A DNA stretch of 64,000 nucleotides from Heterodontus francisci (taxonomy: Eukaryota). Shown one piece after another: positions 1-64,000 of this stretch; within the stretch, counting starts at the first letter, position 1; each line of letters starts with the position of its first letter. The position numbers and the translations under genes were made by a program. The stretch lies in contig NC_090400.1 of assembly GCF_036365525.1 (NCBI RefSeq), positions 47,327,138-47,391,137 on the forward strand, read 5' to 3'. The notes under the pieces were generated by a model. That model was not told where the DNA came from. It did not search any database and saw only the letters and a program-made list of their open reading frames with translations.

Positions 1-344
1 AGATGAAAGCAATTATCATTCTGTTCTCCCAGATGGATAAACATGATTGTTGCTGCCCTCCTTTGGTGCCTTCTTCCATTCCCTTTAATTTAAGAGTCAT
101 TTGGTTTAGGTTGTGTAACAGCAAATAGCTATCTCTTTCAAATGTTTCCCTGCAGAGTAGCTCTTTATTACCATCGGCAATTATAAATCAAAAAGAAAAC
201 TCTCACGCAAATATTTCTTAAAATGTTGGTATGATAATTAAAAAGTAATGGTTGAGATTTGAACTCATCATAGTGTTTAGTGCATGTACTATTGTCTTGA
301 TTGAAGGTAAATTCAACTTCTAGAATGAGCTGTGGCATCCCTAT

Positions 345-560
345 GGCATTTGAAGCCCCGTATCCAGTCTGTCACCAAGATTGCCGCCTTCCACCTTCCC
401 CCCCCCCACCTCCGGTGATATCGTCTGATTACACACACATCTCATTTCCACCGTTGCAGCACTCCTAATCCATGCCTTCATACAACCTCGGGGATTGATT
501 TCTCAAATGCTTATTTCTTTGCCCTCCACACTTCACAGTCTTCAGCTAGTCTGGGGGATA
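345..560 (+). mobile_element. Degraded L2-like LINE fragment
   Basis: Resembles the L2 copy at about 14570-14770 (ACCAAGATTGCC...TTCCACCT; CATGCCTT...TCAAATGCT). Confidence 0.4.
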
Positions 561-2139
561 GGGAGGGCAAGACCCCACGTACAAAGTCCCACACACCCAT
601 CCGCCCTATCCCAACCAAGCTCCAGTGACTCTCTATGCCCTAGCAAATCGATTTAAGGAATCCGCATCCTCAAACGCTTAACATCTTTGCCCTTTCCCTT
701 CTGGAGAAACCTCTCGAACTCTACGACCCAGCCCATGCCCGTGATGGTGTGCATTAGAGGGTTATTGAACCATGGTGAGTGCGAGAGGCAGATTGGCGCT
801 GTTTTCACCAAATGGGCCGGTGTGCAGATACCGACAGCTTCCAGCCACTGGAGAGCAATCAGGAGTGAGAACACTGGCTGTTTTTTTTACCCCCTCCCCT
901 TTTTCCCCTTGCCCTAGTCCAGGAGAATTATGTTGGCATTCCAGCTTCTGCCCTGCAGTGGAGCTAAGCCAATTCTGTAACTGGCTAATCTCTAGATTTT
1001 CCCTCTGTACATGATGCGATACAATCAAAAGTTGAGGTAAAGTGAAACTCATTAGATAAGAGGTGGCGGTTACTATCATTCTCAAACAATTGGAATCCTT
1101 CTGCCATAATCAACAAACCTTGCACATATATAACACCCCTGACGTGGGAAAACATCCCAAGGTGCTTAATTATAATCATAATCTAATAGTGAACAATTTA
1201 GTCAAATCAGATGAAGGATACCTACAACATTTGTAAAAACATTTTAAATCAATAAATCAATCACGGTAAACATACAAATCTGATTTTACAATGCAATAAT
1301 CTCTTCGTTGAATAATGAGGAATATGGAAGCTTACAGTTAAAAGGACCGATGCTTATTTACAAAGTATGCCTGTAAGTTTGTGTCTGGAAAGTGGCCAGG
1401 TTATGTGGAAGAAGGAAATGTGGGAGGTCTCCCAGTGACACGATATGGACATGTGGAGGTTTCACAGTGTGTTTGTAACATCCTCTGTGTAAGCAGAGGT
1501 TTGTGTTGTGTTTGCTTAAATAATTAGAAGCTATTGATGATGGAATCAGCAGCCAAATGTTGCCAGTAATAGGGGGTGTGAGTGAGAGCAATATAGATTA
1601 CTGCCCAACATTCTACACACAGCGGGTTCAAGAGGAGGTGCACCGGTCCTTGACTGGGGATGAGATCACAGCATATAGTAGGTAAGTGTCTTTATAGATA
1701 ACACGTGGCCCATGTGATCTCCTGGACTGGTTTTGATCACATGAGGGGGTCAAAAAGGAATTTTCCAGAGTATCTTTTTCTTTCAATGGCCCTGGGTTTT
1801 TTTGCCTCTCCCAGGAGATTACATGGCTGGGGGGAGGTTTAGGGGTGGGTGGGGGGTTGGGAGGAAGGGTGTGTTTAGTCATGATGCTGCACCTGTCATG
1901 GTGTGGGGCAGGCTTGTTGAACTAGCCGGTCCTTTCCTGCCTGCCAATTTCTTCTGTTTGTAATCAATTTCCCAGTTGCACTCTGGAAAGATATGTGGTG
2001 AGGTGCTCCCTCCACGCAATGTGAATGATGGAAAATCAGGGGTATGATTTCAATTCACTCACCACTGACAGACACCTCCAATGAACTACCTCTTGAATGG
2101 GACTGTTACAAGCCCAAAGAAGGTCAACTCCCTCCCCCT

Positions 2140-3165
2140 CTCATATGTCAACTTGGTTCAGTGCTCGCATTCTCTAATCTGAATCAGAAGGTCATGAACG
2201 TGAGCTCCATTTCAGGATTTGGGCATGTGGTGTAGGTGGAAATTTAACTGCAGCACTGAGGGAGTGCTGCATTGACTAGGATGCCATCTTTTGGAGGAAA
2301 TACTAAACAGAGACCTGTCTGTCTCGATGGGTGTGAACAATCACACAGCTCCATTTGAAGAGGCAGGGCAGTTCTCTTTGTGTCCTGGCCAACACTAATC
2401 CCTCAAACAAAACACATTAACTAGTCATTTATCTCCATTGTTGTTTGTGAAACCTTGTGTGTAAATTGGTTTCTGTGTTTGCTTACATAACACTTGTGAT
2501 TGCACGTCAGAAGTAATCCATTGGAAGGAAGTTATGTTGAACTTGTACAAGACACTAGTTCGGCTTCAGCTGGAGTATTGCGTTCAGTTCTGGGCGTCGC
2601 ATTTTAGGAAAGACATGAGGGCATTGGAGAGAGTACAGAAAAGATTCACGAGAATGGTTCCAGGGATGAGGAGTTTCAGCTATGAAGACAGATTGGAGAA
2701 GTTAGAACTGTTTTCCTTGGAGAAGAGAAGGTTGAGAGGTGATTTGATAGAGGTATTCAAAATCATGAGGGGTCTGGATAGAGTAGATAGAGAGAAATTG
2801 TTCCCACTCATGAAAGAATCAAGAACGAGAGGGCACAGATTTAAAGTATTTGGCAAGAGAAGCAAAAGTGACATGAGGAAAAACTTCTTCGTGCAGCGAG
2901 TGCTTAAGGTCTGGAATGCACTGCCTGAGAATGTGGTGGAGGCAGGTTCAATTGAAGCATTGAAAAGGGAATTAGACAGTTATATGAAAAGGAAGAATGT
3001 GCAGGGTCATGGGGAGAAGGCAGGGGAATGAAACTGAGTGAATTGCTCTTTCGGAGAGCCAGTGCGGACACGATGGTCCGATTGGCCTCCTTCTACATGG
3101 TAACGATTCTGTGATTCTGGATGGATGTCTTGATGTGCAGTGCTTAATAAATACAAGTTTTTCTT
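2140..3165 (+). mobile_element. DeuSINE/SacSINE1-like tRNA SINE interrupted by a CR1 insertion (about 2524-3118)
   Basis: ACTGAGGGAGTGCTGCA, GCCATCTTTTGGA and TCCTGGCCAACA motifs are shared with many copies in the window. The SINE tail resumes at about 3119. Confidence 0.65.
2524..3118 (+). mobile_element. CR1-clade LINE 3' fragment
   Basis: ORF 2534-3031 (LYKTLVRLQLEYCVQFW...LERVQKRFTRM...RLRGDLIEVFKI...FFVQRV..WN.LP) with a short ATTCTGTG repeat tail. Confidence 0.92.
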
Positions 3166-3594
3166 AGGCAAGGAATGAAGTGTGGCGGAGATGGATATAA
3201 AGGAGGGAGGGGGAAAGTGTGCTTATGAAGAGGCCTTGAATACATTGATCTATTTAAGTACAGTTCTAGTTGATCCTGAAATTAAAATATCATGCATTAG
3301 TGATGGCTAACAATTCAAAATTGAATAGCCAGCAAAAGAAATTGTGTACTGACAAGGAGCTACAAGTTTGTGTTCTTAACCGAAGGGGTCTGATGTCCCC
3401 CAGTGTATAGGTGTCCTGTTACTAAATTAGGAAGAGTGCCGACAAAACCCAAGAAGATAGTTTGTTTCAAATTTAAGGACTGAGGTAAATACAATCAGAA
3501 AAGAAAAATCGCCAGCTTGCTTGGCAGTGCTGCCTTGTAAAGGGGGCACTGGCAGACTGCTACTCTCATTTTTTAAAACAATCATATCGTTAAT

Positions 3595-4992
3595 AGTTAT
3601 TGATGACTGTATCGGTGCCATTTCCTCCTCTCACCCTGAACTGGAAAATTTCATTGACTTAGTTTCCAATTTCCACCCTCTCTTACCTTCACATGGTCAA
3701 TCTCTGACTCATCCCTTCCCTTCCTCAACTTCTCTGTCTCCATTTCTGGAGATAGGCTGTCAATCAATATTCACTATAGTCCCACGGACTCCCACAGCTA
3801 CCTGGGCTACGCTTCCCCAGACCCCACTTCCTGCAAGGACTCGATTCCATTCTCCCAGTTTCTCCGTCTCTGTCGCATCTGTTTGGACGATGCAACCTTC
3901 CATACTAGCATTTTTGATAGGTCTTTTTCCGCAACCAAGGGTTCCCCACCACTGTGGTTGACAGGGCCCTCAACTGTATCTGATCCATTTCACGCACTTC
4001 TGCTCTCACCCTTCCCCTCCCTCCCAGAACCATAATAGGGTTCCCCTTGTCCTCACCTTCCATCCCGCCAGTCTCCAGATTCAACGGATCATCCTCCGCC
4101 ATTTCCGCCACCTCCAGCATGATGCCACCACCAAACACATCTTCCCCTCCCCTCCCCTTTCAGCATTCTGAAGGGACCGTTCTCTCCTTGACACCCTGAT
4201 CTACTCCTCAGTCATCCCCAACATCTTCCCCTTTCCCACAGCATTCTTTCCGTGCAAGCGCTTGTACTGTTTTCAATTTAGTATACTGTATTCGCTGCTC
4301 ACGATGTGGTCTCCTCTACATTGGGGTGAGTAAACGCAGACTAGGTAACCGCTTTGCGGAACACTTCCATTCAGTCCGCAAGCCGCAACCCCGAGCTTCC
4401 TGTCGCGTGTCATTTCAATTCTCCACCTTGCTCCCACTCTGAACTTTCTGTCCATGGCCTGCTCCAGTGTTCCAATGAAGCTCAATGCAAGCTCAAGGAA
4501 CAGCACCTCGCCTTTCAACTGGGCACTTTACAGCCATCCAGACTCACCATTGAGTGCAATAATTTTAGGTCATAACCTCTTCCCCCATTTTTAAACTTGT
4601 TTTTGTTATTCTGCCCTCTCCCTGCCGTTACCCCTTTACTTTGTGTTCGACTGGTGCTATCCTGCCATTTACACCTCATCCAGACATATCTTTTGTTTCT
4701 TTACTTGTCCCATTACCACTCACCTTGGCTTTACACCATGAAACTTTTGTTATTTAATCTCTCCTGCTGTCCACCCTATCACAGACCTTCCCCTTTTGTT
4801 CTTCTTCCCCCCCCCCCTTTCACTTGCTCAAAACCTATTACATTTCTGACTTTTGCCAGTTCTGATGAAAGATCACACAGACCTGAAACTCTGCTTCTCT
4901 CTCCACAGATGCTGCATGACCTGCTGAGTATTTCCAGCATTTTCTGTTTTTGTTTCAGAAATCCAGCAACTGCAGAATTTTGCTTTTGTCAC
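3595..4992 (+). mobile_element. Penelope-like element, 5'-truncated (RT end, GIY-YIG, terminal repeat with degenerate hammerhead at 4858-4890)
   Basis: IDDCIGA (RT DD motif) at about 3599. YCIRCSRCGLLYIG..KRRLGNRFAEH GIY-YIG signature at about 4284-4365. The 3' repeat is shared with other copies. Confidence 0.88.
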
Positions 4993-6444
4993 ATAATTAA
5001 TCGGTGGATTGATGACAAAATTAACAAAGCACACTAATAATGATTATAGAAAGATTGTCCTTTAAATCACCAAAAACTGTTGTAAAACCTGTGAAAGTTT
5101 AACCTAATCTTCAAGCAAATATATTTTTAAAAAAGTAAAGTGAAATCAAAGGTTTTGTGAGCACTGTTGCCTCTCCCCCCCCCACCCCCACCCCCACCCC
5201 AACCCCAACCCCAACCCCACACACCTAATTTATAAATATTCCAACCTGACCCCACAGTAGCCCTTAAAATGTTAAAAATTCTTTAGAATTTATTTAGATA
5301 GAGCACAGTAAATCTAGACATGTTAGATGCGATAGAAAGCTACAGTGAGTTGGAACACTGATATTTTAATCTGGATTCAATCCGATACTGCTTGGTGTGT
5401 TGAAGATCCTTTCTCAGGCGTTAAATGAGTTTGAGGCTTTCAACCTAGCTCTTTTAAAGTGGAGATCAAAACCACACAAACTAAGTTATAATTCAGCACT
5501 AAATTGGCAGTACCAGTCAAAGAGGCCACAAGAGTGCCTGGGTGCAAGAATTGGAAGTCTTATGCTGGTGGGGTGGGGGGTTGCTCTTCCACATTCGACA
5601 CATTTTGAGGGCAAAGTAGAAGACGCTTTTCTATGTATCTAACTTGACCTGAAAGTGCTTGGAATCATGAGGAAATATGCCTGAAGCTCAAATCCCTCAC
5701 TTTAACGGGCTCAAAATTCAACCCTAACCCCCACCCCCAATAAAATGAAGATTATGCTGTTTGAGTACACATCCTAAACACATCTCACCCCCTCCCCACA
5801 CATGCACACCCCGCCTAGTTAATAAATATTCCATCCTGACTCCACACTAGCCCTTTAAAAATAATGCTAAAAATTCGTGCATCTGTTCTCTAACAGCAAG
5901 CTTGTAAAACATGCAAGGGCGAAGGGGCGCCCTTCTAGCCACACAGTGGCTCAATTCATCGGATTACTCCGACTTTGTAAGTGGAGTAAGTTTGTTGTGG
6001 GTTGTCCCAAGTTCAAACTTTCTCTCCCCCACCCACCCCCACACATGATCCCTGGCTCAACCAATGTGGAGCTTTGCAGGCGGTTCCTTCAGCCTCTTAC
6101 TAATCAGCAGCCTCACAGAAACAATGAGATCCTTGAGTTGGGAGTACCCTTGACTTTGCTGTACCTCCGACTGCTTCTCAATCCACCTCAAGTATTTACA
6201 CCGCAGCGTTCAGCCACCAGGTCTGTGTGTGAGAGAGAGCGCTGACGGGGCAGCAGATTTGAGTAATTCATAGTTTAATGCAAGCTCTGAATCGGCAGGA
6301 CTGCGAGATTATTACTTTGTTAACAAAAAGTTTTAAATTTGCAAGCCACTGGCTTTTTATTTTTGCAATATTTATTTTGCACTTTTTAATATATATATAT
6401 ACATACACAAGAGGTGGTTCGGGCTGGATTTTCGGAAAGCGGCG

Positions 6445-6660
6445 ATGGTGGGCAGTCTGAACCTACAGGAGGTGACTGGTCCCCTGGTGGAGCCCAAGCG
6501 GCTGGGCGAGCGGGTACTGGATAGTCCCGACTCCGGGCTGCCCCCTAGCCCGAGTCCTACACCCAGTGTCTGGCTGCCGTCCCCGGGAGGCGCGGAGAAC
6601 CGGCTCCTGGAGCAGGAAGACACCGGCTTCCCACCTAGAGGAGGACACACTCCACAAACG
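6445..6660 (+). CDS. RFLNB: Refilin (RFLNB-like) coding exon 1
   Basis: ATG at 6445 gives MVGSLNLQEV...VLDSPDSGLPPSPSP, matching the refilin N-terminus (MVGRLSLQDV...VLDSPDSGLPPSPSP). 216 nt, phase-0 donor GTGGGT at 6661. B rather than A is inferred from adjacency to LIAT1, as at human 17p13.3. Confidence 0.92.
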
Positions 6661-9224
6661 GTGGGTACTAGCAGTGAGTTGGACATTGTAGTATTTAGAA
6701 AGTTTGTTGGGGGGGAGGGTGAATTCAGGAGGAGACTGCAGGTAAAATATTAATTTGTATTGATTTTAAATGATCTTCAAGTAGGTTATTTAATTTTTCC
6801 TAAAGGCAAATCTATATTTAATTTCTAATTGTTCTGGGCAAGTAATTTCATTAACATTTCTAATTTATTTAGGTGTGAAACACGTGAATTCATCGTAAAT
6901 TCTCTTTAGCATCTACAAAAAAAAATTAAGGGACTTTAACATTTTGTGAAATCTGTTATCTTTTTCCCAGATTAAGAAATGTTTCCTATTTTAATCCCCT
7001 TGCCCAGGCTTTTTAACTGTCTGTGGATAATTAAATGAAAAGTTTGTGTTTTGGGAGAAATGGGACAGTGAAGTCACGGTCGTGCCTAGAAAGCTCGTTG
7101 TTTTTAATTGCGGTTATCTCCGGTTCGTTAACTTTTTTTTTCATGGGGTTTGGTAGGTTTTAACTTGTAAATTTCCAAGTACATATTGTTGAAAGCTGTG
7201 AGGCTGTTCCGCATGAAATCTCTGGGGAAACCGGCTCTAGCCCTTTTGAAAGGTGGTCTGTGTCGTTTTAATATAAAACGTGAGTTTAGAAAGTTCTCAA
7301 TTTATAGTGATTTGGTGGACAGTGACTCGACTGGCAGGTGTTTTGTGCAGGGTGGGGTGGATGTGGTAAGTTTCTCCTCACCAGCAGCACACGTGTCACT
7401 TCTGCCACTGATATCAACGCATTGGATCTTGTCATTAAGCATCACATTAAATATAAATTAAAAACATAACGATGTTAAAATACACATTTTGAGTACCTAC
7501 ATGGTGATCATTAATGCTAATGACTAAACGGTATTGGACAATTGTGAACGCGTCTTGTTGCGACTCTGTCATGAATCATACCCCTATACAGTATTTGCTT
7601 TAACCTCAACATGCCCCTCCCTTTAATTGCTGTAAAACATTCCTCATTCTGCATTTATTCACCAACCTGTTTGTTAATATTGGTTGGCTCACAGGCTGTC
7701 TCTTCCTTCTAAGTCTGAGTACAGCTAGGGTTGATGGTTTGAGGGTCTCCCATTACGCTCTGACCAACATGAAATTACCTTGGGCGCTGTCAACCTTGAT
7801 CCCAATGAGTGAGGGTCTATGTTATGAATCGACCTATAATTCAGCATTCAATTGGCAATCTTCCCCAGAGGCCCATAAGGATGACTGATGTGGGATGTGC
7901 TGTCCTTGACCTGGGAGTCATGATGCTGGAGCTGAGTGGCCAAAATGTTTTCTTTCCACCACCACGCCCCCCTCTTCTCCCCCCACCCCCCAAACATTGA
8001 CATTACTTAATCATGTGTATATAAAAGCACACACCAGTTTTGGGGAACCTGAGTGGAACAGTCCATTTATCTCTTGAACTCTGCCCTGCTCAGACTGGTG
8101 ATTGAAAATTCTCTCTGCTGGTTTTGAGGACCCCCTGTGAAAATGTTTGACCAGACTCACCTACTTCCTGGTGGATCGTGGTCTGTAGCACAGGAGCCCA
8201 TAATCTGCTTTCTCACCAATGTGACTTCCTCCACTCTCCACACACAAGCCGCTTGGGGTGATCTTCTGAAGTTGCAGCAGAAGAGAATGCGTTGCTGTGC
8301 ATCTGACAATGTTGTACCTGACCTGGAAGTTTGCAGTGGAGTAAATGTTGAGACCCTTCATTAATGCTTTCCTTTTTCCTTCTGACATGTTTCACCCCAG
8401 AGCATTTCATAACCGGAATCTTAGTGAGACATTCAGACAATGTCCATCTCTCTATGTTTGAATGTAAAGCATTTTTGCCCACTCTTTTTTTTGTTTTGCA
8501 TTTCGCACCAAGGCTGATGAGACCACCCAAAAGGACCCTTGGATGATCTCATGAGAATGTTTTGCAGTTTCATGCAGAGGATTAAGAGGGTTCCTTGGGT
8601 ACAACACTTTTTCTCTCACTCAGTCTCTTGTGCCCCCCAAGAACTCTTCTGTTTCAGTCAAATGGAGGACACATGCTGTTGTCTACAAAGGTTCATTTTC
8701 GTATGTATGCTTCCTAACAAGTGGCAATAGGAAATTGCATCTGGATCTGGAAGCATGTTGTGAAATTGAATCAGTAAATGGACTTGTGATTTTTTAAAAA
8801 ATCTCTGCTGAGTTCAATGATTGGTAATTCCTCCTCTTTCCCTCCTGGAAGTGTTGACTATTGCTGTGTTATGGTCCACGATTATTAACAGCTTTCCAAG
8901 TACCTCATTCAAGTGGCCCTTTGTGCAAGGCTGGGCAGTGAGCATCAGTGGCTAATTGATCCATTAGGGCATCATGGCCAAGCCCAATACACACTCCAGG
9001 GATCACTGGATAGCGATAGTAAGCAGGACCCTGAGTGTTTTTTGTTTTTCCTTTTCTCTTCCCCTGTTTTGCCTCAGCTCAGGCATTGAGGCAAATTGTA
9101 GCAATCCAAATGCTGAGCATCTCACTTAGAACCAACTGGTAGTTAAAACTTTCACCTCTGGTCACTTTAACTTGGATTTTACAACAGTCTGTACCTTCAT
9201 CCATTAGGTATTTACACCAATTCT

Positions 9225-9470
9225 CTCCCCTTGCGCAACCTGGATTTTAATCGCTCCACCATTGGTGGCTGTGCCGTAAGCTGTCTAGGGCTTAAATTTT
9301 GGAATTCCTTCCCTCAACCTCTCTACCTCTTCCTTTTAAGGCACTCCTTTAAAATCTACCTCCCTGACCAAGCCTGTCCTAATATTTCCTTATGTACCTT
9401 GGTGTCAAATTTTGTTTGTTAATGCTCCTGTGAAGTGCCTTGGGACATTTTGCTATATTAAAGGCACGAT
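9225..9470 (+). mobile_element. L2 LINE 3' end fragment
   Basis: TTTAATCGCTCCACCATTGGTGGCTGTGCC...TGTGAAGTGCCTTGGGACATTTT matches the 3' end of the copy at about 15000-15240. Confidence 0.75.
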
Positions 9471-10485
9471 TTGCACTATTTCTGCAATACTTTTATTATG
9501 CTTCCTCCTCGTATACAAAATAACATATTGGACAACACTTTGCACTCTACTGATAAACCAGGAACTGTGCCCGGACCATAAGTCGTATGTTGGGGTTTTC
9601 ATTGGGCAAGTGGCAGCTCCGAGTCTTTCTTTGGAAAAAAACTGATGAACTGAGTGTGCTTCCTGAGAGAAATTCCCAGTGCACTTCTGAAGTTGGACAA
9701 GAAAAAAAGAAATCCAAGCGGTATCTTTCAAAATTCAATGTAGGTTGTCAAACAGAAGATACTGTGGGTGGTCTACAGTATTTTATTGAGTTATCTCCAG
9801 GGCAAAGCAAATGGAAGAATGTCCTATCTGTTCAATTGCAAACAAAAGCTGTGACTCTCATCTGCAGTGGCTTGTTTATTTGGAGCTGAATATTGACTGT
9901 GGTAATGACCAAAATTTAAAATGACTGCCAGTACATTGCTCTTAAAATATAGCTTTATGACTAAGAGGGAGATTTGATCTCCACCTTTAGCCACATCCTC
10001 CCAGAGCTCGACCAATGCCCTCTTTGTCTAGCTGTTGGGAAGTATGAGTTTGGACATTTAGCAGTGGTTGACCTATTTGATTGAAACTGGTTGCAAATCT
10101 TTTGATGATGAGGCACTGTTTGTTCGCTCACTGAGAGGGGACTGACTGACTGTCCAGCACCTGATGATGTCCTCGTGATTGTAATCCAAGTGTTGGGTGT
10201 CATTTGGACACCACAAGTCACCAGCAGGATGTTGGGTTGCAGCCCAGTCTATTTTTAATTTAATTCTTTTTCCTTAGGGCTTTTCAAATAAACCGGTGCT
10301 CTCTGGCACTCATGTCATCCCATGTTGGTCCACTCGTGAAAATAAAAAGGTTGCATATGAGGAGGCAGAAGATCAAAAAGACAGATTCAGTGGCCTGTGA
10401 ATCAATAACAAAAGGGGAGAAGTCCTTTTACTGTCCCTTTGTGAAGACCCATCTACTTAATGTTCCTTACAAGCAATAGTTTAAA

Positions 10486-10790
10486 TTAGTTTTAGTTTAG
10501 AGATACAGCACTGAAACAGGCCCTTCGGCCCACCGATTCTGTGCCGACCATCAACCACCCATTTATACTAATTCTACAGTAATCCCATATTTCTACCACA
10601 TCCCCACCTGTCCCTATATTTCCCTACCACCTACCTATACTAGGGGCAATTTATAATGGCCAATTTACCTGCAAGTCTTTTGGCTTCACAGGGAGAACTT
10701 GCAAACTCCACACAGGCAGTACCCAGAATTGAACCCGGGTCGCTGGAGCTGTGAGGCTGCGGTGCTAACCACTGCGCCACTGTGCCACCC
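10486..10790 (-). mobile_element. HE1-type V-SINE (internally deleted)
   Basis: Reverse complement of the tRNA-like head GGGTGGCACAGTGGCGCAGTGGTTAGCACC and the HER1-like tail GGCCGAAGGGCCTGTTTCAGTGCTGTATCTCTAAA. Confidence 0.88.
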
Positions 10791-11429
10791 ATAATTGTGG
10801 TGATATGATCGGTAATTTTATCAAGAACTCTGCGGTGTTGCTGTAGTACCAGTCAGGTCCTGTGTTTCAGTCCACTTTGTTCTGTTTCCATTTAAACTAC
10901 ACTGACCCATCTCCATTCAGCATTCCATATGCTCTTTTGAATTTTGCTGTACTGGATCCCCTGATTCACACAAATTCATGATTGTTAATTTCTGAGGAAC
11001 TGTCTCCCTTCTGCCTATTGAAACAGTGCTCCTGCGTATCTTTTTCAATCCTCCCCTACAGTCTTGAAAATGTTGGTGTTGAACTTAATACATGAGTGTT
11101 TTTAGAGGTTATGATGCAGAATCCTTTAGGCAGGTAACACTCCCTAAGTAATGGAATGCAAACACCTAGGTATCTAAGGAGGGAAGGAGGTTTGGCTTGT
11201 TCTTTACAAAAAAAAAACTCTTCAGCCTTGATCGAAAATGATATTGCTCTGGCAGTTTCATCTTATTCATGGCAATGGGGTTAACTGTATTCAACCAACT
11301 TCTTGGCCCTGTTTTGGTTTGAATGTTTAATCTTACCTGGGTAGTCCTGCTCAGATTGAGGTCAGAACAGTTGGGAATATCTGTAATGTTAATCATCCCT
11401 GTTGGTTTTTTTGTTAACAAAAGAATAAC

Positions 11430-11810
11430 TGGCATTTATATAGTAACCTGTCCCAACCTTGGAACTGAAGTGCTTTACAGCCAGTGAATTACATTTGAAA
11501 TGTAGTCACTGCTGTAATGTAGGAAATGCAACATCCATCTTGAGGTCCCACAAATAGCAATGTAACAAATGACCAGATAATTTTTTTGAGAGAGATTTGC
11601 AGTATAAATATTGGCCAGGACCCAGGTTCTTCTCTGCCGTGCTATCTTTTACATCCATTTGAGAAGGTTAACATCTCGCCCGAAAGATGGCACCTCTGAC
11701 AGTGTGGCACTCCCACCGGACTAAATTTTTGTGATCTCGTCTCTGGAGTGGAACTTCAACCCACAAGCTTCTGATGCAGAGGTGGTGTTGCCAACTAAGC
11801 CACAGCTAAC
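11430..11810 (-). mobile_element. DeuSINE/SacSINE1-like SINE
   Basis: Reverse complement of the SINE at 28205-28610 (AAAGATGGCACCTCTGACAGTGTGGCACTCCC; CCCACAAGCTTCTGA). Confidence 0.7.
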
Positions 11811-12399
11811 GTCTGATTAGATATTTGAACAATACATTTTTGTGATCAGCTTTCTGACCCAGTTCCATTTTTTTTTTAAGATGGGGGAGCGGCGTACTCT
11901 ATGTTGGGTCTAAATAGATATCACATCGGTAATTGACACACAGGAATAGGAAGTACTTATAAAAACGCAGAGGTTTAGATTTTATCAAATAAGTTAACCT
12001 TTAACTCTACAAAAAAAGAGGAACTTATATTAATTCTAAGAGGTAATCTTGCTTTTGTCAACTGACATTCTGCTGTCATTTTATTTATGTTGAAACATGT
12101 AGCCCATCTGCAAACAGCTTTGCTGGGGAGGGGCATTGGTATCGTTTCAATTCACACTAGCCTTTTGGGAACAATGAAGCAACTTTGAATACAGGGAATC
12201 TTTTGTGTCTAAATTTCTAATACTCTATTTATTGATCTCAAGAGCTCACTTGACCAATGAAGTAAAACCATTGTCGAGAGTAAGCAAATGACCAGTATTT
12301 TCTGATCCCTCCCTCCCTGCGTGCTGTGCCCAATTGCTTTTTTAAACAAAATGGCTAGGTCTGTGGAAAGTTACCTCTGTTTGTCTTTTCAGCTACTCT

Positions 12400-12715
12400 T
12401 ATGGGTCAGTTTGGTAGCACACTCGCCTGAGTCATAAGCTTGAAAGTTCAAACTCCACTCCAGACTTTAGCCCATGATTTAGGCGAATACTTTGTTGCAG
12501 TGCTGAGAGTGCTCTGTTGCTTTTTGGATCAGGCATTTAAACAGAGGCCTTGTCTGCCCTCTCGGGTGGATGTGAAAGATCCCATGGCACTGTGCAAAGA
12601 GCAAGGTGCTTCCCGGCCAACATTCCTCCCTTGACGAACAACATTTTTCCCTTTTGTGGAATCCTGCTGTGTAATTGTCTGCTGAGTTTGCCTACATAAT
12701 AATGAAATATTTTTG
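12400..12715 (+). mobile_element. DeuSINE/SacSINE1-like SINE
   Basis: TCAGTTTGGTAGCACACTCGCCTGAGTCA head and GTGGATGTGAAAGATCCCATGGCACT core. Confidence 0.7.
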
Positions 12716-14164
12716 AAGAGCAGTCACCTGATATTTGGCTGGACTCCTATTCTGCGTTACAGTGCACTGAAGCACTGCCTCAGTTCGCTGGCAGGAGACA
12801 GTTGCTGTTACTTAATTTTCCTTGGCTTTCAAGGAAGATGCATTAATTAAAAATAAGCTGCCATCAGTGAGTAGGAGGTGCCAGGTATCTATTCAACATG
12901 ACCCATACCTCAGAAAAGCACTGTGGGACATTTTCCTATGCTAAAGGTGCTATGTAAATGCAAATTGTGGTTGTAAAACACTTCTGTAATAACAATGGCT
13001 GACTTTGAACTTCCAGAGCTCACCAAACTGGTTCAGGTGGGCGGCAGCTCCTGACTCTCAATGATCCTGTTAAGAGTCGAAACTTCACTCTGTGGCTAAG
13101 CTTTTTCTAATTTTCAATTAGTGATTTTATGTATCACTTTCTTAACTTGATTTGCCTACAGCAGACACCTCTGACTGAAAAGGTGGGATGGTCTATTGGC
13201 TGCTGAATTCAGGCATAGAGGGTTAAAACAGCCTCCAGTTTATTTTCTTCATCTCCCCCACCCTTTTAAATGGAGGGAGGACTAGCTTCCCTATTGGAGT
13301 CTGCTGCTCTGACAGTTATTGCTTTTTTGAGTTGGGGGTGGAGGAAGAAAGGACCTAAATATCTTGTACTAAAAGTTAATCTGAATGCCTTTACTTGAAC
13401 TCATACAGCATAGTTTTTTTTTAAACCCTTCTAAAGGTGAATGACTCAAACTATGTGGCCTCTTCAGGGGAGGAACCAAACCCGATGGGTGGTGATGGTG
13501 TTGCAATGAGGGTTTAAAAAGAATTCCAGCTGAGAATATTTGTCTACAGCTAGGTGACAGTCCTACTAATATCTATGCAGCGTTGAGACAAAATGGAGCA
13601 GATACAGGTACAGTTTTATACTCTGCCTGTGCCCTGTGTGAGCAGTGAGTTGTATTTGCTGTTGGATGATATTAGTGATTGGAGAGAGTTGCTTCCACCC
13701 CCAACAGTTCTTCCTGTGGAGTGAGTGTTAGGACTTGTTTACAGTTCTGGCACTGATGTAAAACCAGATAGTGGCTGCTTGATTGCAGAAACTGTGCTTA
13801 GTTTTGGAAAGCACAAATGTTGAAATTGTCTTGTGTACATGTTCACCTTGCAGCGTTGGCCTCTCCTGAGCTAGGAATTGGCAAAGCGGGATTGAGGAGC
13901 CTGCCAGTTAGAAATTGGAGGTGGGGTGTGGATGGGCGGGGGAAATGCTCCGCAGGAAAGAAATGTTAATCCTGGGCAGAGAAATTCAAGTATCAAGCAT
14001 TTGTGAAGCCAAGAATAAATTTGGGCCACCTCGAGATATTTGGTCTGTGGTTCTAACTAGGAGTGGTTTTTGTGTAAACATTGAGCTCAATGCTCACTGA
14101 TTCTGTGTTTTACTAATTCTGGTGGATGATATTTAAATAGTATTCTGGTTTCTTTTTTTTTTAG

Positions 14165-15240
14165 CTATCTAATCGTAGCCTGAGAATCACTTGCTTCTCT
14201 TCCTGTTCCTGCACTGTTGCCTCTGGTGTCCCCCAAGGATCTATTCTTGGCCCCCTCCTATTTCTCATCTACATGCTGCCCCTTGGTGACTTTGTCCGAA
14301 AGCAGAGTTTGTTTTCACAAGTACACTGAAAACACCCAGCTCTACCTCTCTCCCACTGTTTAAATTATCAGCCTGCTTATCTGACATCCAGTGCTGGATG
14401 AGCAGAAATTTCCTCCAGTTAAATATTGGGAAGACTGAAGCTATCATTTTTGGTCCCTGCTCCAAACTGTTCCCTCGCTACTGACTGCATCCCTCTCTCT
14501 GGCAACAGTCTGAGATGAAGCCAGTCTGTTTGCATCCTTGGTGTCACACCTGACCCCGAGATGAAATTCTAACCTCACATTTGCACCACACATTTCATCA
14601 TAATTAAGACTGCCCATTTCCATCTCCATAACATCACCCAACTGCGTCCCTGTCTCGGCTCACTGCTGAAACACTCATTCATGCCTTTGTTACCTTTAGA
14701 CTTAACAGTTCGAATGCTCTCCTGGCTAGTCTCCCACATTCTACTCTCCATAAACTTGAGGTCATCTAAAACTCTCCTACCCATGTTTTAACTCGCACCA
14801 AGTTCTATTCCCCTGTCACCCCTGTGCTCGCTGAAATAAATTGGTTCCTGGTCAAGCAATGTCTTGATTTTAAAATTCTCATCCTTGTTTTCAAATCCTT
14901 CCATGGCCTCTCTCCCTTCCCTATGTCTGTAATCTCCTCCAGCCCCACAACCCCTCATATCTATACTCCTTTAATTCTGGCCTCTTCCGCACCCCAAGTT
15001 TAATCGCTCCACTGTTGGTGGGTGTGCCTTCAGTTGCTGAGACCCCAAGCTCTGGAATGCCGTCCCTACGCCCCTCCACCTCACTTTCCTCCTTTTTTAA
15101 GATGCTCCTTAAAACTTATCTCTTTGACCAAGCTTTTGGTCATCTGACCTTATATCTCCTTATAGAGCTTAGCGCCATTTTTTTGTAATGCACCTGTGAA
15201 ATGCCTTGGGATGTTTTTATTAAGTTAAGGGACTATATAA
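14165..15240 (+). mobile_element. L2-clade LINE, degraded 3' ~1.1 kb
   Basis: GGTGTCCCCCAAGGATCTATTCTTGGCCCC ([10 protein letters not shown]), WMSRNFLQLNIGKTEAII, and an L2-type 3' UTR. Confidence 0.85.
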
Positions 15241-16989
15241 ATTATACTTTACACAGGAAATTATTTGTTTTTGAGGCTGATGTGGTGTTTGCTTATTCAC
15301 AGGACAAATTCAAAGGCAGCTTCTATTTTCTGATAAATTTGCATCTAAAGAGATGGGATTCATTTGTTGTGTGGTTATTTAATCAAAATAGCACTCGGGG
15401 ATTGGCTGCATGACAGACAGTCTTTTGATTTTACTCCAGCTACTGAGAATTTACATGTTGGGCTTGAGGCTGGGAGTGTGTGTTTGTTTTAAAAAGGGCC
15501 ACATGCCAAGCTTATTTTGCAAATGGTTATAGGATATGTGCGTGTTGGTTCTGTCGTGGAGTTAGTCGATCTGGAACTGATTTCTTGTCTGCTTTTGATT
15601 CATGTTCTGTCTTGTTGTAACTGGGAAGTTCTTTATGTGCGATCTTAACGCTGCATTCTGACCAGCTCCTGGAGTGAGAATTGTGACGCATGTTGTCATG
15701 AGACTGACTAGCCTATTTCAGAAGGCAGAGTGCAGTGGAACTGGCAGAACTCTGAGGGACGTGGTGTTGGGTGTTGTCTGGTGGCTCACCTTGTGAGGGA
15801 GCCTGACAACCTGAATCTGATTCTGTCCTCACAAAACACCCATAGGCACGCGATCCTAAGAGGTGACTGGATAGTAGTTAGAATACATGGCTGATTTTTT
15901 TTGTTTCTCTCTCTTGGGGCTAGTTGAAGCAGGAGCTGAGATCAGGTAACTGGGGCTTGAATTCAGTTTATATGGTCTGCAATCATTATGGATTCATTTT
16001 ACCCAAGGAAAAATAATTCCTTCATTTTTGAAGTGTGTTCAGATCATGTTTGGCTTAACTTAGCAAACTGGCATTTTAAGTGACTAAACCTATTTATGAA
16101 AGTGCCCTGAATCCTAATTTCTTTTGTTGACAAATGCAATTTTTTTCTTCTTTCCTCATTCTGGCCTGAACTTCAGGACTATTATTTCATAAAAGCAAGA
16201 TGCGTCACTTTGGAGAATAAAAGGAATATTGGTCTTGCAGGCATGTAGTGAGCTGAAAGGGAGTGTTTGTCAATGGGGAGTCCAAAAAAAACCCACCGTG
16301 CCTTGATTTCTTGTACAAAAGCCAGAAGGTTTCAAAAGCACATTCCTTGTCATTAATCATTGAAATCAGTTCTTAAAATTGTTAGCCCTGCAAAAAGAGA
16401 TCTTTAAAAACAAAAACTGACTTTTTTTTTAGTTTGATTTTGGCCACGTAGTCTCACTGAACAGGTGGGACTCATTTTAAATTCCTGGTTGCTACTGAGG
16501 TGCTGATTTTTCAACCAGATTATTTGTATGGGTGCTAAAATTGACCTGCACAACTTGGGTTAGAAAATTGGGGATGGGAGTGGGTTTATGGCCCTTTTGT
16601 AGTGATCAGTGATTCATGCTGAAAATGTCTGTGGCCCAAAGGTGATGACGAAACCTGCGTACCCCTGGTTTAAAAAGCCAGCTAGCACTCTGTCCAAACT
16701 CATGCATGAAGTGTGGTCATTAAGTGAGGTACCAGAAAGCTGTTGGTAACTGTAGGATGGTTTCTTTCCCTTAACTCGCCTCCAGCAGCAGAATCTGTTT
16801 CCATCAGGAGAGGAAGAAAGAAAAACCTGGAAGGAGAAACATTATGTGCTTTTGAGATGTGTAAATGGAGGGGGAAAAGGGTTAGAGAAATTAACCTTGT
16901 GGCAACATCACACTTTTTTTGGTTGCGGTGGGGGGGGCGGTGGTGGATAAGATGTTGCTTTAATGACTTGAAATTAATGAGGTACCTAT

Positions 16990-19202
16990 TGTTACTACTG
17001 AGGTAAGAGAAATACACTGTTAATTCAGTCCCACTTCTCCACGAGTCACAGCATAGCAATAAATTTTCCCCAGTTACCAAAACAGCCAATTAGATACACT
17101 CTTTGTCCCCAGAATAAAGCACACCAACCAGGTTTCTTAAATTGTTAATTTTGTTGTTGATTAATTATAAAACCAAGTCTTAACGAATAATGAAGTAAAT
17201 CTATATGCAAATTAAGATATTAAATCTCCTTATTTCCCTAGCCCTCATGCGCGCACACATGCACATACGTCCAAAAAGAAAAGGTTAACCAGGAGAAAAG
17301 GATTTTGGTTTAGTTATTTCATAGAAATGAAAGGAATAATAAAATAACTTGGTCTGTTATGATCTGGGAGAAAAGTTTTCAGTTTGGCGAGGTGCCCCAA
17401 AGTCAAATAGTCAGATGCCACTTGAAGTCTTTCTAGATGAGGTTGATGAAGAGTCTGTGATAGGAAGGCATTCAAGGAAATTCAAATGCAGCAGGCTTCA
17501 CATAAGTCTTTCATCAGGGGTGTAGCAACAGGCCATTTTGGGTCTTACAGCAGCAGTATAGCAGTAGAAGGTTTCTTAAAACACAGGAGGCAACAGGAAT
17601 CACACTTGAAGCAGGGATTCTTCAGAGACAGGAGGCAATAGGAATCTGCCACATTTTGAAATACTGGGTTTCTTCTCGAGATGCAGGTTTCTTTTACAGA
17701 GAGGTAATACTTTTCTGGTTGTTCTTCTAATCTCCAGGCAGGTCAGAATCAAATTTCAGAATGCCTGATTTTTGTCCAAACTCACCGGCTTTTTAAAGTT
17801 CCAAACTGAAACCACAACCTTCCTGAAACAGGTCATGTGTCCAGTCATAAAGTCTGTCTTGTCACTCGAAGTAGCTGAGAGGTCAAACCCCTTAGCTGGT
17901 TTCCTTGAAATTACCTGCTTTGCTGTCCTTTTTACAGGTTCAGCTCCTGTTGACTTTCAAAACATCCATCAAGTTCAGCTTTTGTAGGTGTCTCAATGTC
18001 CACTGAAAAATCCTTTTTCAGTTTATAAAAACACAATCTTAAGGATTTTGTTTTTAATTAAAACTTTTTTATTTCCAAAATATACTTTATTCATAAACTG
18101 TAAAAAATACATTACAAGACAGTTCCAAAAAGCCCAAAGTCAAATAATACAAAGAGTACAAAGGAGGTCAGTTTCCTTCAATACAGGAGTGAGTTGCCTC
18201 ACAACCCTTCCATATCATTTTACATGCTATGTACATTTTACAGCAAACAAATATTTTCTGGATATAGTTGAGGGGTTTCCCATGGATCCAGCTCCTCTGT
18301 TCACCTTGGTGGGGGGACCTTACACAATAGTCTTTCCCCATTGAGCCTTTGCCGCAGCTGCCCCAAGCTTTAGTGCGTCCCTCAGCACGTAGTCCTGGAC
18401 CTTGGAATGTGCCAGTCTGCAACATTCGGCGGTGGACAACTCTTTGCGCTGGAAGACCAGCAAGTTTCGGGGCAGACCAAAGGGCGTCTTTCACCGAATT
18501 GATAGTCCTCCAGCAGCAGTTGATGTTTGTCTCAGTGTGCGTCCCTGGGAACAGTCCGTAGAGCACAGACTCCTGTGTTACAGAGCTGCTTGGGATGAAC
18601 CTCAACAAAAACCACTGCATCTCTTTCCACACTGCTTTGCAAAGCCACATTCCAGAAAGAGGTAGGCAACCGTCTCTTCCCCACCACAGCCACCTTGAGG
18701 GCATTGTGCAGAGGGTGAGACACTCCAGATGTGCAGGAAGGATCTGACAGAGAGGGCTCTTCTCACCGCCAGCCAAGGTACATCTTGGTGCTTGTTTGAA
18801 AGTTCTGGTGATGAGGCATTCCGCCAAATGACTTTGGCAGTCTGCTCCGGGAACCATCCAACCAGACCCACCGTCTCCTTTTCCCGTAGGGCCTTGAGGA
18901 CATTCCGTGCAGACCACTGCCTGATGAATGGGTGGTCAAAGGTGTTTTTCCATAGAAACTTTTCCACGAAGGATAGGTGGTACGGCACGGTCCAGCTGGA
19001 AGGCGTGTTCAGTGGCAGTGACCAGACCCAGCCTTTGCAACACCGGGGACAGATAGAACCTCAGCATGTAGTGACACTTGGAGTTTGCGTACTGGGGCTC
19101 TACGCACAGCTTGGTGCAGCCGCACGCGAAGGTGGTCATCAGGATGAGGGTGACGTTGGGTACATTTTTCCCACCCTTATCAAGGGGTTTGAACTTGTAA
19201 CA
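16990..19202. mobile_element. Solo LTR (~1.07 kb net) with a nested Tx1-like LINE
   Basis: Starts TGTTAC (16990), ends GTAACA (19202), and has an exact 5-bp TSD CCTAT at 16985-16989 and 19203-19207. Confidence 0.75.
18048..19182 (-). mobile_element. Tx1/L1-clade LINE 3' fragment (zf-RVT region)
   Basis: Minus-strand ORFs give WLAVRRALSVRSFL...CPQGGCGGEETVAYLFLEC (C-x-C..ET..H-type knuckle). AATAAA and A-rich tail at about 18050-18090. Confidence 0.85.
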
Positions 19203-19949
19203 CCTATCATGTCTTCCAAGGTCAAAGGCTTTAAATGGTTCAAAGCAGAGCAGTTCAGCTTTTGCATGTCTGGCAGCTTTTCCTGTTTCCCTCCCCCCAA
19301 GCTACAGCTGCCAATATTTGCTAATCCCCTGCCTCCCCCACACCTCCTGAGATGTTGGCTCATTCCACAGTACAGTTACGTGATGGCTCTTATCTGAGTA
19401 GCGCATATTAAACATTTGAGTCATCTGAGGGGTGGGGTTTCAGTGTCCCTGCCGAATCTGATCAGTCCTCACCCAACATCCCCACATGTGGATTTCCAGC
19501 AAAGGGTGGTGGGAGGTCACTGAACAACAATCAGGGTTGGAAATCTTGACTGTTCCTCCCCACCCTAAACTTGGCACTGAGGCCATTTGTAACCCTTGCC
19601 ACCGCCCAGGTAAAGGTCAGCTAACTCAGTACAGTATTAAATCTGGGAGCGTCCTGGTTTATATACCTAAGCTACTCTGTAAAATCACTGAGCTATTGAG
19701 GATTGACTTTTTCCTCACTTAAATCCTCCTTTATCCAGTCTGTTTTTTTGTTTATGGAGAATGGTTTCATTTTCAAAGGATTGGTGTAAACCCAGTCACC
19801 AAACCCAGATACTTCTCTCCACTTTGTCATCAGGTCGGCTTGATTGGATAAAGTTGACATTCTCAATATTAATGACTAAACTATTGGTAAATTTAAGGCA
19901 TTTCTTTTTAATGCTATTTTTTCTCTCCATTTGAGGTCCTATGGTTTTA

Positions 19950-21052
19950 AGTGTTATTATTGCAGAAAATACGGAAGTATGGGGTTGAAGGTGATTTAGA
20001 GCTTTGGATCAGAAATTGGCTAGCTGAAAGAAGACAGAGGGTGGTGGTTGATGGCAAATGTTCATCCTGGAGTTTAGTTACTAGTGGTGTACCGCAAGGA
20101 TCTGTTTTGGGGCCACTGCTGTTTGTCATTTTTATAAATGACCTGGAAGAGGGTGTAGAAGGGTGGGTTAGTAAATTTGCAGATGACACTAAGGTTGGTG
20201 GAGTTGTGGATAGTGCTGAAGAATGTTGTAGGGTACAGAGGGACATAGATAGGCTGCAGAGCTGGGCTGAGAGATGGCAAATGGAGTTTAATGCGGAAAA
20301 GTGTGAGGTGATTCACTTTGGAAGGAGTAACAGGAATGCAGAGTATTGGGCTAATGGGAAGATTCTTGGTAGTGTAGATGAACAGAGAGATCTTGGTGTC
20401 CAGGTGCATAAATCCCTGAAAGTTGCCACCCAGGTTAATAGGGCTATTAAGAAGGCATATGGTGTGTTTGCTTTTATTAGTAGGGGGATCGAGTTTCGGA
20501 GCCACGAGGTCATGCTGCAGCTGTACAAAACTCTGGTGAGACCGCACCTGGAGTATTGCGTGCAGTTCTGGTTACCGCATTATAGGAAGGATGTGGAAGC
20601 TATGGAAAGGGTGCAGAGGAGATTTACCAGGATGTTGCCTGGTATGGAGGGAAGGTCTTACGAGGAAAGGCTGAGGGACTTGAGGTTGTTTTCGTTAGAG
20701 AGAAGGAGGAGGAGAGGTGACTTAATAGAGACATATAAGATAATCAGAGGGTTAGATAGGGTGGATAGTGAGAGTCTTTTTCCTTGGATGGTGATGGCAA
20801 ACACGAGGGGACATAGCTTTAAGTTGAGGGGTGATAGATATAGGACAGATGTCAGAGGTAGTTTCTTTACTCCGAGTAGTAAGGGCGTGGAACGCCCTGC
20901 CTGCAGCAGTAGTAGACTCGCCAACTTTAAGGGCATTTAAGTGGTCATTGGATAGACATATGGATGAAAATGGAATAGTGTCGGTCAGATTGTTTCACAG
21001 GTCGGCGCAACATCGAGGGCCGAAGGGCCTGTACTGCGCTGGAATATTCTTT
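19950..21052 (+). mobile_element. CR1/HER1-like LINE, young 5'-truncated copy
   Basis: 329-aa open RT (SGVPQGSVLGPLLFVIFINDL...KFADDTK). The 3' tail GGCCGAAGGGCCTGTA is shared with the HE1 SINE tail. Confidence 0.95.
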
Positions 21053-23039
21053 TAAAAAAAAAAGTGGGTGATTGTAAAGTGTAAACCGAAGAAAACATCA
21101 CGATCCATCCTTTGGGGCGGGCCCAGCACAGGGAGTTAGCACAAGAGGCCACACATACACATGGGGCCTCTGACGCCTGAGAATCTGCTCAGTCTTTGGT
21201 TCTGACAAGGATGATTTGTTGATGCAATGAAACTATGGTAACCAGCTTTGAGTGCATTTTTGTTTTGCAATATTTATAAAACTATGTCAAAAGTGTAAAG
21301 CAGCTGACACCTTTCAGGGGGAAGCCAAGGGAAATTGGAGTCTGGTCACATTATGTACATCTGTTAAGCATTCACCTTAACATGCCAAGTTATCCTAAAT
21401 TTGGGGAATTCTGTCTTGATGTTTATGGAGTAAAACCTGGATAATATTCCATCTAATCCAGATAAAGAATTCCACAAAGTGGTGGGAGAGAGGATGACTA
21501 GCTAATAGAGGAAATTCACCAAGTAATAACTCACTTTTACAGAAGAATGTGTATATATTTTGGCTCTAATTTTCTCAGTTTTATTCTTTTTAGTATTTAA
21601 AGTTAGAATTGGTGTAAAACCTATTTTTCAAATAACGGTGAAGTGGTGGTTATTCTGTCTTGTCAGTAACAAGCAGCAGTTAACAAAATCACCCGACAAA
21701 GGAAATATGAACGGGGATCTCTTGACCACTGGTTTCCTTGTGCTATAGTGTATATGTATCACTACAATGGAGTGAGAAAGTTCCTACCAATGTCTTTTTG
21801 TTTTTGTGTTTTATCACTTATCAAAAATAAATACCAGCAACAAAATGTTACTTTGGGGCTTTGTCTGCTAACCACCCCAAAAAAAAACTTAAACATGTTA
21901 TTGGTCTGGGATTCTGTTTCTTGGGAAGATGTGTGTTTATCAGGATGTAACTGTGCTGGTGAGACTAGTTGTGGGTCTGGAATGCAATTGCAGTAATTGA
22001 GAGGAATGAGGTATATGTTCAGGCCTGTGTCACTCGTGCATTCTTGGAGAGCAAAGTGTTTTCCGTAGTTTCTCAGGAATACTGACTGCCATCTGCTCAG
22101 GAATTCTTTTCTTGGATCTTCCAAAGTTGCCGTTTAGGAAATGTACAGTTAATATAATGTAGGATCTGTAATTTGGTTTAAACTTATCTTTTTTTTTTAA
22201 ATTCACCTTTTGAGAGAGGGACCTACTTCCACACGTATCAAATCCAGGCCAACATTCCTCCTTCAGCCAATACTACCAAAACCAGATTAACAGGCTGTTA
22301 ATCTCTACTGTTTCTGGGATACCCCTGGTACTGAACGACTGCCTAAATAATCACTGTACTTCCAAAAAAGATTATTCATTACTTTGAGTAGTTTGAGACC
22401 TTTGGATAAGGCACTATGTAAGGACAAGTTTTCGAAAACTTGTCTGAGAGGTTACTTGAATGTTTGGGGAAATGCAAAGTGCTTTCTCATGCTCTCTCGT
22501 TCGAACCTACTGAGCCTCCACATTTTCCAACTGATACTATTCTTGGAGGGAGTGAGTGATTTATTAAGATATTTATGGAATAAACCATATAATTATGAAA
22601 TGATTCTGCATCCAGATGGTATAGTGCACAGGCACTTAATGTATTGTGCCATGGAGCCATACAATATGGGAGCATCCTCCAGGTTCTCATCAAGACAATT
22701 ACCAGAAGAGGACTTTGGTGAAGACCAGGCCTAGCTATTTCTCCCACGGAGAAGGAAAGACAGAGGATGAGTCACCCTCGGCAGCTCATGGGGCAATTAC
22801 TTTCAGGAAGACCTCATTTAGGAACAAGCCAAGGTTTTTAAAATAAAGAGAAAATAAGTTTTAAAACCAAGCATTCTGCAGAGATACAGGCTGTAGTCAT
22901 CATGGGGAAAGTTGAACCTGTGTGTACATAAAATGGCCTTGAGCTGATTGTGTCACTGAAGGCCTATCAAAAATTTATACGCAAAACTATGTGGATAAAG
23001 GAGCAATGTCCCACAATTTTTTTGACACCTTTGATCTTT

Positions 23040-25110
23040 AATGTAGAATTAATAACGGAAAATAAGGAGATGGTAGATGAATTGAACAGATATTTTGCAT
23101 CGGTCTTCACTATTGAGGATACAAGTAACATCCCAGTATTAGCTGTAAGTCAGGAAATGCAAGGGAGGGTGGAACTCAAGAAAATTACAATCACCAGGGA
23201 AGTGGTACTGAACAAATTGTTGGAGCTGCGGGCTGACAAGTCCCCGGGTCCTGATGGACTTCATCCTAGGGTCTTAAAAGAAGTGGCTAGTGAAATAGTT
23301 GATGCGTTAGTTTTAATTTTCCAAAATTCCCTAGATTCGGGGAAGGTTCCATTAGATCGGAAAATAGCCAAATTTACTCAAAAAGGGAGGGAGACAGAAA
23401 GCAGGAAACTACAGGCCAGTTAGCATAACATCTGTCTTAGGGAAAATGTTAAAAGCTATTATTAAAGACGTTTATAGCAGGGCATTTAGAAAAATTCAAG
23501 GTAATTGGGCAGAGTCAACGTGGTTTTGTGGAAGGGAAATCATGTTTTAACCAATTTATTGGAGTTCTTTGAGGGAGTTTCATGTGCTGTGGATAAAGGG
23601 GAACCGGTGGATATATTGTACTATGTATTTCCAGAAGGCATTTGATAAGGTGCCACATCAGAGGTTATTGCAGAAAATAAAATCGCATGGTGCAGGGGTT
23701 AACATATTGGTATGGATAGAAGATTGGCTAGCTAACAGGAAAGAGTAGGCATAAATGGGTCATTTTCTGGTTGGCAAAATGTAACAAGTGGTGTGCCATG
23801 GATCTGTGCTGGGGCCTCAACTTTTTACAATTTACATAAATGACTTGGATGAAGGGAATGGTTGCTAAATTTGCTGATGACCCAAAGGTAGGTAGGAAAG
23901 TTACTTGTGAAGAAGACATAAGGGGGCGATAAAGGGATATGGATAGGTTGAATGAGTGGGCAAAGACCTGACACATGGAGTATAATGTGGGGAAGTGTGA
24001 AATTGTCCACTTTGGCAGAAAGAATAAAAAAAAGCGTATTATCTAAATGGTGAGAGGATGCAGAGGGATCTAGGTGTCCTAGTGTTTGAATCACAAAAGG
24101 TTAGTATGCAGGTACAGCGCATAATTAGGACAGCTAATAGAATGTTATTGCTTATCGTGAGGGGAACTGAATACAAAAGTAGGGTGATTATGCTTCAGTT
24201 ATACAGGGCACTGGAGACCACATCTGGAGTACTGTGTACAGTATTGGTCTCCTTATTTAAGGAAGGATATAAATTAAAGGCCAACTCAGGTCTGCAAATA
24301 AAACCTGACCCGAGCCCGACAGAACCACATCCAACCCCGAGCCTGAGCTGGCCTGAGTCCTTCCATTTTTTCCCGCGCCCGACTCGACCATCAGTTAATC
24401 TACCTTCCGTTTTTCACTTTGCTGATCTGCACAAGCTTAAAATAACTAATGAAACCACCTTTCTAGTCCAAAAATTACATTAACATTGGAGCCACTTACC
24501 TGAGGTTGTGACAGACTGTGCCTGAGCCCGAATGCCGGAGCTGTAAGTGCAACCTGACCCGGACCCGACACGTCGGGTCCTTTCAGGTCGGTTAGCCAGA
24601 CTTTAATGTAAATGCGTTGGGGGCAGTACAGAGAAGGTTTACTAGACTAATACCTGGAATGGGCGGGCTTTCTTATGAGGAAAGGTTGGACAGGCTAGGC
24701 TTGTATCTGCTGGAATTTAGAAGAGTAAGAGGTGACTTGATGAAATGTATAAGATCCTGTGGGGTCTTGATGGGGTGGATGTGGAAGGGATGTTTCCCCT
24801 TGGAAGAATCTAGAACTAGGGGTGACTGTTTAAAAATAAAGGGTTGCCCATTTAAGACCCAGATGAGAAATATTTTCTCCTGAGGGTCATGAGTCTTTGG
24901 AATTCTCTTCCTCCAAAGGTGGTGGAAGCAGCGTCTTTGAACATTTTTAAGGCAGCGGTAGATAGATTCTTGATAAGCAAGGAGATGGAAGGTTATGGGG
25001 GGTAGGTGGAAATGTGGAGTAATCAGTTCAACCATGAACTTATTCAATGGCGGAGCAGGCTCGAAGGGCCAACTGGCCGCCTACTACTCCTAATTCGTAT
25101 GTTCGTATGT
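23040..25110 (+). mobile_element. CR1-clade LINE, frameshifted, interrupted by a MITE at 24275-24605
   Basis: KSPGPDGLHPRVLKE, FQKAFDKVPH and KFADD motifs; (TTCGTATG)n tail at about 25094-25110. Confidence 0.92.
24275..24605. mobile_element. hAT-type MITE with (ACCCG)-rich subterminal repeats
   Basis: TAAAGGCC...GACTTTA termini and an 8-bp TSD ATATAAAT/ATGTAAAT. Same family as 53726-54164, opposite orientation. Confidence 0.78.
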
Positions 25111-25459
25111 AAAGCCAGCAGCTCTCCCTGTCTCTACCCTCTTCCCACCCCCATTCACAACATTGGTTGCAAGAATATGGACTCCAGTACCCAATGCAAA
25201 TTCCATTCCAACTATATATCACTCTGAAGAACTTTCAGACATCAGACCTTTTTATAAAAAAAACAAAAATTCCTTTTACTGATTTGAATGTTTACTCCAT
25301 CGACGCCCCTCTTCCACCCCAACCCCCCCATCCCCAAACCCCTTTTCTTACTATTTAGGTTTACCTTGAAGTAGTGCTCTCACTTTACCTCTTTTCTCTC
25401 TAGTCTCTCCTATAAATGGGAGGTTTCCACTCTGCTACTTATTTCATGATTGAAGAGCC

Positions 25460-26946
25460 TGTTTTAAACTGTTTGGAAATGTAATTTTTACAGATTTTTA
25501 TGAATAAAGTATATTTTGGAAATTAAAAAAAAAAGCCCAACGCAGGTGTGGAAAGAGATGCAGTGGTTTTTGTTGAGGTTCATCCCAAGCAGCTCCGTAA
25601 CACAGGAGTCTGTGCTCTATGGGCTGTTCCCAGGGACGCACACTGAGACAAACATCAACTGCTGCTGTAGGACTATCAATTCAGTGAAAGACGCCCTTTG
25701 GTCTGCCCGAAACTTGCTGGTCTTCCAGCGCAAAGAGTTGTCCACCACCGAATGTTGCAGACTGGCACATTCCAAGGTCCAGGACTACGTGCTGAGGGAC
25801 GCACTAAAGCTTGGGCAGCTGTGGCAAAGGCTCAATGGGGAAAGACTATTGTGTAAGGTCCCCCCACCAAGGTGAACTGAGGGGCTGGATCCATGGGAAA
25901 CCCCTCGAACTATATCCAGAAAATATTTGTTTGCTGTAAAATGTACATAGCATGTAAAATGAAATGGAAGGGTTGTGAGGCAATTCACTCCTGTATTGAA
26001 GGAAACTGATCTCCTTTGCACTGTTTGTATTTTTTGACTTTGTGCTGTTTGGAACTGTTTTGTAATGTATTTAGTTTTTACAGACTTTTATGAATAAAGT
26101 ATATTTTGGAAATTTAAAAAAAAAATTGAAGAGCCCAAAGCAGATTGCTCCCCAAGCAGACTGTCAAACTCATTTCTGGCAATGAGGCATTCTGTCAACT
26201 GTCAAACAAGCACCAAGATGTAGCATGGCTGGCAGTGAGAAGGACACTCCCTACCAGATCCTTCCTGTACGCCTGCAGTCTCACCGCCTCTGCATGCTGT
26301 CCTCAAGGCAGCTGCAGTGGGGAGGAGATTGTTGTCCACCTCCTTCTGAAATGTGCCTTTGCAAAGCAGATCTGGAAAGAGATGCAGTGGTTTTTGTTGA
26401 GATTCATCCCGAGCAGCTCCGTAACACAGGAGTCTGTGCTTTACAGGCTGCTCCCAGGCACGCACACCAAGTTAAACATCAACTGCTGCTGGAGGACCAT
26501 CAACTCGGTGAAAGACGCACTTTGGTCTGCCTGAAATTTGCTGGTCTTCCAGTGCAGAGAGTTATCCACGACCGAGTGTTGCAGACTGACACATTCCAAG
26601 GTCCAGGACTACGTGCTGAGGGACGCACTAAAGCTTGGGACAGCCGCCGCAAAGGCTCAAACGGGGAAAGGCCACTGTGTAAGGTCCTCCCACCAAAGTG
26701 AACTGAGGAGCTGGAAACTGTGTAAAACCCATTGGGCTGTATACACCAGAGAATGTTTTTGATATGTAATGCAAATGTACGTTCCATATAAAATGGAATG
26801 GCAAGAATTGTGAAGCACCTCATGTTCTGTATCGAAAGAAACTGATCTTTATTGCACTCTCTGAAATCTCCAATTTGGATTGTCTGTGATGTATTTTTTT
26901 TACAAATTTTTATGAATAAAAAAATTATTTTTATAAATAAAAAAAA
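25460..26946 (+). mobile_element. Three tandem 5'-truncated Tx1/L1-clade LINE 3' ends (25460-25533, 25541-26125, 26140-26946)
   Basis: Each ends in TTTTATGAATAAA and an A-tail. The two longer ones encode WKEMQWFLLRFIP...KDALWSA...DALKLG, as does the copy at 18048-19182. Confidence 0.88.
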
Positions 26947-28204
26947 TTGAACAGCCCAAATATCTCCAGTCTCCCCTGCCAGAATTACAAGTCTTTACAC
27001 GTGCAGTATGTTGGAATATGATGGGGAACTGCAGTTGTGGGCACAAAGTTTCAGTTCCGGTTAGTTGTTCACTTTTTATTCAAAAGCTCTTGTGTAAAAC
27101 TTTTTTTTTCCCCAGTTCTTTTTTTCTCTTTCTCATGCTGGCATGTACTTTAATGGGCATTCTTTGTCTAGGTAGTCACTTTTCATGTTTACACCTGAAT
27201 AGTGTGTGGTGGCAGACTGCTGGAAGACATCACATGATCCCTATTAGGTCCTTACCTGATTGTACTCGTGTGTTCTGTTTTCCTCTAACCTGGGTCATTT
27301 AATGGGTTTCATTGGACAGGGATCAACAGTGGAAGCTTTGGCTGACTTTCCTGTTCCTTGGCTCAAAAGCTGATGTGATCAAACCCCATTCCATGTTTGA
27401 ATAGGGAGGAAAAAAAGCACCCTCACACTCCAATTGTTTGGAGGGTCCCCTGTAGAGCACATGCCACATAGCTGGCTTGACAGCTCTGCAGATAGATAAA
27501 TACCAGAGCTTAAGTAATTAAGGGGAATTCAAGGATAGCTGTTTTTTTTGTCTTTGAAAACTGCTTTCAAATTAAGATAATTGTGCATTGTCAGTGAGTG
27601 AATGCAAAGGGGATGGATGGAAAATTACATAGACTGGTAATTATCTAGCACATTATCTTCACAGCCAGAGGGTCCTTTAAAAGGTAACATGCCTTGTGTA
27701 ACCAATTACTGAGAATATAATAAATTAAAGCTTTTACAGCCTGTGAAAATTTGAATGGCTAAAAATGTGATTTTGCCACTAATTGCTCAGTCTCCTTCAA
27801 AACGAGGGAATGGCAGGCATGGGAAGTTGGATAAGGAAAGGCTTTTTGACAGATCAGTACAATCTACCTATTGTAGACTCGACACACTTGCTTAATTACC
27901 TAGCAGAGGGACCCCCAAGCCTTTGGAACTGTGGGACTGGATATGGGGTGGTGGTGGAGGGGTGCTGATTTGATCAATAGACACATGAGCCCCAGATATA
28001 GGAAACCAAAAGCTCCATAAATGTACATTGAGACCCCCTCCCATAAATGGGCAAAATACAAGACCATCCATACCCAGACAAAGCCCGACACCCCAAGCCC
28101 TCAGCCAACCATTTCTCTCGCTCCCCCTCCTTATTCCTCTAATGCTTAAACTTCAGTCTTAACCCGGTAAACCTTCTGGGATGGGAGACTGGTACAAAAG
28201 TCTG

Positions 28205-28610
28205 TTATCTGACTCGAGGCTCAGCTGGTAGCACTTTTGCCTCTGAGTTGAAAGGTTGTGGGTTCAAGTTCCACTCTAGAGCCTCGAGTACAAAAATCTA
28301 GGCTGACGCTGCAGTGTTGTACTGAGGGAGTGCTGCTGTCTTTTCAATCCCGTCTGCCTCAGTTGGATGCAAAAGATCCCTTGGTGCTATTTCAAAGAAG
28401 AGCAAGGGAGTTATCCACAGTGTGTTGACCAACATTTATCATTCAATCAACATCACGAAAAGAGATTATCTTGTCATTATCACATTGCTATTTTTGGGAG
28501 CTTGCTCTGTGTAAATTGGCCAAGTTTCCTATGTTACAACACTTTGATAGTACTTCATTGGCTATAAAGCAAGTTGGGATATCCTGAGGTTGTGAAAGGT
28601 GCTATAACAG
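28205..28610 (+). mobile_element. DeuSINE/SacSINE1-like SINE
   Basis: GGCTCAGCTGGTAGCAC (A box), GGGTTCAAGTTCC (B box), a Deu-like core and the TGTGAAAGGTGCTAT tail. Confidence 0.75.
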
Positions 28611-29371
28611 TCTTCCCCCCCCCCCCCCCCCACTTGGGGAGGAGCCTTTTTATCTCCCTCCAATCCTGGGAAATTTAAAATTACTTCAGGTGTGCTGCTC
28701 ATTCAGCAGAACGGAACCCAGCCCGGTACATTTACAGCACCGCGCTGTCTCTGGGTCTGCAGTCAGTGCAGACCTCGGCAACAGTTAATCGCAGAAAGGA
28801 TTCTATTGCCAAGATCAGCTGAGTCAGTACTGAAAATCTGCACACTCATCAGAATGAACAGTTATAAATTCCAGAATACCCAATATAAACAGGATGTTGG
28901 GATAACAAGCCTGGACTATCCTTAGTGAGATGCCAGTGTTAGTACTTGTACTGTTCATCTGGCACTGAGCCCCTCTTTCATATTAAGCTCACATGGGTCA
29001 ATTTTAACTCTCAATGAAACTAACCATCGTCGAAGTACATTTTATGTGCTTAATATCCAAAGAATTTGAAGGCAGATGAAACAAACTTATGGACCAGATT
29101 TGGCCCAGTTGGGCAGTCCCAGGCTAATGGTTCTGCAAAATTTATCTGCATCCCAAGATAGTTGAATAAAACCTCACCAACTCATTCTATGCTTGTCACT
29201 TTCCTAATCAAAGGTCATCAACCTGCAATTGTGTTTCTTTCCCCACAGCTACTGCTTGACCTGATTGTTTCCATCATTTTCTGTTCTAATTTCAATTTTG
29301 CAGTATTTTGTTGCTGTTTAACTTTTCACATGCTGTTTTTCACAGCAGCATTTGGTCACCTCTGTCCATTA

Positions 29372-29670
29372 GGGGCGGCGCAGTGGTTAGCACCGTGGCC
29401 TCACAGCTCCAGCGACCCGGGTTCAATTCTGGATACTGCCTGTGCGGAGTTTGCAAGTTCTCCCTGTGACCGCGTGGGTTTGCGCCGGGTGCTCCGGTTT
29501 CCTCCCACAGCCAAAGACTTGCAGGTGATAGGTAAATTGTCCCTAGTGTAGGTAGGTGGTAGGGAATATGGGATTGTTGCACGGTTAGTATAAATGGGTG
29601 GTTGTTGTTCGGCACAGACTCGGTGGGCCGAAGGGCCTGTTTCAGTGCTGTATCTCTAAATAAATAAATT
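29372..29670 (+). mobile_element. HE1-type V-SINE
   Basis: tRNA-like head, V domain CCGGGTGCTCCGGTTTCCTCCCACA, (TAAA)n tail. Confidence 0.9.
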
Positions 29671-30401
29671 TATCTCATTTTTGTCCTGAGATTTTGAACG
29701 GATCCATCTTTTACTGGGATTCTGTTCCATGTGTTAATCTCATTGGTACAGTAGAGTGGGATGTTATTAGCATTTAAAATGCAGTTGAATGGTTGAGCTG
29801 AGGGACTGCAGAGCTGAGCTTCAGTTGACTGGCCTTTACTCCTCTTTGGTTCTATTAATTCATTGTCCATTTAGAAGATTGGTCATGGCTGCAGCATGGG
29901 TTTAATCCCGCTGTGGTAGTTCATGAAGACCTGCCTCCTCGCCTTGCCCTATGCTTGCAGAATGGTGACCCTCAAGCTATACATCACCAACTGTCTTACT
30001 CTAATGGGGAGAGATGCCTATGGTCCTTTGGGACTACAGCTACAACATGTTGGTTGGTCATGCTGTTCCTCTTCCCTGATAAAGGGAAAATTCACAAGTT
30101 CCAAGTGCATTTATATTAGCACAGAAACAACTGGATAAAAGACTTTGCTTCTGCACGGATCATAAAGGCAACTCTTCCACTGTCTTACTCCACCATCCTT
30201 GTACTCCAAATCTTAAATCAAGGTTCAGTGAATTTGAGATTTGTTTTTTTTCCCCCAAACAATCCCTGATGCACGTTAATTAGTTGGACTGAAGCCAGCT
30301 CAGGACTACCTCTGGAGCTGAGAGTCCCAGGGCTGCATTGTCCACATTTGACTCTCAAAAGATTTCATTGTTCCCTGTGCTTTTTTCTTTCCCTGTTGCA
30401 G

Positions 30402-30511
30402 GACACTCTGATTACTTCCTCTTTCCTCACCACGGGCTTTGGGCCAAGGCTGCATCCGCTGTCATTTGGAGAAGGAGTTGAAGTAGACCCTTTGCCGCCA
30501 AAGGAGATTAG
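30402..30511 (+). CDS. RFLNB: Refilin coding exon 2 (not in the ORF track)
   Basis: Polypyrimidine tract and CAG acceptor at 30399-30401. Reads DTLITSSFLTTGFGPRLHPLSFGEGVEVDPLPPKEI-R, with the refilin motif PLSFGEGVEFDPLPPKE. Phase 0 in, phase 2 out, donor GTAAAT at 30512. Confidence 0.93.
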
Positions 30512-31477
30512 GTAAATGACAGGACACCTCTGCTGGAGCTGCAGGATGTGTTTGGTTTTTTTTTTCTCTCCAGTTTGTTGAAATGAAAGAGATTTTTGTA
30601 ATTTAGTAATATGTTTTTGTCCACACTCGAAGCTTAATAAAAATTCCACATTGGGGTGTTGTGGATTGTACTGATGAACCAAATGGGGCTGGAGACCTAA
30701 TGTAAACAAATTCTGTTTCCCATTTCTGCACTGTATCTGGCATTACAAATTAGCTTTTTTTTCTCCTAGATATTCTCTCCAAGTCAGTGTGACTGGTCGC
30801 TCATAGGCAGATCCCACATTCCTTCACAATCAGGACTTCATTGCCTTGTATCTTGTAATAAAATATGCCATACTGTCCCTGTTACAGGGCTAAATGTAGC
30901 TCTTCCTCTGGGCTAAATGTAACTCTTCCTCAGGGCTTGCTCTATTTTAAAAGAAGTAATGGTTCTCTCGATATGTCTCCCATACCAGGTCTTGGTCAAC
31001 TGAGTTAGCCTAAGTGATTCCTCTTTTGTTCCTTTGCTGGTCAGTCAACCAGCAGCTTGACCTCTAACCCCCTCCCTGTCTGGCTGTTGGCCAAATAGGA
31101 CTGACAAATTGATAGCTGCACCCTGACCAAGCGTGAACTCCTTGATACTAACAGCTCCTGAACTGAAATGGATGCGGCATTTCTATATCTAATATTTGAT
31201 TATTTGCTGGGATCTTTTTAATGCCCATTGTTCTACGATGGAATGAAAAGCAGGATGCAGAATTTTGGATAAATGTTTTGTCCGAATTCTAAACTGTTTC
31301 TCTGCACTGCTGTTCAGGGAACCATTTTTGATTTGCAAGTTACACGTAACTATAAACCACACCAAGATCATCTTGTGGTGAAATAGAAATCCCAAAACAT
31401 GGCACTTAGGTAAAACACATTTGACTCTAAACTGTCTTCCCTGAAGTGGCCTTGCAAAACACTCGGTTCTATCAAAC

Positions 31478-31816
31478 TGCGGCGCAGTGGTTAGCACCGC
31501 AGCCTCACAGCTCCAGTGACCCGGGTTCAATTCTGGGTACTGCCTGTGTGGAGTTTGCAAGTTCTCCCTGTGTTTGTGTGGGTTTCCTCCGGGTGCTCCG
31601 GTTTCCTCCCACATGCCAAAGACTTGCAGGTTGATAGGTAAATTGGCTATTATAAATTGCCCCTAGTATAGGTAGGTGGTAGGGGAATATAGGGACAGGT
31701 GGGGATGTGGTAGGAATATGGGATTAGTGTAGGATTAGTATAAATGGGTGGTTGATGGTCGGCGCAGACTCGGTGGGCTGAAGGGCCTGTTTCAGTGCTG
31801 TATCTCTAAAACTAAA
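31478..31816 (+). mobile_element. HE1-type V-SINE
   Basis: Same head, V domain and tail as 29372-29670. Confidence 0.9.
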
Positions 31817-32095
31817 TGGATTTTTATCCGTTTTTTTTCTCTCTGCTAAATTTAGCTAGACTTGCCATTCGTGGGTCACTGCTTTGAAACTTTACCCGCA
31901 TTGAAAGGTCCTTGGACAACATTGTGTCAGAAATGGGTTGTGCCTTTGGTTGAGCAGTGGTGAGTTCCCAGGCAGGATCAACCTAGCCAATTCCTCTAGG
32001 CCATGGTCCAGTGTGAGACTCTGTTTCAGCAAATTGCCTCGTAAAGGAAATATGAGCGTTTTTGAATAAAAAGCCCCTTGTGTGTTTGCTCCCAG

Positions 32096-32429
32096 GTACA
32101 CCGCCTCTGTGAAGTATGATTCAGACCGGCACTATGTCAACAATGTGATCCTGCAGCACACCCTGGGCATAAGCTCCTGCAGCCAGACAGTCATCTGCGT
32201 CCCTAACTGCACATGGAGAAATTACAAGACGGAGTTGAAATTTGAGCCGCAACACAAACCGCAGCGATTCCGCAGCACTATCATTGTTTACCCGAAGTAT
32301 GCAAAGACGGTCTATACAACCACTGTGGATTACAACTGCAGAAAAGCAGCACGGAAATTTTTGTCCAGCGTGGAACTGGAAGCCACAGATTACAGTAGCA
32401 GTGAAATGGTGTTCTTTGATGGCCAGTGA
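32096..32429 (+). CDS. RFLNB: Refilin coding exon 3 (filamin-binding region), ends at TGA
   Basis: CCCAG acceptor ending 32095. Reads R-YTASVKYDSDRHY...PNCTWRNYKTELKFEP...STIIVYPKY...DYNCRK...FLSSVELE. Phase fits exon 2; spliced product 219 aa. Confidence 0.95.
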
Positions 32430-35400
32430 CTTAAAATAACATACTCCCTGCTTTTTTTGTTCTTTTAAGAGGTTTTTTTTGAATCCATTGATTCGTTAGA
32501 CTGTCCAAAATTGCTTCTAAATCGTGGTGGCTTCTGAACCTGTTCAATACTGCATTTCTTTTACTCTTTGCCACATAATCTACATCGTGTTTCTTTTTTA
32601 ATCGCCCAATAAAGTTTAGGAATTTTCTTAGAGATTTTATTGCCATTGACGCGTATAGGACAGGAATAGATTAAGGACGTGAAACACAGGAAACCAGTTG
32701 TAATTTTAATTGTTTTAATATGTATGGATTGGTGATGGGTGTTGAGGTGCATCAACTTGTCCGTCCGCCGGGAACCTGGGTGTGAGTCTGTGTGGGAATG
32801 GGTGCATTGTCCCCAAAGTTTACACGAGGTCCTACACAGCGTGAGTACAGTGTGGGGAAGGACATGAGAAGTAAGTCGGAAAACTTGGCTGCGCCTGGCC
32901 TTGACCAGCATACACAGACTGGAGATAGGTGTAGCTGAATGTCGGTCTTGTTTTGAGTTTGGGCATGGGACTGAGTGTCCGGGTGATGCTGGGCAAAAGA
33001 CTCAAAACATGACTCCAAGGAAATCCCATTGCATGCACCAATTTTTTTTTCTAAACTTTACACTGAAGTAATTTAGCACAGCTTGTGCATTTATTACATA
33101 AAAGTGGAAATGCTGTGTTTGAAGCAATTAGTTCAGTTGAAATACAGTCCAGGTACAATCAGCAGTGGAGGGTTTGGAATAAGTAAACTTGAGGTTAATG
33201 TGGATTTCTTCATGACAAACTGAACAATTGTAATTGTGTTTTAATAGGTTTCTTAACATTCTCCCTGGATTGCACTGTACTTTAGTAACAGCCCGCACCT
33301 GATGTCCACATATGTCACCACATATTTGCTGAAATATTACAGGGCTCTGAAGAATTCCATTACGACCCTATGAAATAAAGTGTAGTGGGACTTAATTTTC
33401 AAATGTACTACTTACCGGTAAAAAGATAACATTACCCCACGCCTGCTTATGTTGAAAACTATTTCATTTGCCTTTATTATAGCCGGGAAGGGTGGTGGAG
33501 GGGGAAGGATTATTATCTATTCTTTCCTTTGGAAACATTATCAGAGATGGTTGGATGTTGTGCCACCTCAGCTGTTTTACCTGAAACCAGCTCTTCACAA
33601 GTGAGGAAACTATATGGGTATTGTATGACTAAAGGTGCTATACTCCTGATAGAACTGAGTGGAGTATCAGGATGGGTATAGATGAAGAAGGCTAGCCAGA
33701 AAGACTCAACCATTTCTCTTCTCATCCCTCCCCCAAGACATCCAGCTCTTCCTTGAATGATTGTCGGAGCCTTGCCTACAATGCCCTCCCTGCACCAGTC
33801 CATTCATGGATTGAGCACTGTTTTGTGAAGAACTTGCTGACCTGCCAAAGTTTACCTTTCACCAGTATCAACCACCGTCCTCTTGTCGTGGTTTATTCTC
33901 CTTTGTGTATATAAATGAGTCACAGAGATGCTCAATTTTGAAGAGTAAACCATCTGCTACAACACTTTATGAAACTTGCAGTTTTAAAATAGTAATTTTT
34001 TTCGGTGATTGGTCAGAAGTTGCTCTTAATGGGGCTGTAAGAACAGGTTCTTAATATGGTATCTACAAATCTGATGGTGTTGGCAGTGCATCTAATGCTG
34101 AAATGAGAGTGGCAGATTGTGCAAGGTTGCATTGAAACTTGAAGGCTTGTTTTAGGTCTAATGGTGGGTTAGGATGGGCTCCTTCAAGACACATTGGATA
34201 TTGACAATGAGGGAAAAGCAAGTTAATGCTACCAAGTTGTACTAGCTACGGTTGGAAGATACAATACTTGCTACATTTCAAAGCCAGCTTCTTTGGGTGG
34301 GGGGTGTGTGGTGTTTGAGGGTTGATGGGGAGGGTTCAGCCACTTTAAAACTGCTCAAGCACTTGTAATATTTGGAAGGGTACAAATAAGACTGCTTCCT
34401 TTCTTTTTTTCTTTTGAGGAGTTAAAAAGACCAAAAGAGGAAAGTTTCTCTTACTGAAGCACTTGTCTAGAATGTGGTTCAACAAATGTTTGCACAAATA
34501 TCCCAGCTCAGCCCAAGCAGTTTTAAAAAAAAAAAAATACAGTATAGGTATTGTATGTGGCTGGTTCAATAAATGTGGAATATTTTAATGTATCTGTAGT
34601 TGTGTGATTATTCAGGTTACTAGATTAAACAGATTGCCTGAAGCCATTGATAAGGGCCTTAATGCTTTAAAAGATGACTTTTTCAGGACTCTCGATGGTG
34701 CCTCAAGTTCGCACCGATGAGGGGAGCTTAACCCAGTTGAAGAGCATGTGTTAAGATGCACACTGCAAGCGTTTTAAGTTTGTGCACACACTTAAATATG
34801 GTGTTGCATACCGAATACCTGACACCTGACTAGGCTTTGCAGCAATGATTTAAGTGAGTGGGGGAAGACATGATCCCGGCAGTTTCATGAAATGCGACAC
34901 TTGTCCTGAAATAGTTCAGATAATCCGTGAAACAGATCAGCTCTGCTGATGTATGTTTGGTCATTGAAATTGACTGACTAAATTGCTAGTCTTAAAAGGG
35001 CATAGCTATTTGACTCCGAATTCAGTAATGTCTTCCACATTCAAAACTGGGAACTGATATTTGTTTATTGAAAACTTTTGGATGAGCCAAATATTTCAGC
35101 ATTAGAATTGGAAAAAGTTAGGATTTTAATTGTATTTCGGAGCAGTGGAAGTACACAATATTTCCAGACCAACATGACATGAAGTGCCCCAAGGTTTGTA
35201 TGCAAACAGATTGGGAGCAATCTACTCCAATGTCAGAACGCAATGTCAATTGGTAAGTGTACATGGGCTATACATGTTCTGTTACAAACTGTTATTAATG
35301 TTTCTCAAAAATAGCAATTAAACTCCACTATATAAAGGAATGCCTTAAATTCCACTTTAAAAAATGTTTCTCAAGGCTAGTGAAATTAGCTTTAATGCTT

Positions 35401-38400
35401 TTTTAAAAGAAAAGTAATTATTTGGGATTTTATGCTAAATGTGTGGATCATAATGTGTTGGGTAATGGATACATCATTTCACAATCCGTAACTAATGACT
35501 ATCTCGAGTGTTTTCCAATCCGTTGTAGCTGGAGCAGTTAGAGTAAAAACCCACCAATAGTCTCAACTCCATCTTTAGAAGAATGTTCCCCTAATGCATC
35601 AGAATTTTTTTCTACCCAACTCTGCCAATTCCTATGACCTCTGAGTGAGCTGGTCAGTTTAGAGCAGTTTTATGCTATGGGCTATCTATACTTTTCCCCT
35701 GCTGCAGTGGGTCCAAAGTAAACTTTCATTCTGCTAGTCTACTGGATTCTGGCTCAGGACCTGCACTGGAGAGGACATGATGGCAACCTAGAGTACCATC
35801 CATTTTGATTTGTCTACATAATTGCTTATTTGTGAATGTTTCTGCTGGGTAGGTGGGATGGGTTGGGGCGCTCTATGCAGTGGCCGTCTGTCTTCCATGC
35901 TTTCTAAATTTGGCTAAAGGTACACTTTTTCACATGAAGGATGATACAGGTCTAGCTTCAGCCTTTCCTTCCTTCACTGTGCTGTGCTGAAGTGATCTGT
36001 TGTAGCCCAGATCTGGATGAGAATGGGCTTAACCTTGCTGCAGTGTGCAGGTCAAAGTGGAAGGGGAGCGTAAAGTGAGTAAATGTAATGCTAGTACTGT
36101 AATTGTAATCCAGGCGTGCCTGTATGATGAAAATACTGAAAGTCGTGACCATTCTTTTCTCCAGTTTGCCCCAATCTGACTCACTTTATAGGTGGAGATT
36201 TGAAACTGTGTTACACCACCCTGTCTGTAAACACTAAATTAAGTTACAGAATGGCTTCATTGTAGTACAGTTTGGATTAAAGTGCAAATACTATGAAGCA
36301 ATGTGCCAGGCATAGCATTCCAGAGCATGAGGAATTTAAAGTGGCTTGACTTTTTGCTTTTTTAACTATGCTTTCTGACAATTGGGGGATGAGATTTTTC
36401 TGTTATTTACTTCAAGATTGCTTAAATTCTGCTACAATAATTTGTTCAGTGATTAGTCACTCCGTTACTCGTGTATCAGAACATTGTTTGGCCTGGCATG
36501 GATTGATTTTGCTGAAAGCTTTTTTTTTTAAAGCTTTGTATTGTTTCAAGTAGAGATTTGATTTGAAAAAGGTGCAAAGTATGAATTTAAAAAATGGCTT
36601 ACCCAATAGATGTTGCATTTTGCTGTATTAATGTACTGGAATTTTTAATATCTAACTTCCATCCATTTTAATGCTCTTTACTGAAATGGGTGTCTGTTGG
36701 GGTGGTCAGAAGAGTTTAATAACATGCAGAGAGTTATGTCAGACAGAAAATTAGTTTCAAACCACTCTTGTACTTTGTAGGAGCCAGCAAATTATGCTGC
36801 TTGCCCAAAGGGGGAATGAGGAAATAAATGATTAAAATAGGGGGAAAAGGATACTAATTGAGGAATTGAACATGTGTCACTGTCTGTTGGATATAGTTCT
36901 GTTTTTTTTTATTATTGACAATGCCGTTCAACCCCTGCATGTGAGCTGGCTCTACGATGTCAGTGCAACCTCTTTATTCTGCCCCATTAGCTTTGGAGCC
37001 CTTTTACAGTAAAACTGGATTGTTCTTCAGTGTCTCATTGAAACCCAGTGAAATTACAACACATCAAAACCTTCCACTAAGCAAGGTTAATTTACTGTAA
37101 GGACTTTAGCAGCAAGAAATACAGCCAAGTGTAACTTTTAGAAAAAAGTACTTTAATAACTCACCAGTCACTTGGCCTGATAAATTGTGTGTACAACAAA
37201 GCAGTGAAGAGACAGTTAATTCCTGAGGAATAATTCATAAACTGTTACAATTGTAAAGCAATTAGATCAATATGTAGTTTTTTTTTTTGTAAACAAATAT
37301 CAAGTCCAGAAGGCATGTTTTTGAACTAACTGCATTACAGTAAGGGCTATCTTTAATTTGAATTCTGTAAGAAATAATATGTGCAAGATGTCCCTTTTTC
37401 AATTATCTATAACAGATTTCTATGGAAAGTGAAGATATATGCACACTCAAAGACTCTTTTTGGAGGGGGAGGATTTTATAGTATTGTGGTCCTGAGTTGA
37501 AGCTCTGGGACTGGCCAGTAACTCCACCTAACACAATACATTATGATCTTCCTCGTTTGCTGGAGTATCGAATCTTGCTGTTACTGATCTCTGCACAGAT
37601 TTGGGACAACATTCATGTTGACTAACTGCAAATTTACAGAAGATATAGAATTTTGCATATGTGTTGTGTTCTATGATTAAAGAGCCCAAAAACTTACAAA
37701 CCAATATAATGAACAATGACAAGTAAAGACCCTCTGGTCCTTCTAGCCTGTCCCACATAATTGCGATACCTTTTGTATCACAATATATACACAATCAGCT
37801 GAAACTGTGACATCCTGTAAAATGTTATAAGGAGAGCGACAACAGATGATTGAGTGGCCAACTTCCCAACCCACCTAATGTAAAATTCATGGCTTGTATA
37901 TTTGTATATTTTTAAAGTGTGGTCCACCGTATTCTTTTGAATCAATGGCGACCCCGTCTGGGCAGTGTACCACAGAACTTGTCATAGTCTGTGTCAACTG
38001 AACAATGAAACCAAAGATCAAATCCTTGATTAACTGCACTGCATGCACAAATGTAAAATCAGGAACCTTGGTATTTAGAATATTTAAAAATAAATGAGGC
38101 TGACAGCAATTTCTTGTAATTTGAGACATTTGTACATTCAAATGTATTTATGCAATCATTTTTGATTTGTGGTAACTTTAAATGCACAAATTTGGAAAAA
38201 ATTGATATTGACAATCTCCTGACATTTTTTGGTATTTTCATTTGATATCTTTGCAATGTTAAATTATTTTTATAACATTTTTGCATTTGAAAGCAGCGTC
38301 AAGCTTTTCTTTGGGAACACTGCAGCTCATTCTCAAGTATGATGGAAGCATTTTGAATGTGGGAGTTTCACGAGGACAAGACTGAGGTTGAATCTAAAAA

Positions 38401-39461
38401 TCAGATGTACAGTAAGGCAAGATCTTCAATGGAGTGAACAATTCCTGCTGGGAGTGCAACCTTCTTTGTCTCACCTAAACAGAGTCGTGCAATAATTTGA
38501 GGTCAATTTTAACCATGGCAAAAAGAAAAGCTTTGTGTTTTTCAACCCATCTTTAACTCAGCGGAAAGCAAAATGGTGTTTTGGGTGCACTAAACATGCT
38601 CTGTGGGTCACAATTCTTCCTTTGCAGCTTTGCTCATAGATTTAGCAGTTGCTAAACTGTCTTAATGTGTAATAATGAAATTGGTCACAATTTCACATGT
38701 TAAACTGACCATGTGCCATCTGAGGGCAGGAAGGATTGCCCAGTTCAGAGTATTGCCAATACCATACCTGAAATGGCCACACAAAGTTGTGGGAGTACAG
38801 CCAGAGCTGACTAAACAGTATGATTTTCACCTCCATTGGGCTACTCACCCTATTTGAGAGAATTAGGAGTGGATTAGTGTCTTACCAGTCACTGCATTTT
38901 ACTCACCTTAAAATCAAATTATCACAATTTTATAACATCATTCAACAAAGTACAAAATTCATAGCAAGAAAGAGGACAAGTTTGGTTTGGTTTGAATTTG
39001 CATGAGGAATAAAGCCATTAGCCTGAGCAGTTGTAGGTTTAAATACCAACTGTTTACCTGTGTACTGATAACTGCAGTATGGTCATTTTACATGCAAGGC
39101 TCTTGTTGTTATGCCCCAAAAAAGGGGAAACAATCCGATTCAAACCCCTTATTTTTTTCTCTTCACCCAGCTGAAAATGGCTTGTGATTACAGAGCCTAA
39201 TCAGATTGCCTCAAATTATTAAAAAATGCACTAGTCAACATACTGAAACCAAAAATGAAGAGGTTTGAAACATGACTGACAGCCTGTGTCCTGGTTGGTT
39301 CAATAAGATTTTCTTTTAGAATGTTTGCAAAACATAGAAAGGGGAACTTAAACCACATTCAAATTTGCATTTGCAGATTTATAACTACAAGGAACATAAT
39401 GGGATTGGAGGGGTACAGACTGGTTCAGGCAGTTGAAATGGACAGCTATGAAATTTGGACT

Positions 39462-39947
<486 letters not shown>

Positions 39948-41244
39948 TTATAAAGAGGCTGTATATTTGAAGAGTTTAGTAATTTTTTTTAGGCACGTTA
40001 GTAGAAGTAGGTTCCAGCAACTCCTACTACTGTGATAAGGAAGCACTGATGTGTGTCCCCTGTTGGTTTTCAGGTGAAGTCATTATTATTAAAAGAATGA
40101 GGATTTTATTGTAATATTACTGTCCTACTGTTCTATATCTTGATAAAGTAAACAAGCAACCTACTCGAGGTGTTTGCTCATGCCACACTGAATTATTTGA
40201 AATAGTGTTCAAGAATGGCGGTTCCACCTCCCTTACGGGCAGCTGATCATGTTCCCAGGTTGCTCTACTTAAAAATTATAAATTTACTGCCATGGGGAAA
40301 TTGTGGAGGTGACTGATATCGTAACATTTTACAGTGCAAGGCAAGAATTCATAACATACTAGAACAGCTAACCTGTACAAAATATAAAATGTAACTAAGA
40401 TTGGGAGTAAGTTCGTTAAAATTCAGTCTTACTGTTCAGCTGCCATTTACAAAACACTTTCAGCTTGTGCTGCCACATGAACCCTGTGATTCTGTAAATG
40501 TCTTGCATAATTCTCTGGTATCTATTTATTCCGTAGCATATTAAGAGGGCAACACAGCTTTTACAATGGGATTAGGCAATACTATTCCAGGCATCAGGAC
40601 TCTTAGTCTGCTCTGTTACAGTTTGTAATCACAAGATGCCATCTACTGGAATTCATATAAACTGCAATAGAATAATCCACATCATAGCCAGCACATACAG
40701 CCATTAACCAAAATAATTTGGCTGAATTCCCATTACAATAATACCTGCCATGTACGTGATGCTGCTTTCATTATTTAGTAACATGGAGCAATTAAAATTT
40801 GATTAAAGAGTTTGCACTGATCCAGAATGGATCTGAGTTCTACAGGGGTTTAGGGAGCTTTCTACTGCATAGTGCCAACTCTAATACAAAATAGTAAATA
40901 GGAATCTTGTTAAAACAAATACAAATAAAAGTTTATATATATTTGCTACTGTTATCCTATTTCTCTGTGGAAAGCTATACACTGCTCAGGGAAGGTAAAT
41001 CATCTTTAAAAGAGCAAACTTGGAGCTGTCTGGACTTTGTTTTAATTATTCTTTTGCCCTACATCTTAAAGAAAGATGCACAGAAATAAGTGGGGTTTAC
41101 AGTTCATTAGTTTGCCACATGAAATACAGTTCAAATAGATTTATTGCTGCAATACCAGCAAAAGTGGCTCAAACTTTGCTATGGGGTTGACCGCAGTCAA
41201 AAAACATACCAAGCAATTGCTAAATACCACACCTCTGTAGTTAC

Positions 41245-42320
41245 AAAAAAATCTGAAGGCTTTGGAGAAGGTACAGAAGAGGTTTACTCGATTGGATGAG
41301 GGATAATAGCTTTGTGCATAGACTGGAGAAGCTTGGGTTGTTCTCTTTAGAGTAGAGACGTGTGAAGTGATGCATTTTGGCAGAAAGGAAAGGGTGAGGC
41401 CATATAGACTTAATGGCACAGCTCCAAAGAGTGTGCAGGAACAAAGGGAGCTGGGGGTGCATGTGCATGATTTTTGAAGGTGGGAGGACATATTCAGAGA
41501 GTGGTTAGCAAAGCATATGGAATCTTGGGCTTCATAAATAGAGGCATAGGGTACAAAAGCAGGGAAGTTATGCTGAACCTTTCAAAAGCTCTTGTTAGGT
41601 CCCAATTAAAATATTGCATCCAGTTCTGATCCCCACACTTTAGGAAAGATGTGAGGGTCCTTGAGAGGGTGCAGAGGAGATTTACCAGAATACTTCTGGT
41701 GAAGGGGGATTTTAGTTACAAGGTTAGGTTGCAAAAGCTGGTGCAGTTCTCCCTGGAACAAAGGAGATTTGATAAAGGTGTACAAGATTATCAGACTTGG
41801 ATAAGGAAAAACTGTTCCCATTAACTGATGGTACAAGGACTTGGGGACATAGATTGAAAGCTTTCGGCCAGAGATGCAGGGGGAATGTGAGGAAGAACTT
41901 TTTTACACAGCGAGTGGTAAATGACTCTGACTCTAGAAGAAGTGAAGATTTGATGAAGATGTTTATAGTTGTGAAGGGTTTAGATAGAGTAAAAAAAGAG
42001 AAACTGTTTCCAATGACTGAAGGGATAATAACCAGAGGGCACAGATTTAAGGTGATTGGTAAAAGAACATAGGCGACATATGGAAAAGCTTTTTTACACA
42101 ATGAGTGGTTAGGATTTGGAATGCACTGCCTGATAGGGTGATGGAAACACATTCAATAGCCTTCAAAAGGAAATTGGATAAATTCTTGATGAAGACAAAA
42201 ATTACAGGAACATGGGGAAAGAACAGGAGTGGGTTTAATTGGATTGCTCTTTGAAAGAATGGACGCAGACTCGATGACCCAGAAGACCACCTTCTGTGCA
42301 ATACTATTCTATGACTCTCT
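41245..42320 (+). mobile_element. Degraded, nested CR1 LINE fragments
   Basis: Repeated LERVQRRFTR, KEKLFP and GHRFKV motifs; ATTCTATGACTCT tail. Confidence 0.8.
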
Positions 42321-42392
42321 GATTCAGAGCTTCCACCAGTGGAAGAGTACAGCTGTGTCTATTGAAGCTTCTATTTAAGCTGTTCTAACTTA

Positions 42393-42660
42393 GGGTGGCA
42401 CAGTGGCGCAGTGGTTAGCACCGCAGCCTCATTGCTCCAGCGACCCGGGTTTGATTCTGGGTGCCGGGTGCTCCGGTTTCCTCCCACAGCCAAAGACTTG
42501 CAGGTTGATAGATAAATTGGCCATTGCAAATTGCCCCTAGTATAGCTAGGTGGTAGGGGAAGGTGGGGATGAATGTAGGATTAGTGTAAATGGCACAGAC
42601 TTGGTGGGCCAAAGAGCCTGTTTCAGTGCTGTATCTCTAAATAAAAAATAAAATAAAACT
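42393..42660 (+). mobile_element. HE1-type V-SINE (internal deletions)
   Basis: GGGTGGCACAGTGGCGCAGTGGTTAGCACC head and CTGTATCTCTAAATAAA tail. Confidence 0.88.
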
Positions 42661-43276
42661 AGGGTAAAAGGAAGTAGAGGAAAAATCCACATTGACGAGA
42701 TAAAAGCAAAATTGGAAACAAAAACAAATACCTGGAAGCACATAACAGGATCTGTTGGTGCCTGATAGGATGGGAGATGGCTTTTCATTTTGGGTGAGTG
42801 CAAGCCCTTCATCAGAACATAGTGCTGATGTGTACAGAGGCTGCACCTTCCCTGATGACTGATTTATAACAGTTTAGGGCTGGGAGACCTACTGCTCTTT
42901 TTTAAATTTGAAACCTTTTCCAGATTTTCCATCTCTCCAATTTTCTCTCCTTTTCTTTAGGCTTCCCAAAACTTAGCCATTCACCTGTTCTTTATGCCTT
43001 TAATTTTGTTACGGCTTTTTGATCTGTTATATCATCCAACTGATCATTCCACTAGCATTTCCTCCCTGAATTTGTCCTTCTTTTCCCCCATTTTCCCTCC
43101 CTTCACCCCCTTTCGGATGCTAATAATATACTTCTATATTTCTCAAAAAGTGTATGAATCCAAAATGCTAACTTAAAATAAAAGCAAAATACTGCAGATG
43201 CTGGAAATCGGAAATAAAAACAAGAAATGCTGGAAATACTCAGCAGGTCTGGCAGCATCTCTGGAGAGAGAAGCAG

Positions 43277-43313
43277 AGTTAACGTTTCAGGTCAGTGACC
43301 CTTCTTCAGAACT
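43277..43313 (-). ncRNA. Minimal type I hammerhead ribozyme motif (Penelope-associated)
   Basis: The - strand reads AGTT-CTGAAGA-AGGGTCACTGACCT-GAAACGTT-AACT: stem I AGTT/AACT, core CUGANGA, stem II GGUC/GACC, GAAA, palindromic stem III ACGU, GUU cleavage triplet. Confidence 0.75.
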
Positions 43314-43784
43314 GACAAATATTAGAAATGTAAAAGGTTTTAAGCAAGTAAAGTGGGGGTTGGGCAAAAGATAACAAACAAGAAGGTGTTGATAGGACAA
43401 GGTCACAGAGAGTAACTGACCAGGTCATGGAACAAACACACACGGTATGTTAATGGTGTGCTGGTGTATTGAACATTGAGTTCAATAATTTCAGAGCATG
43501 ACAAGCCCCACTTTTTTTTTATTTTTTATTTTAGTTTGTTTCTAGTGTGCCTACCCACTGTTTTTTTCATGTTTGTGCTTGGCTGTTCATTTTACTGTCA
43601 ATTGACACCCTCTCTGTATTAATGCTTTGTCTTTCACCACACCATTAACATACCGTTTGCCTTTGTTCCATGACCTTCTGGTCAGTTATTCTCTGTGACC
43701 TTGTCCTATCAACACCTCTTTTGTTATCTCTTGCCACATCCCCGCTTTACTTGCTTAAAACCTTTTACATTTCTAATATTTGTC

Positions 43785-43821
43785 AGTTCTGATGAAGGAT
43801 CACTGACCTGAAACGTTAACT
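43785..43821 (+). ncRNA. Minimal type I hammerhead ribozyme motif (Penelope-associated)
   Basis: AGTT-CTGATGA-AGGATCACTGACCT-GAAACGTT-AACT. Core intact, one change in stem II. Confidence 0.7.
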
Positions 43822-44025
43822 CTGCTTCTCTCTCTACAGATGCTGCCAAAATGCTAACTGCTTGGTCTCACCACTGTTGCTAACAGAGCAGTCTTTTGTT
43901 TTTGTTGCAGCTTTCTGTGGGTGTCCGTATACCTTGTAGTACCGTAAAACCACTACACGTTTTTGAGCATCTTTCACAAATTTTGATGTTAATAATCCAG
44001 ATACAAAATTTTAACTTTGCCCTAC

Positions 44026-44203
44026 CTGAAACAGTCTCCTCTACAGTCGATGGCGTGCTTGAAGAATTTCTTCTTAACTTACAGGATTTCTTCTTCTCCT
44101 TATTGCTCTTTTTCTTAATTTTCTTCTTTTCTGCTGTCTCAACAGTCAGATTTGTGGTTGATTTTGCCTTATGTTTGATGTCTCGTATTTCATTCTCCAT
44201 CAT
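44026..44203 (-). CDS. LIAT1: LIAT1 (ligand of ATE1, C17orf97) coding exon 1, lysine-rich
   Basis: ATG at 44203 directly after an in-frame TAA. MMENEIRD...EKKKIKKKSNKEKKKS...TVS. 178 nt, phase-1 donor GTAGG starting at 44025 on the - strand. Confidence 0.8.
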
Positions 44204-44742
44204 TTAACTATTAACCTTTCTTAATTTGCAATTTTGCATCAGATTTTTATAATTTCCCTTTTGTTTAAAGTTTCAGCAGGGAATCTTTTGTTTCATTTTC
44301 CCAGTATACTGAACATCAGCTAAAGGGGAGGAATTTTCAAAAGAAGATTTCGATGCACAAATACCTACAGAGTCACTAGTTCTCAAAGACTCTTGCAACA
44401 GGTTCTGAAGCAAAGCACTAGTTATTTTAAGTGCTTTTCTTCTTCGCCAGGCCTGGATTTGGATCTTTAGTCTTTTCCCTACTTTCTTTCGGGCTCTAGA
44501 GCTTTTTTTATATAATATATCCTTTTTATCGTTTGCTCTATGCTTTGAAGCAGTTGCTTTCACCTATACCAGTCAGACCTGTTTGTACCTCATGCTTATT
44601 CCAACTGCCTTCTGTTTAACATTTGTCTTCTTGTTCCAGGTTAAATTAAATTATTTCACTCTGTTTTAAGCCACAAGCTCTATCCAGCCCCAAAGCTGCT
44701 GTGTTTTAGCTGCATTTAGCCACCGCGGCCTCCCATTGACGC

Positions 44743-44777
44743 GTTACCATGGAGACGCCTCTTCTCCCCTTAGCAAC
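44743..44777. promoter_or_regulatory. RFX X-box motif plus adjacent half-site
   Basis: GTTACCATGGAGAC (44743-44756) against consensus GTTRCCATGGYAAC, and CCTTAGCAAC ending at 44777. Confidence 0.6.
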
Positions 44778-45172
44778 CGTAACAAATCCGCCTAAAACAT
44801 AGTTCCTGCAAAAAAGGCAACAATGAGAGCACTGCTTCATAAACAGAAATCGTCAAGGACGCTTGACGAATTTTCAGCTAACAATGTTCCAACATATTTT
44901 ATTCGTGTCTCTGTTTCTCTTCTCGCTTCACAATTCAGGATTAGTTACATATCATTGCGCGGCAGCACTCCGCCCCCGGCTTGCGTCGGCTGTGGGTTCA
45001 AAATACCCGGGGCGGGTTTCTGGTTTCCATTCAAAGTTTTAGGGCTGTGCCATCTGGAGGAGCAATGAGGGACCATCGGCTCAGCGAGTTCGATCTGCGG
45101 ATACATTTATGCGCCACTGTTTGTGAGCTGAACCTCAATACGGAACTGACCTTCGGCGTGGGCTCTAAATCT

Positions 45173-45262
45173 GCTGGAGGGACTGTTGATGGGGACGGGC
45201 AGCGGCAGCCGGAAGTTGCTGGAGGGACGGTTGATGGGGATGGACGGCCACGGCCGGAAGTT
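45173..45262 (+). repeat. 45-bp tandem duplication (2 copies)
   Basis: GCTGGAGGGACTGTTGATGGGGACGGGCAGCGGCAGCCGGAAGTT followed by GCTGGAGGGACGGTTGATGGGGATGGACGGCCACGGCCGGAAGTT. Confidence 0.9.
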
Positions 45263-45287
45263 GGGTGGGACCGTGGAGCGGTTTCTG

Positions 45288-45348
45288 ATGGAGCTCAGTG
45301 ATGCGGAGCTGCTCGCACTGGACCTGGATCAGTTTTGCACCAATCGTG
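45288..45348 (+). CDS. EXO5: EXO5 coding exon 1 (in-frame upstream ATGs at 45189, 45234 and 45240 are alternative starts)
   Basis: MELSDAELLALDLDQFCTNR resembles the human EXO5 N-terminal SDLSDSEFLEFLDLED. Phase-1 donor GTAGAT at 45349; lies in a CpG-rich region. Start codon uncertain. Confidence 0.7.
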
Positions 45349-45349
45349 G

Positions 45350-45870
45350 TAGATATTCAGTGATACTTTCGGATGAGACATTGCACTGAGACCTTGTCTG
45401 TCTGTCCAGCTGGATGTTAAAGATCCCATGGCACATTGTGGCTCAGTTACTGGAACTCTCACCTCTGAGTCAGAGTTTGTGGATTCAAGTCGCATTCCCA
45501 GACTCGAGCACCAAAATCCAGGCTGACACTCCACTGCAATATTGAGGGAGTGCCACAGTGTCAGAGATGCTGTCTTTTGGGTGAGATGATTAAACCAAGG
45601 TCCTGTCTGGTTTTTAAGGTGGATGTAAAAGATCCCAAGGCACTATTTCTAAGAAGAGTTCTCTCCGGTGTCCTGGCCGATATTTAACCCTCAATCAGCA
45701 TCACACAAATGTTATCACATTGCTGCTTCTGGGACCTTGTGCGCAAATTGGCTGCTGCTGTTTTTACTTTACAACAGTGACTACACTTCAAAAATACCTA
45801 ATTAGCTGTAAAGTGCTTTGGATTGTCCTGAGATTGTGAAAGGTACTGTATAAAATTCAAGCCTTTCTTT
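45350..45870 (+). mobile_element. Nested DeuSINE/SacSINE1-like SINEs at the start of EXO5 intron 1
   Basis: A full copy at about 45437-45870 (TGTGGCTCAGTT...CTCTGAGTCAG...GGATTCAAGTC) follows a fragment with the same AAAGATCCCATGGCAC core. Confidence 0.75.
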
Positions 45871-46038
45871 TCAGAGCAGATGAGTTCTGTGTCCTGACCA
45901 ACATTTTTTCCAAAACTTCTTATCAAAAGCAGACTAACTTTCCAGTTTTTCCAGCATTTTCTAATTTTTATTTTAACTTGTTTATCTGATATACTGTTTG
46001 TGGGATTTTATTTTGTCCAAATTGGCTGCCATATTTAC

Positions 46039-46807
46039 CTTCTTTTCTTTTGGGCCTCCTTATCTCGAGAGACAATGGATACGCGCCTGGAGGTGGTCAG
46101 TGGTTTGTGAAGCAGCGCCTGGAGTGGCTATAAAGGCCAATTCTGGAGTAACAGGCTCTTCCACAGGTGCTGCACAGTAACTACAGCAGCAGCCAATTTG
46201 CGCACAGCAAGGTCCCAGAAACAGCAGTGTCTCAATACATTCCATCTTCGCTGCCTCCAGAGAATGCTTGGCATCAGGTGGCAGGACCATATCTCCAACA
46301 CACAAGTCCTCGAGGCGGCCAACATCCCCAGCATATACACCCTACTGAGCCAGCGGTGCTTGAGATGGCTTGGCCATGCGAGCCACATGGAAGATGGCAG
46401 GATCCCCAAGGACACATTGTACAGCTGGTATCAGACCCACTGGCCGTCCATGTCTCCACTTTAAAGACGTCTGCAAACGTGACATGAAGTCCTGTGACAT
46501 TGATCACAAGTCGTGGGAGTCAGTTGCCAGTGATCTCCAGAGCTGGCGGACAGCCATAAGGGCGGGGCTAAAGTGTGGCGAGTCGAAGAGACTTAGCGGT
46601 TGGCAGGAAAAAAGACAGAAGCGTAAGGGGAGAGCCAACTGTGTAACAGCCCCAAAAAACAATTTTATCTGCAGCACCTGTGGAAGAGTCTGTCACTCTA
46701 GAATTGGCCTTTATAGCCACTCCAGGCGCTGCTTCACAAACCACTGACTGACCACCTCCAGGCACTTACCCATTGTTTCTCGAGACAAGGAGGCCAAAGA
46801 AGAAGAG
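46039..46807 (+). mobile_element. RTE-clade LINE 3' fragment with an inverted copy of its own 3' end
   Basis: LNTFHLRCLQRMLGIRWQDHISN...LRWLGH...MEDGRIPK and C-terminal CSTCGRVCHSRIGLYSH. 46039-46174 is the reverse complement of 46670-46805. Confidence 0.9.
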
Positions 46808-47664
46808 TAACTACAATTCCATAAGTAATTCAAAGTCTGATTCAAGTGATCACAAAGATATGGTAATCTGCTGCATAAATACAATTTCTTTAACAAAAAC
46901 ATCTTTATGACTACATTTTTGTCACTCCTCATAAGCTGTCTTCATAGTTCACCATCTGTTTCCCTCATCTATTATCAGGTTGGGAAATGGCTTGAGATTT
47001 CTTCTTTAAGCAAGAAAGATGCTATATAAATGATGTAATCAAAAATATATAATCATTTGTAAACAACAAGCCATATTTTTCCCTGAATGTATTGCCATCT
47101 TCCCTGAGTACTGGTTGCATTCCAGTATGTTGGCAAAGTAGCCTTTCTTCATGATTCAATGTAGACAGCGTGTCAACAGCAGTTGGGTGCTGCTGTTTAC
47201 CTTAATCCATGGCCTAGAGAGAAGGAAAAAGTAATTAGTACAGAGTGTTCAGCCACAGAGGTCACCACTGTCAATCCCGATTCTGTTCTCACCTAATGTC
47301 CACTTATAGACTTCCAGCACAGATCATTGGACTATGATTAGGAGTGGTAACACTAACTTCTTTTCGAGCAGGGATCCAGTTTGGATTTTCTGGTGTGTAT
47401 GACTCTATTTTTGTTTATTTTAAAGTATTTGGCGTAATTGAATGATTTGTGTTTCAACCAAAATAGTGAATTTTGGGAATGTAGAAGGTTCATTTGAAGG
47501 TGCTGACTTCAGGAGTATCATTGTGGGAAGAATATTAAACATAATTCATCTGAAGATACTTTCCTTCTACTCCCCCACCTCTCAAAACTATCCTGTAAGC
47601 CATTCGATGTGTTTAAACTTATATTGGTTAAATAGTATAAAAGATCTTATTTTGATTCACGTGT

Positions 47665-48286
47665 GAACAAAGAACAGTACAGCACAGGAACAGGCCATTC
47701 AGCCCTCCAAGCCTGTGCCGATCTTGATGCCTGCCTAAACTAACACCTCCTCCACTTCCGGGGCCCATATCCCTTTATTCCCTTCCTATTCATATATTTG
47801 TCAAGATGTCTCTTAAACGTCGCTATCATATCTGCTTCCACCACCTCCCCTGGCAGCAAGTTCCAGGCACTCACCACCCTCTGTGTAAAAAACTTGCCTC
47901 GCACATCCCCTCTAAACTTTGCCCCTCGCACCTTAAACCGATGTCCCCTAGTAACTGACTCTTCCACCCTGGGAAAAAGCTTCTGACTATCCACTCTGTC
48001 CATGCCGCTCATAACTTTGTAAACCTCTATCATGTCGCCCCTCCACCTCCGTTGTTCCAGTGAAAACAATCCGAGTTTTTCCGACCTCTCCTCATAGCTA
48101 ATGCCCTCCAGACCAGGCAACATCCTGGTAAACCTCCTCTGTACCCTCTCCAAAGCCTCCACCTCTTTCTGGTAGTGTGGCGACCAGAATTGCACGCAAT
48201 ATTCTAAGTGTGGCCTAACTAAGGTTCTGTACAGCTGCAACATGACTTGCCCATTTTTATACTCTATGCCCCGACCGATAAAGTCC
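47665..48286 (-). mobile_element. CR1/HER1-like LINE 3' fragment
   Basis: 182-aa ORF (LYRTLVRPHLEYCVQFWSP...RGDMIEVYK) with a (TTCTTTG)-type tail. Confidence 0.93.
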
Positions 48287-48909
48287 ATGTAGATATAACT
48301 TATTTCTGCTGGATGATAGCATTGCCATGTTGAACTTTATGTTGTCCTAAATTTTCTTATTTGAAATCAGGACTCTGTCACTTTTTCCATAATGTCTGAA
48401 TAGTCTTAATTGAATATTGATGGTTTATCATTTGGCAAAATGTTTGGATTTTATATACACAACTCCGATCTTGATCAGCTTTTTTTCTCTCATTCATTAA
48501 ACCCACAGTATATCCTAATTATTCAATCTATTGACTTTTGTTTTCTTCTCCAGTTTTCTCCTCGCCACTCCTCTTATGAAGGTATTCGCTGTCTTAATGG
48601 GTATACCAGGCAACTATTGCCCTCCAGTACCTTGCCCATATTAGGGCCTTGGTGATGAGTGTGTATAGACAGGTCTCACTGTGTAGGGGACATCACAGCT
48701 AAGTATAATCTTACCCTCATCTGACATCCACCTGCCTACATTTTTACCCTCACCCGCGTCCTAACATATGATGCTTAACACTGCCTCAGATGAAATCAGC
48801 TAATGAAGATGCAGGCATTCAGGATGGAAGAATACTCGTGTGATAGCTGCTGTACCTTGATGCAGTCAGAGATACTTAGAATTAGAAATAGCCATACCTT
48901 GCAAGGAAA

Positions 48910-49112
48910 GCATAAGAAAGACTTGCATTTATATAGTGCCTCAGGAGGTCTCAGCACCTCACAACCAAGGAAGTACTTTTGAAATGTCATTGTTGTAATG
49001 TAGGGAAGTGTGGTAGCCAGCTTGCACACGGCAAATCCTACAAATAGAAATGAGATAAAGGACTCGAAAATCTGTTTTAGTGGTGCTGGTTGAGGATAAA
49101 TGTTGGCCAAGT
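48910..49112 (-). mobile_element. DeuSINE/SacSINE1-like SINE 3' half
   Basis: AGACTTGCATTTATATAGTGCC...GTTGAGGATAAATGTTGGCC. Confidence 0.7.
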
Positions 49113-49280
49113 GGGAAGATATCTATACTGGAATAATTTTTGCCGAAAAAATTGGCAACACAGGAATGTATTTAAAGTTGTTAGATTATTGATAAACATC
49201 ACGCTGCCTCTAACAGGCAGTTGTATTCTTTTGAATGAGAGAATGTTGCCATTGAAGTGTAACAAGCCAAATGTCCTTAT

Positions 49281-49409
49281 GAGAGGTCACTGACCTGAAA
49301 GGTTAACTCTTCTTTTTTCTCCACAGATGCTGCCAGACCTGATGAGTATTTCCAGCATTTTTTGTTTTTATTTCAGATTTCCAGCATCAGCAGTATTTTG
49401 CTTTTACTT
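49281..49409 (+). mobile_element. Short Penelope terminal-repeat insertion with 9-bp TSD
   Basis: TSD TGTCCTTAT at 49272-49280 and 49410-49418. Starts inside the hammerhead motif (GAGAGGTCACTGACCTGAAA). Confidence 0.8.
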
Positions 49410-49630
49410 TGTCCTTATTCAGTTGTCTGTATAAGGTCAGAAATTTCCGATATGCACTTTCTGAAATGAGAGGCAGTTTTATAGTTTGTTTTGTAGACAG
49501 CCAGGTGGTGGGAATTGCAGATTTTCAATTTTAGAACAACTGCAATTTTAAATTAATTTGAAAAAAGAATGTGGAGAGAGGTTTATCGAAATATATCTAA
49601 TGCCTTGTTGCCTAATTGACAAATTCATAG

Positions 49631-49727
49631 AAGGGCCTGAACCATGTGAAGGAAACGATGATCACACCTCAAGCAGATCCACTGAGGCTTGCTGTACAAG
49701 CCAAGGAACAGCAGATGCTACTTGTAG
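49631..49727 (+). CDS. EXO5: EXO5 coding exon 2 (poorly conserved linker; not in the ORF track)
   Basis: CTAAT branch-like motif and ATTCATAG acceptor. 97 nt, open: E-GPEPCEGNDDHTSSRSTEACCTSQGTADATC-S. Donor AG|GTAATT. Bridges phase 1 (exon 1) to phase 2 (exon 3) exactly. Confidence 0.72.
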
Positions 49728-50229
49728 GTAATTTTAAGTATTAATACTATTTGATATATTGTGGCTAATCCTTGCAGTACATTGTAACAACAAAGTCTTG
49801 ACTTGGAGCTATGGGTTAGATTGCACCTCTGTGGTTTATATGGCTGAATGCATCATGCATTTACCAGTAGAGCTGTTCCAGCATTTTTTAAAGCATTCTT
49901 GATGATGGTGTCTCCACCCAAGCACTAACCCTGACAATTACGGCACTTGTGAAATCCTCTAATACTTTGGGGTGAAATGACTATTTTGGAGAAAAACAGA
50001 AGGAAACCTATTTTTCTTCAGGTATAACAATCCACTAATTAAAATCCATTTCCAGTAATTGCATGCTTCAAAACCGTCTACCCTGGTTTTGATAGAGGGT
50101 GGGTAATTACAGATATTTCCTGTTTTGCCATTAAAAGGAGGAATTGATACTGAGGTGTTCTTTTCGATTACAGATGCAGAACAAAGTTAAGCAAAGTAGA
50201 TTTGGCAAAAAATCTTTTTTTTTCCCCAG

Positions 50230-50495
50230 TGGAAACGAGCAATCCTCCAATCAGCCATCCGGGTCGGAGCATGAAAGTGACCCGCTGTCTGAGGGCAGCA
50301 GCACCAAAAGGAGAAAGCGGGATGGAAGGATCCCACTGGAGCGGTTTGGTAGAAAGCACCTGAGCGTCACTGACCTGAGTCGACAGGCTTGGTGTGAGCA
50401 GCAGGTGGTTTATGGGATGGAACTGCCACACATTCAACAACTCCGAGAAGAAGTTCCAGTTGTGAAAGCTGGTAGCTCTATACACCTGGCAAGAG
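50230..50495 (+). CDS. EXO5: EXO5 coding exon 3
   Basis: Poly-T plus CCCCAG acceptor. PLERFGRKHLSVTDLSRQAWCEQQVVYG...AGSSIHLAR includes the first Fe-S cysteine (WCE). Donor G|GTAAC at 50496. Confidence 0.93.
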
Positions 50496-50604
50496 GTAAC
50501 TTATTAGACTTGAATGAAATGTTGCTTGTGGCCCAGCATCACGTGAAATAGCCACATACCACATGGAGCTAAGATGCAGATCAGTGCCATCGATTCCACA
50601 CTCT

Positions 50605-50995
50605 TGAAAAAAGAAGGCTGAGAGGTGACCCAAAATTATGAAAGGTTCTGATCGAGTGGAAACAAAGAGAATATTTCCACTTGTGGGGAAGAGCATAACT
50701 AAGGCTATCAATATTAAGATAGTCACCAAGAAATCCAGTAGGGAATTTAGAAGAAACTTCTTTACCAAAAGAGTGGTGAGAATGTGGAACTCACTACCAC
50801 AGGGTGGGTAATTAGTATAGCAATTAGTATAGATGCAGTAAGGGGAGGCTACACTAACATATGAGGGAGAGGGGAATAGAGGGTTACACTGATAGATTTA
50901 GATGAGGAAAGATGGGAGGAGGTTCAATTGGAGCATAAATGCCAGCATGGACTAGTTGTGCTGAATGGCCTGTTTCTGTGTAGCATATCCTATGC
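50605..50995 (+). mobile_element. CR1 LINE 3' fragment
   Basis: AGAAGGCTGAGAGGTGACC...AACTTCTTTACC..AGAGTGGTGAGAATGTGGAAC...GAATGGCCTGTTTCTGTG. Confidence 0.8.
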
Positions 50996-52145
50996 AGTGC
51001 TTTTTGGATCTTAGTCCCTTTGGGAAACCAGTAAGCAGGAATAAAAGTGCTTCTCACTGAGAGGAAAAAAAAACTAAGGGCAAGTATGATTGATGCACAC
51101 CTCCTAAAAACCAGCTTGAGCACCCCATGGTCACGTTGTCTGTAATTTTCCTTCTCTGCCCCGCCAGACAAGGGTTGGCTGGTGTCACTGGGATAATCAA
51201 TAGGGGTGTAAAATAGCTTTAAAAATTGAGATGGGGAAGCAAAATAAAATGTTCCTTTATTTCCTAGTAATTAAAATGTTGGCTGTCACTAGCATGATTA
51301 CTTATTTTTAAAATCTAGCTCCACAAATATGCTCTCCACGTTTGCAAGTGTCACTTTTAATTTCCATTTCTACATTTAAAAGATTTGCTGCTTTGTGATC
51401 AACAAAGATTTGTTAATCTTCTAAGCTTGTATCAATCAATGTTACCAAGTACAAAGGGTCTTGAATCGTTGACCAAATCGCCTCACTGAACCCACAGTAA
51501 AGACAAGAATATTGTGACCAGACTCCCAAATGATAGTTGGAGTGATCTGCTTTCTTGCTCTCCCAGTGATTTCCATAGGTACACAGCTCATACCTGTACG
51601 CTATCATTTTCAGTGGTTTTGTTTTTCTCTCCTCTCTGCTTTTCTTCTGAAGGCACTAACATGCTAAAGGTACAGTACCTCAACCATGACCATGGATTGT
51701 TTCCAAGCCTGGATAGATAGTATTGGCTTGTTACTTGGTTGTGAGATGCATCACAGCCAAGTTCAATCCTGTCCACATGTGCGCATTTTCCAATAGGGAC
51801 ACCAAATAGCAATTAGGTGTGGGAACACTGGCTCATGTTCCTTTCTTGCTCTGCCTGTTTTACCTATGATAATGTAGCTCTGAATAGTAGAGGAATCAAA
51901 AGCTGGATCTTCCGCATCTGAATGAGTCACTACTTACTCACTTACTTTATTGTATTTTAATTGATGCCTTGGAAGACACAAAGCTGCTGTTAAGGGAACA
52001 ACTGTTTTATTGAAACCGTACTCCCGACAATAGCTTTAAGATTTAATGCTACTTCATTGCTGAATGAAATGGGCTAGAATTGAAATCCTGCATTTAAACT
52101 AGAACCTTTTCAAACTCCTAGTGACAGGCTTAAAGTCTCCCTTGG

Positions 52146-52483
52146 TTTTATTTATTTATTTAGAGATACAGCACTGAAACAGGCCCTTTGGCCCACCGAG
52201 TCTGTGCCGACCAACAACCACCCATTTATACTCATCCTACATTAATCCCATATTCCCTACCACCTCCTCACCATTCTCCTACCACCTACCTACACTAGGG
52301 GAAATTTACAATGGCCAATTTACCTATCAACCTGCAAGTCTTTGGCTGTGGGAGGAAACCGGAGAACCCGGCGGAAACCCATGCGGTCACGGGGAGAACT
52401 TGCAAACTCCGCACAGGCAGTGCCCAGAACTGAACCCGGGTCGCTGGAGCTGTGAGGCTGTGGTGCTAACCACTGTGCCGCCC
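52146..52483 (-). mobile_element. HE1-type V-SINE
   Basis: Reverse complement of the 29372-29670 family. Confidence 0.9.
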
Positions 52484-52593
52484 ATGTCTATCCATTTTAA
52501 TTCACATGGGAACTGCAATTCTGCTGTGTAGAGTATATCACAATGTTGAGAGCTGTTTGTTGATCACGTGTATTTCTGCCTCTTTTATTTTAG

Positions 52594-52698
52594 AGTTGGA
52601 GGTTCATGGCATTGTCCCAATAAATGTAGAGAGCCGGGAAGATAGCTGGGCTGTGAAGATACTTAATCTTCTCTCAATGATCCAGTTCTTGCAAGCAG
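52594..52698 (+). CDS. EXO5: EXO5 coding exon 4
   Basis: TTTTATTTTAG acceptor. E-LEVHGIVPINVESREDSWAVKILNLLSMIQFLQA-G. Donor G|GTATGT; phase 1 at both ends. Confidence 0.93.
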
Positions 52699-53119
52699 GT
52701 ATGTAAAAGGCATGGTAGGTAGTTCATTAAAGGCAGAGAATTTGTGTTTTCATCATAAAATATTTTAGCATGTTCAACATTTTTCTTCTTTTCTCCACAA
52801 AGCATCTCGGACTCCTTCAACTGAAAAGTTTGCTTTGTAACCTTTTCCACAGCACCACCCAGTTTGCTTGTCTTGCTAGATGGAGTCTTTTTTAAAAAAC
52901 TTGCTGTGTTGGCCTCTTCCGAATGTGGAAGGCCTTGTTGTGGTGAGATGCACCACTAGTACATTCAGCTGAGAACTGTCAAAATCTAGCTGAAAGGTAG
53001 TCGGATTTGAGTGATGGGTCACGTAGGACTCAAAATCTCTAACCGTCTCCTTTAGTCGTGAATGTCATTGTGGCTGACCAGTCTACTATACATCATATCT
53101 AACGAAGTGTGTTGTATAG

Positions 53120-53292
53120 GAGAGCGTGTACGAGAGCTGCCTGTGTTTGGAGAGATGGAGGGGATTTTCCTGGTTGGTGTTATTGATGAGCTGCGCTATA
53201 ATTCCAATGGTGAACTGGAATTGTGTGAATTGAAAACTCGTGGCCAGCGAACATATCCCAGTGCAGCCCAAAGAAAAAGTCATCACTTACAA
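53120..53292 (+). CDS. EXO5: EXO5 coding exon 5 (RecB-type nuclease motifs)
   Basis: [25 protein letters not shown]...[10 protein letters not shown]...HHLQ carries the catalytic D and ExK motifs. Donor GTAAGT at 53293, phase 0. Confidence 0.95.
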
Positions 53293-53725
53293 GTAAGTGG
53301 GTGGGACAAGAATCATTTGGAATGAATCAGTTTTCACTGACTCACTTAATGCTGGTTATTAAAATGTTGTCATCAAGCTTTTGCATAATATTTCATAATA
53401 TTTGGAACAAAAATGACTGGTCATTCCCAGACCTCATTGGACAAACATACCCCGTTGCATTGATAAAGGTGAATCACCGGTTACGTTTTGTATAGTTAAC
53501 TTGTATCTATGCAAAGCTTACTCTATAGTCCAACAATGACCATGGAGCCTTTGTACTTCAGAGCGAATTCAAAGTTCCTATGGTGGGAGTATTTTCATGG
53601 ACTTTTCTGTCTGGCTTATTTAGCAGCTCTCTTACCTCTGGGTCAGAAAGTTTTAGGTTCAAGCCTTCCATCAGGACTTGAATGCACAAACTAGTCCAGT
53701 GCACAGTGTACTGCGTTATTGGAGG

Positions 53726-54164
53726 TAAAGGCCTGCTACCTGATCCAAATCCAACGGGACCCAACGACATGTGTTGGGATCAGGTTGGGTCTCTCTTCCG
53801 GGTCTGGCTTTCGGGCTCGGGTCGGGTCCGGGTCGGGCCGGGCCGGGCCGGGTCCAGGTCGGGGACACAAAGTAAGTATTGCATTTTGCTCTGCTGGTAA
53901 GTGTTAAAAGTTGAAAAGCCTACCTTAGCTGGAGTTCCAAACGTCGAGGAGGGAAACTCTGAGTCTGCGCAGTGAGCGAGTGAGCATCTCTATGACATCA
54001 TCAGGCTCATGCTGCAGATTCGGAGTCGCGAGGTAGGTAAAGGGAACATTCCGGTGGTTGGGTGGGGGAGAAAATGGAGGGACACTGGCTGGGTCGGGCT
54101 TGGCTCCAATGTGGTTCTTTCGGGTGCGGGTCGGATTTTTTTTCCCTACCTGAGCAGGCCTTTA
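53726..54164. mobile_element. hAT-type MITE inserted in a DeuSINE-like SINE (about 53615-54250)
   Basis: Perfect 12-bp TIR TAAAGGCCTGCT/AGCAGGCCTTTA, 8-bp TSD ATTGGAGG/ATTGGAAG, (TCGGG)n subterminal repeats. Confidence 0.85.
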
Positions 54165-54332
54165 ATTGGAAGTACCATCAGATGAGATGTCAAATTGAGG
54201 CGCCATCTGTGGACCAGTAGTTCAGTTGGACATTAAAAATTTTAGGGCTAGTTTAAAAAAAAGTCTTTTTATTATTTTAGGTTCCATTCTGCCCTTCTTG
54301 CTGTGGATCTTTTGGAGTCTGTGGTGTTCGGC

Positions 54333-55318
54333 TAGTGGTTCTGAAACTCCAGCATCCGCAGTATTTTGCTTTTATTTTAGTGTTTAATTCACTGCCACTT
54401 CTCTTCCAGGAATGCCTACCTTGAAGAAGTTCTGCTCTTCTCTCCGACGGGATTTTCGTTTGTCTCTTTTACCTTGTTCACCTTCATTGCTTTCTATTTC
54501 CCTCCTGGTGTTTGATAAGGTATCTACCAAAACTCGTTTTCACAGCCACATCTCCTTCCTCAGTGACTGTCTCCGGCTCCAACTGATTCCACGTGGATTC
54601 CAACTGCAGTTTCACCCATCATGCTTTGAAACCACCCAGGATCACAGGTATCTCCGAGAAATACAACGTTCCTCGGACTGCTACTCTCGCCGCATCCTGA
54701 GATCCACACTCAGTGCTATGCGCCGCCATATGCACACACTGGACCTCTCTCTCCAGCAGCACCGTCTCACCTTATCTCAAATCTGTTCTACTCCGCAATG
54801 CTGCCAGACCTGCTGAGTGAATCCAGCATTTCTTGTTTTTGGTTCTGAAACTTTTTTGGTTGAAGGACCACTTTTCAAATGCATTAATAATCTAAATTAT
54901 AACACTATATAATACTCGTTATACAAGCTGTGCTTGCACAGTGTTTTAATTATGCTTTTAAGAAAATAGATATTTACTTACAGATATCAGCGAGTTTGGT
55001 GTGGCTACTTAAATATTTAAAAAACTCCGCTCTCATGAACAAGGATTAATTCATCCGATGTCCACCACCAGCTTTAGTATCTCTTGGTTTACCTGGCAAA
55101 CTTCATGCTGCTCTTAGCGCTCCTCCATGTGTGCTCGCTAGCTTGTAGGCGAGACAACCGACCCACTCTGCACAGCACGTGGCCTCCATACACTGATCCT
55201 CTTACCTGCCTCGCACTAAGCCCACCTCCAGCAGCCACTCATTTGCTTACTTCCAGATTACTTTGGAAGTTTCTTTGGACCCCCGGGGGATCCGTGGACC
55301 TCAGTATGAGAGCCACTT
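54333..55318. mobile_element. Old hAT (Charlie-like) MITE with the Penelope fragment inserted in its left TIR
   Basis: TAGTGGTTCTGAAACT...AGTATGAGAGCCACTT resembles CAGTGGTTCTCAAACT TIRs. Flanks TGTTCGGC/TGTTGGCT look like a degraded TSD. Confidence 0.5.
54349..54839 (+). mobile_element. Penelope-like fragment carrying the ORF N-terminus, 13-bp TSD
   Basis: TSD TGGTTCTGAAACT at 54336-54348 and 54840-54852. ORF 54412-54816 includes HISFLSDCLRLQLIPRGF; both ends are pieces of the Penelope terminal repeat. Confidence 0.8.
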
Positions 55319-56509
55319 TGTTGGCTCAATCTTGGGTGACTCCCAACTCCCTCACTTTGAAAGTGTCTTCACTTATCTAAATAAATGTTCAGTAATATTT
55401 TCAAGCTAACAAACAGAACAAACTCTGTTAATTGTTTAAACATTAGAAAATATCTTATTGCCTCCGCAAGATGATTTTTGAAAAGCAACAGACCCTCACC
55501 TCAGACCTCATTTTAGGTTTCTTAATAGTTTAATTAATAAATTCTCTTAACAGGCCATTGTCTAATAATATTTATACAGTAGAAATTTTATTATTTAAAT
55601 CCTTGCAAGGAAAACAGCAAAAAGAAACACTCTATACCTTATGGTATTCTTCTGTAGATAACTTTTATGTACATGGTTCTTTTCTTTCTTGTAATCTCTA
55701 CCTGCAAGAGCTTATTAGTCTATTGGTTGTAGATTCCATTCAGTTTAATAAAACAGTACTCAGGATTTACAGGGTTTGATATCCATCGATTGGTTGCTAG
55801 AACTTGTTTGGATTTAAATGACGTGACATTTGGATTCAAAAATAATTGGCTATTACACACATAACTGAACCATTTACACTCTGCAATTATTTGAAATATG
55901 TAGCTTGGTTTTTCTCTAAGCCTATAACCATGGAAATTAATTGTAAAAGCTCATAATATTTCTGTCATTTGCTGGCTTTCAAACATTTAAGTATTGTTAC
56001 TGAATTCGACAGCTACCTGATTCAAGTATATACTGCTTCATTTTTTTCGTCACACTGATCAATATTCCTCTCTCAACCAATTTCTCAATGTTTGTGGAGC
56101 ACTATTGCTGCAGAAGGGCTGCAGCATTTCCCTGCCTAACAGTTCCTGTACTCTTTAAAAAAATAATGTCCTTTGAGATGTTACAATGACATAACCCAGT
56201 ATTTAAATGGAAGTATTTATTTTTTGATGCTGTTGTGTTCTGTCTAAATCACATTTCCAGCGAAATGACAAAACATCTTGGGACATGATCTTGCTACAGT
56301 CCAGTTGGGAAGAAGTAATGGGTTGCTGTTATGTCACTTTGCTTCTCATGCTCTATAGTCCTTGCACAATCTATTCCGCAAAACCAGGGAACCAATGATG
56401 AGCTCTAGTGTGTGAAATGAATAGCAAACAGATGTTGGAGTGATGATATTATTTGTTACACAGATTGGATCATTATCATCTAGTAAAATGCAGTCTCTTT
56501 TATTACCAG

Positions 56510-56977
56510 GTTAGTGTATACAAACTTCTCTTTGAGGCCATGATGAAAGGCCAACTGAACAAGGACACCATCACTCACCATCTTCACTTACGGACAGAGC
56601 ATCCCTTTGGGTCAGAGGTTATGGTATATGCTCAGAACATGGGATTTACCATAAACACATTTGGCGACTTACTGGATTTAATGTTGTTAAACCTGACGTA
56701 TTCAGAGATCCCCAATGTCGACACCATGAAGATAGAATACTGTTACCAAGCAGATGCCTCTGTAATTGGAACAGAAGTGGTGTGCTTTGAGGAGGAGTGG
56801 ATTAAAAGTGAGCTGAAGCATTATTGCTCCTTCTGGAAGGGCCAGAGGGAGGCCAAGGGTGTGGATATTGAAGAGGCGTGGAAATGTCGGTCTTGTGACT
56901 TTGGAGACATTTGTGAGTGGAGAAAGAGTAAAGCTGAAGAAGCAGCACAAAATAACCGAGCAAATCAAAGCAAATGA
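56510..56977 (+). CDS. EXO5: EXO5 coding exon 6 (last), C-terminal Fe-S cysteines
   Basis: TTATTACCAG acceptor. VSVYKLLFEAM...GVDIEEAWKCRSCDFGDICEWR (CxxCxxxxxC). TGA ends at 56977. Confidence 0.95.
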   Translation, partial: VSVYKLLFEAMMKGQLNKDTITHHLHLRTEHPFGSEVMVYAQNMGFTINTFGDLLDLMLLNLTYSEIPNVDTMKIEYCYQADASVIGTEVVCFEEEWIKSELKHYCSFWKGQREAKGVDIEEAWKCRSCDFGDICEWRKSKAEEAAQNNRANQSK

Positions 56978-59062
56978 GGATTGTAATCAGCTTGTAGTTT
57001 TAAACAGGAACCATCAAATTCTCCTCGTGCCACATCCAGGGTACCACACTATAAGCATTATAGCGCCAGCACACCAATGCCAGTTAATCGCTCAACTGCC
57101 CAGGCCACAAAACTTGACAAATATGGTACGAGAAATCTTTCTTGCTACAGAGAGGATTTCCATTAGTGCTTTTCTACTGCCTCATGCATCTCTGCTGTCA
57201 TGTAAAGGAGTTTCCAGCTGTACTGAATTGAATGTATTTTTGGATGTGAAATGTCTCATGGTACTGTTATTAACTTTATAGCATTTTGGACAGATGTAGC
57301 TGCCAGCAGACAAGGTTTGCCAAGAGCCAGTCCTTCTTGCAGCATCTGTTGAAATTTAGCCAAATGCCCTTTTTTTCCTTTTAAAATGAAACCTTTCCCT
57401 TTTTGTATTTTTGTATATGTGTCTTCTGACAGTAATAAGTTGATGTAAAAGGAAAAAAAAGCTTACATTACTATAGCGCCTTTCATAACCATAAGGACAC
57501 CCCCAATGTGCTTTACAGCCAATGAAGTACTTTTGAAGGGCAGTCTCCGTTGTAAAGTGGGAGTATAATTATGTTGTAATGTAAGTAGTGATCCACCATG
57601 CATATTTAGACAAAGTTTACCAAATTGCTCTCTTCAGAGCTCTTTTTAACAGAACTAGAGTTTTAGGCACTACAGCCCAAGTGTTCTTGATAGTGTCAGG
57701 ATATCCCTCGATAATCAAGAAACCATAATTATAAGCTACAAGGAGGGAGTTTGGAGAAAATAATTTTGTAACCTTCCATTCCACCTTTCAGTCCTTAATC
57801 GTCCTCACCTTCCTTCCCTTCCTTTTGAAAGAACTGACTCCTTGGTAAGGCCTGGTCTAGGCACTTCGTCCAAGTAGTTATTATTCATATGTGAATTGTG
57901 ACACTGGATAGCAACAGTTGGAGCAGGAGCATCGCACATACACTATTCTTGTTGTCACCGAACATCCACATACACCCAGCTGGGGTCAGTGGTTAGCAGA
58001 AACCCCGGAAAAGTCCGTCCTTTCAGCTCATCTGCATTCAGTTGTGGCTTCTCTCCTGCTGCTCTGGCTGAAGTCAATTAGTTAACTGAGCAGACACTGG
58101 GAATTGAATTTGGAATTTTCCTGGTGTGGTTGTATAAATTCATTGAGCATCCTGGAAAATGATCTTGAAGGCAAATGGTTCAGGACTTTCTATTGGTCTC
58201 ATTTAATTTCTCAATCAATGCAAGATAATTATGGAGTTCAATTTCAAAAGGTTTGTATTGTAAATTATAAGACAATCCTTTTCAAGCAGTGCTCTGCCAC
58301 CGTGTGTTGGGGCATCAGCATGTGGTGTCATACAGAGGGGATGCCATTTCAATTTCCACAATGTTGTTGAGTTTCCACTACTGGCCATCCCATTTCGGGC
58401 AGGAAGTTTGAAAGAGTTGTCCCTGGGCTGCTGTTGTGCACCTTCCAGAAGATGGTGCAAGATCAGTGAAGACAGCTCTAGGAATAGGTCACCTGCCCAC
58501 CCTTTTGACTGCAGGAGATATGCAGCCTGCGTAAATATGAATGGAAATAAAACTAGGGGGGACTTATCATGAATGAAAGGTACAGTTACATTGTAGGATA
58601 TTAGCATCTGAACAGTCAAAATGTATTCATACAAAATTCCTTTGTCCAATATTCCAAGGGAATAATAAACCTGTTCATTTTAAATGTTAGGAAAGGAATT
58701 TCAGAGGAAAATATTAAGCATTTTCATGCCAGTATCTCATAGCATGATTCAGAGCCTTTAACATGTTAAAGGATTAAGCTACACTTATTAATAAGCTAGA
58801 TAATGCAATTTTTTTTAAAGCTCCCAAAAATACATAAATTGTGCATGGCCAGTTCTTTGGTAAAATTGAGTTTATGGTCCTGGTTCTGAAGCACTACATA
58901 ACACAAATTGCACTGATAATTTCCCTCATGATTTTAGTCTCTTAAACAATCTCTGCTAATATTTTAATATTTCATATCCATTCCTCTATCTGGTTTCTTT
59001 AGTTTTGAGCATTTTAAAAGTATAATAAAGCATAATCTGCATTGGTCTTTTTTATCACCAAA

Positions 59063-59068
59063 AATAAA
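59063..59068 (+). terminator. Candidate EXO5 polyadenylation signal
   Basis: AATAAA followed by GT/T-rich CTTTGTGTCTCTTGTGCTTT. Other AATAAA hexamers occur at about 58545, 58665 and 59024. Confidence 0.4.
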
Positions 59069-60139
59069 CACTTTGTGTCTCTTGTGCTTTAATTAAAAAT
59101 GGAATGTTATTTTCCCTCTCTAAAGTTTGCAAAGTTTCCATTGACTGCCAGTGTACATTGTATTTTTATCCCTTGATATAACAGCAAAATTCTGTAGTTT
59201 TAGCAGCATTATCATGGACGATATCTTTGCGACATATTATTTGCCTCACTATCTCCAGATACATTAATATCAGAGGCAAAGTTGAATATGCCTTCTGGTT
59301 TTTTTGGGGATAAATGTTACACAACATTTGTGAAATTTCTTTGTCCACTATTTTACTGAGGAGTCAACTCCTTCCAAATAAATGTATGAAGATCCTCTGC
59401 TGTCAATACAATTGTAATGTATGATGTGGTAATATTGCACAGCACAATCTCGCTGTGTTTAAATCTAAGCTTAATTATTACACATAAGTGGAGCCAGTGG
59501 CAACTTCTATGTAATGCAGGCAGTTGCTAAAGAGACATGTCCAACTCTCCACTCAATAAAATGTCTAGGTCCTGTGGATGCTTATTACACTGAAATAAGG
59601 GTATCTTTAATAAATAGTCTACATCACAGTAACTAATGTTACCTAGCTGGTTGCTTGTATTGTTCCTGACTAGTCAAGCAATGAATCACTACAGGCAAAA
59701 TATGATTCTTAAAATATATTATGCAAGGAATCTACATCTCAAAACAAGAACCCACCCAGGAATAAAACACTTATTTTTGTGAATGGAGAAGAATTCCCAG
59801 CATAATGTAGAACTTCATCTTAGTACTCGTGTCACCAGGGATGGATTAATTCACAGGCCTATGCCCAGGGGCTCCAGCCAAGTATGGGCAATGCAGAAAA
59901 AATGCACGCAACCATTGGATCAGAATATCGTAGTATTTAAAATAGTGTCAGAAGGATGGAGGCATTGTTGGCAAATTTGTTACCATATAAATACTGACAG
60001 CAATGCGTAAACATTCTATAGGCCTATTTATGCATATATTTTGTTACCTGTGTATTTTAATGAATGGGGACAGGTGCGGAGGGGCCTCCAAGAATTCTTA
60101 ATATGCATGTCACATGTTAGTGGTTTACTGAATCCTGTT

Positions 60140-60465
60140 CTCCCTCCCCCCCCCCCCCCCCCATTGTTTCTCCTTTCGTCTCCCCTCACCCCTTTGTTTC
60201 TGTTTCCCCTTGCCTGCCTCTATGTTTCCTACTCCCTCGATCATTACCTTGTCTCCCTCACAGTTCCCTTCACCTCCCATTCCTCAGCTCCCCAATCTCC
60301 CACCAACATTCATTCCCCATCCCAACCCCAGGATCTCACCCAATCTTCCCTCCCTCCAACTCCCCTCTCATCACCTCCTGTTCCTTAACTCCCCACTCTC
60401 CCACCAAAGGCTCTTCACTTCCCTCCCAGCTCCTCACCTCCCCTGTCACCATCAGTTCCTCCCGT
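60140..60465. repeat. Pyrimidine-rich low-complexity tract
   Basis: About 320 nt, mostly C/T, starting with a poly-C run. Confidence 0.7.
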
Positions 60466-61029
60466 TTCCACAAGCGAAACTGCTGCTCCTTCAGACAGCA
60501 ATTGCCAAAAACTTCCGCATTGAATTGGCGAAACCGAAAGTGTAACTGACCAGCCTGATCGCAGGAGTGATCCGACAACGCGCAAACTGAAAATCCACAA
60601 TGTTTTTGGAGATATTCCTTTTGCACTTTTGGATTCTTACTGCCGGTAAGACGATCAGCCGCTTGCAGGCTAAAGGAGCAGAACTGATTTAATTTAATGA
60701 TTGTATTTATGTTTGAAATCGGCCGCCCAAAGGGGCCTTTCGAATATGAAATTAACAATGCAAGCTCAGTATAAAATGGCAGTGTAACTGCATCGAGTGA
60801 GAGTCTGAATATCAAAATGCTATCAATCCGCAAAGACAAGTCAGAACACCATTGGTTCACTGTCATTGATGGGAGAATAGGGACTTTTGGGACCCCTTCC
60901 CTTTCCACAGGTGGGTGGATTAGAAACCCAGATAAAATCTTCCCTGCAAAATGTATCTGTAAAGGGGTAAGCATTCCTCTGGTGGTTATGCATTATTACT
61001 TTGTAAACATTTATGTGAAGGTATCTTTA

Positions 61030-61560
61030 GATCAGTTTGGCTCAGAGCTAGTGTACTATCCCCTCCATAGCACAAGGTTGTGACAGCAGATTGCAGTGCT
61101 GAGGGAGTGCCGCACTATTGCAAGTACTGTGCTTTCCATGAGAAGTGAAACTTTAAACCCCTTTAGTGATGTTAAAGAGTCCATGGTGAAGCTTAACGAG
61201 ATGCAGTGAGTTCTCCCTCATGTCCTAGCAAACATTTATCTCTTAACCAACATCACCACAAGGTCACAGACCTGAAGCGTTAACTCTGCTTCTCTCTCCA
61301 CAGATGCTACCAGACCCACTGAGTATTTCCATCACTTTCTGTTTTTATTTCAGATTTCCAGCAGCCGCAGTATTTTGCATTTATTTTACCAAAGAAATAT
61401 TATTTGGTCATTCACCTCATTGCTGTTTGTGAGCTGTGTTCAAAATGGCTGCAACACTTGCCTACATAAGATCAATGACATTGTTTCAAAGTAATTCATT
61501 GCATATGAGGCAAAGTGGGGTATTTCTCTGAGAGATATGAACAGGTGCTATATAAAGGAT
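61030..61560 (+). mobile_element. DeuSINE-like SINE with a nested short Penelope terminal-repeat fragment (about 61261-61388)
   Basis: GCAGTGCTGAGGGAGTGCCGCACT core, interrupted by AGGTCACAGACCTGAAGCGTTAAC...GTATTTTGCATTTATTTT. Confidence 0.7.
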
Positions 61561-62014
61561 TCTTTTGTCTATTAAATTCATAAACACAAGAATAGTTTAC
61601 AATTTCACAAGAAATGCTGAACAGCTGGAATCTTCAGCAATGCAATTAAGATGCAGGTACATGTAAGGACTAGAGAGTGCTTTACCCAAATTATGTGAAC
61701 TGCAAAAGGTGCTCTATTTTTAAAAGTGCTGCAGAGCAGTGAAGTCTTTTGATAACTTCAATAGAGGAGGACATGGGTAGAAGTGTTGAATTTGGATACT
61801 TGAATGTAGACTGCTTTAGAATGGATCTGGTGCTTCAGATCAAAAAAAGTGGGTAATAGTTTATTGCCTCACTATACATTGTATAGCAATTCAGTAATAA
61901 TATTGAGTCCAATGCAGAAACAAATTAAACTAGGTTTGGAACATAGGAGCAGGAGTAGGCCATTCAGCCCCTCAAGCCTGTTCCACTTTCCAATGCAATT
62001 ATAGCTGACCTGTA

Positions 62015-62342
62015 ATAAAAGCAAAATACTGTGGATGCTGGAAGTCTGAAATAAAAACAGAAAGTGCTGGAAATACTCAGCAGGTCTGGCAGAATCTGTG
62101 GATAGAGAAACAGAGTTAACATTTCAGGTCAGTGACCTTTCATCAGAACTGACAAAGCTTAGAAATGTAATAGACTTTGAGCAAGTGAAAGGTGGGAGGG
62201 GGGGGGGGGGGGGGGTGGGGGGGAGGGAAGAACAAAAGGGAAGGTTTGTGATAGGCAGGAGGGCAAGAGAGATTAAATGACAAAGATGTCATGGAATAAA
62301 AGGCAAAGGGAGTAGTAGTTGTAGTAAAAGGCAAAGCATATT
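62015..62342 (-). mobile_element. Penelope terminal-repeat insertion with 17-bp TSD, inside a CR1 tail fragment
   Basis: TSD ATTATAGCTGA(C/T)CTGTA at 61998-62014 and 62343-62359. Contains the hammerhead motif at 62114-62150. Confidence 0.85.
62114..62150 (-). ncRNA. Minimal hammerhead ribozyme motif, CpG-decayed in stem III
   Basis: The - strand reads AGTT-CTGATGA-AAGGTCACTGACCT-GAAATGTT-AACT. Confidence 0.6.
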
Positions 62343-62399
62343 ATTATAGCTGATCTGTACCTTAACTCTATCCAACCACTTTGGTTCCAAATGATAGTA

Positions 62400-62545
62400 C
62401 TCTGGTATAGTACTGAGTGAGTGCAACAATATTGCATTGGTGCAACAGCCTGGATTTATGTGCTGAAGTCTCTGGGGTAGGGCTTGGAACCCACAATCTT
62501 CTGACTCCTCGGGAAGGTTGCTAGTGACTGAGCCACAGCTAACAC
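62400..62545 (-). mobile_element. tRNA-derived SINE head fragment
   Basis: GGAACCCACAATCTTCTGACTC...ACTGAGCCACAGCT is the reverse complement of the SINE head. Confidence 0.6.
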
Positions 62546-64000
62546 TCAGGAAGGGAAAGAAAAATAAATACTTAAAAGAAGAAACATTATCAACCATGTA
62601 AAGATGGCAAGTAAACCAGTGATCCAACTTCTTGTTATTAAATAGACGAGGGAAGTATTTATTTGGAATTCACTGCACCTTGCACTGTCCTGCTCCAATG
62701 CAAAATGGTTTTAAGTAGACTTGGCTGCGGAACTAACTCCCTCTTCCAAAGAATCCCACTTAGCTTTGATCTGAAGTCAGGTCAGGCCCTGTCTTTAGAT
62801 TTACACTTCAATGTTGGTGCGAAGTGAAACCGTGTTGCATGATGTAGTGAAAATGTGCTATAGAATTGGTAGCATTTTCAAGCACATCTCAAAAACTGAA
62901 ATGTCAGAGGCTAATGCTAGCAGGAGCTACTTCAACCCCATCGTTCTGCATCTTCAATATTTTTCTTTAAGCTTTTAATTCCAGTTGAATTCTTGACTGA
63001 CTCAGTTTCAGTAGCCATTTGTGGTAATGCATTTCATATTTTAATAAACCATTGTGTGCAAAATAATTACTGAAAACTTATAGTTTTCCTTTCCTTTGAT
63101 ATATAAAACAATAAAACAACACAATGTTCATGTGGAGCAATGTAATTTCATTACAATACCTAAATCCCCACCCAATATGTGAGATGTGTTACCCTAATTA
63201 ATCACATAAAATAGAAATAAAACCGGGGATAAACTAGATGTTTATAATGGAGAGGGATAGTGGTTACTGTGTGTAACATCATAAACATGTTCACTTAGCA
63301 CGTGGTTATGATTTCACTCGAAATATTAAACTGAGGAGTACTTCAGAGATGTATTTATAATGTTGCTGCACAAAGTGGCCCACATGCCTTTTAATACCTG
63401 GAGTTTGAGTTCCAATCTAATGAAGACTGATGGGATGAAGTTTTCTTCCTTCTATAAAGATCCCATAGGGAATGTACCTGGTCATGAGCACTCACTGAAT
63501 CTTAGGACTAAATTGGCAATTTCACTGAGAGAAGGCACATGGAAATTTCCCACTTGTGCAGTCAGAGCTACTTTTCTGAGGTTATTGAATAAACCTTGTT
63601 ATTGGGTCAATGTCATGGGATCTTTAATCTCCATCTAATTCATTGTGACACTTAATCTGGGGGTATTTTTTGAAGCCATGGGATGCAAAAGAGGAAAATA
63701 CTCCATTTCATCGGTATTCCAACATGATGAATAATTCCTTCTTATTTCATTTTCTAAATTCTTCTTGAATCTCCTGACGGTGGTGATTTCTTTCTGGGGA
63801 ATTGAGTGATGGACATCGGCAGCCTCCTGGTACCTGCCAAATGCCTATTGGTATCGAAGGCTATTTGATCATGTAACTGAGCCTGTTGCTGTCCACCAGG
63901 GAGAATGGATAGCAATCTTTAGCAGTAATCCATGTTAATTTTGCTCCTCACTATAAAGGCTTGCTTGGGTCTGCAAATGAAACCCGACAGAATCACATCT

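Follow-up and report, generated by a model that had tools for sequence, protein, structure and literature searches.

The hammerhead motifs that recur in the 64-kb window (the whole 64,000-nt stretch of DNA analysed here, from a horn-shark-type genome) very probably lie in the truncated pLTRs of a shark Penelope-like element (PLE). The same reading makes the pair of motifs in an intron of LIAT1 the inverted arms of an insertion whose sense copy is likely inert, and would have the motif act, in intact tandem elements, as a ribozyme that is likely to be slow and to depend on a partner copy or a protein. By descriptor and by position the motif is a PLE minimal hammerhead, and a known PLE feature, of the kind described in 2014, is thus extended to a shark family.

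The best copy (43277-43313, minus strand) is sense to the LIAT1 pre-mRNA. It has a stem I of 4 bp, a CUGANGA box at 43309-43303 with an extra nucleotide at 43302, a stem II of 5 bp closed by a G.U pair, GAAA at 43288-43285 and a palindromic stem III, and its predicted cut lies between 43281 and 43280. A second motif (43785-43821, plus strand, antisense to LIAT1) was also taken to be intact by the first-pass annotation; its core is indeed intact, but a single G-to-A substitution weakens stem II, leaving either 2 bp and a mismatch or a 3-bp or bulged stem. The motif at 62114-62150 on the minus strand lies in a solo pLTR insertion (62015-62342, with a 17-bp target duplication carrying one mismatch), and a CG to TG change in its stem III has abolished the palindrome. 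The 3' UTR/pLTR of a PLE ORF relic (4576-4990, plus strand) holds a deleted motif at 4858-4890, in which 6 nt are missing over the cleavage site and stem II and loop II are altered. Two short plus-strand insertions are truncated within the motif itself: that at 49281-49409 begins inside the CUGANGA box, with a 9-bp target duplication directly before the truncation point, and that at 61261-61388 begins at stem II and so carries no CUGANGA box, its target duplication being uncertain.

All these positions, and the CpG decay, deletion and truncations attributed to them beforehand, were borne out. The estimate of about six copies in 64 kb was right as to the six listed but overlooked a seventh, strongly decayed copy (about 29193-29310, plus strand; 73.8% over 107 nt, E 5e-12) and an insertion of the family that lacks the motif (54349-54839, plus strand, 13-bp target duplication). 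The window total is seven motif remnants from six insertions, plus the motif-less insertion; for the 4858, 29193 and 61261 copies no target duplication can be claimed, the signal being too weak. The palindromic 15.2-16.2 pairing is kept at 43277, 43785 and 61261 and lost at 62114, 49281, 4858 and 29193, and only 43277-43313 combines an intact core and both stems with the stem III palindrome.

Recovery of the motif is well above background. A pattern search gave four matches at up to 3 mismatches, against none in 100 shuffles. The RNAmotif descriptor from the supplement of Cervera and De la Pena (2014), which asks for a stem I of 3-7 bp, CUGANGA, a stem II of 3-7 bp with a loop of 3-10 and then GAAANNUH, matched three cores, at 43309(-), 43789(+) and 62146(-), whereas 200 dinucleotide shuffles averaged 0.005 matches per window and never exceeded one. 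The best parses of 43309 and 62146 give a first box of 8 nt, while 43789 parses only without the extra nucleotide and is missed by a stricter descriptor (stem II of at least 4 bp). Neither a stricter nor a one-mismatch scan found further hammerhead families in the window. The weak self-matches seen at 42709-42727 and 45944-45983 were discounted as low-complexity sequence. Outside the window, no copies were found in viral contigs, and all 15 metagenome loci proved to be chance matches to a 21-nt pattern, with flanking similarity ending at about 30 nt and the motif absent.

The carrier is an endonuclease-positive PLE. The 4858 copy is immediately preceded by a 5'-truncated, frameshifted ORF relic (3590-4575, plus strand; Pfam and tblastn) comprising the C-terminal part of the RT and a GIY-YIG endonuclease (Pfam E 2.9e-05, above the cutoff). 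The RT part has 14 homologues, aligned in order along the relic, which is colinear with proteins P0023, P0024 and P0075 and, by tblastn, is also matched by P0018. P0075 (924 aa, RT and GIY-YIG) aligns both to this relic and to an ORF start at 54412. That start belongs to the insertion at 54349-54839, which has the layout of a permuted PLE: the family 3' end is followed after 32 nt by the ORF start (ATG 54412, 128 open codons) and then by a pLTR piece that begins 22 nt past the cut site and stops at the inner tail boundary. An exhaustive homologue search with the ORF start gave 100 matches including P0075; none was found among longer proteins, in Atlas or in Pfam. The distance from the ORF stop to the start of stem I is 283 nt in the 4858 relic and 284 nt near the second motif, where the stop lies at 43499-43501. 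The motif therefore stands where a pLTR is placed, behind the RT/GIY-YIG relics at one end and, through the family end, before the ORF start at the other. The proposal of a minimal type I hammerhead with a loopless palindromic stem III, carried on Penelope-like repeats, is upheld by these relics and ORF ends.

The element resembles known endonuclease-positive PLEs of the Neptune/Nematis type in several respects. As in the available texts of Craig et al. (2021, PMC8557442) and Arkhipova et al. (2013, PMC3846280), the RT precedes the GIY-YIG domain, a pLTR is present, and units may comprise an adjacent inverted, 5'-truncated copy placed head to head, a tail of 30-40 bp at one end and a target duplication. 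The CX2-5CxxC linker that the available part of PMC8557442 gives for Neptune and Nematis is found in P0023, P0024 and P0075 (the truncated P0128 being left out) and is decayed in the window relic; a Neptune/Nematis affinity would be tentative. As far as those texts go there are also differences: target duplications are 9-17 bp in the window and 8-10 bp in rotifer PLEs, and the pLTR ends 32 nt before the ATG rather than inside the ORF.

The motif itself passes the descriptor for PLE minimal hammerheads and shares with them the extra nucleotide after A9, the lack of a loop III and the palindromic 15.2-16.2 (Cervera and De la Pena 2014, PMC4209133). By our own count, its stem III and cleavage letters equal those of 13 of the 56 rows published there, none of which comes from a cartilaginous fish. 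The setting is alike as well, since the available text of that paper describes mostly solitary, truncated copies and opposite-strand motif pairs 100-700 bp apart, comparable to the pair a few hundred bases apart in the window. The motif departs from that consensus at pair 10.1-11.1, which is A-U in five of seven window rows, G.U in the other two and nowhere the usual G-C; by our count, published helix II starts with A in 3/56 rows. However, G10.1-C11.1 is typical rather than required: the descriptor does not ask for it, several published members lack it, and rows with A-U or G.U have been published (PMC4209133). A further difference is that stem II of the window motif is a near-perfect palindrome with a 3-nt loop, unlike the motifs in PMC4209133.

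The window copies are not a tandem retrozyme. Like the non-LTR retrozymes in the available text of Li et al. (bioRxiv 10.64898/2026.07.22.740005), the pLTR pieces are PLE-derived, non-coding and bear a type I hammerhead, and tandem retrozymes are reported there in one chondrichthyan genome. However, retrozymes are arranged in tandem, every unit bearing a motif, whereas the window holds dispersed single or inverted copies, some attached to pieces of ORF; it contains no same-strand tandem copies, the closest same-strand motifs being 5.5 kb apart.

The motifs at 43277 and 43785, first listed as separate copies, are the inverted arms of one head-to-head PLE insertion at 43174-43848. Its outer boundaries are set by a 14-bp target-site duplication, at 43160-43173 and 43846-43859 on the plus strand, whose two copies are 100% identical. 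Arm A (43174-43463, minus strand) is an inverted, 5'-truncated pLTR piece with a full 3' end and a tail of about 38 nt (about 43174-43214). Arm B (43464-43848, plus strand) contains the last 11 or so codons of the PLE ORF (43466-43498), the stop, the 3' UTR and the motif, and ends 28 nt past stem I, overlapping the target duplication by 3 nt. The inverted partners, 43250-43463 and 43635-43848, are 214 bp long and 90.8% identical; their alignment shows 14 substitutions over 211 columns, plus 6 gap columns. If identical at insertion, the arms have each drifted by about 3%, which would make the insertion old. As they lie on opposite strands of a single insertion, the two motifs cannot form a tandem dimer.

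Several other repeats share the window. A repeat of about 300 nt, SINE-like by its size, is present in five copies (10479-10790, 29373-29682, 31479-31834, 42393-42657 and 52145-52483), one of them in the LIAT1 intron, and is very abundant in RNA contigs. Retroelement relics at 18065-18858 and 25459-26960, 7 kb apart, form an inverted pair that is partly duplicated (94.5% over 586 nt), and a short inverted retroelement pair is found at 46042-46174 with 46670-46807. An RT-like frame of 329 codons lies at 19951-20937.

The Infernal check proposed in the first-pass annotation (Hammerhead_1) would fail, since Rfam hammerhead families match nothing: a scan of the whole window and of 43230-43360, at E up to 10, gave weak unrelated matches only. 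Isolated 37-mers showed no folding excess over shuffles (z 0.02, 1.05 and -1.02), and the probability of the hammerhead fold in the isolated 37-mer was 0.39 for the 43277 copy and, depending on the parse, 0.0004-0.018 for the 43785 copy. None of the nine pairs was altered on both sides in eight window rows, all of them close, decayed relatives, and the paired fraction over these aligned rows, 82.5%, equals the shuffle mean. The power of this covariation test is low, because the rows are close and decayed and two of them supply flanking letters to stem I. Nor does the peak of conservation fall on the motif. Identity with the 62114 copy is 34/37 in the motif, 36/40 just downstream and 50/88 in the far upstream UTR, and with the 4858 copy 27/31, 37/40 and 45/90, respectively; motif and downstream sequence both exceed the far upstream UTR. 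Covariation thus lends the ribozyme reading no support; what carries it is the set of core boxes, the match to the descriptor and the location within the element.

For the best copy, the double hammerhead is a nested fold of -8.5 kcal/mol, whereas a duplex through the near-palindromic stem II reaches -20.8 kcal/mol. We infer a slow ribozyme, dependent on a partner or a protein, whose importance, if any, would be confined to live tandem elements. Stem II is a perfect DNA palindrome with a one-base spacer at 49284-49296 and 62126-62138, an arrangement that we take to resemble a nuclear-receptor IR1 response element.

The motif family is abundant in shark RNA assemblies. Four of the ten listed runs were used, and runs with small shares were left aside. 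Each run had between 4,356 and 13,306 RNA contigs on a 5.1-kb stretch, counting all its repeats together, and in run X1 the summed depth, which is not a copy number, was about 983,000 over 43162-43332 against 67 on LIAT1 exons. Among the loose ends listed for RNA contigs, family ends cluster at 43174-43178 and at 43214, some 38 nt apart, and the predicted cut lies upstream of them by about 105 and 66 nt, respectively. Every one of the seven motif-bearing copies reaches upstream of the cut site and none begins at the cut, which implies uncut RNA templates. The 5' ends of three copies (49281, 61261 and 29193) fall within or just before the motif, suggesting that the RT often stops at the structure or that the template begins there. 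An opposite-strand joint, 43258/43305, appears in all four runs among the joints listed for RNA contigs, and suggests a recurrent small fold-back form elsewhere in shark genomes.

The anole Poseidon element PAc offers a functional parallel. In the available text of Frangieh et al. (2024, PMC11167929), its motif is cleaved only with the element's protein, uncut RNA is the main template, and no RNA-seq reads are reported to begin or end at the motif's site. PAc likewise has two RT start sites that define a tail downstream of the motif and uses uncut templates. As far as that text goes, the two differ in that the PAc motif overlaps the start codon, whereas the shark cut would lie about 140 nt upstream, and in that protein-assisted cleavage is demonstrated for PAc while for the shark motif cleavage is a prediction.

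A working of the shark element can be proposed along these lines. In a live tandem element, the cut about 140 nt before the ATG could free a unit-length RNA, with the motif of the intact tandem acting as a slow ribozyme that would need a second copy or a protein. Reverse transcription would likely begin downstream of the cut, at a distance of about 66 or 105 nt, and proceed through the uncut motif. Every insertion, however short, would then take the motif along, so that a motif close to the RT start and carried by short insertions could reach high copy number without selection on the copies. Once inserted, the copies would decay through CpG loss, deletions and mismatches. The copies in the window are dead-on-arrival retrocopies. 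The description of a high-copy self-cleaving RNA family is thus apt as regards abundance in RNA assemblies, but that these copies make up a ribozyme family in its own right is not supported.

An alternative in which the cut site of the shark PLE overlaps a spliceosomal acceptor, so that cleavage and leader splicing compete and the dispersed copies serve as portable acceptors, is unlikely, with a few hints in its favour. By the usual splice consensus, a signal resembling a branch point and acceptor lies at 43259-43282 on the minus strand: a branch-point-like A (43279) stands two bases past the cut, and beyond it 15 of 16 nt are pyrimidines, followed by AG (43260-43259). Between the motif and the ORF start, three further pyrimidine tracts end in AG (including 43208-43230 on the minus strand and 54360-54411 on the plus strand), and a private change at 43261 adds a second AG to the 43277 copy. 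Among the loose ends listed, one at 43259 occurs in six X10 contigs and others at 43208 in X2 and X3. The opposite-strand joint at 43258, found in all four runs, has a matching join in the window at 54797/54798. However, these joints are drawn from the rows listed and have no DNA control; truncation or template switching explain them as well, and they could equally be DNA junctions. According to the available text of PMC4209133, an intron of Drosophila virilis Penelope ends at the 5' side of helix I, so a link between motif and intron has a precedent, in a different geometry.

Less probable still is that the pool of transcribed copies dimerises in trans and cuts itself at measurable rates, shaping the shark transcriptome. 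The thousands of contigs per run and the great summed depth in X1 (again, not a copy number) speak for it, and the dimer fold of the best copy is nested with a negative energy, but the competing stem II duplex is favoured by about 12 kcal/mol and just one of the seven window copies has kept core, stems and palindrome. Published experience points the same way: metazoan minimal hammerheads do not cleave as monomers and show low cleavage as dimers in the available text of PMC4209133, and the anole motif, as PMC11167929 describes it in its available part, needs protein for cleavage and has no RNA-seq read ends at its site. Contigs, for their part, cannot reveal RNA ends. Dispersed retrocopies of a PLE whose motif likely works, slowly and with help, in intact tandems remain the preferred account of the family.

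The LIAT1 locus invites the further idea that its sense copy has been domesticated as an intronic ribozyme, cutting the pre-mRNA and so tuning LIAT1 output, to which we give very little credence. The coding exons lie on the minus strand at 44026-44203 (the first) and 39465-39904, flanking an intron (39905-44025) that ends in GT and AG. The name is taken from protein matches, Pfam giving no LIAT1 name: exon 39465-39904 is 100% identical to a Heterodontus francisci protein named LIAT1, and 13 of the 14 other exon matches are to shark, ray or unnamed proteins (58-84%). The 43277 motif lies inside this minus-strand intron, as had been noted, so it is sense to the pre-mRNA; the insertion begins 177 nt and the motif lies 712-748 nt from the donor, with all core positions and both stems kept. 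Conserved intronic hammerheads such as that of RECK are known in amniotes, and the available part of PMC6155905 describes them, like the shark copy, as type I motifs in an intron, sense to the host gene. In that text, however, RECK-type hammerheads are canonical, self-sufficient and conserved across species, whereas the shark copy has no stem III as a monomer, belongs to a recognisable insertion in decay and is predicted to be masked.

The masking follows from the fold-back. Its minus strand is predicted to fold at -392.7 kcal/mol (z -29.7, 20 shuffles) into one long hairpin of about 214 bp, and in the intron context the 37 nt of the 43277 motif pair with the antisense arm at a mean probability of 0.97, while that of stem II is about 1e-19. 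The masking persists when the modelled transcript ends at the motif, and the plus strand behaves alike, with a value of 0.94; these are equilibrium folds that ignore ADAR editing and RNA-binding proteins. Even by itself, arm A has a stem I probability of 0.014. A stem III partner is also lacking: there is no same-strand partner motif within the known LIAT1 transcript, and the only other minus-strand copy lies 18.8 kb upstream and has lost its palindrome. The antisense arm comes first in transcription and is predicted to base-pair with the sense copy, and the sole partner is distant and decayed; cleavage of the LIAT1 pre-mRNA is therefore unlikely. Within its 37 nt this copy departs at two positions from the letters commoner in the family, in keeping with neutral decay.

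Spliced LIAT1 RNA is present, although partial cleavage is compatible with it. In the RNA contigs of three of the four runs a single record per run bridges 39904 and 44026 (in X1 with no differences), and X10 has no such bridge; since X2 and X3 come from the same sample, taken from a related organism, these joints show removal of the intron in two studies, in runs marked as guessed RNA. The sense copy is thus likely to be sealed in a hairpin and inert, as the modelled folds indicate, and a role for it in LIAT1 is not supported. In run X1 the LIAT1 contig measures 6,090 nt, of which 4,874 nt lie beyond 39400, so the LIAT1 3' UTR would be long. The neighbouring genes include Refilin/FAM101 and Exo5 coding segments recognised by Pfam at 6448-6750(+), 50135-50548 and 56447-56974(+), with Exo5 arranged head to head with LIAT1.

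Finally, it is hardly credible that the motif is a chance or DNA-level feature, such as a nuclear-receptor-like inverted repeat: the missing Rfam match, folding excess and covariation in eight window rows and the perfect stem II palindrome of two copies (49284 and 62126) would suit it, but a palindrome leaves unexplained both catalytic boxes at the right distances, the extra nucleotide after A9, stem I, the palindromic stem III and a location in the pLTR of a PLE, which is the rule for such motifs.

A search of Creative Commons and bioRxiv texts did not find this shark PLE hammerhead family in print, and the role of PLE hammerheads is described as still open in the available texts of PMC11167929 and PMC8557442. 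Should the cut site indeed overlap a splice acceptor, the motif would gain a testable function. If the IR1-like stem II palindromes are bound, the family would scatter such sites genome-wide. At LIAT1, the fold-back should by prediction give about 200 bp of double-stranded RNA beside the donor, a likely editing substrate. For ribozyme scans the locus carries a caution, that an intact-looking intronic ribozyme should be read together with its inverted partner. As a very abundant vertebrate family, these elements provide convenient material for mapping RNA ends.
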